Shown here: in pieces, positions 1-58,433 of the stretch | Position numbering within the stretch: the first letter of the stretch is position 1 | How the letters are laid out: each line of letters begins with the position of its first letter | Origin: Chloroflexota bacterium | GTDB taxonomy: Bacteria; Chloroflexota; Anaerolineae; CG2-30-64-16 | DNA length: 58,433 nt | Direction of reading: 5' to 3' | NCBI GenBank assembly: GCA_037445695.1 | Contig: JBBIKA010000003.1 | Span: forward strand, 1-58,433 | Position numbers and translations under genes: made by a program | The notes under the pieces: generated by a model | Database searches by the model: none | What the model was told of the DNA's origin: nothing | Seen by the model: only the letters and a program-made list of their open reading frames with translations

Positions 1-62
1 GGTTTGCGGCGATGCAGTGCGGCTTGCGACCGCAAAGCGGGGACACGTCCCCGCAAGCCAAA
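1..62. repeat. Family-A palindromic repeat copy (hairpin GCGGGGAC..GTCCCCGC flanked by CAAAG / AAGCCAAAC)
   Basis: The reverse complement of 1-62 aligns by eye with 37798-37860 (GTTTGG(A/C)TTGCGGGGACGTGTCCCCGCTTTG...GCCGCAAACC). It has the same unit design as the 26-bp array at 24062-24165. Confidence 0.6.
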
Positions 63-1178
63 CTATGGCAGCGTCTGCACTTCGACCGAGAGCACGGCCG
101 GCAGGTCGCGCACGATGGCGGTCCAATGGTCGCCCGCGTCGGCCGAGGCGTACACCTGGCCGCCGGTCGTGCCGAAGTAGACCCCGCACGGATCGAGCGC
201 GTCAACGGCCAGCGCGCTGCGCAACACGTTGACGTAGCAATGGCTTTGCGGCAGCCCGTCCGTCAACGCCTCCCACTCGTTGCCGCCGACGCGGCTGCGA
301 TAGACCCGCAGCTTGCCCTCCGGCGGGAAATGCTCGGAGTCGCTCTTGATCGGGACGACGTAGACCGTCTCCGGCTCGTGCGCGTGCACCGCGATGGGGA
401 AGCCGAAGTCGCTGGGCAGATTGCCGCTGATCTCGTACCACGCTTCGCCCGCGTCGTCGCTGCGCATCACATCCCAATGCTTCTGCATGAAGAGCACGTC
501 CGGCCGCGCCGGGTGGCGCGCCATGCTGTGGATGCAGTGGCCGACTTCGGCCTCCGGATCCGGGAGCTCGAAGGCCATCTTCAGGCCACGGGTGATCGGC
601 CGCCAGGTCTGGCCGCCGTCATCGGTGCGGAACGCGCCGGCGGCCGAGATGGCGACGAAGATGCGGTCGGGATTGTCCCGGTCGAGGAGGATGGTGTGCA
701 GGCCCATCCCGCCGGCGCCCGGCTGCCACAGATGCCCTTTGACCGCCCGCAGGCCGGGCAGCTCTTGCCACGATTGCCCGCCATCGCGCGAGCGGAACAG
801 GGCCGCGTCCTCCACCCCCGCGTAGACCGTGTCCGCCTCGATCGGCGACGGCTCCAGGCGCCAGACGCGCTTGAATTCCCATGGCCGCTGGGTGCCGTCG
901 AACCATTGGTGCGTGCCGGTCTCCCCTTCGTAGGCGAAGGTGTTGCCGACCGGCGTCCAGGTGCGGCCGCCGTCGTCGGAACGCTGGATCAACTGGCCGA
1001 ACCAGCCGCTCGATTGCGAAGCATAGAGCCGATCGGGGTTCACGGGGGAACCCTTGAGATGGTAAATCTCCCAGCCGGCAAAATGCGGGCCGCTGATGTC
1101 CCACTCCCTCCGCCGGGCATCGGCGGTCAAGATGAATGCGCCTTTGCGCGTGCCCACCAATACTCTCACACCGTTCAC
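63..1178 (-). CDS. BNR/Asp-box repeat beta-propeller protein (sialidase/Ycf48-like fold)
   Basis: 371-aa ORF with five Asp-box motifs S-x-D-x-G-x-(T/S)-W ([40 protein letters not shown]) at regular spacing. Overlapping ORFs are Arg/Ala-rich high-GC artefacts. Confidence 0.85.
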
Positions 1179-1474
1179 GGTTGACTCCTTGATTTGGCCT
1201 CATTTCCCGCGCCGGCCGGCGATCGGCTCGACGAGGACGACGATCATGGGACAAGTATAACACAGGTGCAAGAACACCGCCAATCCCCTCCGTGATGTGC
1301 AAGCCACCGAACAGACGAATTTCTAAACTCGTGACCATTTCATGCGCCAGTAAACGATCTCCAAACGATTGGTGACTATTATAATGAGGCGAGCATAGCA
1401 CAAATGAAGACATAAGGCGAGCACAAATGCTCCGGGCAGGCGGCCAACGACGCCATCGGCGCCGCCAATGGCCT

Positions 1475-3429
1475 TCATGGCAATCGCGCGCTATCTGTAG
1501 CCGGGTGGAGTCGGCCGGCCGCGCCGCTGATAGGGAGGTGGAGGATGGCGGCTTTCCGACGGTTGGCGCCCTCGGCCTGGGCCATGCGACGCTGGGCCAG
1601 CCGGCGTCGCGCGGCGCTCATGCCTTCGCAGCAGACCTCGCGCAGCCGGGGGTGGGTGAATTCGTAGCTGTCTTCCCCCGTCTCGCGCAGGATGCGGCGA
1701 CGCCACAGCTCGTCCAGCGCCTGCACCAGGCTCGCCTCATCGCCATCATGGGCGCGCGCCAGGAGCTCGTAGCGACACGGCCGGCCCGCGACCGCGATCA
1801 GCTCAGCCAGGGCCAGCGCGTCGGCCGAGAGCTGGCCCAGCCGCGCCTGGAGCACCTGTTGGAGCTTGGGCGGCAGCGGCAGGCCGGCCGCCGGCGCAGC
1901 CGCGCCGTGCGCGGCGTCCCACGTCCCTGAACGCTCCAGCCCCGCCCGCACCATCTCCACCACGAAGAGCGGGTTGCCTTCGGAGCCCTGGTAGAGCGGC
2001 CCGGCCAGGTCCGGCGGCAGCGACCGGCTGGCGACCTGGCTTGCCAGCGCCATCGTCTCAGCGCTGCTCAGCCCGGCCAGCTCGATCTCCGTCACCAGGC
2101 CGCGGCGGCGCAGGCTGTGCAGCAGCTGCGCCGACGGTTGATCGGCGCTCAGGTCCTCGGAACGGGCCGTGGCGACGATCAGCAGCCGGCCACGCGGGTC
2201 GAAGCGCAGCAGGAAGTGGAGCCAGTCCAGGGTGTCGCGGTCGCACCATGGCAGATCATCGAGCACCAACAGGATCGGCCGCGGATCGGCCGCGAGCCCG
2301 CGGCCCCAGGCCAGCACCGCGTGCGCCAGCGCCTCGAAGAGCCGGTAGCGTTCCCAGGGCGCGTCCGTCTCGACCGGGCCCGGGCCGACATCGGGCAACG
2401 GGCGGGCCAGTTCGCGGCGCCAGGGGCCGGGCAGTGGCGGCAGCGGCCGGCTGCGCAGCCAGGCGACGATCGGCGCGTAAGGCAGGTTGCCCTCGGCGGC
2501 ATAACAGGCGGCGTGCGCAGCCGGGTAGCCCTGACGATCGGCCCAGGTCAACAGCTCCTCGGCCAGCCGCGTCTTGCCGATGCCCACATCGCCGGTAATG
2601 AGGACGAGCTGGGGGCGGCCGCCGGCTGCGGATTGCCAGAGCGCCAGGAGTTGCGCCCACTCCTGCCCGCGGCCGATCAGCGGCAGGTCCGGGCCGGCCG
2701 GCGCCAACGCCGTGGCCGGCGGCCGGCCGCCGCGCAGCGCTTGCGCGTACAACTGTTGGGTGGCCGGCGCCGGCTCAACGCCCAGCTCGCGGCGCAGGAC
2801 GGCCGCGCAGGCGTGGTAAGCGCGCAGCGCGCCCGCGCGGTCGCCGATGAGCAGCTGCAGGCGCATCAGGCTGCGGCAGTGCACTTCGTTCAACGGCTCC
2901 TCTCGCGCCAGCCGTTGCGCGTATTCCAGCGCGGCCCGATAATCGCGCGCTTCCTCCGCTTGCTGCGTCAGACGATCCAACGCGGAGATGTAGAGGCAGC
3001 GCAGCCGTTCGCGTTCGGGCACGATCCAATCGGCGTAGCATTCGGGCAGCAGGTCGCCGCGGTAGAGCGCAACCGCCTCGCGCAGCGCGCCGGCCTGAAG
3101 CGCAGCTTCGAACTCTGCAACGTCCAGGCTGTACGGGACATGCGGCTCCCAGAACAGGGCCTGATGCTCGCAGTGCAGGCAACAGTCGGCGTGGGGAAGG
3201 GCCTGGCGCAGGAGATGCACGAGGTTGCGCAGATTGGTGCGGGCCTGGTCTTCGGTCGAGTCGGGCCCAGCAGGAAGGCGAGATGTTGCCGCGGCTGCGG
3301 CACGCCCCGATGGAGGATCAGATAGGCCAGCAAGGCGCGCAGCCGCGGGGAATGGACGGCGGTCACGGGGACGCCATCGTAGGTCAGGCAGAATTCGCCC
3401 AACAGTTGGACGCGCAACCCCGATGTCAC
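1475..3429 (-). pseudogene. SARP (OmpR-type wHTH + BTAD) / AAA ATPase regulator, interrupted by a 1-nt frameshift near 3265-3270
   Basis: The N-terminus MTSGLRVQLLGEFCLTYDGVPV...QHLAFLL is in the frame of ORF 2968..3429. The continuation PDSTEDQARTNLRNLVHLLRQALP, the BTAD region (LYRGDLLPE, RAYHACAAVLRRELGVEP) and the P-loop GDVGIGKTRL are in the frame of ORF 1475..3481. The span is 1955 nt, which is 3n-1. Confidence 0.8.
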
Positions 3430-3624
3430 ACGCTCCCCCGATCGGTGAAGGGGCTTTATCCTCTACGACGTATTTTACCACTTTGCGATACGCTTGCCCA
3501 CGACTTAGGTCTCACTTGTGGGATCGGCTTGAGGCACCCCTGGCCCCGAAAAGCGACGCGCAGGCCATGCGGGCAGATGAAGTGTTTTTTAGATTTGCAG
3601 CGTTGTTTTCGGGCAGGGCCATCT

Positions 3625-3657
3625 GAAACGATTTTGAAACGCTTTTTGTGATATATT
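3625..3657 (+). promoter_or_regulatory. Two tandem 11-bp direct repeats (GAAACGATTTT GAAACGCTTTT) followed by a TATATT -10-like hexamer; SARP-box-like promoter candidate
   Basis: Repeats are at 3625-3635 and 3636-3646, and TATATT is at 3652-3657. The site lies in a locally AT-rich spacer about 85 nt upstream of the + strand ORF at 3742 and about 200 nt from the divergent SARP gene start. Confidence 0.35.
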
Positions 3658-3741
3658 GGTCTCGCTTTCGTCTCTGATCGGATCGCCGGCGACATGACAT
3701 GAGCGCTTTCCGGAACACATCCCGTTCTTGAAGAATTCACC

Positions 3742-4101
3742 ATGGAGATCGCTCCGATGGACAAAGTACGGATCCTGATCCTTCTGCTGCTGGGCGTGTC
3801 GGCGATCGCCGCCCTGACGGCAAGCCTGTCCGCCCTGGCCACGCCGGTCGGGTACGCCCAGGCCCCTGACCAACCCCTGGCCCCGGCCGCCTGCGTCGCG
3901 CTGGCCGGCCCCGGCCAGATCCCCGCGCCCACCGTCGTCACCTTCGACGAGCTGCCCGCGGGGACGAGCACGGCAACTTCTACCAGCGCACCCACGGCGT
4001 CTCCTTCGAGGAGGGCCGCACGCGCAGGTTCGGGGAACAATTGGTGGCTTTGCAGAGGGCAGTTGGCCGCGACCAGACCTAAACGACAGGATGACGCATA
4101 A
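3742..4101 (+). CDS. Small secreted hypothetical protein (signal peptide); the 3' half may be frame-disturbed
   Basis: The N-terminus MDKVRILILLLLGVSAIAALTASLSALA looks like a signal peptide. After ...TVVTFDELPAG the listed frame becomes S/T/A/R-rich. A +1 frame reads DEHGNFYQRTHGVSFEEG, which looks more protein-like. Confidence 0.35.
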   Translation: MEIAPMDKVRILILLLLGVSAIAALTASLSALATPVGYAQAPDQPLAPAACVALAGPGQIPAPTVVTFDELPAGTSTATSTSAPTASPSRRAARAGSGNNWWLCRGQLAATRPKRQDDA

Positions 4102-4214
4102 GCCGTCAGGCAACCACGGTTTAGATAGGATTGTCTATGATGGCTCGACTTTGCGACTGCCGGCACTTCGGTTGCTCACTTGTCAACCGCACCCTATCAA
4201 AGGAGGTGTTCACT

Positions 4215-4667
4215 ATGTTCCACTCAAAAACGCTCCGCATGATCGTCATCGTCGGTGTGCTGTTCCTGCTCGGTTTCGGTGTCGCGTGGCTGGGCCAGGC
4301 AGATCGGGCGGTCGCGGGCACGTCGCAAACGACCGCCCCTGCCCCGGCCCTCCAGGCCCCGGATAGCAACCCCACCGACCTGGCGGCACCGGATGCCTCG
4401 ACCTGGGTGACCTGCACGCCGAACAACGTCGCCGCCTTCTCGAATCGCATCCACGTGCGTTGTAACGAATCCTACAGCAACATCCGCTACTTCGCTTACC
4501 CGACGACCAACGCGGCGGCTGCTGCCCGCTATCTCAGCCTGCTCACGTCCGCCCAGGTTGCTGGCCATACCCTGAGCATCCTGTATGATCCGGCGGACAC
4601 CAGTGGGACGTCCTACGGTTGCCTGGCCACCGATTGCCGCCCCATCCAGGCAGTTGAGCTTCACTGA
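4215..4667 (+). CDS. Small secreted or membrane-anchored Cys-containing hypothetical protein
   Basis: ATG at 4215 is preceded by AAAGGAGG (4199-4206). An N-terminal hydrophobic segment (MIVIVGVLFLLGFGVAWLG) is followed by a P/A/T linker and a roughly 100-aa domain with 4 Cys. The gene is co-oriented directly upstream of the metalloprotease. Confidence 0.6.
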   Translation: MFHSKTLRMIVIVGVLFLLGFGVAWLGQADRAVAGTSQTTAPAPALQAPDSNPTDLAAPDASTWVTCTPNNVAAFSNRIHVRCNESYSNIRYFAYPTTNAAAAARYLSLLTSAQVAGHTLSILYDPADTSGTSYGCLATDCRPIQAVELH

Positions 4668-4724
4668 GGTGCGCCATGAACAGCTCGGTCAAAAGTGGCC
4701 TTCCCGTCCCCCTGACCCTTCAAA

Positions 4725-6620
4725 TTGGGGGGAGCGGGGGGCGGAATGGAGGCCAGGAGGGCGGCGGGCAAGCTGCCGCTCATGTTGCTGGCCTTGCTGG
4801 CGGGCTGGCTGGTGGGGCAGGTCGCCCTCGGTCCACTCGCGGCCCAGGCGGCGGTGTATTGGGCGGCTGCCAACGGTCAACCCCTGGCGCTGGGCGTGCG
4901 CAATCGCGACATCACGGTGTGCTTCGTGGGCAATGCCGTCAGCGCCCGCCCCGACCGGGTGCGACAGATTGTGACCTATATCCAGGACTTCGAGGCGGCG
5001 GCCAACATCCGCTTCTATACGTTGGCGGGCACGCGCCTGTCCAGCGCCGCGCAGCAGAACATCGCCTCCTTGCAATGTACGCCGCCAACCCAGCAGGGTA
5101 ACGGCTACGCCTACTACGCCGGTGACATCCGGGTGGTCATTCCCAACACCGATGTGGACGCCACAGCGCCGGTGCCGGGCAACGGCTGCGAGAACGACAG
5201 CATGACCTCGGCCCCTGACGTGGCCTCCTGGTCTTCGAGCAGGCTGGACGTCTTCTGGCGGGGCTGGGACAACACCCTGCGGCATAAGTGGGGCTATCTG
5301 GATGGCAGCACCTGGCGTTGGAGCGTCAACGAAAAGCTGGGCGGCAGCCTGACTTCAGGGCCGGGCGTGGCTTCCTGGGCCAATAACCGACTGGCCGTCT
5401 TCGTACGGGGCACCGACAACCTGCGCCACAAGTGGTCCACCGACGGCGGCACCAACTGGAGCGGCTGGGAGGACCTGGGCGGCACCCTGACCTCCGGGCC
5501 TGGCGCGGCCGCCTGGGACGTCAACCGCCTGGCGGTGTTCGTCCGGGGGCAGGACAACGGGCTATGGATGAGGCGCTGGAACGGCAGCAGTTGGGACGCC
5601 TGGCAGAGCCTGGACGGCACGTTGACGGCGGACCCGGATGCGGCCTCCTGGGGCACCAATCGCCTGGATGTCTTCGTGCGCTGGAGCGACAACACCCTGC
5701 GCCATCGGTGGTCCACCGACGGTGGCGCCACCTGGAGCGGCTGGGAGAACCTGGGGGGCAGCCTGGCCTCCGGCCCCGCCGTGGTAGCACGGATGGTCAA
5801 CCGGCTAGACGTGTTTGCGCAGGGTGGCAACACCAGCCTCTGGTATCGCGAATGGGACGGCAGTGCCTGGAGCAACTGGGCCGACGTTGGCGACAACGCC
5901 GGCTGGGGGAGCTGGTCCAGTGGACCCTGGAACCTGAACGACCCCAACCACCGGGCCTGCCTGTACAACCTGAAGCTGGGGGACGACCCCTGGAACGCGA
6001 CGCCCTACCGGAACCACACGTTGCACGAGTTCGGCCACGCCCTGGGCCTGAGCCACGAGCACCAGCGGCCCGACGCCAACGCCGGCTGCACGGAGCCAGG
6101 CTACGGCGGAGGCGGCACTGCCGGGCTGATGACCCCGTACGACCGCAACTCCGTGATGCACTACAAGTTCGCTTCCTGCGGCATCAACGGCAACTACGAC
6201 CACACCGGCCTGTCGGCCTGGGACCGGCTGGCTCTGCACATCATGTACCCGGAGGACGTGCGGGTGGCCGAGTTCACGGGCAAGACGGTGGTGAAGGTGG
6301 GCGAACCGCTGGTCCTGCGTTCCACCCTGACCCAGCAGGGCGCCACCGCGTTTGCGCTCAAGAACTTCCAATGGAAAGTGGATGGGGTGGTCAAGAGCAC
6401 CGGCGACACGCTGAACATCACCTTCGCCGGCGCCGGCACCCACACGGTCCAGTTCACCTATCGGGATTTTCTGGACCGCGATTACAGTTCCACCTTCACC
6501 GCCCGCGTGCTGAGCCCCGCCGCCTTCAACCAGCAGATGGCAGCCGTGGAACAGGCGCAGTTGCTGATGATGACGTCCAGCCTTCCCGCTCATATCTATC
6601 TGCCGACGGTTGTACGCTGA
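4725..6620 (+). CDS. Secreted astacin-like (metzincin) zinc metalloprotease with five inserted W-rich beta-propeller blade repeats and a C-terminal Ig/PKD-like domain
   Basis: Zinc motif HEFGHALGLSHEHQRPD (about 6024-6075) and Met-turn SVMHY. Five roughly 47-aa repeats with consensus G.LTSGP...SW..NRLDVFVRG.DN.LRHKW....G..WSGWE lie at about 5202-5925. The signal-like N-terminus is LPLMLLALLAGWLVG. An alternative start is ATG 4746. Confidence 0.85.
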   Translation: MGGAGGGMEARRAAGKLPLMLLALLAGWLVGQVALGPLAAQAAVYWAAANGQPLALGVRNRDITVCFVGNAVSARPDRVRQIVTYIQDFEAAANIRFYTLAGTRLSSAAQQNIASLQCTPPTQQGNGYAYYAGDIRVVIPNTDVDATAPVPGNGCENDSMTSAPDVASWSSSRLDVFWRGWDNTLRHKWGYLDGSTWRWSVNEKLGGSLTSGPGVASWANNRLAVFVRGTDNLRHKWSTDGGTNWSGWEDLGGTLTSGPGAAAWDVNRLAVFVRGQDNGLWMRRWNGSSWDAWQSLDGTLTADPDAASWGTNRLDVFVRWSDNTLRHRWSTDGGATWSGWENLGGSLASGPAVVARMVNRLDVFAQGGNTSLWYREWDGSAWSNWADVGDNAGWGSWSSGPWNLNDPNHRACLYNLKLGDDPWNATPYRNHTLHEFGHALGLSHEHQRPDANAGCTEPGYGGGGTAGLMTPYDRNSVMHYKFASCGINGNYDHTGLSAWDRLALHIMYPEDVRVAEFTGKTVVKVGEPLVLRSTLTQQGATAFALKNFQWKVDGVVKSTGDTLNITFAGAGTHTVQFTYRDFLDRDYSSTFTARVLSPAAFNQQMAAVEQAQLLMMTSSLPAHIYLPTVVR

Positions 6621-6694
6621 GCGGGCGCTACTTCAACTAGACCGATCTGCCGCCGGTGCTGCGCAGGTCACAGCCGTGACAGGCCCGTATGCGT

Positions 6695-6715
6695 CGGGCA
6701 CTTCACAAGTGCCCG
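6695..6715 (+). terminator. Family-E hairpin (CGGGCACTT-CAC-AAGTGCCCG) downstream of the protease gene; possible terminator
   Basis: Perfect 9-bp stem 75 nt after the stop at 6620, with a T-run (CTATTTTT) about 15 nt further on. The arms resemble the hairpins at 33302-33334 and 36535-36567. Confidence 0.4.
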
Positions 6716-6767
6716 GCACGTTTGACGGGGCTATTTTTCAGGTTAGTTCTAGGGCAATCGCGTCTTA

Positions 6768-6870
6768 TTGAAACAGGGTTGTCAGGACCTTGAGCAGGTA
6801 GGCGGTGCCCCAAGCGGCCTTGAGACGCTTGTTGAAGGTGCCCAGCTTGCGGGTGGCCCCCTGCGATTCG
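6768..6870 (-). mobile_element. C-terminal remnant of a transposase-like gene (possibly ISAs1-type)
   Basis: The minus-strand translation ends ...ESQGATRKLGTFNKRLKAAWGTAYLLKVLTTLFQ*. The KRLKAAW...YLLKVL tail resembles ISAs1-family transposase C-termini as I recall them. There is no start codon or catalytic region. Confidence 0.3.
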
Positions 6871-7104
6871 GCCAACAACACCATCGGCGGCGCGGCCAGC
6901 AGCCTGTGCAACGTGATCTCCGGCAACGAAGGGTAGGGCATCGAGCTCGATTCAACCTCCGGCCTGAACGGCGTCTACGGGAACCACATCGGCGTCAGCC
7001 TGGACGGCACGGCCGGCCTGGGCAACGCCGGCGGCGGCATGTCCTTCATCGGCAACCGCCGCAATGAAACGATGATCGAGGTGACGGACGCGCGCCGCAC
7101 ATGA
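6862..7104 (+). pseudogene. Fragment of a right-handed parallel beta-helix (NosD-like) repeat protein with an in-frame TAG
   Basis: The frame reads CDSANNTIGGAASSLCNVISGNEG*GIELDSTSGLNGVYGNHIGVSLDGTAGLGNAGGGMSFIGN... This is the typical NxIxGN / GIxL beta-helix periodicity. TAG is at 6934-6936 and there is no start or signal sequence. Confidence 0.5.
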
Positions 7105-7200
7105 CCGCAGCCGACTGGCGCAGTGCGCGCAGATGGGGTATCATTGGATCACTGCCGGCCGCGAACCTGACCGCGACTGACAATCAGGGAGATATTGACC

Positions 7201-8064
7201 ATGACCTCACGCCCTGTGCGCCAGATCATCGAACCCCAGCCCGTCCTGGAGGGCGCGGGCGTCCGGCTGCGGCGCAGCTTCCCCGGCCGCAGCCTGGACT
7301 TCCCCGATCCTTTCCTGCTGTTCGACCACTTCGGCTCCGACAACCCGGCCGACTACATGGCCGGCTTCCCCATGCACCCGCACCGCGGCATCGAGACCGT
7401 CACCTACATGCTGACCGGCGCGGTGGCGCATCGCGACAGCCTGGGCAACGCCGGCGTCATCCGGGCCGGCGATGTGCAGTGGATGACGGCCGGCGGCGGC
7501 ATCCTGCACGAGGAGATGCCGCAGCAGGCGCCGGACGGCCGGATGGAGGGCTTCCAGCTCTGGGTGAATCTGCCGGCCCGGCTGAAGATGAGCCGGCCGC
7601 GCTACCAGGAATTCACCGCCGACACCATCCCGCAGATCACCCGGCCCGACGGCGTGACGATCCGCGTCATCGCCGGCGCGGCGGAGGGCCTCACCGGCCC
7701 CGTGCGCGAGATCGCGGCCGATCCGATCTACCTCGACGTGGCCGTGCCGGCCGGCGGGGGCTTCGTCTTCCCTATGACGCGCGGCCACACGGCCCTGGCC
7801 TACGTCTTCCGCGGCGCGGGCACGTTCGGCGGCGCCACGATCCGCGCGCCCAAGTTGCTGGTTTTCAGTGACGGCGACCAGATCGAGGCCGCGGCCGGCG
7901 ACCAGCCCGTTCGCTTCCTGCTGATGTCCGGCAAACCCGCGGGCGAACCCATCGTCCGCTACGGCCCGTTCGTGATGAACACGCGGGAGGAGATCTTGCA
8001 GGCGCTGCGCGATCTGCAGGATGGGACATTTGTGAAGGGGGATGCGCCGGAGCTCCGCCGGTAG
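7201..8064 (+). CDS. Pirin family protein (bicupin)
   Basis: The sequence ...PFLLFDHFG...GFPMHPHRGIETVTYMLTGAVAHRDSLGN...GDVQWMTAGGGILHEEMP is a clear pirin signature. ATG at 7201 follows AGGGAG (7185-7190). Confidence 0.9.
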   Translation: MTSRPVRQIIEPQPVLEGAGVRLRRSFPGRSLDFPDPFLLFDHFGSDNPADYMAGFPMHPHRGIETVTYMLTGAVAHRDSLGNAGVIRAGDVQWMTAGGGILHEEMPQQAPDGRMEGFQLWVNLPARLKMSRPRYQEFTADTIPQITRPDGVTIRVIAGAAEGLTGPVREIAADPIYLDVAVPAGGGFVFPMTRGHTALAYVFRGAGTFGGATIRAPKLLVFSDGDQIEAAAGDQPVRFLLMSGKPAGEPIVRYGPFVMNTREEILQALRDLQDGTFVKGDAPELRR

Positions 8065-8126
8065 GAGCGCCGCGGCCACGCGCCGGTTACCCCGCGGCGC
8101 CGACGGAAGCGCCGTGGGGCGGGAGC

Positions 8127-9941
8127 ATGAAGCGGGCCGGCCCCCTCGCCGGCAATGATGATAAACCGTCCATAGATTGGACAACGAAAGTGGGCATGTA
8201 TGTCGGCGAAAACCTTGTATCAGATCAGACGTTAGGGGCGCGTCGCATGTTTCTTTCCGACCGGACCGGCAAATTACGCGACACCAGGCCGCGTCAGCTC
8301 GCTTCTCTACGCGCGCAATTGGCGCAACTGCGTTATGTGCCGCGTGCGCTGCGCCTGGTGTGGGCGGCCGCGCCGGGCTGGACGGTTGCGTCGGTCGCTC
8401 TAGTGGCCGTGCAAGGCGTGTTGCCGGTCCTTACCGTCTATCTGACGCGCGAGGTCGTCAACGCGCTGGTGGCCGTGATCGGGGGCGCCGGGGGCGCGGC
8501 CGACCTGAGGTCGGCCGCGCTGATGGGAACGCTGTTCGGCCTGACGCTGCTGGCCGGCGAGCTGCTGGGCAGCGTGGCCGGCTATGTGCGCATCGCCCTG
8601 GCCGAACGGGTGCAAGACCACATGAACGGCCTGATCCACGCCCAGGCCGTGGCGCTGGATCTGAACTTCTACGAATCGCCCATCTACTACGATCAGCTTC
8701 AGCGCGCCAGCGTAGACGCCATTGACCGGCCGCTGGGCCTGCTGGATAGTTTGAGCAGCCTGTTGCAGAGCGCCATCACCCTGGCGGCCATGGCCGGCGT
8801 GCTGTTCACCTTCGCCTGGTGGCTGCCGCTGGTGCTGCTGGGGGGCACACTGCCCGCGCTCTGGGTGGCGCTGCGCACCACGCTGGCCTTTCACCGCTGG
8901 CGGTTAGCCAACACGATCAACCAGCGCCGGCTGATCTACTATCACCGCGGCCTCACCTCGCATCTGCTTGCCGCGGAGATTCGCCTCTTCAACCTGGGCG
9001 ACCATTTCCGTCAGGCGCATCACCGGCTGCGCGGCCGGCTGCGCGGCGAGCGCCTGGCCCTTGCGCGGGGGTAGATGCTGGCCCAGGCCGACGACCTCTT
9101 CGCCTTCCTCGACCTGCGACCGCAGCTTGCCGACCCGCCGCGGCCGACGCCCATGCCCAACGGCTTGCAGCGGGAGATCCGCTTGACCGACGTGACCTTC
9201 TGCTATCCCGACAGCAGCCGGCCCGCGCTGACCGACTTCAACTTGACCATTCCGGCCGGCCAGATCGTGGCAGTGGTAGGCGAGAACGGCGCAGGGAAGA
9301 GCACCTTGCTCAAGCTGCTCTGCCGCTTCTACGACCCGCAGGCCGGCGCGATCACCTGGGATGGCGTGGACCTGCGCGACCTGGCCCAGGCCGACCTGCG
9401 CCGGCGCATCACCGTGCTCTTCCAGCAGCCCGCGCCCTATCACGAGACCGCCTATGACAACATCGCCTTCGGGGACCTGGCGGCCCGGCCTGATCGGCCG
9501 CGCATCGAGCAGGCCGCAGCTGCCGCGGCCGCCGACGAGATCATCCGCTGCCTGCCCGAAGGCTACGACACGGTGCTGGGCCGCTGGTTCGGCCACACCG
9601 ATCTGAGCGTGGGCGAGTGGCAGCGCCTGGCGCTGGCCCGCGCCTTCGTGCGCCAGGCCGACCTGGTGATTCTGGACGAGCCGACCAGCGCTATGGACAG
9701 TTGGGCCGAGGCCGCGTGGATGGCTCGCTTTCGCGAGCTGGTGGCCGGCCGCACCGCGCTGATCATCACCCACCGCTTCACCACCGCCATGCAGGCGGAT
9801 GTGATCCATGTGATGCACGAGGGCCGCGTGGTGGAATCGGGCACGCACGCCGAACTGGTGGCCCTGGGCGGCCGCTACGCTGCGTCGTGGCGGCTGCAGA
9901 TGCGCGAAACGGGCGCAGCCGCACCGGTGGGCGCGAAATGA
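8127..9941 (+). pseudogene. Fused ABC exporter (TMD+NBD) with an in-frame TAG at 9072-9074 and apparently missing TM5-TM6
   Basis: ORFs 8127..9074 (TM1-TM4 plus ICL2, ending ...RGRLRGERLALARG*) and 9075..9941 (LFAFLDLRP..., Walker A GENGAGKST, LSVGEWQR signature, Walker B LVILDEPTS) are in the same frame. Only the TAG separates them. No hydrophobic TM5/TM6 segment lies between ICL2 and the NBD. Confidence 0.7.
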
Positions 9942-10049
9942 TCTGGCAGCTTCATTGCGCGCGGCGGCTGTTGCATCCTGGAACACCAAGTCCACCTGGC
10001 GCCGCTCCGGCGGGACGAAGCGATCTGGGGCCGCGACGCGCTCTATTAA

Positions 10050-10214
10050 AATTGTTGGCACGGTTGGCCGAGAGCAGCCAAATGTGTTATCATTTTCATA
10101 GACCTGGATCACCTCAAGAAGAACAAGCGCGCGGCCGGGAGATTGCAGGATCTGGCAGATCTGGCAAACCTGGGCGAGAACATCTATCCAGAAGATCAAC
10201 AGGCATTTCGTTGA
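10050..10214 (+). pseudogene. Start-less C-terminal remnant of a nucleotidyltransferase-like protein
   Basis: The open frame after TAA (10047-10049) reads ...VIIFIDLDHLKKNKRAAGRLQDLADLANLGENIYPEDQQAFR*. The L..NKRAAGR.QDL.DL motif recalls small nucleotidyltransferase/antitoxin-type proteins. GC is locally lower. Confidence 0.3.
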
Positions 10215-10376
10215 GGGCACGAATATCGGGACCGATGCTATGCGCCTGAATCCCATCTTCAAGCAGTACCTCAACGACCTGGCCGTGGATCGTTCGTGAG
10301 AGAAGGACGCCCGCGCAATGAGCAACGGCAAGCGCATCCCGCTCTCCATCCTTATCACATCAAGCAGGTAGACCCT

Positions 10377-12558
<2,182 letters not shown>

Positions 12559-12571
12559 GTGGGAGGAGCCG

Positions 12572-12766
12572 ATGGAACCGAAACTGACCATCAACGTGCG
12601 CCGCGTGGCCGAGGGGGCCGCTGTGCTGGCGGTCCACGGCGAGCTGACCCGGCTGGCCGAGAAGCCGTTGGATGCAGCCTACGCCGAGGCGATCGGCCTG
12701 GCCGCGCGCACGATCGTGCTCGACCTCAGCGGCCTGACCTTCATGAACAACAAAGGCATGCAGTAG
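12572..12766 (+). pseudogene. Truncated STAS-domain (anti-sigma-factor antagonist-like) gene
   Basis: MEPKLTINVRRVAEGAAVLAVHGELTRLAEKPLDAAYAEAIGLAARTIVLDLSGLTFMNNKGMQ*. The frame stops (TAG 12764-12766) where the conserved FM(D/N)SSG segment normally continues, at about 64 of roughly 110 aa. Confidence 0.5.
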
Positions 12767-13380
12767 GGCCGCTGCAAGGCTTCGGCCAGCTCTGGCCGAA
12801 GACCTTCCGCATCCGGCTCAAAGGCGCCGCGGTGACCCCGGCCGAGGTGATCGCCGAGTGGAAGGCCGAACTGCCGCGCTTCAAGCCGGCCGAGAACCGC
12901 TTCTATCCCTCACCGGGCGGCATCGCGCCGGGCGAGGTGGTGCTCATCAACGCCTGGACGCCCGGCGGGCCCATCGCCACCGGCGTCGTGGTGCTCTACG
13001 CCGACGGCGAGTCGTTCACCCTGATGACGCCCGAAGGCCATCCGGAGGCGGGCTGGGTGACCATGAACGCGTACATCGAGGATGGCGTCACCGTGGCGCA
13101 GGTGCAGGGGCTGGCGCGCGCCAGCGATCCCATCTACGAGCTGGCGTTCCGGGCCATGGGGTCACGGTTGCAAGACTATATCTGGGAGCACGTGCTGACC
13201 GAGCTGGCCGCGCATTTCGGGGTCAAAGGACAATCGGTGGAAGTGGATCGGCAACTGCTCGACCCGAAGGTGCAGTGGCGCCGCGCCGGCAACATCTGGC
13301 ACAACGCGCAGATCCGGACGATCCTGTATCAGCTCGCGGCGCCGGTGCAGTGGGTGAAGCGGCTGTTGAAGCGTGCTTGA
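12766..13380 (+). pseudogene. Conserved-looking hypothetical protein lacking a recognisable start (5'-truncated)
   Basis: GPLQGFGQLWPKTFRIRLKG...GEVVLINAWTPGGPIATGVVVLYADGESFTLMTPEGHPEAGWVTMNAYIEDGVTVAQVQGLAR... has non-artefactual composition. The frame upstream of about 12766 overlaps the STAS frame, and no Met/RBS precedes the conserved part. Confidence 0.4.
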
Positions 13381-13502
13381 TCAGGCAGGGTGAAATGCGC
13401 GGGCGAAGGAGTCTATCCTCGGCTTCCTCCTGACGAAGCTCTGCAAGACGCGTGCGGCAGGAAGACAGATGGATCGTTACCGTTCCTTTATCTGCGGCGA
13501 AC

Positions 13503-13531
13503 TTGTTGCACCACCTTACCGGCGCTATAAT
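13503..13531 (+). promoter_or_regulatory. Sigma-70-like promoter candidate TTGTTG-17 nt-TATAAT upstream of the toxin-antitoxin pair
   Basis: TTGTTG is at 13503-13508 and TATAAT at 13526-13531, about 100 nt upstream of ATG 13630. Downstream lie the perfect palindrome AGCGCATGCGCT (about 13550-13561) and an 8-1-8 imperfect inverted repeat ATAGCGCC-A-GGCGCCAT next to the RBS. Confidence 0.4.
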
Positions 13532-13629
13532 CAAAGATAGACAGGCCCTGAGCGCATGCGCTTTTCTCTCTCAGCAAGTTGCTTGTCAAAGATCTATAGC
13601 GCCAGGCGCCATATCCAGGGAGACCTAAC

Positions 13630-13863
13630 ATGAGCACAATAGAGATACTTGAGTCGGTGCAGTTTGTTGTGGCCCCTGACGGCCGGCCGGCAGCGGTGCA
13701 GATGAGCATGGAGACTTGGAAGAGCTTATTGGATTGGCTCGAAGATGTCGAGGATCGAGCAACGGTGAAGGCTCTTCTTCCCAGGTTGCGCGAAGGGCCA
13801 CACCGCAGCGGCGCTTTACGTTGGGATGATATCGAGAGCGAGTGGGATGCCTCGGCCGAGTAA
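13630..13863 (+). CDS. Type II antitoxin (Phd/YefM-like size and layout)
   Basis: 77-aa acidic protein whose stop overlaps the start of a RelE/ParE-like ORF by 17 nt. RBS-like AGGGAG lies upstream. Confidence 0.75.
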   Translation: MSTIEILESVQFVVAPDGRPAAVQMSMETWKSLLDWLEDVEDRATVKALLPRLREGPHRSGALRWDDIESEWDASAE

Positions 13864-14182
13864 ACCGCGATTGCGTTACGAGCTGCTCATCGAGCCAGAA
13901 GCACACAAGACTCGCGTCCAGTTGCCAGGACACATTTGGCAGCGGGTAAAACGCGCAATTGCCGACCTGGCCGTCACCCCGCGCCCGGCGGATAGCCGCG
14001 ATCTGGACGTTTCAGGGTTTGAAATCCCACCCGACATCGAGTTACGCTGGCTGCGCATAGGTCTCTGGCGCATCGTCTACGCTGTGAACGATGAGGATCG
14101 CTGGGTTTGGGTGTTGGCGGTCCATCGTCGGCCGCCCTATGATTACGAGGATTTGGCAGAGTTGACGGGCAGGCTGCGGTAA
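13847..14182 (+). CDS. RelE/ParE-family type II toxin
   Basis: 111-aa basic protein with the typical C-terminal core ...WRIVYAVNDEDRWVWVLAVHRRPPYDYEDL. ATG at 13847 lies inside the antitoxin 3' end. Confidence 0.8.
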   Translation: MPRPSKPRLRYELLIEPEAHKTRVQLPGHIWQRVKRAIADLAVTPRPADSRDLDVSGFEIPPDIELRWLRIGLWRIVYAVNDEDRWVWVLAVHRRPPYDYEDLAELTGRLR

Positions 14183-14206
14183 TCTGACCCAACGGGACGA
14201 CACGCC

Positions 14207-16420
14207 GTGCCACCCACCCAACCCTATGACGCTGTGATCGTCGGTGCCGGGCCGAATGGACTGGCCGCGGCCGTGACGCTGGCGCGCGCAGGCCGCTCGG
14301 TGCTCGTGATCGAGGCCGCGGCCACGGTCGGCGGGGGGACGCGCACGGTTGATTTCAGCGCCCTGGGCCTGGAGGTGACCCAGGGCATCCAGGACATGAA
14401 CAACAGCGTGCGGCTGGTGCAAGATCGGCGCACCTTTGCCCGGTTCCACGTCAGATCCGCGGCAGGCGACCACGGGCCGGTCAAGGCGCAGCTCAACCTC
14501 TATCGGGACGGCGCGTTCATCCAGGCGATCCTCCCCAGCAACCCCGGCGGCAGCATCACCGTGCGTCAGAATCCGGACCGGGGCCAGCTCGCCGACAGCT
14601 TCTACTTCGACCTGCCCACGTCCTGGCTGCACGGCGCGATCACCCTGGAGGCACGCTTGAGCACGACCAACTGGGCGCAGACCAACACGTCCAACGACAC
14701 CACCAGCGCGGCCGTCGCCTTCGAGTATGTGCCGCCCCTAGACGTGACGCTGGTGGACGTGGGCTACATCCTCAACGGAACCCTCTACACCGTGCCCTTT
14801 GCCGACAGGATGGCGCAGGTCTCGTAGCTGCGGCGCATCTACCCGGTCGCCAGTGTGAATCTCGTGGACGGCTGGGCCTGCTGCTTCACCGCCCAACTGA
14901 ACAGCAAGGGCGAAATGACCTATCCCGGCTGCGGCGATGTCAACGCGGCGCTGGCCTGGCACAAGGCCAACAACGCCTTCGGCACGGCCGTGCTCAAATG
15001 GTCGCGCACCTACGGCATGGTGAGCGACGCGGGCAAGTTCATGCGCGGCTGCGCCGTTGACATCCCCAGCACGGTCGCCTCGGGCCCCTCGTGGCCGAAC
15101 GGCGAATGGTACGGCAGCCACGAGCTGGGGCACACGCTCAACCAGGTTCACACCCGCGGCACGACCCCGGCGCCGTGCGGCACGTGCAGCAAAGACGAGT
15201 GCGGCCCGTGGAGCATGTGCGGCTGTGAAGGCGACGCCACCGATCACGGCCGCAACGGCGACATCAGCCTGACCAAAACGCCCTACGCCGGGACGACGTT
15301 CTACGGCTTCGATATCGAGACGCTGGCCATCTACCCGCCGGACTGGAAAGAGAACATGAGCTACTGTAACCCGGAGTGGATCTCGGATTACACCTACGAG
15401 AGCATCATGGATCGCATCCAGTGGGAGGGCGCGCACCTGGCCGCGGCCGAGATCAGCGCCCCGGCCGAACATCTGGCCGTGTTCGGCCGCATCATCACGG
15501 CGACGCAGCAGGTGACGCTGGAGACCTTCTACCGGCTGCCCCACACGACCGACCTGATCGGCCGCGAGCCGGGGCCGTACAGCATCCGGCTGTTGGCTGC
15601 GGGCGGCGCGCCATTGGCCGATGACCCCTTCACCCCGCGCTGGAGCCACCAGGACCCCGGGCCGGCCTGTGGGATCACCATGGCTACGGACGACAACCCG
15701 GCGCTCATCGCCGAATACGTGCCGTGGGTCCCTGGCACGGCGCGCGTCGCGATCGTCTACGGCAGCCAGGAGCTGGCCTCGCGCACGGTGAGCGCCCACG
15801 CGCCGACGGTCGCCCTGTTGACGCCCAACGGCGGGGGCGCGCTGACCGGCGAGAAGATGACAGTGCTGTGGTTGGCGACCGACGCGGACGGGGACGCGTT
15901 GGAGTTCAGCGTGGAATACAGCCTGGACGGCGGCGTGAGCTGGCGCATGGTGCAGAGCGGTTTGACCGCGACGCAAACGACCTTGTTGCTGGAGAGACTG
16001 GGCGGGACGACGCAAGGCAAATTCCGCGTGCTCGCCACCGACGGCGTGAACACGGCCGCGGATGCCTCCGACGGCGTCTTCAACGTGCCGGACAAGGCGC
16101 CGGTCGTGCAGCTCACGTCGCCGGCCGACGGCGCGCACTACATCGTCGGCCAGCCCGTGGCGCTCATCGGCCAGGCGCCGGATGTGGAAGACGGCGCGCT
16201 GGCCGGAGCTGCGCTCCGCTGGTCATCGAGCCTGAGCGGCGCGCTGGGCACGGGCCAGATGCTCCACATCACCGACCTGCCGCCCGGCCGCCACACCATC
16301 ATCCTGACCGCGTCGGACAGCGCGGGTCACCCGACCGCGGCCGGCGTCGCCATCCTGGTGACGGAGGAGCTGAACACGAGCCTGCACCTGCCGCTAGTGC
16401 TGCGCTCGGATCTGCCGTGA
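14207..16420 (+). pseudogene. Chimera: first ~47 codons of an FAD/NAD(P) oxidoreductase fused to a 5'-truncated secreted HExxH metalloprotease, with an in-frame TAG at 14825-14827
   Basis: [47 protein letters not shown] is a GxGxxG dinucleotide-binding start. From about 14348 the sequence switches to ...[18 protein letters not shown].... ORFs 14207..14827 and 14855..16420 share a frame (...[24 protein letters not shown]...). HELGHTL is present, and C-terminal Ig-like modules follow. Confidence 0.7.
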
Positions 16421-16496
16421 GGAGGGGGTCGTCAAGGTTCGTCTGACTTGCGCGGGACCGGCATTTGCGGCGGCAGCCCGCTGTTCATTCCTTGCG

Positions 16497-17000
16497 TCAG
16501 GCCTGCTCGCCGGCCGATTCGTCTTCCGGCTCGATGGGCGCGGGCACCAAGAGGGAGAGGAGACGCCCTTTGCTGGCGGCCGGTTCGCTCACCTCGACCT
16601 GTGCCACGCCAGCCTTGCGGATCGTCAGCCGGCCGCCGGTGAGACTGCGCACCACCTGGCCGAGATCGGGCCCGTGGCCCACCAGCAGCAGGCACTGCCG
16701 ATCGCCGTAGTCGTGCAAGATCTTGCCGAGCTGTTTGAGGCCAAAGCCCGGCAGCAGTCGGGAATCTACCCTGACCCTATCGCTCATGCCCAGACGCTCG
16801 GCGACGATGTGAGCGGTTTGCCGCGCCCGGCGATACGGACTGGTGAGGATCAGATCAGGGGTTACGTGTTGGCGGCCGAGCGTGGCCGCCACTTCCGCCA
16901 CCAACAGTTCTCCCGCGGCCGAAAGCGGCCGTTCCTCATCATCGCCGGCCCAATCCTCTTTCGATTCGGCCGGGCCATGCCGAAGGAAGAAAAGCTCCAT
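16497..17000 (-). CDS. sixA: Phosphohistidine phosphatase SixA (histidine phosphatase superfamily)
   Basis: MELFFLRHGPAE... (RHG catalytic motif) ...LILTSPYRRARQTA...LLLVGHGPDLG. The start was chosen at ATG 17000. The longer ORF to 17066 runs into a repeat element. Confidence 0.85.
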   Translation of the reverse strand: MELFFLRHGPAESKEDWAGDDEERPLSAAGELLVAEVAATLGRQHVTPDLILTSPYRRARQTAHIVAERLGMSDRVRVDSRLLPGFGLKQLGKILHDYGDRQCLLLVGHGPDLGQVVRSLTGGRLTIRKAGVAQVEVSEPAASKGRLLSLLVPAPIEPEDESAGEQA

Positions 17001-17043
17001 CTGAACACCTATGGCTTGCTCGTATAAAGAAGAGAAGTGTGAA

Positions 17044-17131
17044 GGCGGCAGCTTCGCCGCCCGCAAACCCCGTCCTCAGCACCCCCGCTCTCCCCTGAAA
17101 GGGGAGAGCGGGGGCCGGGGGGTGAGAGAGG
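17044..17131. repeat. Composite repeat: family-B element (GGCGGCAGCTTCGCCGCCCGCAAA) plus family-C hairpin (14-bp stem CCCCCGCTCTCCCC/GGGGAGAGCGGGGG) with GGGGGGTGAGAGAGG tail
   Basis: Perfect stem 17082-17095 / 17101-17114. The same two families are adjacent again at 20741-20842 and 58060-58425. Confidence 0.8.
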
Positions 17132-17242
17132 TAAGGCGGCCGAAAAGTAAATTCTTGGCTAACAAAGCAGCAGGTCATTACGCCCCTACCTGATATTACA
17201 ATACACCGATGGGCAGGCAGTGGGCATGACCTGGATCATGAT

Positions 17243-17896
17243 TTAACGATTCTTAACCGCGGCCTTGAGCAGGATACGTGCGAGGTCGTCCAGGGTTTGC
17301 GCCAGCGCCGCGCCGAAATCCTCGCCCTGCACCAGCTCGCCGATGCGCTTGTCGGCCGCCTTCCGTTCATCCTTGGTGAAGACCAGGTTGAGCAGCCGAC
17401 ATCCGCGCAACAGGCTCAACAGCACGAGCGTGCGCTGCTCGACACCGGCCGTCGTCAAGACCGCCCCGCGCAGCTTCTCCTTGATGCGATATTTGGCCGG
17501 CGCGCGCCAATCAGCCCCGGCCGCGGCCTCGATGGCCGGGCCATAACGACGATCTTCCTCGCGCAACGTGCCGCGCTCCACAAGCCGTCCGGCGACCTGT
17601 TTGGGCAACTTGCGAAAGCCCAGGGCATTGATCCAGTGCTTGAGCTTGAGCGGTTTATCCGCTTCCCGAATACGTTGCAGGGCCTGATCAAGCAGCTCGT
17701 CGCCCGTCGGTGCGGCATCGAGCAGCAGCACGCGAGAATTTTCGACCGCGAGCCGGCCCAGCAGGGCCAGGTCGGCCAGGAGCCCCGCGGCCAATGCGAA
17801 ACGCAGCGTGTCCAGGGCCGACGTCGTAATCCAGCCGCTTTCGTCGTCCAATGCCAGCAGGAACAATTCCTCGGCCAGGTTGAACATGGTCGCCAT
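17243..17896 (-). CDS. GPP34/GOLPH3-family protein
   Basis: MATMFNLAEELFLLALDDESGWI...LRFALAAGLLADLALLGRLAV... matches the bacterial GPP34 N-terminal pattern. The start is 2 nt after the phoU stop. The 479-aa ORF 17243..18682 is a read-through artefact. Confidence 0.8.
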   Translation of the reverse strand: MATMFNLAEELFLLALDDESGWITTSALDTLRFALAAGLLADLALLGRLAVENSRVLLLDAAPTGDELLDQALQRIREADKPLKLKHWINALGFRKLPKQVAGRLVERGTLREEDRRYGPAIEAAAGADWRAPAKYRIKEKLRGAVLTTAGVEQRTLVLLSLLRGCRLLNLVFTKDERKAADKRIGELVQGEDFGAALAQTLDDLARILLKAAVKNR

Positions 17897-17898
17897 CC

Positions 17899-18579
17899 TT
17901 AGAGGTTCAGCTCGATCAGTTCGCCCGTCACCGTGTAGATCACCCGCTCCGCGATGTTCGTCGCGCGATCGGCCACCCGCTCCAATTCGTGCGCCACACC
18001 GAGCAGGTGGGTGCCGGCGCCGATCCGCTGCGGATCTTCGACCATCTGCTTGACGATGGCGTTGAAGACGCGCTTGTACTGGGCATCGGCCTGGTCGTCG
18101 GTCCGGCAGATCGCTTCGGCCGCGGCGATATCGCGCTCGGCGAAGGCCCGCAGCGCCTGATCCAGCATCGTCAGGCTCAGTTCGCCCAGCGCGGGCACTT
18201 CGCCCAACGGCATGGGCCGCGGGTCCTCGATCATGCGCAGGTAGGTGCCGGCGATCTTCTTGCCGTGATCGGCGATCCGCTCCAGCTCGCCGGCGAGCGT
18301 GAGCGCGGCCACGATGATGCGCATGTCGCTCGCCACCGGCTGCTCGGTCACCAGCAGCGAATAGCACTCGAATTCGATGTCGTAACGCTGGCGATTGATC
18401 GCCACGTCGGCCGCGATGATCGCGCGCGCCAGATCGGCATCTTCGTGGATCAGCGCGGCCAAACCGTCGGCCACCGAACGCCGCGCCCGGCTGCCCAGCT
18501 CCAGCACCTGTTCCTGAAGGTTCGCCAGCGCCCGACTGAAGTGTGCACGTGTAGCAGCAACCATCTGCCCTCCCCTCAT
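17899..18579 (-). CDS. phoU: Phosphate signalling complex protein PhoU
   Basis: Two PhoU repeats (...[13 protein letters not shown]... and ...[16 protein letters not shown]...). The ATG overlaps the pstB TGA (ATGA). Confidence 0.9.
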
Positions 18580-19478
18580 CCGAAGCGGCCCGTGATGTAA
18601 TCCTCGGTGCGCCGATCGGCCGGCCGCGTGAAGACCTGGCGCGTGGGCCCATACTCGACCAACATGCCGGCCCGATCGGCATCCATCATCAAGAACGCCG
18701 TGTAGTCAGAAACGCGGGCGGCCTGTTGCATGTTGTGGGTCACGATGATGATGGTGTAGTCCCGGGCCAACTCGCGCATCAGCTCTTCGATCTTGAGGGT
18801 GGCAATGGGATCGAGGGCCGAGGCAGGTTCGTCCATCAGGATGATGTCGGGCCGGACTGCGATGGCTCGGGCAATGCACAGGCGCTGTTGCTGGCCGCCC
18901 GAAAGCGCCAGCGCGCTCTGGTGCAGCTTGTCCTTCACCTCGTCCCACAGCGCGGCCTGACGCAACGACCGCTCCACCAGCTCGGCCATGTTGCCGCGAT
19001 AGCCGTTGATGCGGGCGCCCCAGGCCACGTTTTCGTAGATGCTCTTGGGAAACGGATTGGGCTTCTGGAACACCATGCCGATCCGTCGGCGCACCTCCAC
19101 CGGATCCACATCCGCCGCGTAGATATCCTGGCCGTGATAGAGCACCGCGCCGGTGGTGCGCGCGGTCGGGATCAGATCGTTCATGCGGTTGAAGGCGCGC
19201 AGCAAGGTGCTCTTGCCGCACCCCGACGGTCCGATGAGCGCGGTGATCTTGTAGGGATGCACCTGCAAGTTGATGTCCTTCACCGCGCGGAAGTCGCCGT
19301 AGTACACGTTCAGATGCCGCGCTTCGATGGCCCAGGCCGATGCCGCGGCCGCGTGAGAGCCATTGGTGGGGACCGCCAGCTTTTGTGGAACAGATTCGTA
19401 GACGGTTGCGGGCCGCGGTTCACCTCTATCTCTGAGGAGCGGCCGGCCGGGCTTGGTGAGTTGAGAGATCGTAAACAT
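18576..19478 (-). CDS. pstB: Phosphate ABC transporter ATP-binding protein PstB
   Basis: GPSGCGKST Walker [15 protein letters not shown] signature, [12 protein letters not shown] Walker B, and the typical PstB C-terminus ...[10 protein letters not shown]. The start overlaps the pstA stop. Confidence 0.95.
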
Positions 19479-20710
19479 CAGGTTCTCCGGCTGTAACGAT
19501 TGCGCAATAGGATCGCGGTCGCATTCATGGTGAGCAGGAGCGCCAACAACACCAGGCTGGCGGCCGCGGCCAGGTTGCGAAACTGCGGCTGCGGCCGGGC
19601 GGTCCATTGGTAGATCTGGATCGGCAGGGTGGTGAAGCGGGAGAACGGGCCGTTCGGATCTACGACGATGAACGTGGAAGCACCGACCACCACCAACGGC
19701 GCGGTCTCGCCGATGGCGCGCGAGATCGCCAGGATCGTGCCCGTCAGGATGCCCGGCAGCGCGGACGGCAACACGTGATGCCAGATCGTCTGCCACTGCG
19801 TCGCGCCCAGGCCATAGCTGGCCTGGCGCAGGGAACGCGGCACCGCCCGGATGGCCTCTTGCGCGTTGATGATGAGCAGCGGCAAGATCAGCAGGGCAAG
19901 CGTGAGGCCGGCCGACAGGATCGTCCGGCCGTTGGCCGTGGTCGGATCGGCCAGGCCGAACGCCGCGCCGCTGGTGAACGCCTCGGCCGCGCGCACGAAG
20001 ATCGCCAGGCCCAACATGCCGTAGATGATCGAAGGCACACCGGCCAGGTTGTTGATGTTCGTGCGAATCAGCCGCGTGATCCAATGGTCGCGCGCGTACT
20101 CCTCCAGGTAGATCGCCGCGGCCACGCCGAGCGGGAGCGCCACCGCGATCGCGACCAGAATCGTCCACAGCGACCCCAGGATCGCCGTGCGCACGCCGGC
20201 CAGCTCGGCCGCAGAGGATTGCGGATTGCGCAGAAAATCGGCCGTGACCCAGGAACGGAAGACCAGCCTGGCCTGCGGGAAATCGCGCGCCGCTTCCGCG
20301 ACGATGGCCTCACGGTTGAAGAGCGCCTGTGACAGGGGCCAGGTCTTCACGTAGCGCGGCTGAACCACCCGTTCGATCACCAGGGCATAGACGTTTTCGC
20401 GCGAACGGCCGGCGAACGGCTGTTCCGCATCGTAGCGTCGAAAAACGCCGGCCGATACGTGCGCCTTGAGGGTCTCGACCAGTTGCTCTTTGGAGAGCTG
20501 CTCCAGCGGCACACCGTCCACGGCTAAGCTTTCCGGTTCAATCTGGTTTTCCACCGCCACCAGCCCGAACGATTGGTTGATGATCGTGTAGAGCAACGTG
20601 ATCAGCGCGATCACGCCGACGATGGTGGCCGCCTGGAAGACGAGATGCCAGATCAGCGCGACGCGCCGACGTCGCATCAGGCCGGTCGTTTCTTGTGTCG
20701 CAGGGCTCAT
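19478..20710 (-). CDS. pstA: Phosphate ABC transporter permease PstA
   Basis: Long periplasmic N-loop plus an EAA-type permease core (...[15 protein letters not shown]...). ATG at 20710 has a GGAGA RBS. GTG 20737 is a less likely start. Confidence 0.9.
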
Positions 20711-20740
20711 TTTCACGTTTCTCCAGTAGGGAACCACTTA

Positions 20741-20842
20741 CCTCAACTCTCCCCCTGCCCCTTGCTCTCTCCTGGCCTTCGGCCAGGAGAGAGCAAGGGA
20801 AAATCATGGGCTTTGCGGGCGGCTTCGCCGCCCGCAAAGCCC
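20741..20842. repeat. Composite repeat filling the pstC-pstA spacer: family-C hairpin (19-bp perfect stem 20759-20777/20781-20799) plus family-B hairpin (16-bp perfect stem 20808-20823/20827-20842)
   Basis: Arms CCCTTGCTCTCTCCTGGCC/GGCCAGGAGAGAGCAAGGG and GGGCTTTGCGGGCGGC/GCCGCCCGCAAAGCCC were checked base by base. Confidence 0.9.
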
Positions 20843-20854
20843 ATTCCCATTCTA

Positions 20855-21826
20855 TTACTCGTACACCTCTCGATACCGTCCCACGATCCGCTGCGAGATC
20901 AGGTTGAGGCCCAGAGTGAGCAGAAAAAGAACCAGGCCGATGGCAAAGAGGCTATCGTAGTCCAGCGAGTCATAGCTCAGGTCGCCGCCGCTGATGCGCA
21001 CGATATGGCCGGTCATGGTCTCCGCGGCCTTGAACGGGTTGAGGGTGAAGTTCGGCCCGGCGCCCGCCGCGATGGCCACGATCATTGTCTCGCCGACGGC
21101 GCGGGAGACGCCGACGATCACCGCCGCCGCCAGGCCCGAAAGCGCGGCCGGCACCACCACCTTGAGCGCCACCTCCAGCCTGGTCGCGCCGAGGCCGTAA
21201 GCGGCCTCGCGCAGCGAGCGCGGCACCGCGCTGAGCGCGTCCTCGCTCATCGAGCTGATCAACGGCAGGATCAGGATCCCCATCACCAAGCCGGCCGATG
21301 CCGTGTTGTACACTTCGACGATGTCCAGGCCGAAGATGGCACGCAACAAGGGAGTCATGAAGGTAAGGGCGAAGTAGCCATAGACGACGGTCGGGATCCC
21401 CGCCAGTACCTCCATGATCGGCTTCAACGTATTGCGCGCCCTGGCCGAAGCATACTCGCTCAGATAGATCGCCACCCCCAGGCCCAGCGGCAAAGCCACG
21501 GCCATAGCGATCGTGCTGGTGAGCAGGGTAGCGGTCACCAGCGGCCAGATGCCGAACTGGCCGACGGCGGGCTGCCAGCGGGTGGTGAACAGAAACTCGC
21601 GCAGGGTCACCTCGGGCTTGCCGAAGAAGAGGAGCGCCTCACGGCCCAACACGACCACGATGCCGATGGTCGTGAAGGCCGAGAGCGCGGCACAGAGCGC
21701 CAGAAAGCCCCGGACCAAGGCCTCGCCGGGCCGTCGGCGTCGCGCCAGGAACCGCGGCGATGGCCCGGCAAGGCCGACCGCCTTAATGGAATCCCGTGCA
21801 GTCGCGATACCTATGCTATTGCTCAT
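20855..21826 (-). CDS. pstC: Phosphate ABC transporter permease PstC
   Basis: Polytopic permease with ...[15 protein letters not shown].... The ATG overlaps the pstS TGA (ATGA). Confidence 0.9.
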
Positions 21827-22917
21827 CTGATCATTGCCCTCAGCCAGTTCTGCTTAGCAGCGTCGAGCGCAGCCTGGCCGGCCGGGAAGTAACCGACCCG
21901 CCTGATCTCCTCGTTGACATACGTCAGGTAAAAGTTGATAAACGCAGCCACCTGGGACTTTTCGGCCATGATCTTCGCCGTAGAGTAGATGAAAAGCGGC
22001 CGGGCCAGCGGATACTTGCCTTCGTTCACGCTCTGCACGGTCGGCGCGATGCCGTTGATGGCGAGGGCCGTCAGCTTGCCCTGGTTCTCTTGGTAGTACG
22101 CGAAGCCGAAATAACCGATGGCGTAGGGACTCCCCTCGACCCCCTGCACGAGCACGTTATCGTCCTCGCTGAGCTGCAGGTTCTTCGCCTTGAGCAACGC
22201 CTCTTTGCCCCTCTCTTTGAACGCCGGCGTCATGACCGCCTCGAGGAAGTAATCGAAGGTACCGCTATCGGTGCCCGGGCTGAAGCGCAGGATGTTCTCC
22301 TTAGGCCAAGCCGGATTGACATCCGACCACTTTTCGGCCGTGTCGGAGAAGATCTTGGCCAGCTCCTCGAGGGTGACGCCCTTGAGGAAAGTGTTGTTCT
22401 TGCTGACCACGACCGCCAGCGCATCGGTGCCGACACGGAACTCGATCGGCTCGCGGCCGATCGCCTTGCAGGATTCGACCTCCGACGCCTTGATCGGCCG
22501 GCTGGCGTTGGCGATGTCGGTTTCGCCGGCCTTGCAGAAACGCTCGAAGCCGGCGCCCGTGCCGATGCTATCAATGGTGATGTTGCCTTTATACCCTTCG
22601 TCGCGAAAGCGTTCGGCGATGCGCTCGCTCAGCGGGAACACGGTCGAGCTGCCGGCCGTGCGGATGTCGCCCTTCACCTGAAGTGGATCCACCACGGGCA
22701 AGGTAACGCCGGTGGGGGCGGGCTGAGCGGCCGTCGAGCCCCCGCTTGTGGCCCCTCCCCCAACTTGGGGCGTGGGGCTAGAGAGGGGAGAGGTAGGGGC
22801 GGGTGTCGTGACGGCCGGCTGCGTCGCCTGCGGAGCCGGCACCGGAGTGGCGGCGGCCCCACAACCCGCAACGAGCAGGCCGGCCGCCAGCCAGACGATC
22901 AACCAACGGAAACGCAT
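21823..22917 (-). CDS. pstS: Phosphate-binding lipoprotein PstS
   Basis: ATG at 22917 is preceded by AAGGAGG. Lipobox LLVAGC, a long P/T/G linker, then [10 protein letters not shown]...GTGAGFERF...ASRPIK, typical of PstS. Confidence 0.9.
22751..22805. repeat. Family-C repeat element embedded in frame in the pstS linker
   Basis: GCCCCTCCCCC-AACTT-GGGGCGTGGGGC followed by the GAGGGGAGAGGTAGGGGCGGGTG tail. On the coding strand it is translated as ...[22 protein letters not shown].... Confidence 0.65.
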
Positions 22918-22977
22918 GAATTTCCTCCTTGAGCCATGTGATCTCTGCCAAATCATCTCCAGTATCGCGCGGCCAAC

Positions 22978-23037
22978 TTAACCCCTGAATAAGGTCTCGT
23001 TAATATCCCGCGAAGGATCGGTTAAGATTTCTTTACC
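22978..23037. promoter_or_regulatory. Pho-box-like phased direct repeats (TTAAC / TTAAT / TTAAG at exact 22-bp spacing, weaker ATAAG / CGAAG / TTTAC at the 11-bp half-steps)
   Basis: TTAAC is at 22978, TTAAT at 23000 and TTAAG at 23022. The site lies in the 179-bp spacer between divergent pstS (start 22917) and the DapA-like gene (start 23097). Confidence 0.45.
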
Positions 23038-23096
23038 TCCGCATCGGCTTGACAAACTGACCCAATCATGATATGAGCTCGCCAGGAGGAATCGCC

Positions 23097-23996
23097 ATGA
23101 GCTCAACCTGGAGAGGCATTTTTCCCATTGTCGTCACCCCGTTTACGGCTGGCTACGAGCTCGACGAGCCGGGCCTGCGCCGCGTCGTGCGCTTCTGCCT
23201 TGAGGCCGGTGCGCGCGGTCTGGTCGGCCCGGCCAATGCCAGCGAGTTCGCCACCCTGTCGGACGACGAGCGCCGGCGCTGGATCGAGATCGTGGTGGGC
23301 GAGGCGGCCGGCCAGGTGCCCGTGGTGGCGGCTACCACCAGCGGCCACGCGTTGCCCGCCATAGCCCTCAGCCGCCATGCCCAGGCGGTCGGCGCGGCGG
23401 GTGTCATGGCCATGCCGCCCCACATCCTGCACCCTGACCCCGAAGGGTGCTATCGCTACTACCGCGCCCTATCTGACGCGCTGGAGGTCCCCATCATGGT
23501 GCAAAACTACATCGGTCCGGTGGGCACACCGATGAGCCCGGAGCTGCTGGCGCGCCTGTGCCGTGAGCTGCCGCACGTGGAATACATCAAAGAAGAGACG
23601 GTGCCCTCCCCGCGCATGATCGGCCAGACCATCGCCGCGGCCGGGCCGCATTGCAAGGGGATCTTCGGCGGCCAGGCCGGCCAATATCTGCTAGACGAGT
23701 TCCGGCGCGGCGCGGTCGGCAACATGCCCGCCTGCCAGACGACCGACCTGCTTCAGGATGTGTGGGACCTGTTGGAAGCCGGCGCAGAAAAAGCCGCGCG
23801 GGCGCGCTTCAACCGCATCTTGCCGCTGATCAACTACGAACGGCTCTACGGTGTGGCGCTCTACAAGGAAGTGCTCTACCGTCGCGGGGTCATCGCCTGC
23901 CGCGCCTGTCGCGCGCCGGGCAAAGAGCTGGACGACCAGGATCGCCTGGAGCTGGACGCCATCCTGGCCGACATCGAGCCGCTGTATCGGGTGTAG
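23097..23996 (+). CDS. Dihydrodipicolinate synthase/N-acetylneuraminate lyase family class I aldolase (probable 2-keto-3-deoxy-sugar-acid aldolase)
   Basis: GIFPIVVTPFT...LDE.GLRR...ATTSGH...; family-typical length of 299 aa. ATG at 23097 follows AGGAGG. Confidence 0.8.
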   Translation: MSSTWRGIFPIVVTPFTAGYELDEPGLRRVVRFCLEAGARGLVGPANASEFATLSDDERRRWIEIVVGEAAGQVPVVAATTSGHALPAIALSRHAQAVGAAGVMAMPPHILHPDPEGCYRYYRALSDALEVPIMVQNYIGPVGTPMSPELLARLCRELPHVEYIKEETVPSPRMIGQTIAAAGPHCKGIFGGQAGQYLLDEFRRGAVGNMPACQTTDLLQDVWDLLEAGAEKAARARFNRILPLINYERLYGVALYKEVLYRRGVIACRACRAPGKELDDQDRLELDAILADIEPLYRV

Positions 23997-24166
23997 TTTT
24001 GGATTGCGCCGCCGCAGCGGCGCTTTGGGATTGCATTGACTGCGGTCGTGCGCGCAGAAAAGCGGCGACATATCGCCGCAATCCAAAGCGGCGACATATC
24101 GCCGCAATCCAAAGCGGCGACATATCGCCGCAATCCAAAGCGGCGACATATCGCCGCAGTCCAAAG
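23997..24166. repeat. Family-A repeat array: one inverted variant unit (TTTGGATTGC-GCCGCCGCAGCGGCGC-TTTGGGATTGC) plus four tandem 26-bp units GCGGCGACATATCGCCGCAATCCAAA
   Basis: Units are at 24062-24087, 24088-24113, 24114-24139 and 24140-24165 (the last carries A>G). Each unit holds a 7-bp stem GCGGCGA/TCGCCGC with loop CATA. There are no spacers between units. Confidence 0.9.
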
Positions 24167-24193
24167 TTGTGCTGGCAGGAACGGAGCTTTATC

Positions 24194-25327
24194 ATGAAAA
24201 TCACCGAGCTGCGCACCTTCGTTGTCGGCAACCCGTGGAAGAACTGGGTCTTCGTCAAAGTCTATACCGATGAGGGGCTGGTGGGCGTGGGCGAGGCGAC
24301 CGGCGGCATGAGCGCCAAGCCGGCCGAGGCGCAGGTGCAGGAGCTGGCGCGCTTCGTCATTGGCGAAGATCCGTTGCAGCCGGAACGCCTCTGGCACAAG
24401 ATGTACAAAGGGCTGTTCCTGGGCGTCAACCACGCCATGAACGCCATCGAGATCGCCTGCTGGGACATCCTGGGCAAGAGCCTGGCCGCGCCCGTATGGA
24501 AGCTGCTCGGCGGCAAGCAGCGGCCCCGGCTGCGCGTCTACGCCAACGGGTGGTATCAGGGCCCGCGCGATCCGGGCTTCTTCGCGGAGGCGGCCGCCAA
24601 AGTCGTGGCAATGGGCTACACCGCGCTCAAGTTCGATCCGTTCGGGTCGGCCTACCGTTACCTGAGCCCGCCAGAGGAACGGCTCTCGCTCAAGATCGTG
24701 GCCGCGGTGCGCCGCGCCGTGGGCGACGACGTGGATCTCTGCATCGAAGGCCACGATCGCTTCAACGTCTCGACCGCCATCCGCATCGGCCGGGCGCTGG
24801 AAGAGTTTCATCCGCTGTGGTTTGAGACGCCCGTGATGTCTACCGACATCGCGGCTACGATCGAAGTGGCGCGGGCGGTTCCCGTGCCGGTGGCCACGGG
24901 CGAACGCTTCAACCGTCTGGCCCAGTTCCACGATCTGCTCGCCCAACGGGTGGTGGACATCGTCCAGCCGGAGACGCTGGCGATCGGCGGCATCGGCGGC
25001 GCGCGCAAGGCCGCGGCGCTGGCCGAGGCGGCCGAGGCGTTCGTGGCGCTGCACCAGGCGCAAAGCCCGCTCAACACGGCGATCAACGCCCACATCCACG
25101 CCAGCATCCCGAACTTCCTGATCCAGGAATGCTTCGACGACTTCCTGGTGCCGTGGGCGCGCGAGATCATGCACGGCGTGCCACCGGTCGTAGACGGCCA
25201 CGTCGAGCCATCTGATGCGCCCGGCCTCGGCGTGGAGCTGGACGAGGCCGAGATGGCCAAACACCCCTATGGCGCCGATTACTTCATGCGACTGTTCGAG
25301 GACGGCTGGGAGCTGCGACGACGTTAA
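24194..25327 (+). CDS. Enolase-superfamily (mandelate racemase/muconate lactonising enzyme family) sugar-acid dehydratase
   Basis: MKITELRTFVVGNPWKNWVFVKVYTDEGLVGVGEAT...IACWDILGK...LKFDPFG...IEGHDRF...ETP...ATGER... is the pattern typical of D-galactonate/mannonate-type dehydratases. The ORF extension back to 23651 runs through the repeat array. Confidence 0.85.
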   Translation: MKITELRTFVVGNPWKNWVFVKVYTDEGLVGVGEATGGMSAKPAEAQVQELARFVIGEDPLQPERLWHKMYKGLFLGVNHAMNAIEIACWDILGKSLAAPVWKLLGGKQRPRLRVYANGWYQGPRDPGFFAEAAAKVVAMGYTALKFDPFGSAYRYLSPPEERLSLKIVAAVRRAVGDDVDLCIEGHDRFNVSTAIRIGRALEEFHPLWFETPVMSTDIAATIEVARAVPVPVATGERFNRLAQFHDLLAQRVVDIVQPETLAIGGIGGARKAAALAEAAEAFVALHQAQSPLNTAINAHIHASIPNFLIQECFDDFLVPWAREIMHGVPPVVDGHVEPSDAPGLGVELDEAEMAKHPYGADYFMRLFEDGWELRRR

Positions 25328-25342
25328 ACAAGCGGGTCGGCG

Positions 25343-26470
25343 TCACCCGACGCAGGCGGCCGCCACCGCGCGCACCTGGTCATCGCTCAGCTCCGCGAAC
25401 ATCGGCAAGCTTAAGATCTCGGCCGCGGCCGCTTCAGTCTGAGACAGGTCGCCGGCGCACGGCAACCGGCCCGCGTAGGCCGGCTGCCGATGCACCGGCA
25501 CCGGATAGTGGATCAGCGTGCCGATCCCCCGCTCGTGCAAGCGCGCCTGGAAGGCCGCGCGGCGGCTGCTGCGCACCACGTACTGGTGATAGACGTGGCG
25601 CATGCCCGGCCGCTCGATCGGCAGGCGCAGGTCGCTCTCTTGTAACAGCTCCGTGTAGAGCCGCGCGGCGGCGCGGCGACGCTCGTTCTCGGCATCGAGG
25701 TGGCGCAGCTTCACCCGCAAGATCGCGGCCTGCAGCGTGTCCAGCCGGCTGTTCAGGCCGGGCAGGGCGCTCACGTAGCGCTCGCGCCAGCCGTACTCGC
25801 GCAACAGCCGCGCCCGTTCGGCCAGCTCGGCGTCGTTCGTGACCACCGCGCCGCCGTCGCCCAGCGCCCCCAGGTTCTTCGTCGGGTAGAAGCTGAACGC
25901 GGCCATGTCGCCGAAGGCGCCCGTCTTTCGGCCCGCGATGGCCGCGCCGTGCGCCTGCGCGCAATCTTCGATTACCCACAGATCGTAGCGCCGGGCGATC
26001 TCCAGGATGGCAACCATGTCGGCCGGGTGGCCGTAGAGGTGGACGGGGATGACCGCACCGCGCCGCGCGCCTTCGCCGCCGGCCGTCACGCGCTGCAGCG
26101 CGTCCTCCAGCCGCTGCGGATCCATCGTGAAGGTGGCCGGATCAATGTCCACCAGCACGGGGGTCGCGCCGGCCAGCTCGATCGCGGCGACCGTGGCCAC
26201 GGCCGTGTGGGAGACGGTGAAGACGTAGCTGCCCGGTCCGATGCCGCACGCGCGCAGCGCCAGGTGCAGCGCATCGGTGCCGCTGGCCACTCCGATCGCG
26301 TGGCCCACGGCCAGGTACGCGGCAAACTCGCGCTCGAACGCGGCGACCGGCTCGCCCAGGATGTAGCGGCCGGCCATCAGCACCTGGGCGATGGCCGCAT
26401 CAATCTCGGCCTTGTGCGCCAGATAGTTGGCGCGCGGATCGGTCTGTGGGATCATGGCGAACGTCCTCAT
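25343..26470 (-). CDS. DegT/DnrJ/EryC1/StrS-family PLP-dependent sugar aminotransferase (ArnB-like)
   Basis: ...[13 protein letters not shown]...[11 protein letters not shown]...[16 protein letters not shown]... ATG at 26470 overlaps the upstream SDR stop (ATGA). ATG 26455 is an alternative start. Confidence 0.9.
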
Positions 26471-27456
26471 ATGTAACGTGGCAGGTGCTCTCGATAGTAC
26501 GCCAGCGTGCGCGCCAGGCCCTCGCGCAGGGGCACCGTGGGCCGCCAGCCCAGCGTCTCCCGGATCAGACGGTCGTCGGCGTAATAGTCGCCGATGTCAA
26601 TCCGCTTGCGTTCGGCCGGAAAGCTACGCACGACAAAGCGGCCGCCGCCGTTGACCTCGACCAGCAGACGGGCCAGCGCCTCCAGGCTGATCACCTCGAG
26701 GCCGCCCAGGTTGAAGGCGCGGCCGTCGGCGCGCGCATCGGCCGCGGCCAACAGCAGCGCTGTCACCGCGTCGTCTACATAGGTAAAGTCGCGCAACTGG
26801 CCGCCCTCCCACACCTCGAACGGCCGGCCTTCGATCAGCAGCCGAATCCAGATGCCCAGAAAGGTCTGACGCGCATCCTTCACGCGCATCCGCGGGCCAT
26901 AGGTATTCGTCAGACGCAGGGCTGCCGCGCGCAGGCCGTAGACATTGTTGTAGAGGATGTGATACCACTCGCCGGCCATCTTGTTGATGCCGTTGACATC
27001 CACCGGCCGCAACAGATGCCCTTCGTCCACCGGCAGGCGCTCCGGCTTGCCGTAGATCTGCCGCGTGCTGGCGAAAACGATCTTGATGCCGGGATTGTGC
27101 TTGCGACACGCCTCCAAGATGGAGAGCTGCGCCCGACAATTGATCTCCAGATCGGTGTACGGATCCCGCATCGAATCGAGATGGCTGGTCTGGCCGGCCA
27201 GGTTGAAGAGATAGTCCTGCCCCTGCACCAGATGAGCCATGCTATGTTCGTCGCGCACATCCGAGATGTTGACCCGCACCCGCTCCTCGAGGCCGGCGAT
27301 GTTGAACAGATTGCCGCCGTACTGGGGGATCAGGCTATCCACCAGGGTCACGCTCGCGCCCAGCTCGACCAGGCGCCGGGCCAGGTTCGATCCGATGAAG
27401 CCGAGCCCGCCGGTGATCAGCACGCGGTGGCCCGCGAAGACTTGCGTCAGTTCCAT
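26467..27456 (-). CDS. Extended short-chain dehydrogenase/reductase (NAD-dependent sugar epimerase/dehydratase family)
   Basis: [14 protein letters not shown] Rossmann motif; ...FASTRQIYG...[12 protein letters not shown]...TNTYGPRM. By eye the usual YxxxK reads NGINK. Confidence 0.85.
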
Positions 27457-27511
27457 GGCCCCTATCATACCAAAAGCCCGCCGTAAAGCGCAATTGTGCT
27501 TTCGATGACCA

Positions 27512-27595
27512 GGGGCCATCCCCGAATGAGACACGAATACACGAATGGCCCGTTGCGTGATTCGTGCATTCGTGGTCGGATTCGGGGATGGCCCT
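27512..27595. repeat. Family-D nested hairpin (outer GGCCATCCCCGAAT/ATTCGGGGATGGCC; inner CACGAATACACGAAT/ATTCGTGCATTCGTG)
   Basis: Outer stem is a perfect 14 bp (27514-27527/27580-27593). The inner arms match the 15-bp hairpin at 57861-57903. The element lies between divergent gene starts. Confidence 0.85.
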
Positions 27596-27664
27596 CTAGC
27601 CCGCCACCCAAAGTCATATTTAGAATTGCTGGTTCTTTCGCTCCTTTCGCGTTTTTATATTACA

Positions 27665-28585
27665 ATGACGGCCATGCAAAACTCGTGGAAGACCTGGGCC
27701 CAGGCCGGCGTGCTGCTCGTCGCCGCCGGGTTCCTGGCCGCGCTCGTCATCGGCCAATGGACCACGCTGCGGACGTATGACTGGCAGATCGAGCCGGGCT
27801 GGGCGCTCCTGGCGCTGCTCGGCCTGGAGCTCACCTGGCTGTTCGAGCTGGACACCTGGCGCATGATCCTGGCCGGACTGGGTGGCCCGTTGCCCTATCG
27901 CACGGCCGCGCCGATCTGGTTCCTCAGCAACATTGTGCGCTACATCCCGGGCAACGTCTGGCAGTTCTTGGGCATGGCCGAGCTGGCGCACGACGAGGGC
28001 GTGCCGCGGCTCATCACCCTGACGAGCATCGTATTGCATCAGGTCATCTCGACCGCGGTGGGAGTGGTGCTGGCGGCGTGCTACTTCGCGCTCTTCGACG
28101 ACGGCGAGTGGCTGCGCTATCTGCGGCCGCTGCTGCTGATCGTACCGTTCGGCCTGCTCCTGCTTCAGCCGCGGCTCCTCGACATCGCGCTCAATTGGCT
28201 GTTGCGGCGGATGGGCCGTCCGGCCGTGCAGGTGGCCCTTTCGGGGCACCAGATCTGGCTGCTGATCGGCCGTTACTTCGTCGTCTGGACGCTGATGGGG
28301 CTCAGCTTCGCGGCGCTGGTGCGCGGCCTGACGCCGACCGGATGGCCCGCCGCGGGGTACCTGGTGGCAGCCTGGGCGGCCGCCTACGTCATCGGCTATC
28401 TGACCCTGCTCACGCCGGCCGGATTGGGAGTGCGCGAGGGTGCGTTGGCGCTCCTGCTCCTGCCGATCGCGCCGGCGGGGGTCGCCGCGGTGATCGCGAT
28501 CGCAGCTCGGCTATGGATGGTGGCCGGCGAGGTGCTGGGCGCAGGCGCAGCGTTGATCGTGCGAGGGCGAATGTGGCGCAGATAG
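27665..28585 (+). CDS. Flippase-like polytopic membrane protein (lysylphosphatidylglycerol-synthase transmembrane-domain family)
   Basis: Eight or so hydrophobic segments. ...FLSNIVRYIPGNVWQFLGM... and ...TPAGLGVREGAL... are motifs typical of this family. Confidence 0.75.
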   Translation: MTAMQNSWKTWAQAGVLLVAAGFLAALVIGQWTTLRTYDWQIEPGWALLALLGLELTWLFELDTWRMILAGLGGPLPYRTAAPIWFLSNIVRYIPGNVWQFLGMAELAHDEGVPRLITLTSIVLHQVISTAVGVVLAACYFALFDDGEWLRYLRPLLLIVPFGLLLLQPRLLDIALNWLLRRMGRPAVQVALSGHQIWLLIGRYFVVWTLMGLSFAALVRGLTPTGWPAAGYLVAAWAAAYVIGYLTLLTPAGLGVREGALALLLLPIAPAGVAAVIAIAARLWMVAGEVLGAGAALIVRGRMWRR

Positions 28586-31146
28586 TCGTCAGTCGTCAGT
28601 CATCCGTCATCAGCCGTCCGTCGTCCGTCGTCCTGGCGGCGATGCTGCTGTTCACCGTCTGGTTTTCCGCGTACAGCATCCGCCTGCACGACGCCCATCG
28701 CACGCACAAGGCCGACCTCGGCCAGATTGACCTGGCGATCTGGAACACCGCGCACGGCCGCTTCGTGCAGGAGATCAAGGACGATCAGGTGAGCACCCGC
28801 CTCACCGACCACGTCGAGCCGATCTTCCTGCTGGTTGCGCCGGTCTTCTGGCTCTGGGACGACGTGCGCGCGCTGTTGATCCTTCAGGCCGCGGCGCTGG
28901 CGGCCGGCGCGTGGCCGATCTATCTGTTGGCGCGGCGAAAGATCGGGGATGGGGGATCAGGGAGGGGGGCATGGCCGGCCGCGCTCTTTGCGCTGGCCTA
29001 TCTCCTCATGCCGATCCTCCAGGCCGCGGCCGTGGCCGAGTTCCACGCGCTGGCGCTGGCGCCGGCCCTGATCGCGTGGGCGCTGTGGGCGGTCGAGGCG
29101 CGGCGCTGGGGGCAGCTCATCGCGGCCGCGGCGCTGCTGATGGCCGTGCAGGAGGGGATGGCGCTCCTGGCGGCCGGCCTGGGTGCGTACGCGCTGGCGC
29201 GCGGATTGTGGTTTGCCCTCACCCCACCCCCCCACCCCCACCCCTCCCCCAAAATTGGGGGAGGGGCCGGGGGTGAGGGCGGGGGGGCGGGCATGATCTT
29301 GCCCGGCGCCGCGATGATGGTCCTCGGTCTGATCTGGTTCTACATTGCGACCTTCGTCATCATCCCGCACTACGCGGCGCAGGCGTATGGCTTGGCGCAA
29401 ACGCCCTATGTGGCGCGCTATGGCGAGCTGGGCGATAGCTTCGGCGACGTGCTCAAAGCCCTGCTCACGCGGCCGCTGGTCGTGCTGCGCCTGGCGGCCG
29501 AGCCCCCGCGCATCGGCTATCTGGTTGGCCTGTTCGCGGCGACCGGCTTCCTGGCGCTGCTCGGCCCGGAGATCGTGCTGCTGAGCGCGCCGCTGCTGCT
29601 CGCCAACCTGTTCAGCTCCTTTCCCATGCAATACTTCGGCGAGCTGCACTACTCCGCGGCGCTGGCGCCCTATCTGATCGTCGCCGCGTGGGTTGGTTTG
29701 CAGCGCTTCCGGGCGCAGGCGCAGCCGTTGACCGGCGGCCGGGCCGCGCTGATCCTGGGGCTAGCGCTCCTGGCGGCCGGCGCGCTGATCGGCCAAGTGA
29801 GCCGGGGGTACACGCCCATCGGCCGCGCGTATGCCCGCCTCGGCCCGGCATGGCCGACGGTCACCGCGCACGAGCGCCTGCTCGATCGCTTCGCGCGGCA
29901 GATTCCGGCCGGTGCGGCGCTCAGCACGACGGCCAGCCTCTATCCGCATTTTAGCCATCGGCCTCTGATCTACCAGTTCCCGTGGCTGGGCCAGGCCGAC
30001 TGGGTGTTGCTCGACGTGACGGCCGCCACCGATCGCCACCCGGCCGACATCCGGCGCGAGGCGTTGCGCCTGTTGGAGACGGGCTGGGGCGTGGTGGACG
30101 CGGCCGACGGCTATCTGCTGCTGGCGCGCGGCCGCGGGCAACCGGCCATTCCCGAGGCCTTCTACGACTTCGCGCGGGTGGCCGCCGGATGGTCGCCCGC
30201 CAACCTCGCCTGCGCCGAGAGGGGCGACTGCCGCGTCGCCTTCGCGGGGAAACTCGAGCTGCTCGGCTACGACCTGGCCGACGAGCCGAAATGGCGCCGC
30301 ACCGTGCTGCGCTTCTACTTCCGACCGCTGGAGTCGTTGCCCGCCGACACGCGCCTCCTCCTGCGGATCGTCTCGGCCGATGGCGAAACCGCGGCCGACA
30401 CGACCGTACAGGCCGCGCCCGCGCTGCTCTGGTACCCGCCCTCGGCGTGGCGGCCGGGGGAAACGGTCGTAGTAAACACTCTGCCGCTCTTCCTGCCGGC
30501 GGCCTGGGCGCCGGCCGTGGCGGTGGAAGCCGACGGCCAACGCCTGCCACCCCAGGTTGGCGGTCCCGCGGCCGTCGTGGCCGCCGGGGAAGCGATCTTG
30601 GGCGGATGGGAACGGCAAGATGGCCGGCTGGTGCCGATCGGCGAGCCGCGCGAGGCCTATCCCATCGCCGCGCGCTTCACGGCCAGAGGATGGAGCGTCC
30701 GCCTGACCCACGCGGCCATGCGCCAGGCCGCGGCGCCGGGCCGGCGCTACGCGCTGGCGCTGCGCTGGGCCTCGGACGAAGGCCCGGCCCCGACCGACTA
30801 CCGCGTCTTCGTCCATCTGCGCGATGCGGCCGGCCGCACCATTGCCAACGGCGACGCCACCCCCACTTGGTTCGCGCCCCGGCCGGTAAACCGCTGGCCG
30901 CGGCCCTTCGCCCTCTGGTCGGCCTACAGCATCCCCGTCCCGGCCGACGCGGCGCCGGGCCAATACACGCTGGTGATCGGCTGGTACGACCCGGAGACCG
31001 GCAAACGCCTGGCCGCCACCGGCGCCGACGGGAACGAGGTGGCGACCGAATTCGTCTTGGGGACGGTTGTGGTGGATCCGCTTGCCGGCCCGCGGCCCGA
31101 CCTCTGTTGTCTCATGGCGCCGGAATGCTGCGCGTCGCAGGAGTAG
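28573..31146 (+). CDS. DUF2079-like polytopic membrane protein with a large C-terminal extracytoplasmic domain (putative GT-C-type glycosyltransferase)
   Basis: ...LHDAHRTHKADLGQIDLAIWNT..GRF......TRLTDHVEPIFLL..P.... matches my memory of the DUF2079 N-terminus. There are many TM segments. The start is uncertain (GTG 28573 or ATG 28642). The part of ORF 28078.. upstream of 28573 overlaps the previous gene. Confidence 0.7.
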   Translation: MAQIVVSRQSSVISRPSSVVLAAMLLFTVWFSAYSIRLHDAHRTHKADLGQIDLAIWNTAHGRFVQEIKDDQVSTRLTDHVEPIFLLVAPVFWLWDDVRALLILQAAALAAGAWPIYLLARRKIGDGGSGRGAWPAALFALAYLLMPILQAAAVAEFHALALAPALIAWALWAVEARRWGQLIAAAALLMAVQEGMALLAAGLGAYALARGLWFALTPPPHPHPSPKIGGGAGGEGGGAGMILPGAAMMVLGLIWFYIATFVIIPHYAAQAYGLAQTPYVARYGELGDSFGDVLKALLTRPLVVLRLAAEPPRIGYLVGLFAATGFLALLGPEIVLLSAPLLLANLFSSFPMQYFGELHYSAALAPYLIVAAWVGLQRFRAQAQPLTGGRAALILGLALLAAGALIGQVSRGYTPIGRAYARLGPAWPTVTAHERLLDRFARQIPAGAALSTTASLYPHFSHRPLIYQFPWLGQADWVLLDVTAATDRHPADIRREALRLLETGWGVVDAADGYLLLARGRGQPAIPEAFYDFARVAAGWSPANLACAERGDCRVAFAGKLELLGYDLADEPKWRRTVLRFYFRPLESLPADTRLLLRIVSADGETAADTTVQAAPALLWYPPSAWRPGETVVVNTLPLFLPAAWAPAVAVEADGQRLPPQVGGPAAVVAAGEAILGGWERQDGRLVPIGEPREAYPIAARFTARGWSVRLTHAAMRQAAAPGRRYALALRWASDEGPAPTDYRVFVHLRDAAGRTIANGDATPTWFAPRPVNRWPRPFALWSAYSIPVPADAAPGQYTLVIGWYDPETGKRLAATGADGNEVATEFVLGTVVVDPLAGPRPDLCCLMAPECCASQE
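28585..28633 (+). repeat. Degenerate heptanucleotide tandem repeat, 7 units (GTCGTCA GTCGTCA GTCATCC GTCATCA GCCGTCC GTCGTCC GTCGTCC)
   Basis: Counted directly. It begins at the last base of the upstream TAG and lies between candidate starts GTG 28573 and ATG 28642 of the DUF2079-like gene. Confidence 0.85.
29221..29287. repeat. Family-C repeat element embedded in frame in the DUF2079-like CDS
   Basis: CCCCTCCCCC-AAAATT-GGGGGAGGGG (perfect 10-bp stem, 29241-29266) plus a CCGGGGGTGAGGGCGGGGGGG tail. It is translated as TPPPHPHPSPKIGGGAGGEGGGAG between two hydrophobic segments. Confidence 0.7.
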
Positions 31147-31178
31147 ATAGCAAAATCCGCAAAGCGGCAAAGCGACCG

Positions 31179-33251
31179 ATGATGTTTCACATCTCACGCT
31201 TCACGTTGCACGTTGCGCGCCTCATCCTCCTTCTCATCCTTCTGGCGGCGCTGGCCCTGCGCGTCCATCGGCTGGCGGCGCAAAGCCTGTGGTACGACGA
31301 GGCGGTAACCGCGCATGTGGCCGGCCAGGGGATCGCCGAGCTGACGCGCTGGACGGCCGACGACATCCAGCCGCCGCTCTACTACTACGTGGTGGCCGGC
31401 TGGACGGCCCTCGTAGGCCGGTCGGAGTGGGCGCTGCGCTTCCCGTCGGTCTTCTTCGGCGTGTTGACGACGGCGCTGATGTACGCCGTAGCGCGGCGGC
31501 TGTTCGGCACGCGGGCGGCGGCCGGCTTGGCCGCGCTGTTGACGGCGCTTGCGCCTCTTTACGTCTATTATGCGCAGGAAGCGCGCATGTACGCCCAGCT
31601 TACCTTCCTGGGCCTCCTGGCCGGCTATGCGCTGCTGCGGGCGATGGGGTGGCACGGCCGGCAAGACGAGCCCCCGGAGCCGGACCGACGGCCGGCCGCC
31701 GCCACGCAGCCGCCCGCGTGCGTGGCCCCATGCGCGGAGGGTCTCCGCGGCGTCCGCTGGTGGCTCGTCTTCGTCATCGCTGCGGTCGCCGCGCTCTACA
31801 CGCACTACTTCGCGGCCTTCCTGTTGCTGGCCTACGCGGCGTGCGTGCTGAGCGCGCTGATCGTCCAGACGGCGCGCGGCGGCCGGCCGGCATGGCGCCG
31901 CGGCGGCGCAGCCGCGGCGGCCGCCGCGGGGATCGTCCTGCTCTATTTGCCGTGGCTGCCGGCCATGCTCACCCGCTACCGGGTGGATCGCTCCTACTGG
32001 CAGGGCGCGCTGAAGCTCGGCGAGGCGCTGCGCCACGTCGCCATCAGCTTCACCGTGGCTGCGCCCGAGATGATGCTCGAAACGGAGGCCGTGCGCCTGT
32101 TGCCGTGGTTCGGCCTGGCGTTCGCCGCGGCCATGGTGGGCCTGTTCGCGAGGGCACATGGCCGGCCGATCCTATGGCTATTGCTGGCCTGTCTGCTGGT
32201 GCCGACGGTGGGCATCCTGGCGCTCGCCTCGCGCACGCCCAAGTTCAACGCCCGCTACCTGATGATCGCCTCGCCGGCGTATCTGTTGATCCTGGCGGGT
32301 GGGCTTGCGGCCTGGATCAGGGCCCGGATGCCGCCGCGCTCCGCCGACGGCCGCCGGCCGCGCGCGGCTATCGCCCTGGGCTATGCCCTGACGATCGCGG
32401 TCCTCGCCTTCCAGATTGTCACCGCCCGGACCGCGCTGCGCAACTGGTTCACCGATCGGGCCTTCGCCAAGGCGCAGTGGCGCGAGATGACCGCGACCGT
32501 GCGCGCGAAGATGGGCCCCGATGAAGCGGTCGTGCTGGTCTCGGGCCATGCGTGGCCCGCTTGGGATTACTACGCGGCCGACATCCCGGCCATTCGCCTG
32601 CCGGCGCTGGACATCCTGGATGTGGAAGCCGTGCTCGGCTTCGAGGATGGGCCGCGGCTGGGCGAAGCGCTGCGGGGCAAACGCGGGGTGTGGCTGGTGC
32701 GCTGGCAGGCCGAGACGGTGGATCCGGTGGGCTTCGCGCCCTATTTCCTGGATCGCATCGGCGTCGAGCAGCCCCAGCCGCGGCGCTTCTGGCACCTGGA
32801 CCTGCGCTACTGGCGGCTGGGCGACACCACCGCCATCCCGGCGGGGCCGACGCCGGCGCACGCCGACGGCGCCAACTTCGCGCACAAGCTGGCCCTGATC
32901 GGCTGGGATGACCCCGTGGACCGTCGGCTCACCGTCTACTGGCGGACGCTCAACCGGCTGACCGCCGATTACCAGGTCTCGCTCATCTTGAGCGATGCGG
33001 CCGGCCGCGAGGTGGGCCGCTGGGACGGCCGGCCCGCGGGCTACGACTATCCGACGACGCGCTGGCGGCCCGGCCAGATGTTGTTCGGCCGCTATCCGTT
33101 GCCCCTGCCGGCCGGGGCCGCCGGCGACTACTACGTCTCTCTGGCCGTCTACGACGCGTCCGATCCCGCGGGCCTGGACATCCGCGATGTGGCCGACAAC
33201 CCGGCCGGCAAGCGCGTGCGGCTGGGGCCGCTGCACCTGACCGGCAAGTGA
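31179..33251 (+). CDS. GT39/GT83-type (ArnT/PMT-like) polyprenyl-phosphate-sugar-dependent glycosyltransferase
   Basis: ...LWYDEAVTAHVA...DIQPPLYYYVVAGW...RFPSVFFGVLTTALMY... (the DE motif in the first loop is typical of GT-C). Polytopic. The C-terminal soluble module resembles that of the preceding gene. The 5' part of ORF 29982.. is an artefact. Confidence 0.85.
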   Translation: MMFHISRFTLHVARLILLLILLAALALRVHRLAAQSLWYDEAVTAHVAGQGIAELTRWTADDIQPPLYYYVVAGWTALVGRSEWALRFPSVFFGVLTTALMYAVARRLFGTRAAAGLAALLTALAPLYVYYAQEARMYAQLTFLGLLAGYALLRAMGWHGRQDEPPEPDRRPAAATQPPACVAPCAEGLRGVRWWLVFVIAAVAALYTHYFAAFLLLAYAACVLSALIVQTARGGRPAWRRGGAAAAAAAGIVLLYLPWLPAMLTRYRVDRSYWQGALKLGEALRHVAISFTVAAPEMMLETEAVRLLPWFGLAFAAAMVGLFARAHGRPILWLLLACLLVPTVGILALASRTPKFNARYLMIASPAYLLILAGGLAAWIRARMPPRSADGRRPRAAIALGYALTIAVLAFQIVTARTALRNWFTDRAFAKAQWREMTATVRAKMGPDEAVVLVSGHAWPAWDYYAADIPAIRLPALDILDVEAVLGFEDGPRLGEALRGKRGVWLVRWQAETVDPVGFAPYFLDRIGVEQPQPRRFWHLDLRYWRLGDTTAIPAGPTPAHADGANFAHKLALIGWDDPVDRRLTVYWRTLNRLTADYQVSLILSDAAGREVGRWDGRPAGYDYPTTRWRPGQMLFGRYPLPLPAGAAGDYYVSLAVYDASDPAGLDIRDVADNPAGKRVRLGPLHLTGK

Positions 33252-33301
33252 TGGCCCTTTTGACGGATGGCGCGGCCTCTGGTAGACTAACCCGAAAGTT
33301 T

Positions 33302-33334
33302 ACGTGCCAGGCACTTCCGAAGTGCCTGGCACGT
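33302..33334 (+). terminator. Family-E hairpin ACGTGCCAGGCACTT-CCG-AAGTGCCTGGCACGT (15-bp perfect stem) after the GT39 gene
   Basis: It lies 50 nt downstream of stop 33251. No clear U-tract follows. The arms are related to 6695-6715 and 36535-36567. Confidence 0.4.
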
Positions 33335-33371
33335 GACAACTGAAAGCATTATTTTGTTACGGAGGCTTCTC

Positions 33372-34688
33372 GTGCGGGTCAATGCCCGATCGTTGTTCTG
33401 GTTCCTTTGGTTGGGAATCGCCATCGCTCTGGCCGGCTGCGGCCTGGCGCCCATCCTCACCGACGTGCGGGTGGCGCCCGCCGTGATCTCGCCGAACGCC
33501 GATGGAACGGACGATGTCACGCACATCAACTATCGCGTGAACCGGCCGGCCAAAGTCTCGATCTATTTTGTGGACGCCCAGGGCGGACGCCACTACTTCC
33601 GCCAGGAACAACGCCGATCGCCCGGCAAATACGACGTCTACTGGGGCGGCGTGATCAACGATCCGCAGGTGCGGGTCGTCAACGGCCAGCCGATGCTGGT
33701 CGCCAGCCAGGTCTTGCCTGACGGCACCTATACCTGGGTCATCGAGGCGACGGACGATGCCGGCCGCCGGCAAGCCGTTCAAGGGCAGATCACCATCCAC
33801 GACGCGGACACGGCCCTGCCGGAGCTGCACAACTTCACGGTCATCCCGCAGGTCTTTCGGCCCAACCAGGACGGCCTGCGCGACGATCGGGTGGCGGTGT
33901 CGTATTACCTGACCAAGAAGGCCGAACGCGCCCAGGTCTACCTGGTGCCGGTCAACCCGCAACCAGGCCAGGAAGGCCTGAAATATCCCGTGGCCGAAAA
34001 GCCCTCGGCCTCGACGGCCGAGCCGGGCGCGGCGGGCTATCACGGCTACGACTACGACGGCGGCGTAGACTTGAACGCCGAGCCGCCGCCCAACGGCCTC
34101 TATATCGTCTACGGCGAGGCCGAGGATCGGGTGGGCAATCGGGTGGTGGTGAGCACGACGCTGACCATCGAAGAGGGCGGGAAGCCGCGCGCCGAGGTGG
34201 CCGGCGGCGAGATTGACTGGCAGGGGGAGATGAATCGCGTGGTCGGCGTGCCGCTGGGCCAAAGCCTCTGCTTTACCGCCACGATCGTCAACATCGGCCC
34301 GGTGCCGATCCGCACGGCCGGGCCGTGGCCGGGCCAGAAGTTCAAGTTCAGCCAGAATTACAACGCGCTGGCCGCGCAACAGGGCGAGAGCTCCTGGTAT
34401 CAGCAGGCGGGCGTCTGGCGCTTCGGCATCAACTTCGACACGACCGGCGTGGATTTTCCCTATCGCTGGGCCATCGGCCGCAAGGAAGACCTGGAAGAGC
34501 GCATCATTGACGGCCGGCCGCAATACTACCTGTTGCCAGGCAAGCGCGGCCAGGTGAGCGGCTGCATCGAATTCGACCAGAAGCCGCCGGTGGGCACCAA
34601 CTTCTGGTGGGGCGGGCTGATCCACGAGTTCGTCCAGGTGGCGAACAACGACATTGACCGGATCAGCGTCGTGGTGGGCGCGCCGTGA
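33372..34688 (+). CDS. Lipoprotein with two FlgD-Ig-like modules (ISPNADGTDD, FRPNQDGLRDD) and an uncharacterised C-terminal domain
   Basis: GTG at 33372 lies 6 nt after GGAGG. Signal plus lipobox LGIAIALAGC. The listed start 33333 lies inside the hairpin. Confidence 0.7.
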   Translation: MRVNARSLFWFLWLGIAIALAGCGLAPILTDVRVAPAVISPNADGTDDVTHINYRVNRPAKVSIYFVDAQGGRHYFRQEQRRSPGKYDVYWGGVINDPQVRVVNGQPMLVASQVLPDGTYTWVIEATDDAGRRQAVQGQITIHDADTALPELHNFTVIPQVFRPNQDGLRDDRVAVSYYLTKKAERAQVYLVPVNPQPGQEGLKYPVAEKPSASTAEPGAAGYHGYDYDGGVDLNAEPPPNGLYIVYGEAEDRVGNRVVVSTTLTIEEGGKPRAEVAGGEIDWQGEMNRVVGVPLGQSLCFTATIVNIGPVPIRTAGPWPGQKFKFSQNYNALAAQQGESSWYQQAGVWRFGINFDTTGVDFPYRWAIGRKEDLEERIIDGRPQYYLLPGKRGQVSGCIEFDQKPPVGTNFWWGGLIHEFVQVANNDIDRISVVVGAP

Positions 34689-34710
34689 TGGAGAGCAGGA
34701 GGGCCATCGA

Positions 34711-35742
34711 GTGAGTGGCGAGCCGACGCTGGCGGTGATCGTGGTCAGCTATAACGTGCGGGAGCTGTTGGCCGCGTGTCTGCGCGCGACGCTGGCGAGC
34801 CTGGCGCGCGCTGCGTTCGTGTTGCCCGGCGCGGGCCGGCCGGCGACCGCGGCCGTGATCGTCGTGGACAACGCCTCGAGCGACGGCAGCGCGGAGATGG
34901 TCGCGGCCGGGTTCCCGCAGGTGCAGCTCATCGCCAGCCCGCAGAACCTGGGCTTCGCCGCCGGCAACAACCTGGCGCTGCGGATGTTGGGGCTCGACGA
35001 TCGCGCAACGCGCCCCTCCATCCCGAATCCCCAATCCCTCATCTTTAATCCCTCCTTCGTCCTCCTCCTCAACCCCGACGCCGAGCCGCTCGACGACGCC
35101 ATCGGACAGATGGTGGGCTTTCTGGCCGCGCATCCCGAGGTGGGCGGGGTCGGCGCACAGCTTCGTTATCCCGACGGCCGTTTTCAGGACGGCGCCTTCC
35201 GCTTCCCCGATCTGTGGCAGCTCTGGTTCGATTTCTTTCCGCCCCGGCCGCGACGCCTGCTTGCCTCGCGGCTCAACGGCCGCTATCCGCGCGCCTGGTA
35301 CGACGCCGGCCGGCCGTTCCCCATAGACTTCGCGCTCGGCGCGGCGCTCATGGTGCGGCGGGAAGCCATCGCGGGGGTCGGGCTGCTCGACGAGGGGTAC
35401 TTCATGTACGCGGAAGAGGTGGACTGGTGCTGGCGCATTCGGCGCGCGGGATGGCCCTTCTACTGCGTACCGACCGCCCGGGTGATCCACCACGGCGGCG
35501 CGAGCGCGCGCCAGTTTCGGGCGCAATCGTTCCTGAACCTGTGGCGCAGCCGCAAGCGCCTGTACGACCGCTTCTATGCGCCCGGCCAACGACGCCTGGC
35601 CGGTCTCATCGTGCGGTTGGGGATGTGGGTCGAGGCGCGTCGGGCGGCCGCGGCCGCGGCCCGCGGCGAGATCGCGGCCGACGAGCTCGCCGCTCGCCTG
35701 GCCGCCTGCCGCGAGGTGCGGGCTCTTTTTGCACACCTGTAA
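34711..35742 (+). CDS. GT2-family glycosyltransferase (rhamnosyltransferase-like)
   Basis: [14 protein letters not shown]...[10 protein letters not shown]...NLGFAAGNN...LLLNPDAEP.... GTG at 34711 follows GAGCAGGAGGG. Confidence 0.85.
35020..35054 (+). repeat. Degenerate heptanucleotide tract inside the GT2 CDS (ATCCCGA ATCCCCA ATCCCTC ATCTTTA ATCCCTC)
   Basis: Five 7-nt units were counted directly. They encode the atypical insert ...[13 protein letters not shown]... between the NLGFAAGNN and LLNPDAEP motifs. Confidence 0.7.
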
Positions 35743-35782
35743 GGCGGGATTGATCTCGCCATGCTACGAGCCGGAGAAAGAG

Positions 35783-36529
35783 ATGTCTGTTCAACTTGCC
35801 GCCGCGATCTTGACCCGCAACGAGGCCCGGCACATTGCCGCGTGTCTGGCCACGCTGGGGTTTGCCGATCAGGTGGTGCTTTCCGATTCGTTCAGCGACG
35901 ATGGAACAGTAGAGATTGCGCGGGCGGCCGGCGCGACGATCTTCCAGCGACCGTTCGACAACTTCGCCGGCCAACGCAACGCTACGCTGGCGGCCGTTGA
36001 CGCGGAGTGGGTCTTCTTCGTGGATGCCGATGAGCGGATCACGCCGGAGCTGGCCGCCGAGGTGCGTCGGGTGATCGTCGAACGGCCCGAAGTGGGCTGG
36101 TGGGTGCCGCGCCATAACTTCATCGCCGGCCACCAGGTGCGCCACGGTGGCTTCTATCCCGACTATCAGCTTCGCCTGGTGCGCCGCGACCGTGCCCGTT
36201 ATGACCCCAACCGCCCCGTGCACGAGGTGGTCCTGCTGGACGGCCCGGCGGGTTATCTGCAAAACCCGATGATCCACTACAATTACGCCACCTGGGCGCA
36301 GTTCCACGCCAAGCAGCGCCGCTACGCGCGCATGGAAAGCCGCATCCTGCGCGAACGCGGGGTCCGGCCGTGGCCGCACAAATTCGTGCGCCAGCCGCTG
36401 CGCGAGTTCTGGCGCCGCTATGTGACGCTGGAAGGATACAAAGACGGCTGGATGGGACTGAAGCTGGCCGCGCTGCTGGGCTTTTACTACGGCTTCCTGC
36501 CGCACTGGTATCTCCTGCGCGGCGCGTAA
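35783..36529 (+). CDS. GT2-family glycosyltransferase (WaaE/KdtX-like)
   Basis: AAILTRNEARHIAACL...VVLSDSFSDDGTVEIA...FAGQRNATL...WVFFVDADERITPEL.... Confidence 0.85.
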   Translation: MSVQLAAAILTRNEARHIAACLATLGFADQVVLSDSFSDDGTVEIARAAGATIFQRPFDNFAGQRNATLAAVDAEWVFFVDADERITPELAAEVRRVIVERPEVGWWVPRHNFIAGHQVRHGGFYPDYQLRLVRRDRARYDPNRPVHEVVLLDGPAGYLQNPMIHYNYATWAQFHAKQRRYARMESRILRERGVRPWPHKFVRQPLREFWRRYVTLEGYKDGWMGLKLAALLGFYYGFLPHWYLLRGA

Positions 36530-36534
36530 CAAAG

Positions 36535-36567
36535 ACGTGCCCGGCGCTCTGATCGTGCCGGGCACGT
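36535..36567. terminator. Hairpin ACGTGCCCGGC-(11 nt)-GCCGGGCACGT between convergent genes (family-E-like arms)
   Basis: Perfect 11-bp stem between stop 36529 (+) and stop 36576 (-). There is no U-tract. Confidence 0.35.
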
Positions 36568-36575
36568 GCTGAGAG

Positions 36576-37052
36576 CTAACGTTTCACCGTCACCCCGATC
36601 CGCTTGAGGATGCGAGGCAACCCTGCGGCAATGAGGCGATCCAGCGCCTCGGCCGTCGCCGCGTAGCCCTCCTCCGGGCCGCCGTAAGGATCGGGGATCT
36701 CCTCGTTGCGGCCGACCATCTCGCTCAGCAGGAAGACCTTGCGCAGGTGTTTCGGCTCCAGGTAAAACAGGGAGCGGCGATGCTGTTCCTCCATGACCAG
36801 GACGATGCTCGCCTTTTCCAGCAACTCGGCCGTCATCGCTTGCGACCGATGATCGGCCAGGGAGAGGCCCCGTTGGCTCAGGGCGCGGGCGGCGCCGTCG
36901 CTGGCCTGGTCGCCATCACGAGCCCACATCCCCGCCGACTGCACCTCAACCTGGTCGGCCAGCCCCAACTCGGCAATGCGGCGGCGCATCAGGGCGGCCG
37001 CCATCGGCGAGCGGCAGATGTTGGCGGTGCACACAAAGAGGATGAGTTTCAT
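36576..37052 (-). CDS. Low-molecular-weight protein tyrosine/arginine phosphatase
   Basis: MKLILFVCTANICRSPMA (CX5R(S) P-loop) ...DPYG. Confidence 0.9.
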   Translation of the reverse strand: MKLILFVCTANICRSPMAAALMRRRIAELGLADQVEVQSAGMWARDGDQASDGAARALSQRGLSLADHRSQAMTAELLEKASIVLVMEEQHRRSLFYLEPKHLRKVFLLSEMVGRNEEIPDPYGGPEEGYAATAEALDRLIAAGLPRILKRIGVTVKR

Positions 37053-37081
37053 GCCGCGCTGCACGCCTTCCGATCTCGACT

Positions 37082-37648
37082 TCAGGCCAGCTCGGGCTGG
37101 ATCAGGCCGTAGTCGCCGGCGCTCCGCTTGTATACCACGTTGATCTGATTCTGGTTCACGTTGAAAAAGACAAAGAAGTTGTGGCCGAGCAGCTCCATTT
37201 GTTCGACGGCCTCTTCTTCGTCCATCGGCACCATCTGAAAACGCTTGACGCGGGTGATCCGCGGCAACGGCTCCTCAGCTTCAGCTTCTTCGCCGGCGCC
37301 TTCTTCCGGTGCAGCCGCAGCGACCTCGGCCGTCTCCCCGACCGCGCGCTTGGCCCAGCGTTTGCCCTTATAACGATCCACCTGGCGTTGCATCTTCTCG
37401 AAGACGGCATCAATCGAGGCAAACATGTCGGCCGAGGCCTCCTCGGCGCGCAGAATGGCGTGCTTGGTGCGCAAGGTCACCTGGGCGATCTGGCGATCTT
37501 TGGCCGCGCGCGTGTTCTCGACGGCGAGCTCCACGCGAGCGTCAATGACATTGGGCAGGTACCGATCCAACCGGCCGATCTTCTTCTCGACATAGGAGCG
37601 CAGAGAATCTGTGACCTCGAGGTTCCTTCCGGAGATGGCGAGTTGCAT
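37082..37648 (-). CDS. hpf: Ribosome hibernation promoting factor, long form
   Basis: MQLAISGRNLEVTDSLRSYVEKKIGRLDRYL... plus the C-terminal dimerisation domain ...RFQMVPMDEEEAVEQMELLGHNFFVFFN.... AAAGGAG RBS is present. Confidence 0.95.
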   Translation of the reverse strand: MQLAISGRNLEVTDSLRSYVEKKIGRLDRYLPNVIDARVELAVENTRAAKDRQIAQVTLRTKHAILRAEEASADMFASIDAVFEKMQRQVDRYKGKRWAKRAVGETAEVAAAAPEEGAGEEAEAEEPLPRITRVKRFQMVPMDEEEAVEQMELLGHNFFVFFNVNQNQINVVYKRSAGDYGLIQPELA

Positions 37649-37797
37649 GGGGTACACTCCTTTCCATATGCCAGAATAGGGCGTCGGAAGCCTCACGCCT
37701 TGGGGGTGGGTCAGGCCAGGCCATGCGAGCGCCCGTGCGAGTGATGATATTGTAGTGCGTCTTGCGGGAATTGTCAACCGCCTCGCGGCCCCGAGAT

Positions 37798-37860
37798 GTT
37801 TGGATTGCGGGGACGTGTCCCCGCTTTGGCTTGCAAAGCGGCGTCGAGCCGCCGCAAACC
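37798..37860. repeat. Family-A palindromic repeat copy (two hairpins)
   Basis: GTTTGGATTGCGGGGACGTGTCCCCGCTTTGGCTTGCAAAGCGGCGTCGAGCCGCCGCAAACC, in the hpf/osmC divergent spacer. It matches the reverse complement of 1-62. Confidence 0.75.
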
Positions 37861-37962
37861 ACAAGCCGCGCCGAATGTCAGATCAATCACCGACCGCCGT
37901 CCGCCTTCATGCTATAGTGGCACCGATCTCATCCTACACCATCGGATCACGACAAGGAGGAT

Positions 37963-38382
37963 ATGATGGCCGTACGATCGTCGTTCGCAGAATGGAAAGG
38001 TACGTTGAAAGAAGGCGCCGGCACCATGCGCCTGGGGAGCGGCGCCTGCGAGGGGCCGTTCACCTATGCCTCGCGCTTTGAGTCGGGAGAAGGAACCAAT
38101 CCGGAGGAACTGATCGGCGCTGCGCTCGCCGGCTGCTTCTCGATGTTCCTGTCGGCCCTGCTCAGCAATCGCGGCTATGTGCCGACCATCCGCACGACCG
38201 CTACGGTACACCTGGAGGCCGGCCCCACCATCGCGCTGATCGAGCTGGCAACCGAAGCTCAGGTGCCGGGCATTGACGAGGCGACCTTCCTGCAACTGGC
38301 CGCCGAGGCCAAGACGAAGTGCCCGGTCTCAAAGGCGTTGGCCGGGCCGGAGATCCGTTTGCAGGCGAAACTGGTGCAATAG
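37963..38382 (+). CDS. osmC: OsmC-family peroxiredoxin
   Basis: ...GTNPEELIGAALAGCFSM...AKTKCPVSKAL... (the two conserved Cys). AAGGAGG RBS is present. Confidence 0.9.
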   Translation: MMAVRSSFAEWKGTLKEGAGTMRLGSGACEGPFTYASRFESGEGTNPEELIGAALAGCFSMFLSALLSNRGYVPTIRTTATVHLEAGPTIALIELATEAQVPGIDEATFLQLAAEAKTKCPVSKALAGPEIRLQAKLVQ

Positions 38383-38516
38383 CGCGGCAGATTCTCAAAA
38401 CAGACGATCCGTGGTAAACTATGCGTCGGGCATGGCGGCGCGCAGTTCGCCCATTGCCGTTGACCGCGCCGCCGTTCGCTGTCGTTCTCTTGCATCGTGG
38501 TCGCCGGAGGAACGAC

Positions 38517-39329
38517 ATGAAACGCCAACAGCTACGGATCGTCGCAGCTATGGGGCTCGCGAGCCTGGTGGCCCTGGCCATCCTGTGGCTCGCGGCCATT
38601 GCCCCGCTCAGAACGCGACCGCAGCCAACCCCGACGGTTGCCCCGACAGAGGAGCGCACCCCTTCCCCCGTGTCCATCAGCAGCCCGACGGCCGAAGATC
38701 CCTATCGGCCGTTGCGCGAGGCCATGGTCGAGGAGCAGATCGCCCAGCGCGGGGTGACGGACGCGGCCGTGCTGGACGTCATGCGCCGGGTGCCCCGCCA
38801 TCGCTTCGTGCTGCCGCAATACCTCGACGTGGCCTACGGCGATCATCCCCTGCCCATCGGCCTGGGCCAGACCATCTCCCAGCCCTACATCGTCGCGCTG
38901 ATGACCGAGGCGCTGCGCGTTAAGCCGGGCGCACGCGTGCTGGAGATCGGCACGGGCAGCGGCTATCAGGCCGCGGTGTTGGCCGAGCTGGGCGCGGAAG
39001 TATACACGGTGGAGATCATCGGGGAGCTGGCCGAGCGGGCCGCGGCGCGCCTGGCCGAGCTGGGCTATGGCCGGGTGCAGGTGTTGACCGCCGACGGCTA
39101 TTTCGGCTGGCCCGAACATGCGCCCTACGACGCCATCATCGTGACCGCCGCGCCCGATCACCTGCCTCAGCCATTGGTCGGCCAGCTCAAGGAGGGCGGC
39201 CGGCTGGTCATCCCCATCGGCCCGACGGGCAGCTATCAGACGCTGTGGCTCTTTGAGAAGCGCGGGGGCGAGCTGCAGGCCACCAACCTGGGCGATGTGG
39301 TCTTTGTGCCGTTGACGGGCCGACACTGA
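38517..39329 (+). CDS. pcm: Protein-L-isoaspartate O-methyltransferase with an N-terminal signal-anchor and a P/T-rich linker
   Basis: ...VPRHRFV...[25 protein letters not shown]...[16 protein letters not shown].... The N-terminus is [38 protein letters not shown] is present. Confidence 0.9.
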
Positions 39330-39364
39330 TGGTCGTTCCACGGAGCGACGAAACGCATTGCGCC

Positions 39365-41779
39365 TTACGAGGCCAGGGCCGCGAGCGCGTAGGCTGCGGC
39401 GCCGAGCAGCAGGACGACCGTGAACCCCCAGCTCAGGGCCGCGATGGCCGCCAGCACGGCCGCCACCACCGACGCGCAGCCGTTGATCGCCCACGCCCAG
39501 GCGATCGCCCGCGGGCCGGCCCCCTCGATGCGCGCCAGGCCGAGCGGAAACGGCATCCCCATCAGCACGGCGACCGGCGCCAGGGCCCCGATCGCGATCA
39601 ACAGCCGCAGCGCCAGGGGCCAGCCGAGGCTGATCGCCAGCAGCCGCGGGCCGGCCAGCGCGCTGAGCGCGATCAGCAATACCAGCGCGGAAAAGGCCCA
39701 TTTCGGCCGGACGGCCATCCTCTCGACGATCCGCGTGCCGATGCTCGCCAGAAGCAACAGCGGAACAACCACGACGCTGAACGCATAGGTGGCATGGCCG
39801 AAGAGCAAGATATAGCGCTGGATGAGAGGCACCTCCACAAACATGAAGGCCACACCCAGGCCGCCGAAGTAGAGCACCATGCGCCATAAGGGCACCGTCC
39901 GCGCCGCCCCCACTTCGCCCCTCGGCGCAAGGAGCAGCGGGACCACGATCAGCCCGGCGCCCAACAGCAACACCAGCCCCAACAGAGCGAAGAGCACCAG
40001 GTAGCCGCTGCCGCCGAACGGTTGCCACGTATGCCCCAACAGCGCGAGCACCTCGGTCGTCTGGCTCCAGCGGAAGAAATGGAAGAAGAAGGGCCGGTCG
40101 TCGGTGGCCGGCGCGATGGCAAAGGGGTAATCGGCGTAAAACGCGCGGCGATCGGCCGCGGCGAACATGGCCCGCAGCGCCTCGTAATCGGCCGGCCGGG
40201 GCAGGCGATTGAAGCGGTTCGTCTCGTCCGCGCGAATATCGGTCGCCCATACCAGATCGTAGCGTCGGTTGGCCAGGAAGTCCCGCGCGACGGCCAGCTC
40301 GGTCGCGCGCCACCCGCCGGGCGCCACGATCACCGTGATGGTCTGGATGCCCCGGTAGGCGAGCAGAACACGGGCCGGGTCGCCTGCCCCGCGGCGCTCC
40401 AGCGCCTCCGCCAGGCCGGCAATCAGGCGGAGGCTCTCGCTGGGCGGCGTCTGGAGCCAGCGCGTGATCACCAACAGGCCATCGGGGGCCAAACGCGCCA
40501 GAGCGGCCTCGAACGCCTCGACCGTCAGTCCGTAGGTTTCGGCCAGGCTATACGCGCCGCCGGTCACGGGCCGATAAGGATCGGTGAGCGGCAGGAACAC
40601 CACCTCGTAAGTCGCCCGATCGGCCGCCAGGAAGGCGCGGACGGGCGCCAGCACCGTTCGCACGCGCGGATCGGCGTAGGGGTCGGCCGGGCCGGCGGCG
40701 ATGGCCACGGCCTGGCGCTCCAACGGATTGCCGGTGACCGCGGTGACCTGCGACGCGCCGGCCGCCAGCGCCTGGAGGATGCCCAGCCCGCCGCCGGGCT
40801 CGAGGATCAGGGCGCGGGCCTGGGGCCGCAATGCGAAGGCCAATGTCTCGGGCAGGCAAGCGCCGAGCGCGAACTCTTCGGGCCGCGCCAGGGTAATGGG
40901 GAGCAGCGCATCGGCATCGCGCGCCAGGCCCAGTTGCGGCGGGGGCAAATCAGAGCAGGCATAGCTCAGGCCGGGCAACGCGCGCGTGCCCGCGCCCGCG
41001 ACGACATCTATGCGCGAGAGCGCATCCCAGCGGCCGAAGAGCGTCTGTGCGCCGCGCACGCGCCAGGCGTGCGCCAACCCCTTGTAGGGCGAGATCGTCA
41101 TGCCCAGGCCCCAACGGCCCGAGGCGCTGAGGTTGAGGCCGGCGAGCACGGCGAAGCCCGCGCTCATCAGCACCGCCAGCGCGGCTGCGGCCGACCGCAG
41201 CGCACGCGGCCGCGCCGGCGCCAGCCATAAAACGGGCAAGAATCCGATCAACGCGGCGATCAACACCGCGCCCGGCACGCCGGCCAGCTCGCCCGCGGCG
41301 AGCGCCATCAGCGCACCGGCCGCCGAGCCGAGCAGATTGGCCGCGTACACGCGCGGCCGCGTCGCGTCGGCGCTCTCCGCGTCGCCGGCCGCCAGCCCGG
41401 CCGCGATCCCCAGGCCACCACACAGGAACGGCAGGGTCAACGCCAGGTAATAGGCCGCAAACAGGCCGATCTGGCGACGATCCCAGGCGATGCTGTACGC
41501 ATCGAAAGGCAAAAGGTTGACGATGGTGTAGGCGATGGCCGTGGCGGCCGCGAAGCCGACGCTGCAGCCCAGCAGCACGCGTTCGGCCGACGCGCGACGC
41601 AGCCCCGGCGCAACGCTCAGGAGCGTGCCGCTGGCGCCGAAGCCGAGCAGCGCCAGGCTGATCGCCAGGAACGCGAAGTGATAGAATTGCGCGACCGCCA
41701 ACAGCCGGGTCAACGTGCCTTCGAGGAGCAGCGTAGCCGCGGCCAACATGGCGACGCCCCACGTGCCACGTCGCGACAT
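39365..41779 (-). CDS. Polytopic membrane protein with a central spermidine-synthase-like (SAM-MTase fold) domain
   Basis: About 8 N-terminal TM segments, a soluble core with LILEPGGGLGILQALAAGASQVTAV (class I MTase motif I-like), then about 6 C-terminal TM segments. The start was chosen at MSRRGTWGV. Confidence 0.7.
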   Translation of the reverse strand: MSRRGTWGVAMLAAATLLLEGTLTRLLAVAQFYHFAFLAISLALLGFGASGTLLSVAPGLRRASAERVLLGCSVGFAAATAIAYTIVNLLPFDAYSIAWDRRQIGLFAAYYLALTLPFLCGGLGIAAGLAAGDAESADATRPRVYAANLLGSAAGALMALAAGELAGVPGAVLIAALIGFLPVLWLAPARPRALRSAAAALAVLMSAGFAVLAGLNLSASGRWGLGMTISPYKGLAHAWRVRGAQTLFGRWDALSRIDVVAGAGTRALPGLSYACSDLPPPQLGLARDADALLPITLARPEEFALGACLPETLAFALRPQARALILEPGGGLGILQALAAGASQVTAVTGNPLERQAVAIAAGPADPYADPRVRTVLAPVRAFLAADRATYEVVFLPLTDPYRPVTGGAYSLAETYGLTVEAFEAALARLAPDGLLVITRWLQTPPSESLRLIAGLAEALERRGAGDPARVLLAYRGIQTITVIVAPGGWRATELAVARDFLANRRYDLVWATDIRADETNRFNRLPRPADYEALRAMFAAADRRAFYADYPFAIAPATDDRPFFFHFFRWSQTTEVLALLGHTWQPFGGSGYLVLFALLGLVLLLGAGLIVVPLLLAPRGEVGAARTVPLWRMVLYFGGLGVAFMFVEVPLIQRYILLFGHATYAFSVVVVPLLLLASIGTRIVERMAVRPKWAFSALVLLIALSALAGPRLLAISLGWPLALRLLIAIGALAPVAVLMGMPFPLGLARIEGAGPRAIAWAWAINGCASVVAAVLAAIAALSWGFTVVLLLGAAAYALAALAS

Positions 41780-41972
41780 GAGCCATGCCCCTATCGTGAA
41801 CTGTCTTCCTGTGGCACGGTCGAAGGCCGGCCACAAACAGAAACCGGCCATGGAGAAAACGGGTTCGCCTATAGTATACCCATAAGGCAAGCACGAAGTC
41901 AATGCGCCCATGCACAGCCGCACCATTTAAGCTTTGACCTTTCCCAGGCAGCGTGATAAAATGGAATTCACT

Positions 41973-42734
41973 ATGTCTGCAAACGAACCGCTCAACGCGA
42001 AAGTTATCGTCGTCATCCCCACCTACAACGAAGCCGACAACCTGCCGGCGTTGATCGCCGAGCTGCGAGCGCTCGAGCTGTCCAATCTCTCGGTGCTGAT
42101 CGTGGACGACAACTCGCCCGACGGCACCGGTCAGGTGGCCGAAACATTGGCTCAGCGCCTGCCGGGCTTCGTTCAGGTGCGTCACCGGCCGGGCAAGGAA
42201 GGGCTTGGCCGGGCCTACCTGGAGGGCTTCGACATCGCCCTGCGCGCCGGAGCCGATTACATCATCCAGATGGATGCCGACTTCTCGCACCCGCCCGCAG
42301 TCATCCCTCAGATGTTGGCCCTGATGCCCGAATACGACGTGGTGGTCGGCTCGCGCTATGTCGAGGGGGGCGCGCTCGACGAGCGCTGGGGCTGGTGGCG
42401 ACGCTTCTTGAGCTGGTGGGCCAACGAGGTCTGGTCGCGGCTGTTCCTCGGCCTGCGCGTGCGCGATATCACCGCCGGCTTCAAGTGCTGGCGCCGACAG
42501 ACGCTGCTCGGCATCGGCCTGGGGCGGATCGGCTCGAACGGCTACGCGTTCCAGGTCGAGATGGCTTATTTGACCGAGCGCCTGGGCTATCGCGTCAAGG
42601 AAATACCGATCTACTTCGAGGATCGGCGCATCGGCAAATCGAAGATGAGCATGCGGGTGAAGTTCCAGGGCGCATGGGATGTCATTCGGATTCGCTGGCG
42701 CTACCGCGGCAAGATCGCCCGGGCCCAGGGCTAG
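41973..42734 (+). CDS. ppm1: Polyprenol-monophosphate mannose (or related sugar) synthase, GT2 (Ppm1/DPM1-like)
   Basis: [18 protein letters not shown]...[13 protein letters not shown]...[15 protein letters not shown]...[12 protein letters not shown]...[10 protein letters not shown]...DITAGFKCW.... Confidence 0.9.
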
Positions 42735-42744
42735 AGGATCGGAC

Positions 42745-45700
42745 GTGAAAGCGTCGCACAAATACGATCTGGCCATCGGGCTGGGGTTGCTGTTGCTGCC
42801 GCTGCTCTGGTTTTGGCCGCAGGTGTTCGGCGGCCGCACGCTCCTGCCGGCCGACAACCTGTATCAGTGGCAACCCTGGCAGAGCTACGCCGGACAGTTG
42901 GGCGTCGGTGCTCCCTATAACCCGCTGATCAGCGACCTGGTGCTGGAGAACCTGCCGTGGAAGACGTTCATCGTCGAACAGTTGCGGGCAGGCCGACCAG
43001 GCGACCTCCTGTGGAACCCGCGCGTGTTTGCCGGTGTGCCGTTTCTGGCGGCCGGCCAGCATTCGGCGCTCTATCCGTTCAGCCTGATCTTCTACATCCT
43101 CCCCCTGTGGCGCGCTTACGGTATCTTCTCCGCGCTGCAGCTCGGCCTGGCCGCCCTGGGGATGTTCATCTTTGCACGGGTGTTGGGCCAGCGCCGGGCC
43201 GGCGCGGCCATCGCGGCCATCGCCTACGCGTTCTCCGGCTTCTACATCGTCAGCGTCAATTTCACCATGATGATCGCGGCCGCGGCCTGGCTGCCGTACA
43301 TCCTGGCCATGATCGAGATCATCATCGCCAAGCAGGAGCAAAAGGGGGCCGTGGCCTATTCGCCCGTGCCCTACGTGGCCGCGGGCGCGCTCTTCCTGGG
43401 CGTCCAGGTGCTGGCCGGCCACGTGGAGATCACCTACTACGTGCTCCTGGTCAGCGCGCTGTTCGCCGCTTGGCGCCTGACCGCCGCGTGGCGACATCTG
43501 GGCACCTGGCGGCCGTTGCCCCGCCTCATCCTCTGGCTGGGCGTCATGGGCGGCCTGGGGCTGGCTCTGGGGGCGGTGCAACTGGTGCCGCTCTACGAAC
43601 TGGTGCGCCAGAGCTTCCGGGAGGGCGCAGCTTCGCTGGCGCAGGTGCGCGGGTGGGCATGGCCAAGCCGCCAGATCATCACCTTCCTCTTGCCCGATTT
43701 CTTCGGCAATCCGACCCATCATGCCTATTTCGACATCTGGCGCCGTACCTGGACGCCGGTGACGCAAAACGCGCTCGGCCAGCCGTTGCGCTCGATTGAT
43801 TGGGGAGTGAAGAATTACGTCGAGGGCGCCAACTATCTGGGCCTCCTGACGCTGGCGCTGGCCGGGGTGGCGTTGGCGGCGGCCGTTGCGGCGCGGCGCC
43901 AACGTCGCGTCCTCGGCCCTCGCATCTCCACCTTTACCGTCGCCGGCTTCTTCCTCCTGGCGCTGCTGGCGCTCCTCTTCGCGTTCGGAACGCCGCTGTA
44001 TGCCATTCCGTTCTACCTCCTGCCGGGCTTCAATCAGCTTCACTCCGCGTTTCGCTGGGTCTATCCCTATACGCTGAGCATGGCCGCGCTGGCCGGCTTC
44101 GGGATCAGCGCGCTGCTGGAGGCCCGCGAGGCCACGACCGGGCCGGCCGATTGCTTCACCGCGCAGGTCCGGCGCGCGGTCATGCGCACGGCCCGTCGGC
44201 TGGGGCTCGTCGGCCTGATCGCGGGCGCGGGCGCCCTGGCCGCCGTCGTGCTCAGCGTGTTCGTGCCGGCGCCCTTCGTGGCGCTCGGCGGCCGCATTCT
44301 GGCCGCATCCGACCTGGCCCGCTCGAACGGCTTCGCGGACGCGGCGATGGCCTGGAGCTACGAGGCCGGCGTGTTGGCGAAGTTCGGTGCCATGGCCGTC
44401 CTCACGGGGCTCGTGCTCTGGTGGGCCGGCCGCCAGCCGACGACTAAGCCGCTCCCGGCCGGGGGTGCCGCTCCCGCATCCGGCCGGCCGGCGCTCTGGC
44501 CGGCCGCCGCCTGCGCGGTGCTCGTGGCCGATCTGTGGCTTTTCGGCCACGCCTTCAACCCCGCGACCGACCCCCGGCTGCTGGAGTTCAAGCCGCCGGT
44601 GATCGCCTGGCTCCAGGCGCAACGTTCGACCGAACAACCCTGGCGGCTGACCAGCTTCGACGGCCCGGACGAAAAGACGCTCAACGCCAACTCGGCCATG
44701 ACCTACGGCCTGGAAGACGTGCGGGGCTACGATTCGATCATCCCCCGGCAGTACGTCGAGTACATGAAGCGGATCCATCCGCAGGGCGAGCTGCTCTACA
44801 ATCGGATCGCCGCGCTCTATACCCGGCTCGGCGACCGGGCCAACTACGACGTGCTCGACCATCCCCTGCTCCATCTGCTCGGCGTGCGCTACGTCGTCAC
44901 GACGCACACGATCCCCAATCCGGGCTACCGGCTGGCCTACGACGGAGAGGTGAAGGTCTTCGAGAACGAGCGGGCCTTCCCCCGCGCGTTCATTGCGGCG
45001 GAGGCCATCGCGGCGGCCGACCAGACGGCCGCGCTCGACGCGCTGTTGCGGGTGGATCCGGCGCGGGTGGTGGTGATCGAGGGGCTGGCGGCCGAGGCCT
45101 TGCCCGCGCCGGCGTCGCCGCAGTTGCGCCAGGCGCGCATCAGCCGCTATACCCCGCGCGAAGTCTTCGTGGACGTCAACCTGAGCGACCGCGGCTGGCT
45201 GGTGTTGACCGATAACTTCGCCGACGGCTGGAAGGCCTACCTGCGACCGTTCGGCGTCGCGGGCGAGGGGATCACGGCAAGCGGCGAGGCGGTGGAACAG
45301 CAACTGCCCATCTACCGCGCGGACGGCACGTTCCGGGCCGTATACATTCCGCAGGCCGGCCAGTGGACGGTGCGCTTCGTCTATTCCCCGCGCTCGGCGA
45401 TCCTGGGCCTTTACGGCAGCTTCCTGGCCGGCATCACGTTGATCTTGTTGCTCGGCTGGTGGGCCTGGGGCCGGCTTTACCGCGGGGACCGCAGCGAGGT
45501 GGGACGGGTGGCCAAGAACAGCGCGGTGCAGATGGCCACTGCGCTGATGGCGCGGGGGATTGATTTTGCGTTCGCCATGCTCCGGCTGCGCATCTTGAGC
45601 CCGGCCGGCGAAGGCGCTTACGCGTTCGCCATCACCTTCTATACCACCTTCGAGATCGTCACCCGTTTCGGGCTGGGGACCTTGCTGACGCGCGATGTGG

Positions 45701-47031
45701 CCAAGGATTGCGGCCAGGCCCGGCGCTATCTGTTCAATGTGATCGAGCTGCGCACGCTGCTCTGGCTGGCGAGCCTGCCGGTCATGGCGCTGGTGGTGCT
45801 GGCGTATCAGCGCGGGGGCCAGCTTGCACCGGGAACGGCCGAGACCATCGCCCTGTTCGTGGCCGCGCTCCTCTTCGCCAACATCGCGGACGCCATCAGC
45901 GCGGTCTTCTTCGCCTACGAGCAGATGGAACATCCGGCCGGCATTGCCACCGCCATCGCGGTCGCCAAGGTGGCGCTGGGCGCGCTGGTGCTCTTGCCGC
46001 CCTTCGAGTTCGGCTTCGTCGGCCTGGCCGGCGTGTCGCTGATCATGAACGTCGCCCAGGTGATCTGGCTCTACCTGGTGTTGCGGCGGACGGTGCTGCC
46101 GCGCGCGGTGCCATCGCCGGCCGGCGGGCTGTTGGCGCGCGCCCGCGAGCGGTTGACGCAGAAGGTCACAGCCTGGGATTGGACGTTGCAGCGTTACATG
46201 CTGGTCGAGTCCGGGCCGCTGATGATCAATCATCTGCTGGCGAGCGTGTTCTGGCGCATCAATCTGTACATCCTGCAATGGTTCGCCGGCGCGACCGCGG
46301 TGGGCATCTTCTCGGCCGCGGTCAAATATCTGGACGGCCTGAACGTCATCCCCAGCTATTTCACCCTGGCGATCTTTCCGCTGATGAGTCGCTATGCCCA
46401 GGGACAGAGCGATGCGCTGGCGCGTGCCTACCGGCTGGCCGCCCAACTGCTCTTCATCCTGGCGCTGCCGATCGCGGTCGCGTTCACCTTCCTGGCCACG
46501 CCGCTCATCCGCATCCTGGGCGGCGCGGCCTATCTGCCCGATTCGGCCATCGCGTTGCAGATCACGATCTGGTCCATCCCGATCGGCTGGGTGAATTCGG
46601 TGACGCAATACGTGCTGATCTCGGTCAACCAGCAGCGCTTTCTCACGCGGGCGTTCATCATCGGCGTGCTCTTCACCGGCCTCGCCAACCTGCTGCTCGT
46701 GCCGCGCTTCGGCTATCTCGCCTCGGCCGCGCTGCTCACGCCCGCGGAACTGGCGCTCTTTTTCCCGTTTGCGTGGGCCGTGCGCCGCCATGTGACGGCC
46801 ATGCCGTGGCTGCGCCTGGGGGGCGGGCCGCTGCTGGCGACCGCGGCCAACGCGGCCGTGGTCTGGAGCCTGGAATCGGCCGGCGTGCCGATCTTGTTGG
46901 CGCTGGCAGCCGGCCTGCTGGCGTATGGGGTCTTGCTGGGCGTGCTGGGCGTGTTCCGCGGGGGCGATTTCGCCGTGTTGACGGCGCGGCTCCCCCGGCC
47001 GCTGAGGTTCGCCGCCAAGCTGCGGCCATAA
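42745..47031 (+). CDS. Fusion protein: N-terminal YfhO-family GT-C glycosyltransferase (about 42745-45480) plus C-terminal Wzx/MOP-type oligosaccharide flippase (about 45500-47031)
   Basis: The N-part LLPADNLYQWQPW...NPLISDLVLENLPW...LWNPRVFAGVPFLAAGQHSALYP is a YfhO signature. The C-part VAKNSAVQMATALMARGIDFAFAMLRLRILSPAGEGAYAFA... with about 12 TM segments is typical of polysaccharide flippases. It is a single uninterrupted 1428-codon frame. GTG at 42745 lies 10 nt after the ppm1 stop. Confidence 0.8.
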   Translation: MKASHKYDLAIGLGLLLLPLLWFWPQVFGGRTLLPADNLYQWQPWQSYAGQLGVGAPYNPLISDLVLENLPWKTFIVEQLRAGRPGDLLWNPRVFAGVPFLAAGQHSALYPFSLIFYILPLWRAYGIFSALQLGLAALGMFIFARVLGQRRAGAAIAAIAYAFSGFYIVSVNFTMMIAAAAWLPYILAMIEIIIAKQEQKGAVAYSPVPYVAAGALFLGVQVLAGHVEITYYVLLVSALFAAWRLTAAWRHLGTWRPLPRLILWLGVMGGLGLALGAVQLVPLYELVRQSFREGAASLAQVRGWAWPSRQIITFLLPDFFGNPTHHAYFDIWRRTWTPVTQNALGQPLRSIDWGVKNYVEGANYLGLLTLALAGVALAAAVAARRQRRVLGPRISTFTVAGFFLLALLALLFAFGTPLYAIPFYLLPGFNQLHSAFRWVYPYTLSMAALAGFGISALLEAREATTGPADCFTAQVRRAVMRTARRLGLVGLIAGAGALAAVVLSVFVPAPFVALGGRILAASDLARSNGFADAAMAWSYEAGVLAKFGAMAVLTGLVLWWAGRQPTTKPLPAGGAAPASGRPALWPAAACAVLVADLWLFGHAFNPATDPRLLEFKPPVIAWLQAQRSTEQPWRLTSFDGPDEKTLNANSAMTYGLEDVRGYDSIIPRQYVEYMKRIHPQGELLYNRIAALYTRLGDRANYDVLDHPLLHLLGVRYVVTTHTIPNPGYRLAYDGEVKVFENERAFPRAFIAAEAIAAADQTAALDALLRVDPARVVVIEGLAAEALPAPASPQLRQARISRYTPREVFVDVNLSDRGWLVLTDNFADGWKAYLRPFGVAGEGITASGEAVEQQLPIYRADGTFRAVYIPQAGQWTVRFVYSPRSAILGLYGSFLAGITLILLLGWWAWGRLYRGDRSEVGRVAKNSAVQMATALMARGIDFAFAMLRLRILSPAGEGAYAFAITFYTTFEIVTRFGLGTLLTRDVAKDCGQARRYLFNVIELRTLLWLASLPVMALVVLAYQRGGQLAPGTAETIALFVAALLFANIADAISAVFFAYEQMEHPAGIATAIAVAKVALGALVLLPPFEFGFVGLAGVSLIMNVAQVIWLYLVLRRTVLPRAVPSPAGGLLARARERLTQKVTAWDWTLQRYMLVESGPLMINHLLASVFWRINLYILQWFAGATAVGIFSAAVKYLDGLNVIPSYFTLAIFPLMSRYAQGQSDALARAYRLAAQLLFILALPIAVAFTFLATPLIRILGGAAYLPDSAIALQITIWSIPIGWVNSVTQYVLISVNQQRFLTRAFIIGVLFTGLANLLLVPRFGYLASAALLTPAELALFFPFAWAVRRHVTAMPWLRLGGGPLLATAANAAVVWSLESAGVPILLALAAGLLAYGVLLGVLGVFRGGDFAVLTARLPRPLRFAAKLRP

Positions 47032-47175
47032 CCGCGACGGCCGCAACGACGCACGGACAGTGAACTTGCCGTCCGACGTTAAGGCCATGCCCGACGTTCC
47101 CGGCATCTCTGCGGTGAGCCGGCCGGTTGCACGAGCAGCCCACCCGCCAAAGTGCAAACAGAGGAGGAGGTTAAC

Positions 47176-49395
47176 ATGCGCATCGGTATCATCACCAGCG
47201 GCGGTGATGCGCCGGGCATGAATGCCGCGATCCGGGCGGTCACGCGCTGCGCGCTCGACATCGGCATGGAGGTGATCGGCATCCACGAGGGCTGGCAGGG
47301 GGTGATCGAAGGGGGCGCCCGGTTCGAGCCGTTCAACTGGCGCAGCGCCGGCGGCATCCTCCAGTGGGGCGGCACGATCCTCGGCACCGCGCGCTCCGAA
47401 GCGTTCCGCACGGTCGCCGGCCGCCGCCAGGCGGCCCGCAACCTGGTACTGGCCGGCATTGACGGCATGGTGGTGGTAGGCGGCGACGGCTCGCTGACGG
47501 GCGCGCTGCTCCTCCACCAGGAGTGGCCGGAGCACCTGAAGGCGCTGGCGGCCGAAGGCGCGATTCCGGCTGAAAAGGCACAAGACCCGGCCCCGTTTCG
47601 CATCGTCGGCTTGCCCGGTTCCATAGACAACGACCAGTACGGCACCGACATGAGCATCGGCGCGGACACCGCGCTCAACACCATCGTCGAGGCCGTGGAC
47701 AAGCTCAGTTCCACGGCCGATTCGCACCAGCGCACCTTTGTGGTCGAGGTCATGGGCCGGCGTTGCGGCTACCTGGCCCTGATGAGCGCCCTGGCCACCG
47801 GCGCCGACTGGGTGCTGATTCCAGAGGAAGAGCTGGATCCGCGCTGGCACTATCGCATGGTAGATGCGCTCAAGCGCGGCCGCGCGGCCGGCCGACGCCA
47901 CGATCTGATCATCTTTGCCGAGGGCGCGCGGCACAGCGACGGCCTGCCGATCCGCGCCGAGACGATCACCGAGATCCTAAAGACGCGCATGGGGGTCGAA
48001 GGCCGCGTGACCGTGCTGGGCCATGTGCAGCGGGGCGGCTCGCCTACCGCGTTCGAGCGCGTGCTGGCGTCGCGGCTGGGCGAGGCGGCGGTAGAGTATC
48101 TGGCCGGCCCCGACCCTACGCCGGTGATGATCGGCCTGGTCGCCAATCAGCCGAAGGCGACGCCGCTGACCGAGGTGGTGGCCAAGAGCCAGGAGGTCAA
48201 CGCGCAGATGGACCTGGGCCAGTTCGAGGAGGCCCTGAAACTGCGCGGGCCCAGCTTCTTGGACACCCTTGACCTGGTCAAGACCTTGAGCCGGGCCGAG
48301 CCGAAGGAGGCGCTCCTGGATCGCGGCCGGGTGTGCCTGCTGACGGGCGGGCCCGACGCGCCGGGGATGAACGCCATCCTGCGCACGGCCCTGCGCATCG
48401 CCCGCAACGCCGGCCAGGATGTGATCGGCGCGCGCTACGGCTTCGGAGGCCTGGCCAGGGGCGACATGGTGCATCTGGGCTGGATGGACGTGCAGAACTG
48501 GATGGGCCTGGGCGGATCGGAGCTGGGCGCGGTGCGCCACGAGCTGACGGCCGACGAGATCCCGGCCATCGCGCGCACGGTCAGGGAATGGGACATCCGG
48601 GGGTTGATCGCCGTAGGCGGGCTGGAGACCTACGGCACAGTGGGCCGGCTGCTGGAAGCCCGCAACCGCCATCCGGAGTTGCGCATCCCCATTATCTGCG
48701 TGCCGGCCACCATCGGCAACAACCTGCCGGGCACCGAGTTCACCATCGGCGCGGACACCGCCCTGAACAACATCGTGGATGCGGTAGACAAGATCAAATA
48801 CACGGCGAGCGCGGCGCGGCGGGTGTACATCATCGAAGTGATGGGCCGACGCTGCGGCTATCTGGCGCTCACCGCGGGCATCGCCACCGGCGCGGAGATG
48901 GAACTGTTGCCCGAGGACGGCATCGCGCTCGAAGACCTGTTGCACGATACTGAGCTCTTGCGCCGCGGGTTCGACAGCGGCAAAAAGCTGGGCATCGTGA
49001 TCATCGCCGAAGACGCGTCGCCTTACTACGATACCGATTTCGTGCGGCGGGTCATTGATGCCGAGGCCCGCGGCGCGTTCGAGGTGCGCGTGTGCATCCT
49101 GGGCCATCTCCAGCGGGGGGGCGTGCCGACTGCGTTCGACCGCATCCAGGGCGCCCGGCTGGGCGCGCGGGCCGCGCAGCAGATCATGGACGACATCGCG
49201 GCCGGCCGGGATCAGGTCAATGTCATCGGCCTGGCACAACGCGGCATCCGCATCACCCCCTATGCGGAAGCCATGGCAAGCATGGACCTGGCCAACGGCC
49301 GGCCGCGGGAGCAGATGTTCCTCGGCTGGCGGCACCTGGCCGATAAACTGGCGCGGCCCGGCCCTGGGTGTATTGACAAACAACGGGATTTTTGA
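47176..49395 (+). CDS. pfk: Tandem-duplicated (eukaryote-type, ~740 aa) ATP-dependent 6-phosphofructokinase
   Basis: The N-half has SGGDAPGMN, GGDGS, PGSIDND and MGRRCGYLAL. The linker reads FEEALKLRGPSF. The C-half has degenerate motifs GGPDAPGMN, VGGLETY, PATIGNN and MGRRCGYLAL. GAGGAGGAGG RBS is present. Confidence 0.9.
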   Translation: MRIGIITSGGDAPGMNAAIRAVTRCALDIGMEVIGIHEGWQGVIEGGARFEPFNWRSAGGILQWGGTILGTARSEAFRTVAGRRQAARNLVLAGIDGMVVVGGDGSLTGALLLHQEWPEHLKALAAEGAIPAEKAQDPAPFRIVGLPGSIDNDQYGTDMSIGADTALNTIVEAVDKLSSTADSHQRTFVVEVMGRRCGYLALMSALATGADWVLIPEEELDPRWHYRMVDALKRGRAAGRRHDLIIFAEGARHSDGLPIRAETITEILKTRMGVEGRVTVLGHVQRGGSPTAFERVLASRLGEAAVEYLAGPDPTPVMIGLVANQPKATPLTEVVAKSQEVNAQMDLGQFEEALKLRGPSFLDTLDLVKTLSRAEPKEALLDRGRVCLLTGGPDAPGMNAILRTALRIARNAGQDVIGARYGFGGLARGDMVHLGWMDVQNWMGLGGSELGAVRHELTADEIPAIARTVREWDIRGLIAVGGLETYGTVGRLLEARNRHPELRIPIICVPATIGNNLPGTEFTIGADTALNNIVDAVDKIKYTASAARRVYIIEVMGRRCGYLALTAGIATGAEMELLPEDGIALEDLLHDTELLRRGFDSGKKLGIVIIAEDASPYYDTDFVRRVIDAEARGAFEVRVCILGHLQRGGVPTAFDRIQGARLGARAAQQIMDDIAAGRDQVNVIGLAQRGIRITPYAEAMASMDLANGRPREQMFLGWRHLADKLARPGPGCIDKQRDF

Positions 49396-49401
49396 TATAA
49401 G
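49373..49401 (+). promoter_or_regulatory. Near-consensus sigma-70 promoter candidate TTGACA-17 nt-TATAAG straddling the pfk stop codon
   Basis: TTGACA is at 49373-49378 and TATAAG at 49396-49401. It would give a leader of about 250 nt for the sugar ABC operon (start 49654). Confidence 0.4.
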
Positions 49402-49653
49402 GGATTTATACGATGACGGCCATGTCATGCTGTGCGTACATCCCCTTTGCGACCGCAATCCCTGGACGCCGTGCGCCGGATGTCGCTTGAGCGGTCGCAT
49501 TGCCCGACCGGAGAAAGGAGGCGAGGCCTGGAGGAGAGGTAAAAAACCGATCAGCCCAAAAACGATTCTGGAAGCAGCCGCCACTTCGGGCGGTTCGGAG
49601 ACAGGCGCTTTTCGATTTGTTTCTCTCACACGGTGAAAGGAGATTCTTTCGCA

Positions 49654-50991
49654 ATGAAGCAGCTCAATCGTCGTGAATTTCTCAAGTTCGGCGCGCTGGT
49701 CGCCGGCGGTGCAGCGCTGGCAAGCTGCGCGCCCGCCGCCCCCGCGCCGCAACAGCCGGCAGAGGCACCCAAGGCGACCGAAGCCCCCAAGGCCGCGGCC
49801 CCGGCAGCCGGCGCGCAAAAGCTGGAGATCTTCTCCTGGTGGACCTCCGGCGGCGAGATCGAAGCCCTCAACGGCCTGTTCGAAGTCTACAAGAAGCGCT
49901 ACCCCGGCGTTGAGATCGTCAACGCGGCGCTGGCCGGCGGCACCTCGTCGGGCGGCAACATGAAGGCCGTGCTCCAGACCCGCATGATGGGCGGCGATCC
50001 GCCCGAATCGTTCCAGGTGCACCTGGGCGGCGAGCTGATCGGCACCTACGTGAAGGCCGGCCAGATGGAGCCGCTGGACTTCCTCTACAAGGAAGAGGGC
50101 TGGGACAAGGTCTTCCCGGCCGAGCTGATCGAGATCGCCTCGTACGAGGGCAAGCCCTGGTCGGTGCCGGTGAACATCCATCGCTCCAACATGATGTGGT
50201 ACAATAAGAAGATGTTGGCCGATGTCGGCGCGGAACCGCCCAAGACCTGGGACGAGTGGTTCGTGTTGGCCGAGAAGCTCAAGGCCAAGGGACAACCGAC
50301 CCTGGCCATCGCCGAGAGCGGCGCCGGCTTCACGGCCCACGTCTTCGAGACGATGATGATCCCCGTGCTCGGCCCGGAAGATTTCAAGGGCCTCTTCACC
50401 GGCAAGACCTCGTGGGAAGACAAGCGCATCGCCACCGCGCTGGAGATCCTCAAGAAGGCGCTCGACTACGCCAACGCAGACTTCCTCAACGTGAGCTGGG
50501 GCGACGTAAACCAGCTCATGGTGGCGGGCAAGGTCGCTATGATCATCCAGGGCGACTGGACGCCGGGCGTGCTCTGGTCGCTGAAGTTCCAGGACTTCGG
50601 CTGGGCGCCGGCCCCAGGCAACGAAGGCATCTACCAGATGCTTTCCGACTCCTTCGGCCTGCCCAAGAAGGTCAAGAACCGCGAGGCGGCGATCAACTGG
50701 CTGCGGGTGTGCGGCTCGAAGGAAGGGCAGGATGCCTTCAACCCGGCCAAGGGTTCGATCCCGGCCCGCACGGACGCCGACATCACCAAGTACAGCGAGT
50801 ATCACAAGTGGGCGATGGAGCACTGGAAGAAGGACAAGCTGGTGCCCAGCATCGTCCACGGCGCCGCGGCCCCGGTCAGCTTCATGACCGATTTCATGAA
50901 CGCCATCAACGTCTTTGCCACGAAGAAGAACGTTGAAGAGACGCAGGCCGCGCTGGTCAAGGCTGCCAAGGATGCCGGTTTCCAGAAGTAA
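49654..50991 (+). CDS. CUT1-family sugar ABC transporter substrate-binding protein (Tat/lipoprotein signal)
   Basis: MKQLNRREFLKFGALVAGGAALASC plus an A/P-rich linker and family-1 SBP features (...EIFSWWTSGGE...). Confidence 0.9.
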   Translation: MKQLNRREFLKFGALVAGGAALASCAPAAPAPQQPAEAPKATEAPKAAAPAAGAQKLEIFSWWTSGGEIEALNGLFEVYKKRYPGVEIVNAALAGGTSSGGNMKAVLQTRMMGGDPPESFQVHLGGELIGTYVKAGQMEPLDFLYKEEGWDKVFPAELIEIASYEGKPWSVPVNIHRSNMMWYNKKMLADVGAEPPKTWDEWFVLAEKLKAKGQPTLAIAESGAGFTAHVFETMMIPVLGPEDFKGLFTGKTSWEDKRIATALEILKKALDYANADFLNVSWGDVNQLMVAGKVAMIIQGDWTPGVLWSLKFQDFGWAPAPGNEGIYQMLSDSFGLPKKVKNREAAINWLRVCGSKEGQDAFNPAKGSIPARTDADITKYSEYHKWAMEHWKKDKLVPSIVHGAAAPVSFMTDFMNAINVFATKKNVEETQAALVKAAKDAGFQK

Positions 50992-51928
50992 CGAAACCGC
51001 TGCGACAGGCGGGGGCGGCGTGGCCGCCCCCGCGAACGCACCACGCCGGCGGGCACTCAGGTTTCGTGGCGACCTGGCGCTCGCCATCGTGGTGCTGACG
51101 CCTTCTATCGTGGCGGTCGCCATCTTCATCTATTTCTTCATCGCCTACACCTTCTACGTGTCGGTGGTGAAATGGCCTACCCTGTTGCCCGATTACACCT
51201 TCGTCGGCCTGAAGAACTGGATCAACATGTTCCAGGACATGCGCTTCAGGATCGACATGCGCAACCTGGTGCTCTATGCGCTCGGGTTCATGACGCAGTG
51301 CATCGTGATCGGCTTCCTGCTCGCCTCCTTGCTCGACCAGAAGATCAAGAGCGAGGCGCTCTTCCGCACGATCTTCATCTTTCCGTTTGCCGTCTCCGGC
51401 ATCGTCACCGGCGTCGTCTGGCGCTGGCTGATGTACCCCTCGGCCGGCCTCAATCAGCTCTTCTCGCTGGTCGGGCTGGACTTTCTCAAGTCCAAGTGGT
51501 ATACTGATCCCACGTGGGGCATCCTGGCGGTGACGATCGCCTCGGCCTGGCAGTTCTCCGGCTACGTGATGGCGCTCTATCTGGCCGGTTTGCGGGGCAT
51601 CTCCCACGAGCTGAAGGAGGCCGCGGCCATAGACGGCGCCAACACGTGGCAGCTCTACCGGCGGATCATCATCCCGCTGCTGGCGCCGGTGACCTTTACG
51701 GCCGTTGTGCTCACCGGCATGGGTTCGATCCGCGTGTTCGACATTCCGGCGGTCCTGGGCACCGGCGCGGCGTTCAGCACCGACGCGCTGGCGTTTCATA
51801 TGTTCCAGCTCACCTTCCAGTCGAACAAAATGTCGTCGGGCGCGGTGATCGCCAGCGTCATGATCATCCTGGCCGGCTTTCTGGTGGGGCCCTACCTGGC
51901 GAGCCTGCAGTTGGAGGAATCGCAATGA
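50972..51928 (+). CDS. Sugar ABC transporter permease (MalF-like)
   Basis: EAA loop ...LKEAAAIDGANTWQLYRRIIIPLL.... The start is uncertain (ATG 50972 overlaps the SBP 3' end). Confidence 0.85.
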   Translation: MPVSRSNETAATGGGGVAAPANAPRRRALRFRGDLALAIVVLTPSIVAVAIFIYFFIAYTFYVSVVKWPTLLPDYTFVGLKNWINMFQDMRFRIDMRNLVLYALGFMTQCIVIGFLLASLLDQKIKSEALFRTIFIFPFAVSGIVTGVVWRWLMYPSAGLNQLFSLVGLDFLKSKWYTDPTWGILAVTIASAWQFSGYVMALYLAGLRGISHELKEAAAIDGANTWQLYRRIIIPLLAPVTFTAVVLTGMGSIRVFDIPAVLGTGAAFSTDALAFHMFQLTFQSNKMSSGAVIASVMIILAGFLVGPYLASLQLEESQ

Positions 51929-52752
51929 CGTTCCAACGAGCCTGGTCGCGCGGCGCGATCTATTTCGTGCTCATCGCCTTTGCCGCCTGGTACCTGATGC
52001 CGATCTATCTGATGCTCATCACGGGGATGAAGACCTTCGATCAGGTCAACATCGCCACCATGTGGGCCCTGCCGCGCGGCATCTCGCTGGACGGCTTCAG
52101 CCAGGCGTGGGTGAAGGTGGCGCCCAACTTCAAAAACAGCATCATGATCACGGTGCCGGCCGCGGTCATCTCGGCGTTCATCGGCTCGATCAACGGCTAC
52201 ATCTTTGCCAAGTGGAAGTTCCGCGGCTCCAACACCCTCTTCATGCTCTTCCTGGTCGGCATGTTCCTGCCCTATCAGGGGATCCTCATTCCCCTGGTGC
52301 AGACGCTGATGGCGCTGGGGCTGTACGGCTCGATCGTCGGCGTGATCTTTGTCCACTGCATCTTCGGCATCCCGATCACCGCGCTGATGTTCCGCAGCTA
52401 CTTCGCGGGCATCCCCAACGAACTGGTGGACGCGGCCAAGATTGACGGCTGTGGCTTCTTCGGGATCTACCGCTGGATCCTGCTGCCGATCGCGTTTCCG
52501 GCGTTCGCGGTCGTCCTCATCTGGCAGTTCACCACCATCTGGAACGATTACCTGATCGGCCTGGTGGTGGTGAGCAACCCGCGGCTGGCGCCGGTCAACG
52601 TGGCGGTGCAGAACCTGGCCGGCACTTATTACACCCAGTGGCAGGTGCAGATGTCGGGCGCGCTGATCGCCGCGCTGCCGACGATCATCGTCTATCTGGC
52701 GTTGGGCAAGTTCTTCATGCGGGGGTTGTTGGCGGGTTCGCTGAAGGGATGA
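51925..52752 (+). CDS. Sugar ABC transporter permease (MalG-like)
   Basis: ...LVDAAKIDGCGFFGIYRWILLPIA.... ATGA overlap with the preceding permease. Confidence 0.9.
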   Translation: MTFQRAWSRGAIYFVLIAFAAWYLMPIYLMLITGMKTFDQVNIATMWALPRGISLDGFSQAWVKVAPNFKNSIMITVPAAVISAFIGSINGYIFAKWKFRGSNTLFMLFLVGMFLPYQGILIPLVQTLMALGLYGSIVGVIFVHCIFGIPITALMFRSYFAGIPNELVDAAKIDGCGFFGIYRWILLPIAFPAFAVVLIWQFTTIWNDYLIGLVVVSNPRLAPVNVAVQNLAGTYYTQWQVQMSGALIAALPTIIVYLALGKFFMRGLLAGSLKG

Positions 52753-52773
52753 GGCCAAGCGAAGGGAACGGCG

Positions 52774-53742
52774 ATGGATCATAGCCAACTCGACCTGTTC
52801 CCCCCAGGCCGCCCAGGACGTGGGACGGCCGGCGAAAGAACGCGGCCGGTTGCGGCGCTGCCGACCGACCTGACCGCCGATTCCTCGTTGACGGCCGCCA
52901 TGACCGGCTTTCACGGCTACATGGTGCGCCAGGGCTTTTCCGATAACACGATCAAGTCCTTCCTGGCCGATCTGAACCTCTTCGGCCGCTATATCTCGCC
53001 CAACCGGCCCATCGGCCAGATCGGCCAGGCCGACGTGGAACAGTTCCTGGTCTGGATGCGCGTGGAGCGGGGGGTGCCGTGCAGCCCGAAGACGTATGCT
53101 CGGCGCCTCACGACCCTCAAGGTGTTTTTCGGCTGGCTGGCCGAAGCCCAAGTCTTGCCCAGCGACCCGGCCGCCGGCATCCCCCACGAGCAGCCCACCA
53201 CGCCCCTCCCCGAGATCCTGTACGACGAGCAGGTCAATGCGCTGCTGAACACGGCGCGCGATCTGCTATGGGCGCCCAAGCCCGACGCGCGGCCCTACCT
53301 GTTGGTCACCCTGCTCTTGCAGACGGGGATCAAAAAGAGCGAGTGCATGGAGATCAAGCTGGAGCACATTGACCTGTCGAACCCGCAGGCGCCCGTGCTC
53401 TACGTGCGCTACGCCGATCCGCGCCGGACGCTGAAGGAGCGCAAGCTGGCGTTGGGGCCCAACTTCACGCCGGCCTATCGGCAATACCTGCGCGAGTACG
53501 AGCCGAAGGAGTATCTCTTCGAATGCACGGCGCGCAACCTGGAGTACGTGTTGACCGATCTGGCGGCCATGGCGGGGATCGCGGGGGGTGTTTCGTTCGA
53601 ACAGTTGCGCTGGACGTGCGCCGTGCGGGACTACCGCAACGGCATGCCGGCCGACCGCCTGCGCGAAAAGCTCGGCCTCTCGCTGATCAGTTGGCGCGAG
53701 ACCCTGCCGAAAATCCAGAAGCTCGCGCGGCCGGCGCTATAG
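52774..53742 (+). CDS. Tyrosine-recombinase (XerC/D)-like protein with a degenerate active site
   Basis: SAM-like N-domain (...FLADLNLFGRYI...DVEQFLVWM...KTYARRLTTLKVFFGWL). The catalytic-domain scaffold is present, but by eye TGIKKSE replaces TGxRxSE, EQLRWTCAV replaces HxLRHTxAT, and LGLSLISWRETLPKIQKL has no Tyr nucleophile. Confidence 0.7.
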   Translation: MDHSQLDLFPPGRPGRGTAGERTRPVAALPTDLTADSSLTAAMTGFHGYMVRQGFSDNTIKSFLADLNLFGRYISPNRPIGQIGQADVEQFLVWMRVERGVPCSPKTYARRLTTLKVFFGWLAEAQVLPSDPAAGIPHEQPTTPLPEILYDEQVNALLNTARDLLWAPKPDARPYLLVTLLLQTGIKKSECMEIKLEHIDLSNPQAPVLYVRYADPRRTLKERKLALGPNFTPAYRQYLREYEPKEYLFECTARNLEYVLTDLAAMAGIAGGVSFEQLRWTCAVRDYRNGMPADRLREKLGLSLISWRETLPKIQKLARPAL

Positions 53743-53745
53743 CCT

Positions 53746-55110
53746 CTATTGCCCCTTGGTGAACAGCGGCAACAACTGCTGAAGCAGCGCCTGGTACTCC
53801 TCGTTGTTATCCAGATAGCTGCCGCCCCAGCCGCCGAGCGCATAGATCTTGTTGCCCAGGGCCACGACGCCCAGATTGCGCCACTGTCCGGCGATCGGCG
53901 TCTCGATCTGCGACCAGGCGTCGGCGGTCGCATCGTACTGCTCGTTGAAGCTGAGCGCTTCCGTCCAGCCGCCGCCGATGGCATACAGCCGCGCGCCCAG
54001 CGTCACCAGCCCCAGGCCCCCGCGCGGCCGGTTCAGCGCGGCGCGCGGTGACCACGGCCCCGCGGGCGTCCCCTCGGCCGCCGGGTCGTAGACCAGCACA
54101 TCGGCCAGCTCGCGCCGGCCATCGAACCCGCCGACCACGTAGATGCGGCCCTTCAGGGCGCTCGCCGCGTGAAAGCCGCGCGGCCCGGGCATGGCCAACC
54201 CGCTCGACCAGCGATCGCTCGCCGGATCGTAGATCAGCGTATCCGCGCGCCAGCGCGCGCCGTCCCATCCGCCGAAAAGATAGAGCCGGCCCTCCAGCGC
54301 CGCGGCCGCGTAGGCCGCCAGGGGGAAGGGAAGCCCCGCGCGCACCGCCCAGACGTCGGCCTGCGGGTCGTACACCTCCAGCACGTCGGTGCTCCGGCCA
54401 TCGGCGAGCGTGCCGCCGGCCACATAGAAGCGGCCGCCGATCCGGACGGCCGCGATGTTGGCCACCGCGGTCGGCTTGGCCGCGGCCGGCCGCCAGAGAT
54501 TGGCCGAGCGGTCGTAAACCAGCACCTGATCGGTGAGCCCGCCGGCCGTCTCACCGGCGATCACGTACAGGCGCACGTCATCGGTCGCCACGGCCATCCG
54601 GCTGCGCGCCGCAGGCAGGGGCGCTCTGACGATCCACCGCGAGGTCGTATTGCGCGTGACGGTTCCGCCCTGCACCCGGCCGCTGTCGCTGAACGGCGTC
54701 GCGTGGCCGTCCCGGCCGGGCACCTGCCACCAGGCCGACGCCAACAAGCCCACCGCGATCAGCCCGGCCACGAGCACCATGTAAATCCGCTGCCATGTCG
54801 CCAGCGGCGGCCTCCCCAGCGGCTCCTCGGCCGGCTCAACGATCGCCTCGGCCGGCGGAGGGGTCGCTTCGCCGGCGCCGACCGTCGGCAGCTCGCCGCC
54901 GACGGTCACCCAGCCCCGACGCACGGCCTCCATCGTCGCCTCGGTGCGCGATTGAACGCCCAGCTTCTCGAAAATGTTGCGCAGATGGACCTTGACCGTG
55001 TTGGGACTGATCACCAGCTCGCGCGCGATCTGCTGGTTGGTCTTGCCATCGGCCACCAGCTTCAACACCTCGATTTCGCGCTCGCTCAACGGACCGAGAT
55101 CGTCGGACAT
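53746..55110 (-). CDS. Membrane-anchored LuxR-family HTH regulator with an extracytoplasmic six-blade Kelch beta-propeller
   Basis: LSEREIEVLKLVADGKTNQQIARELVISPNTVKVHLRNIFEKLGV (LuxR HTH), a single TM IYMVLVAGLIAVGLLASAWW, then six Kelch-like blades (...RLYVIAG..., RFYVAGG, RLYLFGG, RIYVVGG, RLYAIGG, KIYALGG). Confidence 0.85.
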   Translation of the reverse strand: MSDDLGPLSEREIEVLKLVADGKTNQQIARELVISPNTVKVHLRNIFEKLGVQSRTEATMEAVRRGWVTVGGELPTVGAGEATPPPAEAIVEPAEEPLGRPPLATWQRIYMVLVAGLIAVGLLASAWWQVPGRDGHATPFSDSGRVQGGTVTRNTTSRWIVRAPLPAARSRMAVATDDVRLYVIAGETAGGLTDQVLVYDRSANLWRPAAAKPTAVANIAAVRIGGRFYVAGGTLADGRSTDVLEVYDPQADVWAVRAGLPFPLAAYAAAALEGRLYLFGGWDGARWRADTLIYDPASDRWSSGLAMPGPRGFHAASALKGRIYVVGGFDGRRELADVLVYDPAAEGTPAGPWSPRAALNRPRGGLGLVTLGARLYAIGGGWTEALSFNEQYDATADAWSQIETPIAGQWRNLGVVALGNKIYALGGWGGSYLDNNEEYQALLQQLLPLFTKGQ

Positions 55111-55156
55111 AGGAGCTCACCCCAGCGGCACATCGGCGGATCGGCATCGGCGACCG

Positions 55157-57715
55157 TCATGGGGCCCATTTGAGGAGCGGGAGGACGAACGGGACGGGCA
55201 AGGCCGGATGATGCGGCCGGACGCGCACGCCGTAGCGCACCGCGCCCTGCTCCACCGGGCCGAGCACGGCCTGGTAACGATACTCGCCGTTCGTGCCGGA
55301 CATCAGCTCCATCGGCACGACGCGGGTCGGCGCGAGATGACCGTCGCGTTCGACCCCGTAGACCAGCTCGACCGCCAGAAACTCGGGGGGCAGCGGCCCC
55401 GGCCGCACGAGGGCGCGCACGGTCACGGCTTCGTCGCCCCTGGCCTCTGCGACCGGCCGGCCGGCCACTTCCGCCGCAAACGCCTCGACGGCCACCTGCG
55501 GCCAGGCGGCCCGCACCTGCTGCTCCCAGAGGGCCAGTTCGTGCGCCAGCGCGCCGGCCTCGCTCTGCTGGCCGAAGCGGCCGGCCGGAAAGTAGTAACG
55601 GTTGCAGTATTCCTTCAACATGCGGGCCAGGCTGAAGACCGGCGCTATCGTCTGGATCGCCCGGCGCATCTTCTTCAGCCAGCCGTGGGGGATGCCGTCC
55701 GGGCCGCGGTCGTAGAAGAGCGGCACGATCTCGTTCTCGAGCGTGTCGTAGAGCGAGAGCGCGTCGGCCGCGTCTTGCGCGGCCTCGTCGGGATAGTCGC
55801 CGTCCTGGCCGATGGCCCAGCCGTTGGTGCCGTCATACCCCTCGCACCACCAGCCGTCCAGGACGCTGAAGTTGGGGATGCCGTTCAGGCCGGCCTTCTG
55901 GCCGCTCGTGCCGCTGGCCTCGTTCGGCCGGCGAGGGTTGTTCAGCCAGAGGTCTACGCCCGTGACCAGATGCCGCGCGATGTTGGCGTCGTACTCCTCA
56001 ACGAACAGGATGCGGCCGGCGAAGCCCGGCTGATGGCTGAGCTGGTAGATCTGCTGGATGAACGCCTTGCCCGGCTCGTCGGCCGGATGGGCCTTGCCCG
56101 CGAAGATGATCTGAACCGGCCGTTCGGGATCGTTCAGGATGCGCTTGAGGCGCTCGGGATCGCGGAAGATCAGGGTGGCCCGCTTGTAGGTGGCGAAGCG
56201 CCGCGCGAAGCCGATGGTGAGGGCGCGCGGATCGAGCCCGCGCGCGGCCACCGCCACCTCGACCGGCGTGGCGCCCGTGCGGGTGAGCTGACGCGCGGTG
56301 CGGCGACGCATGAGCTCGAGCATCTGGTTGCGCGCGCGGGTGTGCTGCGCCCACAGCTCGGCATCGGGGATGCGCTCGACCGCGGCCCAGGTGGTCGGGT
56401 CATCTATGGCCGTGCGCCAGCCGAAATCGAGATAGCGATCGAACAGCGCGGCCAGCTCGGGATGCAACCAGGTCTCGGTGTGCACGCCGTTGGTGATGTG
56501 GCCGATGGGCACTTCATCTACGGGCACATCGGGCCACAAGCTGCGCCACATGCGCCGGGCCACTGCGCCGTGCAGCTTGCTGACGCCGTTGGCGTAGGCG
56601 GCCGTGCGCAGCGCCAGGACGGTCATGCTGAACTGCGGCCCCCACGGATTCTGGAAGCGCCCCAGGTCGAGGAACCGTTCGCGATCGAGCCCCAGCCGGG
56701 GCCAGAAATCGGCGAAGAAGCGCTCCATCAGATCGAAGTTGAAGGCATCGTTGCCGGCCGGCACGGGCGTGTGGGTGGTGAAGAGCGCGTTGCCGCGCAC
56801 GGCCCACAGCGCCTCGGCGAAAGGCATCTTCTGCTCTTCGACGTATTCCCGCAGGCGCTCCAACTGGAGGAAGGCGGCGTGCCCCTCGTTCATGTGCCAG
56901 ACGTCGGGCCGGTAGCCGAGCGCGCGCAGCGCGCGCACGCCGCCGATGCCCAACACCACCTCCTGCGAGATGCGGATCTGCACATCGCCGCCGTAAAGCC
57001 GGGCCGATAGCTCGCGGTCGGCCGGCGCGTTGCGCTCCACATCGGTGTCCATCAGGAAGACCGGCACCCGGCCGACCTGGATGCGCCACACGCGGGCGTA
57101 GACGGTGCGGCCGGGCAGCTCCACGCTGATCATCACCTCGCGGCCGGCCGGATCCGTGGCCGGTCGCACCGGCACCTCGCCGAAATCCAGCTTCTCGTAG
57201 ATCGCCTCCTGGCGGCCGTTGGCGTCAATCTGCTGGCGAAAATAGCCTTGCGGATAGATGAAGCCGACGCCGACGAACGGCAGGCCCAGGTCGCTGGCCT
57301 CTTTGCAATGATCGCCGGCCAGGATGCCCAGGCCGCCGGAATAGATCGGCAGCGACTCGTGGAGGCCGAACTCGGCCGAGAAGTAGGCGATGGTGCGCAC
57401 GCCGGGCTGGGCGGTCTGAGAGGCATACCAGGTGCGCACCGGCCGCATGTAGGTGTCGAACGCATCCATGACGGCCGTGTAGCGCGTCCGATAGGCGCGG
57501 TCTTGCGCGGCCCGTTCCACCCGGGATTGGCCGACCCGACGCAAGAACTTCACAGGGTTATGATTGACCGCCTCCCAGAGCTCGGGGTCTATGTCGCGAT
57601 ACAGCGCCTGGGCGTGCGGGTTCCAGCTCCACCACAGGTTATAGGCCAGCTCGGCCAACCGTTCGATCGGTTGCGGCAAGCGCGCCACGATCGAGAGCAA
57701 ACCTGACAAGGTCAT
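55157..57715 (-). CDS. glgP: Alpha-glucan (glycogen/maltodextrin) phosphorylase, GT35
   Basis: ...LAYNLWWSWN...AYFSAEFG...LPIYSGGLGILAGDH... and the PLP region ...SGTSGQKAGLNG.... 852 aa. Confidence 0.95.
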   Translation of the reverse strand: MTLSGLLSIVARLPQPIERLAELAYNLWWSWNPHAQALYRDIDPELWEAVNHNPVKFLRRVGQSRVERAAQDRAYRTRYTAVMDAFDTYMRPVRTWYASQTAQPGVRTIAYFSAEFGLHESLPIYSGGLGILAGDHCKEASDLGLPFVGVGFIYPQGYFRQQIDANGRQEAIYEKLDFGEVPVRPATDPAGREVMISVELPGRTVYARVWRIQVGRVPVFLMDTDVERNAPADRELSARLYGGDVQIRISQEVVLGIGGVRALRALGYRPDVWHMNEGHAAFLQLERLREYVEEQKMPFAEALWAVRGNALFTTHTPVPAGNDAFNFDLMERFFADFWPRLGLDRERFLDLGRFQNPWGPQFSMTVLALRTAAYANGVSKLHGAVARRMWRSLWPDVPVDEVPIGHITNGVHTETWLHPELAALFDRYLDFGWRTAIDDPTTWAAVERIPDAELWAQHTRARNQMLELMRRRTARQLTRTGATPVEVAVAARGLDPRALTIGFARRFATYKRATLIFRDPERLKRILNDPERPVQIIFAGKAHPADEPGKAFIQQIYQLSHQPGFAGRILFVEEYDANIARHLVTGVDLWLNNPRRPNEASGTSGQKAGLNGIPNFSVLDGWWCEGYDGTNGWAIGQDGDYPDEAAQDAADALSLYDTLENEIVPLFYDRGPDGIPHGWLKKMRRAIQTIAPVFSLARMLKEYCNRYYFPAGRFGQQSEAGALAHELALWEQQVRAAWPQVAVEAFAAEVAGRPVAEARGDEAVTVRALVRPGPLPPEFLAVELVYGVERDGHLAPTRVVPMELMSGTNGEYRYQAVLGPVEQGAVRYGVRVRPHHPALPVPFVLPLLKWAP

Positions 57716-57860
57716 TTTGTCTCCTTACAAGCAGCCGCCGGTTGCGGCCGCCACGACTTCATTAATGTGCGGCCCATTATATGTCACAAGGGCGATCTGA
57801 GCAACTAAGTAAGTGTTCATCCTGAATTCATTCGGCGGCGGCGCCATTCACGAATCCGAT

Positions 57861-57903
57861 CACGAATGCACGAATCACGCGGCCTGCTATTCGTGCATTC
57901 GTG
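57861..57903. repeat. Family-D hairpin CACGAATGCACGAAT-(13 nt)-ATTCGTGCATTCGTG
   Basis: Perfect 15-bp stem. It is flanked by further CACGAAT / ATTCGTG half-sites (57848-57925). The same family occurs at 27512-27595. Confidence 0.85.
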
Positions 57904-58059
57904 TCCCATTCGTGGATGGCCCCCGCGGCGGCAGCGTCCGCGTGCGCGAGGCCGCCACTGCTGCGCGCGTCAGGCGGCCGGGCTAACGTCCTCACCCCAC
58001 CTCCTCGCCCCCATATGCGTCAACTTGACGTCTACGGTTGCCCCCGTCTTCGCCCCGCG

Positions 58060-58425
58060 AGAAGACCCCTCCCCCGGCCCTTCCCCTACACGGGGAGGGG
58101 AGCTATTCTCTCCCTTTCCTGTCAGGAGATGGAGGAGGGGTTTTGCGGCGGGCGGCTTCGCCGCCCGCCGCAAAACCTTTTTGGTTCTCCAGCTTCTGGC
58201 GGGACAAGAGGCATTTCGGCAATTCCGGATGCAGTGGCCCCTCTACCCCTGGCCCCGTTCCCCGCTTGGCGGGGAGGGGCCGGGGGATGAGGCCACGCAA
58301 GTTGCGAGTCCTGCCGTCTTCCCACCAAAAGCCGCAGAGCCACCTTTTTCCTACCCCTCCCCTCTCCCGCCCGCCTCACGGCGGGCGGGAGAGGAGAGGA
58401 GCAAGGGCGGGGTGAGGGTGATGAG
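58060..58425. repeat. Cluster of family-C and family-B repeat elements (at least C, B, C, C)
   Basis: Family B: 18-bp perfect stem GGTTTTGCGGCGGGCGGC/GCCGCCCGCCGCAAAACC (58139-58177). Family C: CCCCGCTTGGCGGGGAGGGGCCGGGGGATGAGG (about 58258-58292) and the 14-bp perfect stem CTCTCCCGCCCGCC/GGCGGGCGGGAGAG (58362-58393) with a GGGCGGGGTGAGGGTGATGAG tail. Confidence 0.85.
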
Positions 58426-58433
58426 ATGAACAC

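Follow-up and report, generated by a model that had tools for sequence, protein, structure and literature searches.

A PLL-type propeller nested in a predicted astacin-like protease of a Chloroflexota bacterium and its conserved four-cysteine partner gene

Gene structure and export signal

The window, that is the whole 58,433-nucleotide stretch of DNA analysed here, encodes a predicted secreted astacin-like (myroilysin-like) zinc endopeptidase whose catalytic domain is interrupted by a PLL-type beta-propeller, and conserved gene order strongly supports a small four-cysteine protein encoded directly upstream as its real partner. These features probably describe a secreted astacin-like protease that carries a propeller in its beta3-beta4 loop, is targeted to glycans and is controlled by its partner.

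All the features described below lie on the forward strand (+). The protease gene (4746..6620) encodes 624 amino acids from an ATG at 4746 to a stop codon at 6618-6620, with a TTG at 4725 as an alternative start; the reading frame is uninterrupted from either start, and P0003, the gene call in the database, has the same length of 624 aa. All catalytic residues are intact, as are all of the six cysteines conserved in the protease family. A Sec-type signal peptide (MEARRAAGKLPLMLLALLAGWLVGQVALGPLAAQA, 4746..4850) was recognised by direct reading of the sequence, with predicted cleavage at AQA|AVYW, and in the AF2 model residues 5-27 form a helix, after which comes a stretch of low confidence. 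The [ASG][LV]YW motif after the signal peptide is kept in all protease homologues. Tat export, suggested by the RR in the signal peptide, was ruled out, as an FLK-type motif is missing and the RR is absent in close relatives. An ancestral start, ATG 4676 (MNSxVK...), with its GAGGTG site is kept in the loci L001, L003 and L009 and is out of frame in the window copy. Among the neighbours of the gene, the adjacent SARP/BTAD regulator gene is frameshifted and falls into two frames (ORFs 1475-3481 and 2968-3429), and the downstream ABC gene is interrupted by an in-frame stop at 9072-9074. The source genome is a 356-contig assembly.

Astacin-like catalytic domain

The catalytic domain is encoded in two parts. 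The first (4851..5189) comprises beta1, helix A, beta2 and beta3 of the N-subdomain, ends with VPGNGC and contains many invariant residues, and the remaining part (5901..6260), assigned by a profile match to astacins, hhalign and AF2, comprises beta4 (GWGSWS), beta5 (CLYNLKLG), the active-site helix, the Met-turn and the C-terminal helix. The zinc-binding motif HEFGHALGLSHEHQRPD at 6024..6074 fits the astacin pattern HExxHxxGxxHExxRxD, and SVMHY forms the Met-turn at 6150..6164; both signatures, named already in the preliminary description, are exact. In the 87-sequence family alignment, the residues H, E, H, G, H and E of the zinc motif are invariant, and the Met-turn, SxMHY with Tyr as a zinc ligand, is conserved across the family, its S and Y being invariant and its V and M at least 90% conserved. 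The Pfam Astacin model (PF01400) scores the nested protease at 26.1 bits against a gathering cut-off of 22.5, which bears out the proposed family assignment, with a match that spans residues 432-452 only.

Profile comparisons extend the relationship to the whole catalytic domain. When the family profile was compared with the PDB, the best 19 matches were all astacin-family chains, from myroilysin (4.5e-9) to BMP-1 (4e-4). The hhalign comparison between the family profile (A4) and a myroilysin-family profile (A8), built from a myroilysin-like Pseudomonas/Bacteroidota set and itself matching the solved myroilysin at 1.2e-62, gave 99.4% probability and an E-value of 9e-22 over 177 columns; the aligned region (residue 30 to 251) begins at the mature N-terminus, takes in helix A, beta2 and beta3, and extends to the C-terminal YPED. 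In this alignment the N-terminal part is in register with the myroilysin-type N-subdomain and the gap falls at the propeller insertion site; the case that residues 40-158 are not the astacin N-subdomain, given in the preliminary description as grounds for refutation, is contradicted by this alignment and by insert-less homologues in which the two parts are contiguous. A profile of the catalytic N part alone gave no meaningful match in the PDB, the best being ribosomal uS12 (E 0.03), judged to be due to chance. Other bacterial HExxH proteins from the locus scan were dropped as a comparison set, since they diverge from Pfam Astacin no less than the query does.

The AF2 models of the nested protein (pLDDT 89.5, pTM 0.83) and of the insert-less homologue P0020 (pLDDT 89.5, pTM 0.82) exhibit an identical order of secondary-structure elements. 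In the nested protein, the first catalytic part was modelled at pLDDT 87-98 (95-98 from residue 50) and the rest of the catalytic domain at 80-97; values of 95-98 are seen in both catalytic parts of the two models. Foldseek searches of the PDB with the nested model returned propellers only among the best 50 matches, so that the protease fold was masked, and with P0020 against PDB and BFVD the best 50 were dominated by PKD/Ig domains with no astacin among them; the single metzincin among the listed matches was an ascovirus MMP (E 3e-3).

In comparison with the myroilysin/astacin family (MEROPS M12A; PF01400; PDB 5ZJK/5GWD, 1AST), the protease has in common the zinc motif with its family-specific Glu, the SxMHY Met-turn and profile-profile homology across the whole catalytic domain, whereas it differs in the propeller within the beta3-beta4 loop, extra helices between beta2 and beta3, six conserved cysteines, an obligate small partner gene and detection by the Pfam model of the zinc helix only. 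It further differs in the prosegment: neither an Asp nor a Cys switch is apparent in the family, whose profile alignment starts directly after the signal peptide, and about 64 extra N-terminal columns of the myroilysin profile, including the Cys-switch region, are without a counterpart. The mature N-terminus, [ASG][LV]YW, directly follows the AxA signal cleavage site, and signal peptidase would directly yield this N-terminus in a family without a prosegment.

Nesting of the propeller

The insert occupies 5190..5900 and is 237 aa long, made up of an ENDS linker and five blades, with its upstream boundary ...VPGNGC|ENDS at nt 5172-5201. Differential lengths were observed at this position across the family: 237 aa in the window copy, 274-302 aa in 21 other clusters and 4-21 aa in 65 clusters. 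The last group, about 65 homologues of 350-400 aa, includes insert-less proteins at 50-70% identity in which the N part (Y..W..CF.G...GDIRV..PG.GC) is contiguous with the C part (SWS...CxYNLKLG...HExxH), and the N part is conserved as strongly as the zinc site. Since both catalytic parts are joined by a short loop in these homologues, a true insertion of the propeller within the catalytic domain is supported, and the earlier claim that the propeller is nested in a loop of the protease rather than appended holds on the insert-less homologues, the hhalign result, the matching AF2 models and the PLL match. We place the insertion point in the beta3-beta4 loop, adjoining the substrate-binding edge strand. 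The N-subdomain had been described as separated from the active-site helix by about 240 aa; the length is close to the 237 aa found, but the insert lies inside the N-subdomain, about 40 aa of which (GWGSWS...CLYNLKLG...) come after it.

The nested form is a rare variant of known protein types, detected in 22 clusters among 5.8 billion proteins, so that the search for the same architecture elsewhere, proposed as a check, yielded 21 other clusters, from NCBI, JGI, ENA and Logan; it is present also in two GTDB species genomes. On the maximum-likelihood tree, the presence of the insert requires at least 3 changes, with 5 on the best tree, and the AU test keeps a single clade (p 0.33), so repeated insertion is not claimed.

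To our knowledge, the selectivity of metzincins normally comes from end-appended domains, and in only a few of them, the gelatinases and pappalysin, are modules built into the catalytic domain itself. The gelatinases MMP-2 and MMP-9 have three fibronectin type II modules and pappalysin-1 has LNR modules in this position, and the resemblance to the present protein is that of a metzincin hosting a targeting module in a loop near the cleft; the differences are that another metzincin family is involved, that another loop is used (in MMPs the modules lie before the active-site helix) and that a propeller of 240-300 aa takes the place of small disulfide modules. No description of an astacin-type enzyme with such an internal module was found in the literature, and propellers are not mentioned in a 2023 astacin review (PMC9848320).

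PLL-type propeller and loss of one blade

The five blades were delimited as tandem repeats at nt 5202-5348, 5349-5486, 5487-5621, 5622-5762 and 5763-5900, with lengths of 49, 46, 45, 47 and 46 aa, and the Trp-rich blade motif is kept in every one of them. By phmmer, the insert matches solved PLL/PHL lectins with E-values of 7.9e-88 (8Q7U) and 1.4e-78 (5C9L), ranging to 1.5e-49; by Foldseek, the match to PLL/PHL lectins has an E-value of 1.9e-19, a probability of 1.0 and 33-40% identity. PF26607 is precomputed on P0003, in agreement with the lectin family named for the profile check. AF2 models five four-stranded blades at pLDDT about 76-97. The seven blades of PLL lectins are not seen: the window copy has five repeats, and each of the 21 other nested clusters has about six. 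By Foldseek TM, the six-bladed FleA fits best overall (0.55), with only 0.36-0.39 for seven-bladed PLL. Compared with the Photorhabdus PLL/PHL/PLL2-5 lectins (seven-bladed; PF26607 Beta-prop_PLL/DUF346), which as a type bind L-fucose or O-methylated sugars between blades, the blades are 36-40% identical and have the same Trp-rich W-motif of about 47 aa, whereas the propeller differs in blade number and in being nested in an enzyme rather than forming a free-standing oligomeric lectin. Other fusion partners of the PLL-type propeller, taken from precomputed Pfam annotation, are M23, SpoIID, matrixin with a PG-binding domain, GH18, ricin, tyrosinase and kumamolisin. Tandem Repeats Finder reported no repeats for the blades, because their DNA sequences share only 62-75% identity.

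The proposal of five tandem 47-aa PLL-type repeats stands as regards the repeats themselves, but the number of five is derived: each of the 21 other insert-bearing clusters carries about six, and five blades were seen nowhere but on the window contig. Comparison with the six-blade orthologue in L001 locates a 138-nt in-frame deletion of one blade, with the junction GTDN|LRHK at 5409..5432 and a CGACAAC microhomology; the deletion is exactly in register and leaves a hybrid blade with a normal motif. On the sequence comparison, the five-blade copy is a derived allele that has recently lost one blade from a six-blade ancestor by microhomology deletion. No exact internal repeat in the propeller DNA exceeds 16 nt, which makes a collapse during assembly unlikely. 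Against an 83%-identical orthologue, dN/dS was 0.22 and 0.19 for the catalytic parts, 0.17 for the PKD domain and 0.52 for the propeller, and as judged from these ratios the propeller evolves more freely than the catalytic and PKD parts. Just past the deletion junction, at about residues 241-260, the pLDDT falls to 76-80. The window copy shows signs of decay in the blade loss, the ancestral start out of frame, the frameshifted regulator and the downstream breakage.

Upstream partner gene

The small gene at 4215..4667 encodes a 150-aa secreted or membrane-tethered protein with four cysteines, composed of a signal/anchor, a Pro/Ala/Thr linker and a core of about 85 aa, in which the residues C, R, C, R, A, C, D, C and R are invariant, and its ORF is preceded by a strong AAGGAGG ribosome-binding site. 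Of 47 family loci, 46 have a homologue of this gene directly 5' of the protease, and the arrangement extends over at least ten phyla, which turns the speculative partner role of the preliminary description into a strongly supported one. About 10-500 nt separate the end of the partner gene from the start of the protease gene, and in L005 the two genes overlap by 4 nt. The partner gene is equally conserved beside insert-less proteases. Clustering at 90% identity divides the partner family into 651 clusters; among the 120 listed, a Pfam domain is absent throughout, and nearly all of those with a name are called 'hypothetical'. A partner profile of 28 sequences found no match in PDB or Pfam, the best PDB hit being YmgD (E 0.18), judged to be due to chance. 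AprA/AprI, PrtC/Inh and SmaPI represent known serralysin-inhibitor gene pairs; the present pair is like them in that a small exported protein, a plausible protector of the producer, is encoded beside a metzincin, and unlike them in that the partner resembles none of the solved inhibitors in sequence or profile and that the small gene comes first here.

Proposed mode of action and alternative explanations

The beta3-beta4 loop would lead into the 'edge' strand that lines the upper rim of the active-site cleft, and both protease parts may fold together around the loop-borne propeller, which fits in a loop because the N- and C-termini of a propeller adjoin. In this reading the propeller would be a targeting module built into the enzyme, keeping the cleft close against substrates that bear glycans. 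These substrates would probably come from the microbial cell envelope, a target suggested by the fusion of the same propeller to peptidoglycan and chitin hydrolases elsewhere. The co-encoded four-cysteine protein, membrane-tethered in the source genome, may supply latency or producer protection, either as an inhibitor or as a prodomain in trans. Our best reading is that of a glycan-targeted secreted protease whose activity would be restrained by an inhibitor or trans-prodomain encoded in a gene of its own. A lectin propeller at the edge-strand loop would suit a glycan-guided protease and is a possible template for engineering glycoprotein-specific proteases. The constant pairing of a prosegment-less protease with an unannotated small secreted protein points to an undescribed control of astacin-like enzymes, and it offers a testable function for about 650 clusters labelled 'hypothetical protein'. 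Two kinds of loop modules were seen: the PLL propeller, which occupies the beta3-beta4 loop, and helix-hairpin-helix modules that separate the zinc motif from the Met-turn. More tentatively, the two genes may form a cross-phylum module of a prodomain-less astacin-like protease and a new family of about 85-aa disulfide-bonded inhibitors or 'prodomains in trans' (invariant GC...DCR), with the catalytic domain as a scaffold for interchangeable loop modules.

The signs of decay raise the rather unlikely alternative that the architecture is genuine in the relatives while the window copy is a decaying, probably non-functional allele, misfolding-prone, poorly translated and unregulated. It draws on the restriction of the five-blade form to the window contig against about six blades in 21 of 21 other nested clusters, the 138-nt deletion with its microhomology junction, the displacement of ATG 4676 and its GAGGTG site that L001, L003 and L009 keep in frame, the frameshifted SARP/BTAD activator, the ABC gene stop at 9072-9074 and the pLDDT dip at residues 241-260; however, the 624-aa frame is open with catalytic residues and six cysteines intact, ATG 4746 gives a textbook signal peptide, dN/dS is 0.17-0.22 for the catalytic and PKD parts, and the in-register deletion leaves a normal hybrid blade within five four-stranded blades in the AF2 model. 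An assembly artefact, in which a chimeric join or a repeat collapse made the insert or the five-blade state, is highly improbable, for although the assembly has 356 contigs, the nested architecture recurs in 21 independent clusters and two GTDB species genomes, and the longest exact repeat of 16 nt, among blades of 62-75% DNA identity, is shorter than usual assembler k-mers.

The glycan-targeting role of the propeller competes with one as a protein-protein or structural module, whose task could be to cap the active site or to dock a peptide substrate or another protein, be it the partner or one of the envelope. The propeller dN/dS of 0.52 is in line with such a role, as is the ability of hydrophobic pockets in the PLL family to hold peptide termini in crystals (PMC6943638). 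This is nevertheless improbable in view of the 36-40% identity to sugar-binding PLL/PHL lectins with the Trp-rich motif in every blade, the fusion of the same module to many glycan- and cell-wall-active enzymes, and the equal retention of the partner gene beside insert-less proteases, which implies that the propeller is not needed for partner binding. There is likewise very little likelihood that nesting is absent and that an unrelated N-terminal domain (residues 40-158) is followed by a propeller and a truncated protease: the Pfam Astacin match restricted to residues 432-452 and the N part without a PDB sequence match of its own would allow this, but in the hhalign comparison (99.4%) the N part and the myroilysin N-subdomain align in register, and insert-less homologues have contiguous parts and an N part conserved like the zinc site.

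C-terminal tail

The catalytic domain is followed by a PKD-like beta-sandwich domain at 6261..6515, with AF2 beta strands at residues 510-589 (pLDDT 92-98), and the equivalent domain of the homologue P0020 matches the PKD of collagenase ColG (Foldseek E 5.6e-6, TM 0.76), in accordance with the Ig/PKD-like tail proposed earlier. A C-terminal helix (AF2, residues 591-611) and a disordered tail with pLDDT <50 occupy 6516..6617. The extreme C-terminus, IYLPTVVR at 6594-6617, is a YLP-box-like tag that fits a [YF]LP[LV][IV]x[RK]-type C-terminal pattern and is alike to the YLP-box motif (NF050076 sort_motif_YLP, NF053834 ultrashort_CTERM), differing from the usual form in a Thr where Leu or Val is usual. 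A literature word search for a YLPLV tail found nothing, and the motif is in NCBIfam, where NF050076/NF053834 report two other tails of the source genome and not the protease tail. In the source genome, 20 large ORFs end in a YLP-type motif against 0.33 expected, and the tail of the protease may direct the enzyme to the Chloroflexota envelope or keep it there.

Identification of a Propeller Nested in the Protease

Two consecutive genes were observed on the + strand, a partner ORF followed by the protease ORF, which extends from 4725 (TTG) or 4746 (ATG) to 6620 and encodes 631 or 624 amino acids according to the start used. All the motifs quoted in the preliminary description were present in this ORF and were read from the sequence on the + strand, namely the VPGNGC/ENDS junction at nt 5172–5201, the astacin zinc motif HEFGHALGLSHEHQRPD at nt 6024–6074 and the Met-turn SVMHY at nt 6150–6164. 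GNGC and GWGSWS are separated by 237 amino acids, comprising five tandem repeats of 49, 46, 45, 47 and 46 amino acids, the same number as first counted. The repeats share only 62–75% DNA identity, and Tandem Repeats Finder reported none. Their proposed identity as PLL-type propeller blades was borne out by both sequence search against solved Photorhabdus PLL/PHL lectins (E 7.9e-88 to 1.5e-49) and fold comparison with Foldseek (E 1.9e-19, 33–40% identity). The PLL/PHL lectins contain seven blades and hold fucose and O-methylated sugars between them via Trp stacking (PMC6943638); the Trp-rich motif is kept in each blade of the window insert, which belongs with these propellers but lacks their seven blades. 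In precomputed Pfam annotation, the propeller is elsewhere fused to M23 peptidases, SpoIID, matrixin and PG-binding domains, GH18 chitinases, ricin lectins, tyrosinase and kumamolisin, and this pattern of partners suggests a portable module binding cell-wall or other glycans.

Database searches returned two types of relatives, which includes 21 clusters of 609–818 amino acids covering nearly the whole query at 42–83% identity, and many proteins of 347–420 amino acids with 50–70% identity over only ~37% of the query. In alignments, the short homologues hold both the N part of the catalytic domain (Y..W, ITVCF.G, RPDRV, ANIRF, GDIRV, PG.GC) and its C part (SWS, CxYNLKLG, HTLHEFGHALG.xHEH, SVMHY), joined by a loop of only 4–21 residues, and at exactly the same point the long homologues carry 274–302 amino acids and the window protein 237. 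By these alignments, the propeller is nested inside the catalytic domain rather than appended, as had been claimed, and the 21 further clusters answer the proposed search for this architecture in other genomes; its recurrence in independent data sets makes it secure. The N part shows the same degree of conservation as the zinc site, since many of its residues are invariant across 87 aligned sequences.

The N part had also been described as the catalytic N-subdomain. Pfam Astacin scored 26.1 bits (threshold 22.5) with the active-site helix alone aligned, and a sequence search of the PDB with the N part by itself found no relative. The 19 best PDB matches of an insert-less profile (65 members) were all astacin-family chains, namely myroilysin (4.5e-9), hatching enzymes, astacin, meprins, BMP-1 and TLL-1, with other metzincin families at E > 0.1. 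A myroilysin-family profile was built from fetched loci, matching solved myroilysin over its full length (1.2e-62), and hhalign placed the protease family in register with it (99.4% probability, E 9e-22, 177 columns) from the mature N-terminus (LYW) to the terminal YPED, through beta1 (ISVCF), helix A and beta2 (RPDRV..FEYAANIRF), beta3 (GDIRV), the zinc motif and the Met-turn, which supports the N part as the N-subdomain. The sole large gap lies at PG.GC...GWGSWS, which, with known metzincin topology, would mean that the propeller interrupts the loop leading from beta3 to the edge strand beta4 of the metzincin N-subdomain. AF2 models of the nested protein (pLDDT 89.5, pTM 0.83) and the insert-less homologue P0020 (89.5, 0.82) agree in element order, with both catalytic parts at pLDDT 95–98. 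Foldseek lists were filled by propeller matches for the nested model or PKD matches for P0020, and the single metzincin among the matches listed was an ascovirus MMP (E 3e-3).

Distribution and Comparison with Known Systems

The family matches 89 proteins at E <= 1e-30 among 1.84 billion cluster representatives, and ~41 loci were found with one genome per GTDB species, the insert being present in only two of them, one from a Chloroflexota MAG and one from a Thermoanaerobaculia MAG. In a tree of the protease core, built with the insert columns removed, the window protein and its six-blade orthologue P0004 adjoin a clade of 17 insert-less Chloroflexi proteins, and at least three changes of insert state are required; a single insert-bearing clade was not rejected by the AU test (p 0.33).

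Among known proteases, MMP-2/-9 and pappalysin carry nested targeting modules. No description of such a module in an astacin-type enzyme was found in the literature, and a 2023 astacin review does not mention propellers (PMC9848320). The catalytic domain seems able to accommodate targeting modules of several kinds, and this versatility in loop insertions is, together with the conserved partner, most worth following up. In the family proteins P0244, P0246 and P0264, one or two helix-hairpin-helix (HHH_5) modules follow the zinc motif (HEH.R.DV) and precede the Met-turn, at a second site apart from that of the propeller, and P0252 has an appended ice-binding-like adhesive domain instead.

Residues 506–590 form a PKD-like sandwich, whose counterpart in P0020 matches ColG PKD at TM 0.76; a helix comes next, and then a disordered tail with IYLPTVVR at its end (nt 6594–6617). 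The motif [YF]LP[LVATI][ILVM]x[RK] ends 20 large ORFs (188–2118 aa) of this genome, on contigs C18, C28, C33, C96, C112, C134, C139 and others, against 0.33 expected, and 20 of its 36 occurrences sit at a C-terminus. It is listed in NCBIfam as the YLP-box putative sorting motif (NF050076, NF053834), whose models match two of the 20 tails, other than that of the window protease. Insert-less homologues from Myxococcota and cyanobacteria have a ...LPLL ending instead.

The Co-encoded Partner

The partner gene (4215–4667, +) encodes 150 amino acids behind a strong AAGGAGG ribosome-binding site, starting with a hydrophobic signal/anchor that is followed by a Pro/Ala/Thr-rich linker and a ~85-aa core bearing four cysteines. 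The guessed link to the protease is strongly supported, as tblastn with two partner queries showed that 46 of the 47 family loci have a homologue immediately upstream in the same orientation; in locus L005 the partner gene and the protease start overlap by 4 nt. These loci span Chloroflexota, Acidobacteriota, Myxococcota, Cyanobacteriota, Thermodesulfobacteriota, Rhodothermota, Pseudomonadota, Actinomycetota, Bdellovibrionota and Gemmatimonadota, and the partner is absent at the more distant HExxH loci L048–L086. The partner family comprises 651 clusters at 90% identity, with no relative in Pfam or PDB; among 120 clusters listed, no Pfam domain occurs, and those that carry a name are nearly all labelled hypothetical. 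The invariant residues are C, R, C, R, A, C, D, C and R, including a GC...DCR motif. The SARP/BTAD regulator and the partner gene flank a 119-aa ORF (3742–4101, +) whose start resembles a signal peptide (MEIAPMDKVRILILLLLGVSAIAALTA...), and locus L003 has a 79-aa gene at the matching position.

The window enzyme groups by sequence with myroilysin/astacin-type metzincins and would work as they do, but appears to lack their prosegment: the conserved mature N-terminus directly follows the AxA cleavage site, and profile comparison gives myroilysin-type relatives ~64 extra N-terminal columns with the Cys-switch region. Since a prosegment is apparently lacking and a small exported protein is always co-encoded, the partner is the obvious candidate to supply latency or immunity against the protease. 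Its uncleaved-looking anchor and linker in this genome are as expected for a protector of the producer's own surface, and it may possibly be a substrate or folding chaperone. The serralysin-inhibitor gene pair offers the closest parallel, with no sequence relationship.

The Five-Blade State and Signs of Decay

P0004 (locus L001), 83% identical to the window protein, has six blades of two alternating subtypes, and the window copy lacks 46 codons relative to it, so that the leading portion of blade 2 continues into the trailing portion of blade 3, with CGACAAC microhomology on both sides of the junction. By this comparison, five blades is the derived state; assembly collapse is unlikely because the longest exact repeat inside the insert is only 16 nt. 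Against P0004, dN/dS was 0.22 for the catalytic N part, 0.19 for the C part, 0.17 for the PKD-like domain and 0.52 for the propeller. Decay signs around the window copy lend some weight to its turning into a pseudogene, which we consider rather unlikely: the relatives' start ATG 4676 (MNSxVK, its GAGGTG site directly following the partner stop) is not in frame, the divergent SARP/BTAD regulator is spread over two frames and genes downstream of the protease contain in-frame stops, but a normal signal peptide is still obtained from ATG 4746.

At nt 4676–4760, the MNSSVK... start and the protease body are in different frames, with indels within a G-rich stretch; ATG 4746 lies within this extra N-terminal segment and restores the signal peptide, and locus L009 has the same extension in frame. 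The SARP/BTAD-AAA regulator (1475–3481, − strand) has its wHTH N-terminus in ORF 2968–3429 and its remainder in ORF 1475–3481; the cassette likewise has a BTAD/AAA_16 regulator beside it in L001 (two called genes, 384 and 193 aa) and, intact at 1189 aa, in L003. ORFs 8127–9074 and 9075–9941, of the ABC gene downstream of the protease, form one frame split only by the stop at 9072–9074.

Follow-up and report, generated by a model that had tools for sequence, protein, structure and literature searches.

A conserved DUF2079-containing gene cluster of Chloroflexota: a probable three-component, Arn-like envelope-glycosylation system

A gene cluster in a 58,433-nucleotide stretch of Chloroflexota DNA (contig JBBIKA010000003.1; hereafter the window) probably encodes a conserved three-component, Arn-like envelope-glycosylation system of Anaerolineae/Caldilineae-type Chloroflexota. 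The products of the cluster most likely make an amino sugar, move its lipid-linked form across the membrane and attach it to the cell surface. The initial annotation had proposed Arn-like, lipid-linked amino-sugar glycosylation by two or more GT-C enzymes. This core idea holds; the role that it gave to the GT2 enzymes does not, the oxidation step assigned to the SDR is insecure, and the shared C-terminal module is not particular to the two GT-C genes. All eight genes were located at the positions claimed for them, and each exceeds the curated cut-off of a Pfam model. The features are as follows:

25,343–26,470, minus strand: DegT/DnrJ/EryC1-family PLP sugar aminotransferase, 375 aa (PF01041, DegT_DnrJ_EryC1, E 1.9e-115)
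26,467–27,468, minus strand: extended SDR of the NAD-dependent epimerase/dehydratase family (PF01370, Epimerase, E 1e-46)
27,469–27,664, no strand: divergent intergenic region with an inverted repeat inside (direct sequence reading)
27,665–28,585, plus strand: MprF/PplT-type flippase-like membrane protein, 306 aa (PF03706, LPG_synthase_TM, 49.3 bits, cut-off 33.4; ORF open from 27,545)
28,573–31,146, plus strand: DUF2079 protein (PF09852, E 1.3e-63; alternative start ATG 28,642)
31,179–33,251, plus strand: PMT_2-family (GT39/GT83-like) GT-C glycosyltransferase (PMT_2, 54 bits, cut-off 26; PMT, 31.9 bits)
33,333–34,688, plus strand: lipoprotein with about four Ig-like beta-sandwich domains (matches to CHU_C and Big_13)
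34,711–35,742, plus strand: GT2a, soluble or peripheral GT2, WbbL/GlfT1/MftF-like (PF00535, PF13641; ORF open from TTG 34,654)
35,783–36,529, plus strand: GT2b, small GT2 (PF00535)
36,576–37,064, minus strand: low-molecular-weight phosphotyrosine phosphatase, a convergent conserved neighbour (LMWPc, E 5e-30)

The ATGA stop/start overlap described for the SDR and DegT genes was read directly in the sequence, and the plus-strand genes are spaced by -13 to 81 nt. As the G+C content of these genes is like that of the remainder of the window, the "glycosylation island" is a gene cluster but not a compositional island. No promoter-like match exceeding chance was found in the divergent intergenic region. 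The genes that flank the cluster (on the upstream side, genes for an aldolase and a member of the enolase family; on the downstream side, the low-molecular-weight phosphatase, HPF, OsmC and PCMT) are unrelated to it.

To our knowledge, the DUF2079 family has never been studied and is uncharacterised. The protein comprises a membrane domain (approximately aa 1-520) and two C-terminal beta-sandwich modules (nt 30,166-30,501 and 30,796-31,062). Sequence searches returned no match in the PDB at E up to 10 and none in NCBIfam, and profile comparison of the DUF2079 and PMT_2 membrane domains detected no sequence similarity. The AlphaFold2 model (pLDDT 90.2, pTM 0.86) was compared with solved structures using Foldseek: the top match was ArnT (5f15; E 2.9e-6, probability 1.0), with a modest TM-score of 0.44 normalised to the target. 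EmbC was the sole other membrane enzyme among the matches listed (E up to about 0.004), which included no transporter, and the C-terminal modules resemble RbmA, arrestin and the carbohydrate-binding domain of Wzt. Five residues (D25, D30, D56, H57 and E59) are invariant across 43 homologues and sit, in the model, between the first two membrane helices, in the first outer loop. The initial annotation had weighed a GT-C fold against a transporter, and the model came out on the side of the GT-C fold. DUF2079 is thus most likely a predicted GT-C-fold glycosyltransferase, with the lipid-dependent transferase ArnT closest by shape.

The gene directly 5' of DUF2079 encodes the flippase-like protein and is single-copy in the genome. 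The same arrangement, on the same strand, is found in 39 of 74 species loci, and in 13 independent protein clusters the flippase-like domain is fused to the N-terminus of DUF2079, collinear with the order in the window. The flippase-like gene is also present in all fully flanked loci having the SDR (11/11). Searched with the protein or with a profile of it, the PDB yielded no MprF chain by sequence. A precedent for the proposed flipping is an MprF flippase domain with promiscuous scramblase activity that extends to very large lipids (PMC11980842); against it, the PF03706 relatives studied to date act on glycerolipids, not on polyprenyl-linked sugars (PMC12713373; bioRxiv 10.1101/2022.03.11.483950).

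The initial annotation had named a lack of synteny in relatives as a refutation; the genes are in fact syntenic there, with an order that is kept in modules (80 species loci), and relatives carry DegT'-GT2-GT4-Flip-DUF2079-(SDR-DegT)-PMT_2-Ig-GT2a-GT2b. Nine of the 41 fully flanked DUF2079 loci, roughly one in five and mostly distant ones, have none of the partner genes. An ArnC-like GT2 gene precedes them in 21 of 49 loci, a share that becomes 17 of 26 when loci with at least 43% identity are considered; a GT4 gene is directly 5' of the flippase-like gene in 22/49. In the present genome the ArnC-like GT2 and the GT4 are on another contig, C10, so that the GT2 is unlinked to the cluster; C10 also encodes a second aminotransferase and a GFO/IDH/MocA oxidoreductase. 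This GT2 is 76% identical to that of locus L042, carries C-terminal membrane helices and aligns from end to end with ArnC structures (E 5e-26), DPMS and GtrB being the next matches. In Ca. Amarolinea the flippase-DUF2079 fusion is kept with the SDR and DegT genes, with neither a GT2 in the 10 kb around the fused gene nor a GT4 nearby. The conserved order over dozens of species and the natural fusions also speak against the possibility that DUF2079 is not a glycosyltransferase (but, for example, a transporter or a different type of polymerase), or that these genes are grouped by chance in a glycosylation-rich genome. Such an explanation could draw on the missing sequence-level link to characterised enzymes, on the negative profile comparison with PMT_2 and on the many GT-C paralogues, among which some adjacency by chance is expected. 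However, given the synteny and the ArnT structural match, together with the invariant acidic residues of the first DUF2079 loop and the absence of transporters among the matches listed, it is largely refuted and we hold it to be very improbable.

The GT4 gene raises another explanation, which we consider unlikely: a lipid-anchored glycolipid or lipoglycan route, in which the GT4 would glycosylate a membrane glycerolipid at the inner membrane face (as GpgS and PimA do) and the PF03706 protein would flip the glycolipid (as proposed for GpgF), bringing out the acceptor rather than the donor, before DUF2079 and PMT_2 extend or decorate the anchor outside using polyprenyl-phosphate sugars. The position of the GT4 gene immediately upstream of the flippase-like gene agrees with this route, as do the coupling of a GT4 with a UPF0104/PF03706 protein in gpgSDF (PMC12713373), the existence in Chloroflexi of GT-B enzymes with a fused PplT domain (bioRxiv 10.1101/2022.03.11.483950), the lipid acceptor of ArnT, the closest fold, and an MptA_B-family GT-C encoded in the same cluster in one relative. 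The GT4 matches the GlcNAc-phosphatidylglycerol synthase model and the MshA/BshA types weakly; in the first case, however, its 52 bits are far below the cut-off of 480. Moreover, the Ca. Amarolinea fusion locus has its SDR and DegT genes but no nearby GT4, and the carbohydrate-binding-like C-terminal modules suggest a glycan rather than a lipid acceptor. The route is compatible with flipping of a lipid-linked sugar, since the donor would still need a flippase.

In the amino-sugar branch of the proposed Arn-like system, 14 of 53 loci have a DegT orthologue (55-92% identity) no more than 4 kb away from DUF2079, and SDR and DegT orthologues flank it in 14/53. The best NCBIfam matches of the DegT protein are PseC, LegC and ArnB, all far under the equivalog cut-offs. 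Nucleotide-sugar oxidation or dehydration had been assigned to the SDR: its family assignment stands, but not its catalytic residues. By HMMER alignment to 4zrm, Asn occupies the position of the catalytic Tyr (NGINK versus YxxxK), TRQ replaces the T-D/S-E motif and the dehydratase Asp/Glu pair is missing; NG[IV]NK is kept in 20 SDR orthologues adjoining DUF2079 (20 species). The oxidation step is therefore not secure, and a keto sugar may not be the product of this SDR.

PMT_2, the Ig-like lipoprotein, GT2a and GT2b constitute a second conserved sub-block. The PMT_2 gene is 3' of DUF2079 in 33 of 55 loci, and the WYDE motif following TM1 is invariant in 11 orthologues. The C-terminal module said to be shared by DUF2079 (two copies, aa 532-643 and 742-830) and PMT_2 (one copy, aa 549-683; nt 32,823-33,227) was recovered by BLASTP (E 1e-6 and 2e-6). 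No Pfam model covers it. The genome has 30 copies, spread over 22 GT-C-type ORFs, and more than 32,000 protein clusters contain it; the module is an accessory domain common among GT-C enzymes and not a specific link between DUF2079 and PMT_2. Likewise, the two large GT-C candidates are indeed side by side, but with about 30 PMT_2 and 3 DUF2079 paralogues in the genome such a pair is not unusual.

The lipoprotein gene is downstream in 18/49 loci, and all 19 orthologues keep Cys36 of the lipobox. The AlphaFold2 model of the lipoprotein (pLDDT 79) is a chain of Ig-like sandwiches, with Foldseek matches to alpha-2-macroglobulin MG domains, the surface glycan-binding protein SGBP-B, RbmA and an S-layer protein. 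In NCBIfam, GT2a (17/46 loci) weakly resembles rhamnosyltransferase, GlfT1 and MftF, whereas GT2b (16/44 loci) matches 7msk, GmaR and SunS in the PDB (E 1e-8 to 1e-6), its N-terminal domain being SunS/GmaR-like. GT2a lacks C-terminal membrane helices and GT2b has neither membrane helices nor hydrophobic segments; resembling the WbbL/GlfT1/MftF and SunS/GmaR types, both were rejected as polyprenyl-phosphate transferases. The initial annotation had one of them load polyprenyl phosphate, but neither is ArnC-like, and the ArnC-like GT2 is the one on C10.

This sub-block could be read as a protein O-glycosylation pathway resembling actinobacterial O-mannosylation, with PMT_2, and perhaps DUF2079, acting on secreted proteins or lipoproteins and the Ig-like lipoprotein as substrate. 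The PMT_2 and PMT Pfam matches with their conserved DE motif, the conservation of the lipoprotein gene directly 3' of PMT_2, the short Ser/Thr/Pro-rich linker of its product and the resemblance of the GT2b N-terminal domain to the peptide/protein glycosyltransferases SunS and GmaR all fit such a pathway. We nonetheless judge it quite improbable: PMT_2 is devoid of the MIR domain of true PMTs and has a low PMT score (31.9 bits), the SunS/GmaR likeness is limited to the generic nucleotide-sugar-binding part, the C-terminal modules look like glycan-binding folds, and about 30 PMT_2 paralogues fit glycan diversification better than a single protein-glycosylation pathway.

In the preferred Arn-like pathway, what serves as donor, which sugar it carries, which way the flippase works and what accepts the sugar are inferences, and the steps would run as follows. 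The SDR/DegT pair would turn a nucleotide sugar into an amino sugar, a synthesis that the second aminotransferase and the oxidoreductase of C10 may join. The ArnC-like GT2 (on C10 here, in-operon in relatives) would load it onto polyprenyl phosphate at the inner membrane face, the flippase-like protein would carry the lipid-linked sugar to the outer face, and DUF2079 would pass it to an extracytoplasmic acceptor, probably held by its two C-terminal beta-sandwich modules; GT-C enzymes with acceptor-binding carbohydrate-binding modules are known (PMC11127046). PMT_2, the lipoprotein, GT2a and GT2b most likely build or further decorate the same surface glycan. Lipid A was rejected as the acceptor because neither LpxC nor LpxB was found in the genome, which is 99% complete.

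The cluster follows an Arn-like, three-component logic, yet it is not a member of Arn. With the Arn (Pmr) system of Gram-negatives (ArnA, ArnB, ArnC, ArnD, ArnE/F and ArnT, adding L-Ara4N to lipid A) it has in common the logic of SDR oxidation, DegT-family transamination, GT2 transfer onto polyprenyl phosphate, flipping and outside GT-C transfer; ArnT is the best structural match of DUF2079, and among solved structures ArnC comes first for the C10 GT2. However, no protein reaches any Arn equivalog cut-off, Asn stands in for the catalytic Tyr in the SDR, the candidate flippase is of the MprF/PplT type and not an SMR pair, the GT2 is unlinked in this genome, and, with LpxC and LpxB not found, the acceptor cannot be lipid A as in Arn. 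The Pfam and NCBIfam matches of the cluster include neither an ArnA formyltransferase domain nor an ArnD-type deacetylase. Assembly of mycobacterial lipomannan/lipoarabinomannan and arabinogalactan relies on GT4 enzymes (PimA/PimB), a polyprenyl-phosphate GT2 (Ppm1) and several GT-C enzymes (PimE/MptA/MptB/Emb/Aft), some with C-terminal sugar-binding domains, and the same combination is found here; the likeness, which extends to the MptA_B-family gene in one relative's cluster, is drawn between domain families rather than at the level of sequence orthology.

The combination of polyprenyl-phosphate sugar synthase, flippase and GT-C is also that of the three-component systems (GtrA/GtrB/Gtr*, CsbB/GtcA/YfhO and GT136 pentofuranose; PMC11127046), and the extracytoplasmic sugar-binding-like C-terminal domain of the GT-C recalls GT136 ORF12, EmbC and AftD. 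In contrast to these systems, the GT-C comes from the uncharacterised DUF2079 family, the candidate flippase belongs to PF03706 and in some species forms one protein with the GT-C, and the conserved cluster adds genes of an amino-sugar branch as well as a GT4 and another GT-C. For the flippase-like protein, the MprF/PplT flippase domains are the comparison group (bioRxiv 10.1101/2022.03.11.483950; PMC11980842). In GpgSDF of Pseudomonas aeruginosa and HexSDF of Clostridioides difficile, a PF03706/UPF0104 protein is encoded with a glycosyltransferase making an amino-sugar-bearing membrane lipid (PMC12713373), and a GT4 gene adjoins the flippase-like gene in relatives of the present cluster as well. 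However, no deacetylase was seen in this cluster, and the GT-C gene, sometimes fused, that comes after the flippase-like gene points to a further outside transfer step that is missing from Gpg/Hex.

Finally, the low-molecular-weight phosphatase gene comes after GT2b in 14 loci; its product is possibly a regulator, its membership of the system being uncertain.

All genes that the initial annotation had placed in the island (window 25343-36529) were recovered by ORF listing and Pfam scans, in the following arrangement:

25343-26470, minus strand, DegT-family aminotransferase
26467-27468, minus strand, extended SDR
27665-28585, plus strand, flippase-like protein of the LPG_synthase_TM family (PF03706)
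28573-31146, plus strand, DUF2079 protein
31179-33251, plus strand, PMT_2 protein
33333-34688, plus strand, Ig-like lipoprotein
34711-35742, plus strand, GT2a
35783-36529, plus strand, GT2b

The ATGA overlap proposed for the SDR and DegT genes is seen in the sequence, and a divergent spacer of 196 nt separates this pair from the six closely packed plus-strand genes. The spacer carries an inverted repeat (CATCCCCGAAT...ATTCGGGGATG, window 27519-27592), which overlaps part of the unused 5' end of the longest flippase-like ORF; a promoter and terminator scan gave no match exceeding chance. The island has the same base composition as the remaining window and both flanks are unrelated to it, with sugar-acid catabolism genes upstream and a low-molecular-weight phosphatase, a ribosome hibernation factor, OsmC and PCMT downstream.

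When the phylum was sampled evenly, the close DUF2079 orthologue was found in only 25 of 201 genomes (E 1e-30), belonging to few families, and synteny was therefore based on 80 species loci, whose ORFs were clustered for gene order. The DUF2079 homologues came from Anaerolineae, Caldilineae, Ardenticatenia and Ca. Amarolinea. Among the 80 loci the gene order of the island is modular yet clearly conserved. The cluster itself is shared by many Chloroflexota and has DUF2079 at its hub. The fullest order is STAND NTPase - AAA - DegT' (a second DegT aminotransferase) - GT2 - GT4 - flippase-like gene - DUF2079 - (SDR - DegT) - PMT_2 - Ig lipoprotein - GT2a - GT2b, after which come convergent genes for a phosphatase and a hibernation factor.

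Genes around DUF2079 in loci with enough flanking DNA; as the species are akin, the counts are descriptive and not statistical
Flippase-like gene, directly upstream: 39/74 loci
GT2 of the upstream pair, upstream: 21/49 loci (17/26 among orthologues of at least 43% identity)
GT4, upstream: 22/49 loci
SDR orthologue, within 3-4 kb: 14/53 loci
DegT orthologue, within 3-4 kb: 14/53 loci
PMT_2, downstream: 33/55 loci
Ig lipoprotein, downstream: 18/49 loci
GT2a, downstream: 17/46 loci
GT2b, downstream: 16/44 loci

The flippase-like gene was present in all 11 fully flanked loci that have an SDR orthologue. At L003:17881-19374, a locus of a relative 45% identical, an MptA_B-family GT-C gene follows PMT_2 in the same cluster, giving three consecutive GT-C families.

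DUF2079 is not named in any of the roughly 8.4 million open papers and preprints searched. An alignment of 43 homologues (46-86% identity) was used as input for AlphaFold2, which yielded a model with a mean pLDDT of 90.2 and a pTM of 0.86. The model starts with a helix (residues 2-17) and a loop containing a further helix (26-37) and a hairpin (43-52), after which membrane helices extend to about residue 390; a hydropathy scan found 10 hydrophobic segments. This architecture agrees with the roughly 7-13 membrane helices and the extracytoplasmic loop after helix 1 that characterise GT-C enzymes. The GT-C fold suspected from the sequence is borne out by the model, for which ArnT of Cupriavidus metallidurans was the top PDB match (Foldseek, 5f15; E 2.9e-6, probability 1.0, TM 0.44 normalised to target); the arabinosyltransferase EmbC (7bve) was found at E 1.4e-3. 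The catalytic acidic residues of GT-C enzymes sit in the loop that joins membrane helices 1 and 2. In DUF2079, residues D25, D30, D56, H57 and E59 are invariant among the 43 homologues and are placed by the model in this very loop, which thus holds four conserved acidic residues (D25, D30, D56, E59). The reading in which DUF2079 is not a transferase, or in which its adjacency to the other genes is due to chance, is highly improbable in our judgement; transporters were absent among the best Foldseek PDB matches listed (E up to about 0.004). DUF2079 gave no NCBIfam match and nothing at E up to 10 against PDB sequences (phmmer). As a profile comparison (hhalign) of its membrane domain with that of PMT_2 was also negative (1.2% probability), the assignment of DUF2079 as a predicted GT-C enzyme is based on the modelled fold and the residues of the first loop and not on sequence homology.

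Two features of the DUF2079 gene deserve mention. An imperfect heptanucleotide tract (window 28585-28633) lies between GTG 28573 and ATG 28642; since the alignment consensus of the orthologues has an N-terminal extension of about 25 residues ahead of the first membrane helix, the GTG start is favoured and the tract falls within the coding sequence. A Pro/His/Gly-rich insert (window 29221-29287), the sole segment of the model with a pLDDT below 50 (residues 205-213), lies within a loop whose length and sequence are hypervariable from one orthologue to another.

The flippase-like protein passes the PF03706 model (49.3 bits vs a cut-off of 33.4; model positions 5-293 of 302), a family distinct from GtrA, SMR, MATE and Wzx. 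Searches of the PDB with the sequence itself and with a profile of 27 sequences matched no chain, MprF included. The PF03706 protein is a candidate flippase of the lipid-linked donor that adjoins, or is fused to, the GT-C enzyme: 13 of the best 120 DUF2079 homologue clusters are single proteins with an N-terminal PF03706 and a C-terminal DUF2079 part, both halves being orthologous to the two genes of the window (44-65% identity) and arranged in the same order. The fused gene of Ca. Amarolinea aalborgensis, an uninterrupted ORF for a protein of 1154 aa, is directly followed by SDR and DegT genes, and neither GT2 nor PMT_2 was found within 10 kb of it. These natural fusions, which are also suited to structural work, argue strongly for joint action of the flippase-like protein and DUF2079.

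The transfer of the sugar to polyprenyl phosphate had initially been ascribed to a GT2 of the island, a role that does not suit GT2a or GT2b: both lack C-terminal membrane helices and both best matched other GT2 types, with weak matches of GT2a to rhamnosyltransferase, GlfT1 and MftF models (NCBIfam) and matches of GT2b to SunS and GmaR in the nucleotide-sugar-binding part. The orthologue of the relatives' operon GT2 (69-76% identity) is encoded on C10, another contig of this genome. ArnC structures match it from end to end (E 5e-26), followed by DPMS and GtrB; it has hydrophobic C-terminal segments and gave PgfS and ArnC as best NCBIfam matches. A Ppm1-like GT2 within the window (41973-42734) was rejected as the missing ArnC analogue, being about 30% identical to the relatives' operon GT2 as against 69-76% for the C10 copy. 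On one strand of C10, about 16.4-25.5 kb (L116:6383-15460), lie genes for a STAND NTPase with beta-propeller repeats, an AAA protein, DegT', the ArnC-like GT2, a GT4 and a GFO/IDH/MocA oxidoreductase. This stretch is the detached half of the system. Since all pieces are contiguous in a relative 61% identical, the split in the present genome is a rearrangement; its point lies within contigs and not at an assembly edge. The STAND-AAA pair upstream of the glycosylation genes is conserved in 14-15 species.

From the modelled fold and the ArnC-like GT2 in the relatives' operons, we infer that the donor of DUF2079 may be a polyprenyl-(di)phosphate-linked sugar. The island is fairly probably part of an Arn-like three-component glycosylation system, in which the amino sugar would be made first, the ArnC-like GT2 would load it onto polyprenyl phosphate, the PF03706 protein would flip the lipid-linked amino sugar and DUF2079 would transfer it, while a second sub-block (PMT_2, Ig lipoprotein, GT2a and GT2b) would act on the same glycan. 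This gives a concrete proposed pathway, which leads from a lipid-carried amino sugar through an MprF-type flippase to a new GT-C family. In three-component systems, a polyprenyl-phosphate GT2 with C-terminal membrane helices is encoded with the GT-C enzyme, as it is in 21 of 49 loci of the relatives; here it is on the other contig. The system works like the Arn pathway invoked in the initial annotation, but none of the Arn membership tests that were run places it there. The SDR scored below the cut-off of the ArnA-type model (39 vs 777 bits), as did DegT for the ArnB equivalog (202 vs 631 bits), the C10 GT2 for the ArnC equivalog (90.5 vs 529 bits) and PMT_2 for the ArnT model (15.9 vs 567 bits), and no formyltransferase domain was found among the Pfam matches of the island. 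DegT is indeed well below every NCBIfam equivalog cut-off. The SDR, aligned with HMMER to GalE-type structures, has Asn at the Tyr of YxxxK (NGINK) and TRQ where dehydratases and decarboxylases have T-D/S-E. As NG[IV]NK and TRQ are kept in 20 SDR orthologues of 20 species, all flanking DUF2079, the Asn-for-Tyr SDR is, judged by sequence conservation, a real and distinct subfamily and not a decayed gene. Some other loci have a canonical-Tyr SDR directly after DUF2079 instead.

The main alternative to the polyprenyl-linked amino sugar, though a rather unlikely one, is a glycoglycerolipid that the GT4 would make and the PF03706 protein would flip, and which the GT-C enzymes would then extend. PF03706-type flipping of a glycoglycerolipid has been proposed for GpgSDF (PMC12713373), and the flippase domain of MprF is a promiscuous scramblase (PMC11980842), so that a polyprenyl-linked sugar and a glycoglycerolipid are both plausible cargo. 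GpgSDF and HexSDF consist of one operon of GT4, deacetylase and PF03706, whereas here the GT4 is on C10 and no deacetylase family was found among the recurrent neighbours; the C10 GT4 itself is below the cut-off of the GlcNAc-PG synthase model (52 vs 480 bits). To return to the lipid-linked amino sugar, a speculative and probably incorrect extension would treat DUF2079 together with the MprF-type scramblase domain as a class of its own, namely coupled 'flip and transfer' machines. The scramblase would pass the amino sugar directly to the GT-C active site, and in monoderm Chloroflexota a membrane lipid or a lipid-anchored glycan would thereby receive a cationic sugar. If true, this class would be the functional counterpart of ArnT/MprF charge modification in bacteria without lipid A.

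As for the second sub-block, the PMT_2 protein scored 54 bits against Pfam PMT_2 (cut-off 26.1) and gave a chance match only against PDB sequences (phmmer); W38-Y39-D40-E41, which holds the DE motif of loop 1, is invariant in 11 orthologues. The Ig-like lipoprotein is modelled as about four beta-sandwich domains resembling macroglobulin MG domains, a surface glycan-binding protein and an S-layer protein; it may serve as a binding partner, as a scaffold or as a substrate. LpxC and LpxB were not found in the genome (99.2% complete), which excludes lipid A as acceptor. Chloroflexota have been described as devoid of LPS synthesis, and their layered envelopes have been proposed to be of polysaccharide or protein (PMC13319060). 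Protein O-glycosylation is an improbable function of the island. The layered envelope of Chloroflexota is chemically little known, and the cluster suggests a concrete pathway for one of its modifications.

The C-terminal third of the DUF2079 model forms two beta-sandwiches resembling RbmA, arrestin and the Wzt carbohydrate-binding domain (Foldseek vs PDB). DUF2079 and PMT_2 had been noted to have a similar C-terminal module, and this likeness is real (BLASTP E 1e-6 and 2e-6): a beta-sandwich module of about 110 residues occurs twice in DUF2079 (window 30166-30501 and 30796-31062, plus strand) and once in PMT_2 (32823-33227, plus strand), with the consensus ...LxGYD...TLYWxA...DYxVFVHLxD..G...AQxD..P..G..PT..W..GE...D......P...PPGxYRLxxGLYD..TGxRL. 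As a specific tie between the two proteins it was rejected, since an iterated HMM found 30 copies on 22 ORFs of this genome, each C-terminal (14 ORFs with PMT_2, 2 with DUF2079 and 6 others), also on contigs C2, C28, C29, C39, C68, C106, C323 and others, and a 23-copy profile matched 32,833 representative protein clusters at E up to 0.001 (23,672 at 1e-10). The top-scoring proteins have three or four tandem copies, and sampled matches carry PMT_2, PTPS_related or TMEM260-like GT-C domains; with DUF2079, the module is at the C-terminus in at least four GT-C families. The module is thus a general and very widespread accessory domain of GT-C enzymes. No Pfam domain spans it in the sampled hits, and when the modules were scanned by themselves against Pfam (E up to 10), a sub-threshold Gmad2 Ig-like match was the only one. 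GT136, EmbC and AftD carry CBMs (PMC11127046), and by analogy the module may plausibly be an acceptor-binding domain. Multi-GT-C clusters are common in this genome. On contig C39, at about 1.6-10.7 kb, four successive same-strand ORFs each carry the module, one having a DUF2079 match, one a sub-threshold PMT_2 match and two neither; just past them, at 12.0-12.8 kb, lies a paralogue of GT2a.

Follow-up and report, generated by a model that had tools for sequence, protein, structure and literature searches.

Analysis of a 58,433-nucleotide stretch of Chloroflexota DNA (hereafter the window) revealed two adjacent genes, the first encoding a predicted polyprenyl-phosphate sugar synthase of the GT2 type and the second a single polypeptide composed of a YfhO-family GT-C glycosyltransferase and a flippase of the MOP superfamily. 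Judging from sequence and predicted fold, we favour with modest confidence the reading that the two cistrons make up a three-component extracytoplasmic glycosylation system. A further proposition, which we regard as evenly balanced, is that the MOP domain would be a flippase devoted to polyprenyl-monophosphate-hexose and, being covalently tied to the GT-C enzyme by which the flipped sugar is used, would form with it a single-polypeptide 'flip-and-transfer' machine across Chloroflexota.

Arrangement of the gene pair

The GT2 gene (41973-42734, forward strand; 253 aa) ends in a TAG codon at 42732-42734 and is followed after 10 nt by the fusion gene (42745-47031, forward strand; 1428 codons plus stop), in which the glycosyltransferase and the flippase share one frame. 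Within the longer ORF 42679..47031(+), the 1428-codon version starts at the GTG at 42745, and the sequence shows a Shine-Dalgarno-like AGGA (42735..42738, forward strand) directly 3' of the GT2 stop and 6 nt 5' of this GTG. The spacing and the ORF length as read here agree with the original prediction of a Ppm1/DPM1-type GT2 gene 10 nt upstream of a 1428-codon ORF. Just 5' of the GT2 start lies a promoter-like site (TTGACC, a 17-nt spacer and a TG-extended TAAAAT; 41934..41962, forward strand) with 10/12 consensus matches; it is a consensus match only, from a scan that returned 2 sites versus 0.7 expected, and its position would imply that the leader of the GT2 transcript is very short or absent. 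The fusion ORF has a coding-type GC pattern (GC1/2/3 = 0.67/0.49/0.89), and a 1750-codon ORF antisense to it was rejected as a high-GC artefact without such a pattern. No paralogues of the GT2, GT-C or flippase parts were found elsewhere within the window.

The possibility that an assembly error or frameshift joined two separate genes bears directly on the fusion. No stop codon or frameshift interrupts the window sequence at ~45.5 kb, and both halves are encoded in a single frame at 82/82 loci from independent assemblies. An alignment of 111 full-length homologues further revealed that the junction, a conserved, basic linker of ~12 residues, is gap-free apart from an indel of 0-4 residues in the linker itself and belongs to the best-conserved stretches of the protein. 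Taking helices from the AlphaFold2 (AF2) model of the GT-C half together with the sequence, its basic loops and the positive-inside rule, we predict for this half an N-terminus on the inside, 14 TM helices, an extracytoplasmic soluble domain and a basic linker on the inside. The N-in topology of MOP transporters matches this linker-in position, so both halves can function in one chain. The continuous two-domain ORF originally predicted thus stands, and an artefact, against which the loci, the junction and the compatible topology of the join all speak, has a negligible probability.

The synthase, transferase and flippase modules

The GT2 protein consists of a catalytic domain (PF00535, 104.5 bits) with interface helices, and a search of its 253 aa for TM helices returned none. 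Its best PDB relative is the dolichol-phosphate mannose synthase (DPMS) of Pyrococcus furiosus (5MLZ, E=1.7e-32; aa 9-249 versus 23-254 of 374), in alignment with which the DAD motif (MDAD...HPP) is lined up, whereas matches to ArnC and GtrB are far weaker (1e-11 and 7e-6, respectively). Its relatives carry the automated names dolichol-phosphate mannosyltransferase or polyprenol monophosphomannose synthase. None of the NCBIfam equivalogs matched at cut-off; the best was AglJ with 60 bits versus 325, and a weak match to PgfS (E=1.8e-12) was likewise far under the equivalog cut-off. By these sequence comparisons the protein is a predicted DPM1-type polyprenyl-phosphate hexose synthase, in line with the Ppm1/DPM1-like assignment made earlier, with mannose as its putative sugar.

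The first half of the fusion protein (aa 1-911) comprises a GT-C membrane domain of 13 TM helices (aa 1-601; 42745..44547, forward strand), delimited by AF2, Foldseek and conservation, a beta-rich soluble domain of ~280 aa (aa 602-882; 44548..45390, forward strand), seen from hydropathy and from beta-strands in the AF2 model (pLDDT mostly >85), and a final TM helix (aa 883-911 in both AF2 models), which together with the short basic linker LYRGDRSEVGR (aa 912-922) spans 45391..45510 on the forward strand. This succession of TM block, beta-rich domain and last TM is the layout of YfhO-type proteins, which measure ~850-900 aa, and unfused relatives have 870-914 aa. Searching the PDB by sequence with either half of the fusion gave no match, and matches came from the fold search alone. 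The model of the GT-C half (14 TM in total; pLDDT 85.7, pTM 0.90) has as its top Foldseek matches exclusively GT-C enzymes, i.e. AftD (E=2.8e-5), ArnT (E=3.2e-5, target-normalised TM 0.52), EmbC, AglB, DPY19, AftA and Pmt; the PDB holds no YfhO structure for direct comparison. The model shows the features that define the GT-C fold, a multi-TM N-terminal domain whose first extracytoplasmic loop carries a conserved acidic residue. In this loop (aa ~23-120), N59, D64, W72, W90, Q105 and Y110 are invariant and D37 is near-invariant; beyond it, H226/E228, R292, H326, E360, Q431 and R437/W438 are likewise invariant and, by prediction, lie on the outer side, and the invariant residues of the soluble domain are R634, G661/Y662, R747 and W829. 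The soluble domain is predicted to be extracytoplasmic and is likely the acceptor-binding module typical of YfhO-type enzymes.

The YfhO profile (PF09586) matched 33/35 family members at E<=0.01 (best E=6.1e-21) and appears in the precomputed annotation of most homologues of the fusion protein, while the window copy itself reached 25.2 bits versus a cut-off of 28.5 (E=6.6e-6, over aa 107-295 only). The earlier assignment of the N-terminal ~910 aa to the YfhO family therefore holds for the family and for the GT-C fold, with the window copy falling short of the cut-off. The GT-C half of a few members also matched NCBIfam PgfM2/PgfM1 (best E=8e-13), far under the equivalog cut-offs. A polyprenyl-phosphate sugar as donor of this half would be supported indirectly by the adjoining gene for a putative polyprenyl-P-hexose synthase.

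The second half (aa 923-1428; 45511..47028, forward strand) is a Wzx/PST-type flippase domain of the MOP superfamily by Pfam, AF2 and Foldseek. Polysacc_synt (PF01943) scored 68.6 bits over aa 923-1217, well above its cut-off of 28.2, and PF13440 scored 28.2 bits (cut-off 23). The AF2 model (pLDDT 86.1) gave 50 PDB matches at E<=1e-3, all of them MOP transporters with MurJ and WzxE on top (MurJ 7wax, E=6e-8, TM 0.67/0.72; WzxE 9g9n, target-normalised TM 0.80). A complete MOP/Wzx-type flippase, as foreseen in the original prediction, is hence upheld by HMMs and fold, but not its 12 TM segments, since the helix count of the model and the MurJ-like length of ~510 aa suggest that the domain probably has 14 helices.

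These structural matches, the length and the probable 14 helices would also suit an orthologue of MurJ, i.e. the organism's lipid II flippase, with the GT-C half modifying emerging peptidoglycan precursors or the nascent wall. Pfam MurJ matched 6/35 members and NCBIfam murJ_mviN (TIGR01695) 2/35; the window protein, however, has no MurJ match at E<=0.01 in either NCBIfam or Pfam, and the Polysacc_synt and Wzx models score higher and match far more members. Moreover, unfused GT-C relatives nest within the clade of the fused ones, which implies that the fused flippase can disappear, an unlikely course for an essential MurJ. We largely reject this idea for lack of a MurJ profile match in the window protein and rate it very improbable. 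It is similarly improbable that the MOP half no longer exports a donor and serves as a scaffold or regulator, or carries polyprenyl phosphate, once freed by the transfer, back to the inner leaflet. Each GT-C reaction does require that the carrier be recycled, but the Und-P recyclers known so far are of the DedA and DUF368 families, and the MOP half retains more than 100 invariant positions, many of them polar or charged, which argue for a conserved transport function. They include K924, D940, R947, R949, R974, R983, E1059, E1062, K1075, N1162, R1171, D1197, R1216 and N1284-Y1289.

Conservation and gene neighbourhood in Chloroflexota

Relatives of the fusion occur in at least 558 species genomes, and the 80 genomes that were kept are all Chloroflexota; more than 120 full-length homologues share 53-91% identity. 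The fusion is abundant in the databases and spread over the phylum, its relatives being annotated as 'oligosaccharide flippase family protein' or simply as 'hypothetical'. The GT2 gene lies directly upstream of the fusion in 66/75 assessable loci and ~600 nt away in one more; it is absent within 6 kb in the other 8, where no different GT2 was found nearby and the flanks consist of housekeeping genes. Clustering of the flanking ORFs of the 82 loci revealed no conserved third gene, be it for a GacJ-like partner, a GtrA-family protein, an acceptor, a phosphoglycosyl transferase (PGT), Wzy or a further GT. A 35-locus cluster of ~103-aa ORFs proved spurious, being antisense and inside the fusion gene, and the next clusters were an OmpR-type regulator, CtaG and similar. 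The flanks consist of housekeeping genes that vary by lineage. GT2 and fusion form a conserved, self-contained module, these two genes alone being co-conserved. The GT39/DUF2079 cluster upstream in the window, which according to the original prediction could draw on the same lipid-linked sugar, shows no synteny with the pair among relatives. With its modules identified by HMM and fold and conserved together, the earlier claim that lipid-sugar synthase, flippase and GT-C transferase are encoded in two cistrons held up.

The neighbourhoods bear on a further explanation, in which the MOP half acts as a classical Wzx protein that flips a polyprenyl-PP-linked oligosaccharide or polymer precursor made elsewhere, the GT-C half decorates, polymerises or ligates this product outside, and the side-chain donor made by GT2 crosses by another route. 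To our knowledge, all MOP flippases characterised so far by biochemistry or structure (MurJ, WzxE, Wzx) act on substrates linked through pyrophosphate, and the best NCBIfam match of the flippase half is an exopolysaccharide Wzx (Wzx_EPS; 24/35 members, best 4.9e-21, far under the equivalog cut-off of 800). The eight loci without GT2 fit this explanation as well, and so do two unfused relatives: P0165 (locus L087) lies among GT4/GT2/PMT_2 genes together with a separate Polysacc_synt_3 MOP flippase, as expected of oligosaccharide flipping, and downstream of P0126 comes a gene for a Wzy_C/TPR protein. (The genes downstream of unfused P0145 were ruled out as a broken flippase on inspection, and P0135, a contig-truncated fragment, was left out of the unfused count.) The fusion loci, by contrast, lack the PGT, GTs and polymerase that surround the flippase of a Wzx/Wzy-type cluster, their sole conserved partner being the predicted polyprenyl-P-hexose synthase, and the classical role needs an additional flippase for the GT2 product. 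We hold it to be rather unlikely.

Given that no PGT, Wzy or other GT is conserved in the flanks, GT2 would be the sole local source of a lipid-linked sugar. The three-component reading is favoured by the 10-nt spacing with its Shine-Dalgarno motif, the DPMS-like GT2, the GT-C fold, the MOP fold and HMMs, the compatible predicted topology of the two halves, the fusion's integrity at all 82 loci with its conserved junction, and the adjacency of GT2 in most loci. The same reading is weakened by the loci without GT2, by the sub-cut-off YfhO score of the window copy, by the unfused relative with its own MOP flippase in a multi-GT cluster, and by the pyrophosphate-linked substrates of characterised MOP flippases. 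Under the three-component reading, the soluble or peripheral GT2 would, from homology, load polyprenyl phosphate on the cytoplasmic side with a hexose, most likely mannose, taken from a nucleotide sugar; the C-terminal MOP domain would then flip the polyprenyl-P-sugar to the outer leaflet, where the GT-C domain, judging from its family and fold and with conserved acidic and aromatic loops and the beta-rich domain facing outward, would pass the sugar to an extracytoplasmic acceptor. Candidate acceptors are wall polysaccharides, lipid-anchored polymers and surface proteins. The fusion would set flippase and transferase at 1:1 and in proximity, so that the donor would be used where it emerges; channelling is speculative. 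By analogy with GacI/GacJ, the fusion protein may also dock the TM-less GT2 at the membrane.

Relation to known systems and implications

The CsbB/GtcA/YfhO (GtlA/GtcA/GtlB) systems of teichoic-acid glycosylation in Bacillota follow the same logic, in that the polyprenyl-P-sugar from a GT2 is moved by a flippase and then transferred on the outside by a GT-C of the YfhO family, whose C-terminal domain faces outward, as predicted here; csbB and yfhO genes are often adjacent. Their flippase, however, is a separate 4-TM protein of the GtrA type, whereas here, as the original prediction had it, a ~510-aa MOP transporter is covalently fused to the GT-C, which holds at 82/82 loci, and CsbB/GtrB-type GT2 enzymes have C-terminal TM helices that the DPM1-type GT2 lacks. 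Chloroflexota are not known to make teichoic acids, so that the acceptor may well differ from that of the Bacillota systems.

The closest functional analogue is the GacI/GacJ/GacK/GacL system for the GlcNAc side chain of Streptococcus pyogenes, which combines a TM-less cytoplasmic GT-A, a Wzx-type (MOP) flippase and a GT-C transferase, and in which GacK is the proposed polyprenyl-monophosphate-sugar flippase (PMC8035078; bioRxiv 10.1101/180810). This precedent, in which a Wzx-type flippase works together with a cytoplasmic GT-A and a GT-C (PMC8035078), favours the three-component reading, weakened by the fact that the monophosphate role of GacK is only proposed. The Gac proteins are four separate polypeptides encoded in a large rhamnose-polysaccharide cluster, unlike the Chloroflexota pair, which joins flippase and GT-C, has no such cluster and comes without a GacJ-like partner gene; GacL, furthermore, is a small GT-C outside the YfhO family. 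A Wzx-type flippase in place of GtrA is hence already known as a separate protein, and its fusion to a GT-C is apparently undescribed: our search of the literature, with subscription journals covered only in part, returned no description of a YfhO-MOP or GT-C-MOP fusion.

The Ppm1 pathway of mycobacteria and corynebacteria resembles the pair in that a DPM1-like synthase feeds outside-acting GT-C mannosyltransferases (PimE, MptA/B, Pmt). Ppm1 of M. tuberculosis is itself fused to a membrane domain, which is Lnt-like rather than a flippase or GT-C, and we know of no MOP flippase assigned to the pathway. Known Wzx and MurJ proteins (WzxE 9g9n, MurJ 7wax/6nc6) resemble the C-terminal half in fold (TM-scores 0.6-0.8; Polysacc_synt above cut-off), yet stand alone and handle PP-linked oligosaccharides or lipid II in Wzy-dependent or peptidoglycan pathways, in contrast to the fused domain found here, paired with a predicted monophosphate-sugar synthase alone. 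PgfS/PgfM1/PgfE/PgfM2 of Streptococcus mutans, a protein O-glycosylation system without a fused flippase, illustrates that proteins can be among the targets of related GT2/GT-C pairs.

The step understood least in extracytoplasmic glycosylation is the translocation of polyprenyl-phosphate sugars. It is common to the decoration of teichoic acids and O-antigens, to mannosylation in mycobacteria and to the use of Dol-P-Man in eukaryotes, and GtrA/GtcA-type flippases have been assigned to it genetically, biochemical evidence being lacking (PMC7389260). A phylum-wide fusion of a MOP protein with a YfhO-type GT-C, which has a DPM1-like synthase as its nearly exclusive partner, provides 'Rosetta-stone' evidence and suggests that sugar donors linked through a monophosphate can be substrates of MOP flippases. 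If true, this would be the first instance of a gene fusion tying a MOP transporter to a monosaccharide substrate that is monophosphate-linked, and the protein would offer a stable, stoichiometric complex, ready at 1:1 for cryo-EM and reconstitution, for structural and biochemical proof of flipping, a step unresolved for PPM and Dol-P-Man in actinobacteria and eukaryotes. The current annotation hides two-thirds of the protein content, and the fusion points to a putative, as yet unstudied modification of the envelope in at least several hundred species of Chloroflexota, a phylum whose envelope is poorly characterised.

The fusion gene, its relatives and its unfused forms

The fusion gene lies within an ORF at 42679..47031 (+), in which a GTG at 42745 starts the 1428-codon version; as predicted originally, the GT2 gene ends 10 nt before this start (TAG, 42732-42734), and an AGGA in the gap is positioned 6 nt ahead of the GTG. 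GC content at codon positions 1/2/3 of this plus-strand ORF was 0.67/0.49/0.89, a coding-type pattern. Since the G+C of the window is ~67%, long ORFs occur by chance, and an antisense ORF of 1750 codons (42682-47934, -) spanning the whole fusion gene lacked the coding GC3 pattern and was rejected as a high-GC artefact. Coding signature, homologues and domains were found in the plus-strand ORF only and not in the antisense one; in this window the length of an ORF alone is no evidence. An entry identical to the fusion protein is present in NCBI, and independent assemblies provide more than 120 full-length homologues (about 1400-1500 aa) at 53-91% identity. Aligned with MAFFT, 111 full-length homologues showed a junction whose only gaps stem from a linker indel of 0-4 residues; column conservation is 77-84% in blocks 881-960, placing the junction on par with the catalytic cores. 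In each of 82 loci, taken from metagenomes and from a set with a single genome for each species, the flippase half was in-frame with the N-terminal half. These data bear out the prediction of a single continuous YfhO-flippase ORF and exclude a frameshift or assembly artefact as its source; the reading that the fusion is an artefact, to which we give next to no credence, is refuted by conservation across assemblies.

When one genome per species was scanned by pattern, relatives turned up in at least 558 genomes. The 80 genomes kept from the scan were all Chloroflexota (Anaerolineae/Anaerolineales, Caldilineales/Caldilineaceae and Ardenticatenia), and divergent fused representatives (34-40% identity) were likewise Chloroflexota, one of them a Dehalococcoidia MAG. 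The GT-C half, searched exhaustively, matched 1067 representative clusters with E<=1e-30 and 19,783 with E<=1e-3; among the best 150 matches, ~46 were fused, and about a dozen were unfused proteins that are complete (830-955 aa). Genuine unfused relatives are P0126, P0145, P0157 and P0165, while P0135 was discarded as an unfused form, its sequence being cut off by a contig end. A neighbour-joining tree built from the GT-C half, without support values, puts the unfused forms inside the fused clade at two places, which suggests that they lost the flippase half secondarily. The gene of P0165 (6962-9574 of its locus, L087; 39% identity) shares its cluster with three GT4, one GT2, a PMT_2 GT-C and a Polysacc_synt_3 flippase encoded by its own gene, showing that YfhO-like and MOP proteins are also associated as separate genes in a multi-GT context. 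P0126, a stand-alone protein of 889 aa (49% identity), has no GT2 upstream; encoded after it are a Wzy_C (O-antigen ligase/polymerase-like) and TPR protein of 720 aa and a 511-aa protein without Pfam match.

Fold and predicted topology of the two halves

The original prediction assigned the first ~910 residues to the YfhO family. On the window copy the YfhO Pfam model scored 25.2 bits, below its cut-off of 28.5, and covered aa 107-295 only, whereas it matched 33 of the 35 family members (best E=6e-21); the YfhO HMM thus supports the assignment at the level of the family only, and the predicted fold is that of a GT-C. An AF2 model of this half, aa 1-911 (51 sequences; pLDDT 85.7, pTM 0.90), had as its top PDB fold matches exclusively GT-C glycosyltransferases with polyprenyl-phosphate-linked donors, namely AftD, ArnT (target-normalised TM 0.52), EmbC/EmbA-B, AglB, DPY19, AftA and PMTs; no YfhO structure was found in the PDB. 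Model helices, hydropathy and the distribution of basic loops predict an N-in topology with 13 TMs within residues 1-601, a soluble domain rich in beta-strands (~280 residues, 602-882) placed outside, and TM14 (883-911), which would lead the chain back to the cytoplasm. In the first predicted outward loop N59, D64, W72, W90, Q105 and Y110 are invariant and D37 is near-invariant, and H226/E228, R292, H326, E360, Q431 and R437/W438 are invariant in other predicted outward loops; such clustering is a hallmark of GT-C enzymes.

The flippase half (aa 923-1428) scored 68.6 bits with Polysacc_synt (cut-off 28.2) and 28.2 bits with Polysacc_synt_3, and its AF2 model (pLDDT 86.1) had 50 PDB fold matches at E<=1e-3, all MOP transporters. 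MurJ 7wax led these matches (E=6e-8, TM 0.67/0.72), followed by WzxE (target-normalised TM 0.80). This half is ~90 residues longer than WzxE, with two additional C-terminal helices, and therefore probably has 14 TMs like MurJ; the complete Wzx/MOP-type flippase predicted originally thus stands, with a helix count that is probably 14 and not 12. MurJ being the best fold match, the half might be a MurJ orthologue, which we consider highly improbable: the NCBIfam models for Wzx_EPS and SpoVB matched 24 and 18 of the 35 family members and that for MurJ just 2, and the half is apparently dispensable. Very unlikely, too, is a role as scaffold or in carrier recycling, given that polar residues are densely conserved in the MOP half, pointing to transport. 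A basic linker of ~12 residues (LYRGDRSEVGR) connects TM14 with the opening helix of the flippase half; it is predicted on the cytoplasmic side, where MOP transporters begin, so that the two halves would be topologically compatible.

The GT2 gene and the neighbourhood of the pair

The 253-aa GT2 (41973..42734, +) matched Glycos_transf_2 with 104.5 bits. Its best solved relative was the P. furiosus dolichol-phosphate mannose synthase 5MLZ (E=1.7e-32), whose residues 23-254 of 374 matched GT2 aa 9-249 across the catalytic domain and interface helices, with MDAD...HPP aligned; the GT2 lacks the four TM helices found at the C-terminus of the archaeal enzyme, and ArnC and GtrB matched it far more weakly. 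No NCBIfam equivalog model matched at cut-off, and close relatives are automatically named dolichol-phosphate mannosyltransferase or polyprenol monophosphomannose synthase. In agreement with the original assignment, the GT2 is, judged by its sequence, a DPM1/Ppm1-type polyprenyl-phosphate hexose synthase, and mannose is our best guess for its sugar. A promoter-like TTGACC-17-TG-TAAAAT within 41934-41973 (+) ends just 10 nt ahead of the GT2 ATG at 41973, and an in-frame second ATG at 41961 falls inside its -10 element; the transcript may have little or no leader.

A DPM1-like GT2 was found directly upstream of the fusion in 66 of the 75 loci with sufficient upstream sequence, and ~600 nt upstream in one more; the other eight had none within 6 kb. 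When all flanking ORFs were clustered, no further co-conserved genes emerged; the next commonest neighbours were an OmpR-type regulator, CtaG, tRNA synthetase and similar. The OmpR-type response regulator (Response_reg + Trans_reg_C) recurs beside the pair at L001, L002, L015, L026 and ~15 loci, in several lineages, which could reflect a regulatory link or lineage synteny. The pair is flanked in the window by a divergently oriented 853-aa polytopic membrane protein (39365-41926, -) without Pfam match, carrying a weak spermidine-synthase-like match mid-protein (NF002956, E=0.007), and, directly downstream of the fusion, by a 747-aa phosphofructokinase (47152-49395, +) with two PFK-domain stretches in a tandem-duplicated architecture; L002 and ~7 other loci likewise have a PFK of similar kind, ~730 aa long, after the pair. 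A separate envelope-glycosylation cluster (27545-36529, +) encodes an LPG_synthase_TM protein, a DUF2079 membrane protein (215 bits), a PMT_2-type GT-C, a CHU_C-domain protein and two more GT2; its ORFs 28078-31146 and 29982-33251 overlap as listed, and their true starts need refinement. The DUF2079, PMT_2 and GT2 genes noted originally at 28-36.5 kb are thus present, but relatives show no synteny between the cluster and the pair, and a link between the pair and these GT39/DUF2079 genes is unsupported. Between cluster and pair (36576-39329) are encoded a low-molecular-weight phosphotyrosine phosphatase (-), an OsmC-like protein (+) and a protein-L-isoaspartate O-methyltransferase (+); phosphatases of this kind are often regulators of polysaccharide synthesis.

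A proposed route and its precedents

We propose that the GT2 would charge polyprenyl phosphate with a hexose inside, that the MOP domain would flip this lipid-sugar, and that the YfhO-type GT-C domain would pass the sugar to an external acceptor via its outward-facing catalytic loops and beta-rich domain; we infer this full model with moderate confidence. The strongest argument for the donor of the GT2, and against a pyrophosphate-linked oligosaccharide, as the substrate flipped by the MOP domain comes from context: among enzymes that form lipid-sugars, a monophosphate-hexose synthase alone is conserved with the fusion, and neither an initiating phosphoglycosyl transferase nor additional GTs or a polymerase accompany it. 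Alternatively, and more tentatively, the MOP half could act as a classical Wzx on a PP-linked glycan that the GT-C half decorates or ligates. This would fit the substrates known for MOP flippases, the multi-GT cluster in which the unfused P0165 has its own MOP flippase, and the Wzy_C/TPR protein adjoining P0126; the fused gene, however, is not surrounded by a conserved cluster of this kind. In the proposed charging, flipping and transfer by the pair, covalent fusion would impose proximity and stoichiometry, and it could supply the membrane anchor missing from the TM-less GT2, by analogy with GacI/GacJ. Some family members weakly matched PgfM1/PgfM2 and the GT2 weakly matched PgfS, making a protein acceptor as plausible as a polysaccharide.

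The pair follows the same logic as CsbB/GtcA/YfhO of Bacillota and is closest in logic to GacI/GacJ/GacK/GacL of S. pyogenes, in which a cytoplasmic GT-A, a Wzx-type flippase and a GT-C have been proposed to cooperate (PMC8035078). Given GacK, a MOP flippase in place of GtrA is not new in itself. The original interpretation was supported overall, with minor corrections concerning the YfhO HMM, the TM count, the GacK precedent and the upstream link. What is new is the covalent fusion of a MOP flippase to a YfhO-type GT-C, the reduction to a module of just two genes, free-standing and including a DPM1-type synthase, and the conservation of this pair across Chloroflexota. In line with the original statement, the literature searched, with much subscription literature outside it, contained no description of such a fusion and nowhere mentioned YfhO together with Chloroflexi. 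Database labels of the fusion proteins ('oligosaccharide flippase family protein', 'O-antigen/teichoic acid export membrane protein', 'hypothetical') overlook the GT-C two-thirds. Flipping of polyprenyl-monophosphate sugars lacks biochemical demonstration even for GtrA-type proteins (PMC7389260), and for this poorly understood step the fusion offers both gene-fusion evidence and a practical experimental handle.

Follow-up and report, generated by a model that had tools for sequence, protein, structure and literature searches.

Does a phosphofructokinase (PFK) of eukaryotic layout in an Anaerolineae genome represent a gene acquired from eukaryotes, a local duplication that resembles PFK-1 in layout only, or a bacterial enzyme related to the ancestor of eukaryotic PFK-1? 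The question is raised by a gene in a window of 58,433 nucleotides (the whole stretch of DNA analysed, contig JBBIKA010000003.1) from a Chloroflexota bacterium. Textbooks treat the tandem duplication of PFK as a eukaryotic innovation. The duplication and its extra regulatory sites were likewise presented as such in a 2025 review of the PFK superfamily (PMC12203962), while Santana-Molina et al. 2025 derive eukaryotic PFKA from an unidentified prokaryote, and not from the alphaproteobacterial or Asgard partner (PMC11976288). Bacterial tandem PFKs are abundant and annotated merely as 6-phosphofructokinase, and a literature search, including PMC12203962, PMC11345425, PMC12525153 and the accessible part of PMC11976288, turned up neither a biochemical study nor an explicit description of them.

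Gene Structure and Family Membership

The open reading frame of the tandem 6-phosphofructokinase is real (Table 1), and its start codon agrees with that of the homologues, which likewise begin MRIGI. A scan of positions 46900–49750 for promoters and terminators gave none above shuffled expectation on the strand of the gene. Contamination or a chimera was ruled out, since the GC content of the gene is uniform (~0.67) and the same as that of the host, and this gene was recovered from >18 independent MAGs with the upstream neighbour unchanged.

Two PF00365 domains were detected in the protein, at residues 2–308 (E 1.4e-104) and ~385–670 (E 1.4e-84). The model TIGR02478 (6PF1K_euk) scored 803.2 bits against a curated equivalog cut-off of 708.4, covering model positions 2–740 of 744, and human PFKL is collinear over residues 3–726 (PFKL 18–752, E 1.6e-188). 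The protein therefore has the two domains, the length (one chain of ~740–800 aa was taken as typical) and the whole-model score of a eukaryote-type tandem PFK-1 (TIGR02478 / IPR009161). It is not a single-domain PfkA (TIGR02482), as it contains two domains and its halves alone reach 338 and 230 bits against a cut-off of 371 bits. Nor does it carry the signature of PPi-dependent PFKs (Asp104 and Lys124, in GGDD and PKT.DND), the N-half having Gly104 and Gly124, which is the ATP type. The predicted model (pLDDT 91.9, pTM 0.91) superposes on 4u1r, 8w2g and 7lw1 with TM 0.95–0.96 and rmsd 1.5–1.8 Å over ~738 columns, and in this model the whole-chain fold and the placement of the halves relative to each other are as in human PFK-1.

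The preliminary description of this DNA, made by reading the sequence, had proposed a tandem layout with a catalytic N-half, a linker and a degenerate C-half, and this layout is borne out by the Pfam, TIGR02478 and PFKL comparisons and by the residue table. All motifs quoted there were located, namely SGGDAPGMN (residues 8–16), GGDGS (102–106), PGSIDND (147–153), SHQRTFVVEVMGRRCGYLAL (183–202), FEEALKLRGPSF (350–361), GGLET (481–485) and PATIGNN (510–516), and the inter-half segment is indeed collinear with the animal enzyme, FEEALKLRGPSF aligning to FDEATQLRGGSF of PFKL.

Table 1. Positions in the window of the tandem phosphofructokinase gene, its parts and its motifs.
Feature	Position	Strand	Basis
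Tandem ATP-dependent 6-phosphofructokinase gene, 739 aa plus stop (ATG at 47176, stop ends 49395)	47176..49395	+	ORF, PF00365 twice, TIGR02478, human PFKL match, predicted fold
Shine-Dalgarno AGAGGAGGAGG / GGAGGAGG, 5–6 nt before the ATG	47160..47170	+	Read from the sequence
N-half, residues 1–370: catalytic PFK domain plus linker	47176..48285	+	E. coli PfkA residue comparison
24-aa N-half insert after GGDGS, EWPEHLKALAAEGAIPAEKAQDPA, residues 116–139	47521..47592	+	Alignment
PGSIDND: Gly124 (ATP-type), catalytic base Asp127 (residue 151), Mg ligand Asp129	47614..47634	+	Alignment
Inter-half linker motif FEEALKLRGPSF, residues 350–361	48223..48258	+	Aligned with PFKL FDEATQLRGGSF
C-half, residues ~385–726: degenerate (pseudo-enzyme) PFK domain, presumed regulatory	48328..49353	+	PF00365, residue table, MAFFT to E. 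coli PfkA
GGPDAPGMN: Gly11 equivalent is Pro393, ATP loop altered	48346..48372	+	Alignment
GGLET at the GGDGS position: D103L, G104E, S105T, no Mg-ATP site left	48616..48630	+	Alignment
PATIGNN in place of PG(S/T)IDND: G124A, D127G, D129N	48703..48723	+	Alignment
EVRVCILGHLQRGG: C-half equivalents of R243, H249, R252 retained, sugar-phosphate pocket	49081..49122	+	Residue table, alignment
C-terminal motif RPREQMFLGW	49300..49329	+	Compare MPREQWWLSL in PFKL; common to eukaryotic C-halves

Conserved and Degenerate Residues of the Two Halves

The residue numbering of E. coli PfkA was validated before the positions of the query protein were tabulated, and C-half positions 104–105 were taken from the MAFFT alignment (GGLET), because hmmalign misplaced these residues. 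The N-half matches all ATP, Mg and F6P residues of E. coli PfkA (G11, R72, D103, G104, S105, G124, D127, D129, R162, M169, R171, E222, R243, H249, R252). As in a eukaryote-type PFK-1, an intact catalytic set in the N-half is thus joined to a C-half that lacks the catalytic and ATP residues and has a sugar-phosphate pocket.

The preliminary description had named the retention of catalytic residues in the C-half, on proper alignment, as evidence against its reading; G11, D103, G124, D127 and D129 are absent from the C-half of the query. The substitutions differ in how widely they are shared by the 76 members of the type-1 clade, to which the query belongs. Pro at position 11 occurs in 76/76 and the consensus at position 103 is L/M/I, while D127G is found in only 7/76, the rest having mostly Asp. 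The catalytic Asp had been described as lost in the same way as in animal PFK, which is true of the query protein (PATIGNN), but Asp127 (PATIDNN) is kept in 66/76 of its close relatives, indicating that D127G arose recently and separately from the loss in animals; residual C-half chemistry in these relatives is therefore possible. The likeness of the C-half to animal PFK holds at the ATP and Mg positions and breaks down at R171 and R252, which the query keeps and eukaryotes have lost. All seven sugar-phosphate ligands (R162, M169, R171, E222, R243, H249, R252) are kept in the C-half of the query, as are R21, R25, K154 and K213, basic residues that belong to the former ADP/PEP effector site.

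Several features separate or unite the tandem forms. R252 of the C-half is replaced by Gln in 116/120 type-2 bacteria and 11/11 eukaryotes, and in this half R252Q, the loss of D12 and His8 are common to type 2 and eukaryotes only. The 24-aa insert is present in type 1, type 2 and all eukaryotic N-halves, and absent from single-domain PfkA and from the tandem form P0129 (a tip without organism label). The linker motif is kept in all tandem clades, P0129 included, and the C-terminal motif is likewise common to all tandem forms.

Phylogenetic Position of the Two Halves

A paralog-rooted tree of N- and C-halves together (LG+C20 PMSF, 87 rows × 345 columns) was constructed, in which the 11 named eukaryotes are all Amorphea, 10 tandem proteins (20 half rows) have no organism label, the C-halves are fast-evolving and several rows deviate in composition. 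The constrained IQ-TREE searches were stopped at ~120–150 iterations, with likelihoods stable since iterations 70–90.

Each half of the query groups with the corresponding half of eukaryotic PFK-1. In the C-half part of the tree, type-2 bacteria and eukaryotes together form a 100/99 clade, whose sister is the query clade (support 100/98), and the N-half part has the same branching order, with the type-2 and eukaryote crown clade again at 100/99. The 11/11 named eukaryotes lie in one subclade (C-halves 94/94, N-halves 91/94). The type-1 clade consists of one Anaerolineae family, Thermomicrobiales and Desulfacinum, and the query is placed outside the crown clade that holds the characterised eukaryotic enzymes, as a stem-ward relative. 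The single-domain PfkAs of Anaerolineae are placed among ordinary PfkAs and apart from the tandem halves.

Separate phylogenies of the two halves had been proposed as a check in the preliminary description; the halves proved not to be sisters, as sisterhood of the N- and C-halves of the query clade was rejected by the AU test (dlnL 178, p 7.7e-5), and each goes with its eukaryotic counterpart. Named bacteria as one clade in both halves were also rejected (dlnL 100, p 0.002), as was bacterial monophyly imposed on one half at a time (N-half p 0.009, C-half p 0.007); a separate first test of C-half bacterial monophyly gave p 0.07. The linker, the 24-aa insert and R252Q are consistent with the branching order of the tree. 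Tree, AU tests, linker and indels together make each half of the query orthologous to the matching eukaryotic half. In the reconstructed phylogeny, one duplication-fusion is shown to be common to the query, the type-2 bacterial tandem PFKs and eukaryotic PFK-1, and the type-1 clade is shown to have split off before type 2 and eukaryotes separated, so the tandem design is older than its appearance in eukaryotes. The tandem PFK-1 design most likely arose in bacteria, as judged from these sequence comparisons.

Distribution, Neighbourhood and Predicted Role in the Host

The taxonomic distribution in Chloroflexota, another check named at the outset, revealed that tandem PFKs are not rare in this phylum (31/301, against 2/151 in Acidobacteriota). 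In the phylum sample, the tandem genes outside the query's own genome were type 2 in 30/30 cases, and both types coexist in some genomes. Within the Anaerolineae family of the query the gene was found in ~22/24 sampled genomes, and a YfhO/flippase gene lies upstream of pfk in 18/20 type-1 loci from named genomes (L009–L028), its divergence tracking that of pfk. The gene is vertically inherited within this family.

The two other PFK-family genes of the genome carry GGDDT and PKT(M/I)DND, i.e., the PPi signature, and one of them is the PPi-PFK equivalog NF041103 (597 bits, cut-off 550). Going by these signatures, the query is the sole ATP-type 6-phosphofructokinase of the organism, whose genome is 99% complete. 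PF01591 (6PF2K, 6-phosphofructo-2-kinase) is absent from the same genome.

By homology, the enzyme would be a single chain of two PfkA-like halves in which the N-half catalyses an ATP-dependent reaction. From the solved structures of eukaryotic PFK-1, it may be expected to form a tetramer in which the active sites would be completed across N–N′ contacts, the C-half pocket would serve as an allosteric sugar-phosphate site, and the bacterial effector site might survive as two derived sites at the intrachain N/C interface. Because the host has no 6-phosphofructo-2-kinase, the ligand of the C-half would most likely be F1,6BP or F6P rather than F2,6BP, which is an unlikely physiological effector of this enzyme.

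Origin of the Tandem Gene and Function of the C-Half

Taken as a whole, it is quite probable that the gene encodes a tandem ATP-PFK with a catalytic N-half and a regulatory C-half, which goes back to the duplication-fusion common to eukaryotic PFK-1, belongs to a type that diverged first, is of bacterial origin and has been inherited vertically in its family. The preliminary description had left the choice between a bacterial protein related to the ancestor of eukaryotic PFK-1 and a horizontal transfer, and the trees and the rejected monophyly favour the former. A tandem gene born in (stem) eukaryotes and then transferred into Anaerolineae would explain why the top PDB and model hits of the query are eukaryotic and why occurrence across bacterial phyla is patchy, and two separate early transfers from the eukaryotic stem lineage would give the observed topology. 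Such a history is nevertheless improbable, since paralog rooting nests eukaryotes inside bacterial tandem PFKs and not the reverse, the AU test rejects bacterial monophyly, and the C-half of the query clade keeps the ancestral R252, R171 and D12 (in most members also D127), lost in all eukaryotes; moreover, the N-half insert is missing from P0129, a tandem form that branches still deeper, and the gene itself lies in conserved bacterial synteny, is preceded by a Shine-Dalgarno sequence and has host-like GC. That a local Chloroflexota pfkA was duplicated and fused independently, and is eukaryote-like in layout only by convergence, has a near-zero probability. Independent tandem duplications do exist, P0198 being a case in which the two halves pair at 100/100, and the N-half insert is missing from other tandem forms, but the sisterhood that convergence predicts for the query clade is the one rejected above, its linker, C-terminal motif and both half-specific inserts are common to eukaryotic PFK-1, and the single-domain PfkAs of Anaerolineae group away from the tandem halves. 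The gene is thus, on phylogenetic grounds, a long-resident bacterial gene and no recent import from eukaryotes, because eukaryotes nest among bacterial tandem PFKs, bacterial monophyly is rejected and the shared indels agree.

As for the C-half, a double kinase with both halves catalytic might be suspected from the retained F6P pocket and R72, and from Asp127 in most clade relatives. It is very improbable in view of the seven substitutions listed in Table 1, three of whose ancestral residues (D103, G11 and D129) are lost in 76/76 clade members, so that the residues which bind Mg-ATP in E. coli PfkA are gone. An inert structural scaffold, whose pocket is a relic serving dimer and tetramer contacts, agrees with the location of R162 and R243 at subunit interfaces and with the lack of an F2,6BP synthesis gene in the host genome. 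We consider it unlikely, though less so than a double kinase, as the seven sugar-phosphate ligands are 89–100% conserved in the 76 type-1 C-halves while the neighbouring catalytic residues have drifted, which indicates selection on binding, and the homologous pocket of human PFKL binds F1,6BP (PMC11345425).

By this analysis, the fused PFK design is common in bacteria, eukaryotic PFK-1 is nested within the bacterial tandem enzymes, and the query clade branches earlier, with a less degenerate regulatory half. We lean towards the broader view that the "eukaryotic" tandem design is a bacterial invention for which Chloroflexota are a main reservoir, that eukaryotes received it ready-made from a type-2-like donor, and that type 1 is a living intermediate between active site and allosteric site. 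If so, the classic Poorman-Kemp scenario of how PFK effector sites evolved would become testable stepwise with natural proteins, the type-1 C-half having lost Mg-ATP binding while still keeping R171, R252, D12 and mostly Asp127. The two types, with cultured sources in Desulfacinum infernum DSM 9756 (type 1) and Arcanobacterium (type 2), allow asking how a catalytic site turned into an allosteric one, and what a tandem PFK senses in a host without fructose-2,6-bisphosphate synthesis that also has a PPi-dependent PFK.

Comparison with Known Phosphofructokinases

Single-domain PfkA (E. coli 1pfk, G. stearothermophilus 3pfk/6pfk; TIGR02482) shares with the query the fold, the catalytic residues of the N-half and 38–44% identity per half, but is only 320 aa long and lacks the linker and the 24-aa insert. 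It is a homotetramer whose four active sites are equivalent to one another, as are its four effector sites. At the position of R54 in the PfkA effector site, every type-1 and type-2 tandem PFK sampled has Trp in its two halves, as do nearly all eukaryotic ones.

Type-2 bacterial tandem PFKs, such as those from Anaerolineae, Kouleothrix, the Acidobacteriota MAG L026 and Arcanobacterium (WP_073996619), resemble the query in length (~745 aa), two-domain layout, linker and N-half insert, with 48–49% identity. They are much more widespread than type 1, score ~1000 bits against ~800 with TIGR02478, group with eukaryotes at 100/99, and have a eukaryote-like C-half with Q252, W103 and D12 lost. Yeast PFKs (S. 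cerevisiae 3o8o, K. pastoris 3opy alpha/beta) share the tandem core (E 1e-143 to 1e-156, TM 0.91–0.94), but form hetero-octamers and have an extra glyoxalase-like N-terminal domain of ~200 aa (PMC12203962), neither of which applies to the query.

Mammalian PFK-1 (human PFKL 7lw1/8w2g, PFKP 4u1r/4xyj and PFKM 4omt; rabbit 3o8l) is likewise a collinear two-domain chain of ~740 aa, 42–44% identical to the query, with the inter-half linker, the 24-aa insert, the RP.EQ-W.L motif at the C-terminus, a catalytic N-half and the whole-chain TM of 0.95–0.96 to the predicted query model. The mammalian C-half, like that of the query, is without D103, G104, G124, D127 and D129 and keeps R162, R243, H249 and E222, whereas R171, R252, D12 and M169 are changed in mammals and kept in the query. 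The tail of the query is 13 aa long against ~28 aa for the autoinhibitory tail of PFKL, and control by F2,6BP, as in mammals, would not be expected in a host without 6-phosphofructo-2-kinase.

Gene, family assignment and predicted structure

The tandem phosphofructokinase (PFK) of the window, hereafter the query, is encoded by an intact ORF, and its N-terminus (MRIGI...) also opens the homologues. Two PF00365 PFK domains were detected with Pfam, while TIGR02478, the NCBIfam eukaryote-type equivalog, matched at 803 bits (cut-off 708), the match spanning positions 2-740 of the 744-position model. Human PFKL, PFKP and PFKM were the best solved relatives, with the whole chain collinear (E 1.6e-188), and the inter-half linker FEEALKLRGPSF was aligned with FDEATQLRGGSF of PFKL. 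Each motif quoted in the preliminary description was located in the protein at the position given, and the tandem layout that it proposed, a catalytic N-half followed by a degenerate C-half, is borne out by the two domains, the TIGR02478 match and the residue alignments. A confident AlphaFold2 model built on a 38-sequence alignment (pLDDT 91.9, pTM 0.91) was superposed on human PFKP and PFKL over their full length with TM 0.95-0.96 and rmsd 1.5-1.8 A, whereas single-domain bacterial PFKs superpose on only one half of it. By sequence, residues, fold and orthology, the query belongs to the eukaryote-type tandem family.

Features at and around the tandem PFK gene
Feature	Position	Strand	Remarks
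YfhO-like membrane protein fused to Polysacc_synt flippase	42679-47031	+	1450 aa; YfhO-like N-terminal, flippase C-terminal; upstream of pfk
Ribosome-binding site	6 nt 5' of ATG at 47176	+	GGAGGAGG
Tandem 6-phosphofructokinase	47176-49395	+	intact ORF, 739 aa
LuxR/GerE helix-turn-helix protein fused to Kelch beta-propeller, and adjoining tyrosine integrase	53746-55110 and 52774-53742	- and +, respectively	integrase after ABC permeases
Alpha-glucan phosphorylase (DUF3417)	55157-57715	-	

Active-site and pocket residues

As the reference for residue positions, the E. coli PfkA sequence of an annotated K-12 record was used, and its crystallographic numbering was confirmed to equal the zero-based index. 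The N-half of the query contains the complete ATP, Mg and F6P residue set. The C-half carries the substitutions G11P, D103L, G104E, S105T, G124A, D127G and D129N, and still has R72, R162, M169, R171, E222, R243, H249 and R252, together with R21 and R25 of the old effector site and K154 and K213. Residues and model together show a putatively catalytic N-half and a C-half that is predicted to be catalytically disabled with an intact binding pocket, in a PFK-1 fold. G11, D103 and D129 of the C-half are lost in all 76 query-clade relatives. That the catalytic Asp of this half is lost, as had been described, holds for the query itself, but the loss is a recent, lineage-specific change, since Asp127 is present in 66/76 of these relatives. 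C-half position 252 is Arg in all type-1 proteins (the query's clade) and Gln in 116/120 bacterial proteins of type 2, the second tandem form, and in 11/11 eukaryotic ones. At the old ADP/PEP site, Trp replaces the effector-site residue Arg54 in both halves of all sampled type-1 and type-2 proteins, P0129 (a deeper-branching tandem form) and nearly all eukaryotes, a change that these groups share.

Distribution of tandem PFKs

Type-1 proteins of ~735 aa, with 69-100% identity to the query, are abundant in Anaerolineae metagenomes and are carried by about 22/24 sampled genomes of the window's own family; the nearest named records are uncultured Anaerolineae MAGs (identity up to 97%). Relatives at 52-59% identity were obtained from other Anaerolineae, Thermomicrobiales and Desulfacinum/Desulfosoma. 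On TIGR02478, type 2 reaches about 1000 bits; its identity to the query is 48-49%. It is highly prevalent among Anaerolineae and Kouleothrix and is the commoner of the two types across Chloroflexota, and an Arcanobacterium RefSeq protein also belongs to it. Certain genomes of the window's own family contain both types (type-2 loci L005-L008; genomes G007, G012, G015 and G022). The 301-genome phylum sample yielded 30 tandem genes outside the window's own genome, all of type 2, and only 2/151 sampled Acidobacteriota genomes contained a tandem PFK. These bacterial proteins sit in databases under the plain name 6-phosphofructokinase.

Phylogeny of the two halves

Representatives at 50% identity were searched exhaustively, which gave about 90 full tandem proteins. 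These were cut at domain boundaries, and single-domain PfkAs, five of them from the query's own class, were added. Human PFKL and PFKP rows were taken from PDB alignments, and the named eukaryotes were Choanoeca, Amphiamblys, Flabellula, Cavenderia, Pristionchus, Balamuthia and Thecamonas; one representative was counted as fungal by its best PDB match, Pichia PFK, and P0151 by clustering and a ~200-aa N-terminal extension. Trees in which each half roots the other were constructed with FastTree (152 rows) and IQ-TREE under LG+C20 PMSF (87 rows x 345 columns), and their topologies concur.

The query's halves are not sisters, and the same order was recovered in N and C: P0129 branches first, the query clade together with the Desulfacinum-like P0122 follows, and next comes a crown (100/99) of type-2 bacteria and all eukaryotes, the latter within one subclade (C-halves 94/94, N-halves 91/94). 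Anaerolineae single-domain PfkAs group with ordinary PfkA. An independent duplication, in which the query-clade N- and C-halves would be each other's sisters, is rejected by the AU test (dlnL 178, p 7.7e-5). Placing the named bacterial halves in one clade without eukaryotes gave dlnL 100 (p 0.002) with both halves constrained, dlnL 63 (p 0.009) with the N-half only, and dlnL 32 (p 0.007; p 0.07 in a separate treekit run) with the C-half only; the constrained searches ended at 120-150 iterations with stable likelihoods. The first alternative of the preliminary description, a bacterial relative of the ancestor of eukaryotic PFK-1, is thus supported, with the query clade outside the crown.

The tree order is also supported by shared rare changes. 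The linker and a C-terminal RP.EQ-W.L motif are found in all tandem forms; two inserts, one of 24 aa that follows GGDGS in the N-half and one of 7 aa at the matching place in the C-half, occur in type 1, type 2 and eukaryotes, and in neither P0129 nor single-domain PFKs; and C-half His8, loss of D12 and R252Q are common to type 2 and eukaryotes, excluding type 1. Further bacterial tandem PFKs lacking the 24-aa insert are P0198, P0209/P0237/P0252, P0189/P0212/P0218 and P0177 (Lewinellaceae). In P0198 the two halves group as sisters (100/100), a sign that this protein arose by its own recent duplication; the remaining ones may represent other fusions, either independent or deeper.

Genome context and proposed function

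GC content is uniform across the window (~0.67), and a sugar ABC transporter (binding protein and two permeases) lies 3' of the tandem gene. The YfhO/flippase gene is directly upstream in 18/20 type-1 loci of named genomes (L009-L028), and its sequence identity runs parallel to that of pfk, which indicates that the type-1 gene was inherited vertically. In one relative, genome G011 (contig C186), a single-domain pfkA (27040-27945) lies ~2 kb downstream of a tandem pfk (22770-24944).

The query's genome harbors two further PFK-family genes (C31:11997-12962 and C23:4364-5353). One is a PPi-PFK equivalog (NF041103, 597 bits against a cut-off of 550) and the other is group-III-like. Since both carry the Asp104/Lys124 signature (GGDDT, PKT(M/I)DND), the tandem gene is the sole ATP-type PFK of the genome. 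The coexistence of PPi-PFK with the tandem enzyme suggests a division of labour, in which the former might be reversible and unregulated and the latter regulated and irreversible.

By homology with solved eukaryotic PFK-1 (PMC11345425, PMC12203962), the enzyme would assemble as a tetramer, with R162 and R243 of the adjacent N-half completing the active sites, the C-half pocket would be an allosteric sugar-phosphate site, and the bacterial ADP/PEP site would be the origin of the two N/C interface sites. In human PFKL, the C-half pocket binds F1,6BP (PMC11345425). As no 6-phosphofructo-2-kinase domain was found in the query's genome (99% complete), F1,6BP or F6P would be the likeliest ligand.

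Comparison with known PFKs

A review of PFKs from 2025 regards the fusion as a eukaryotic trait (PMC12203962), and Santana-Molina et al. 2025 state only that eukaryotic PFKA derives from another prokaryotic lineage (PMC11976288). Our analysis confirmed that the tandem design is widespread and already annotated in bacteria; the literature searched yielded no printed account of it there. The value of the query is evolutionary, in that it represents a bacterial stage of the PFK-1 design that branched off early. Of the two types, type 2 is the closer to eukaryotic PFK-1. Whereas the characterised PFK-1 enzymes all fall within the crown, the query lies outside it, with a less degenerate regulatory half.
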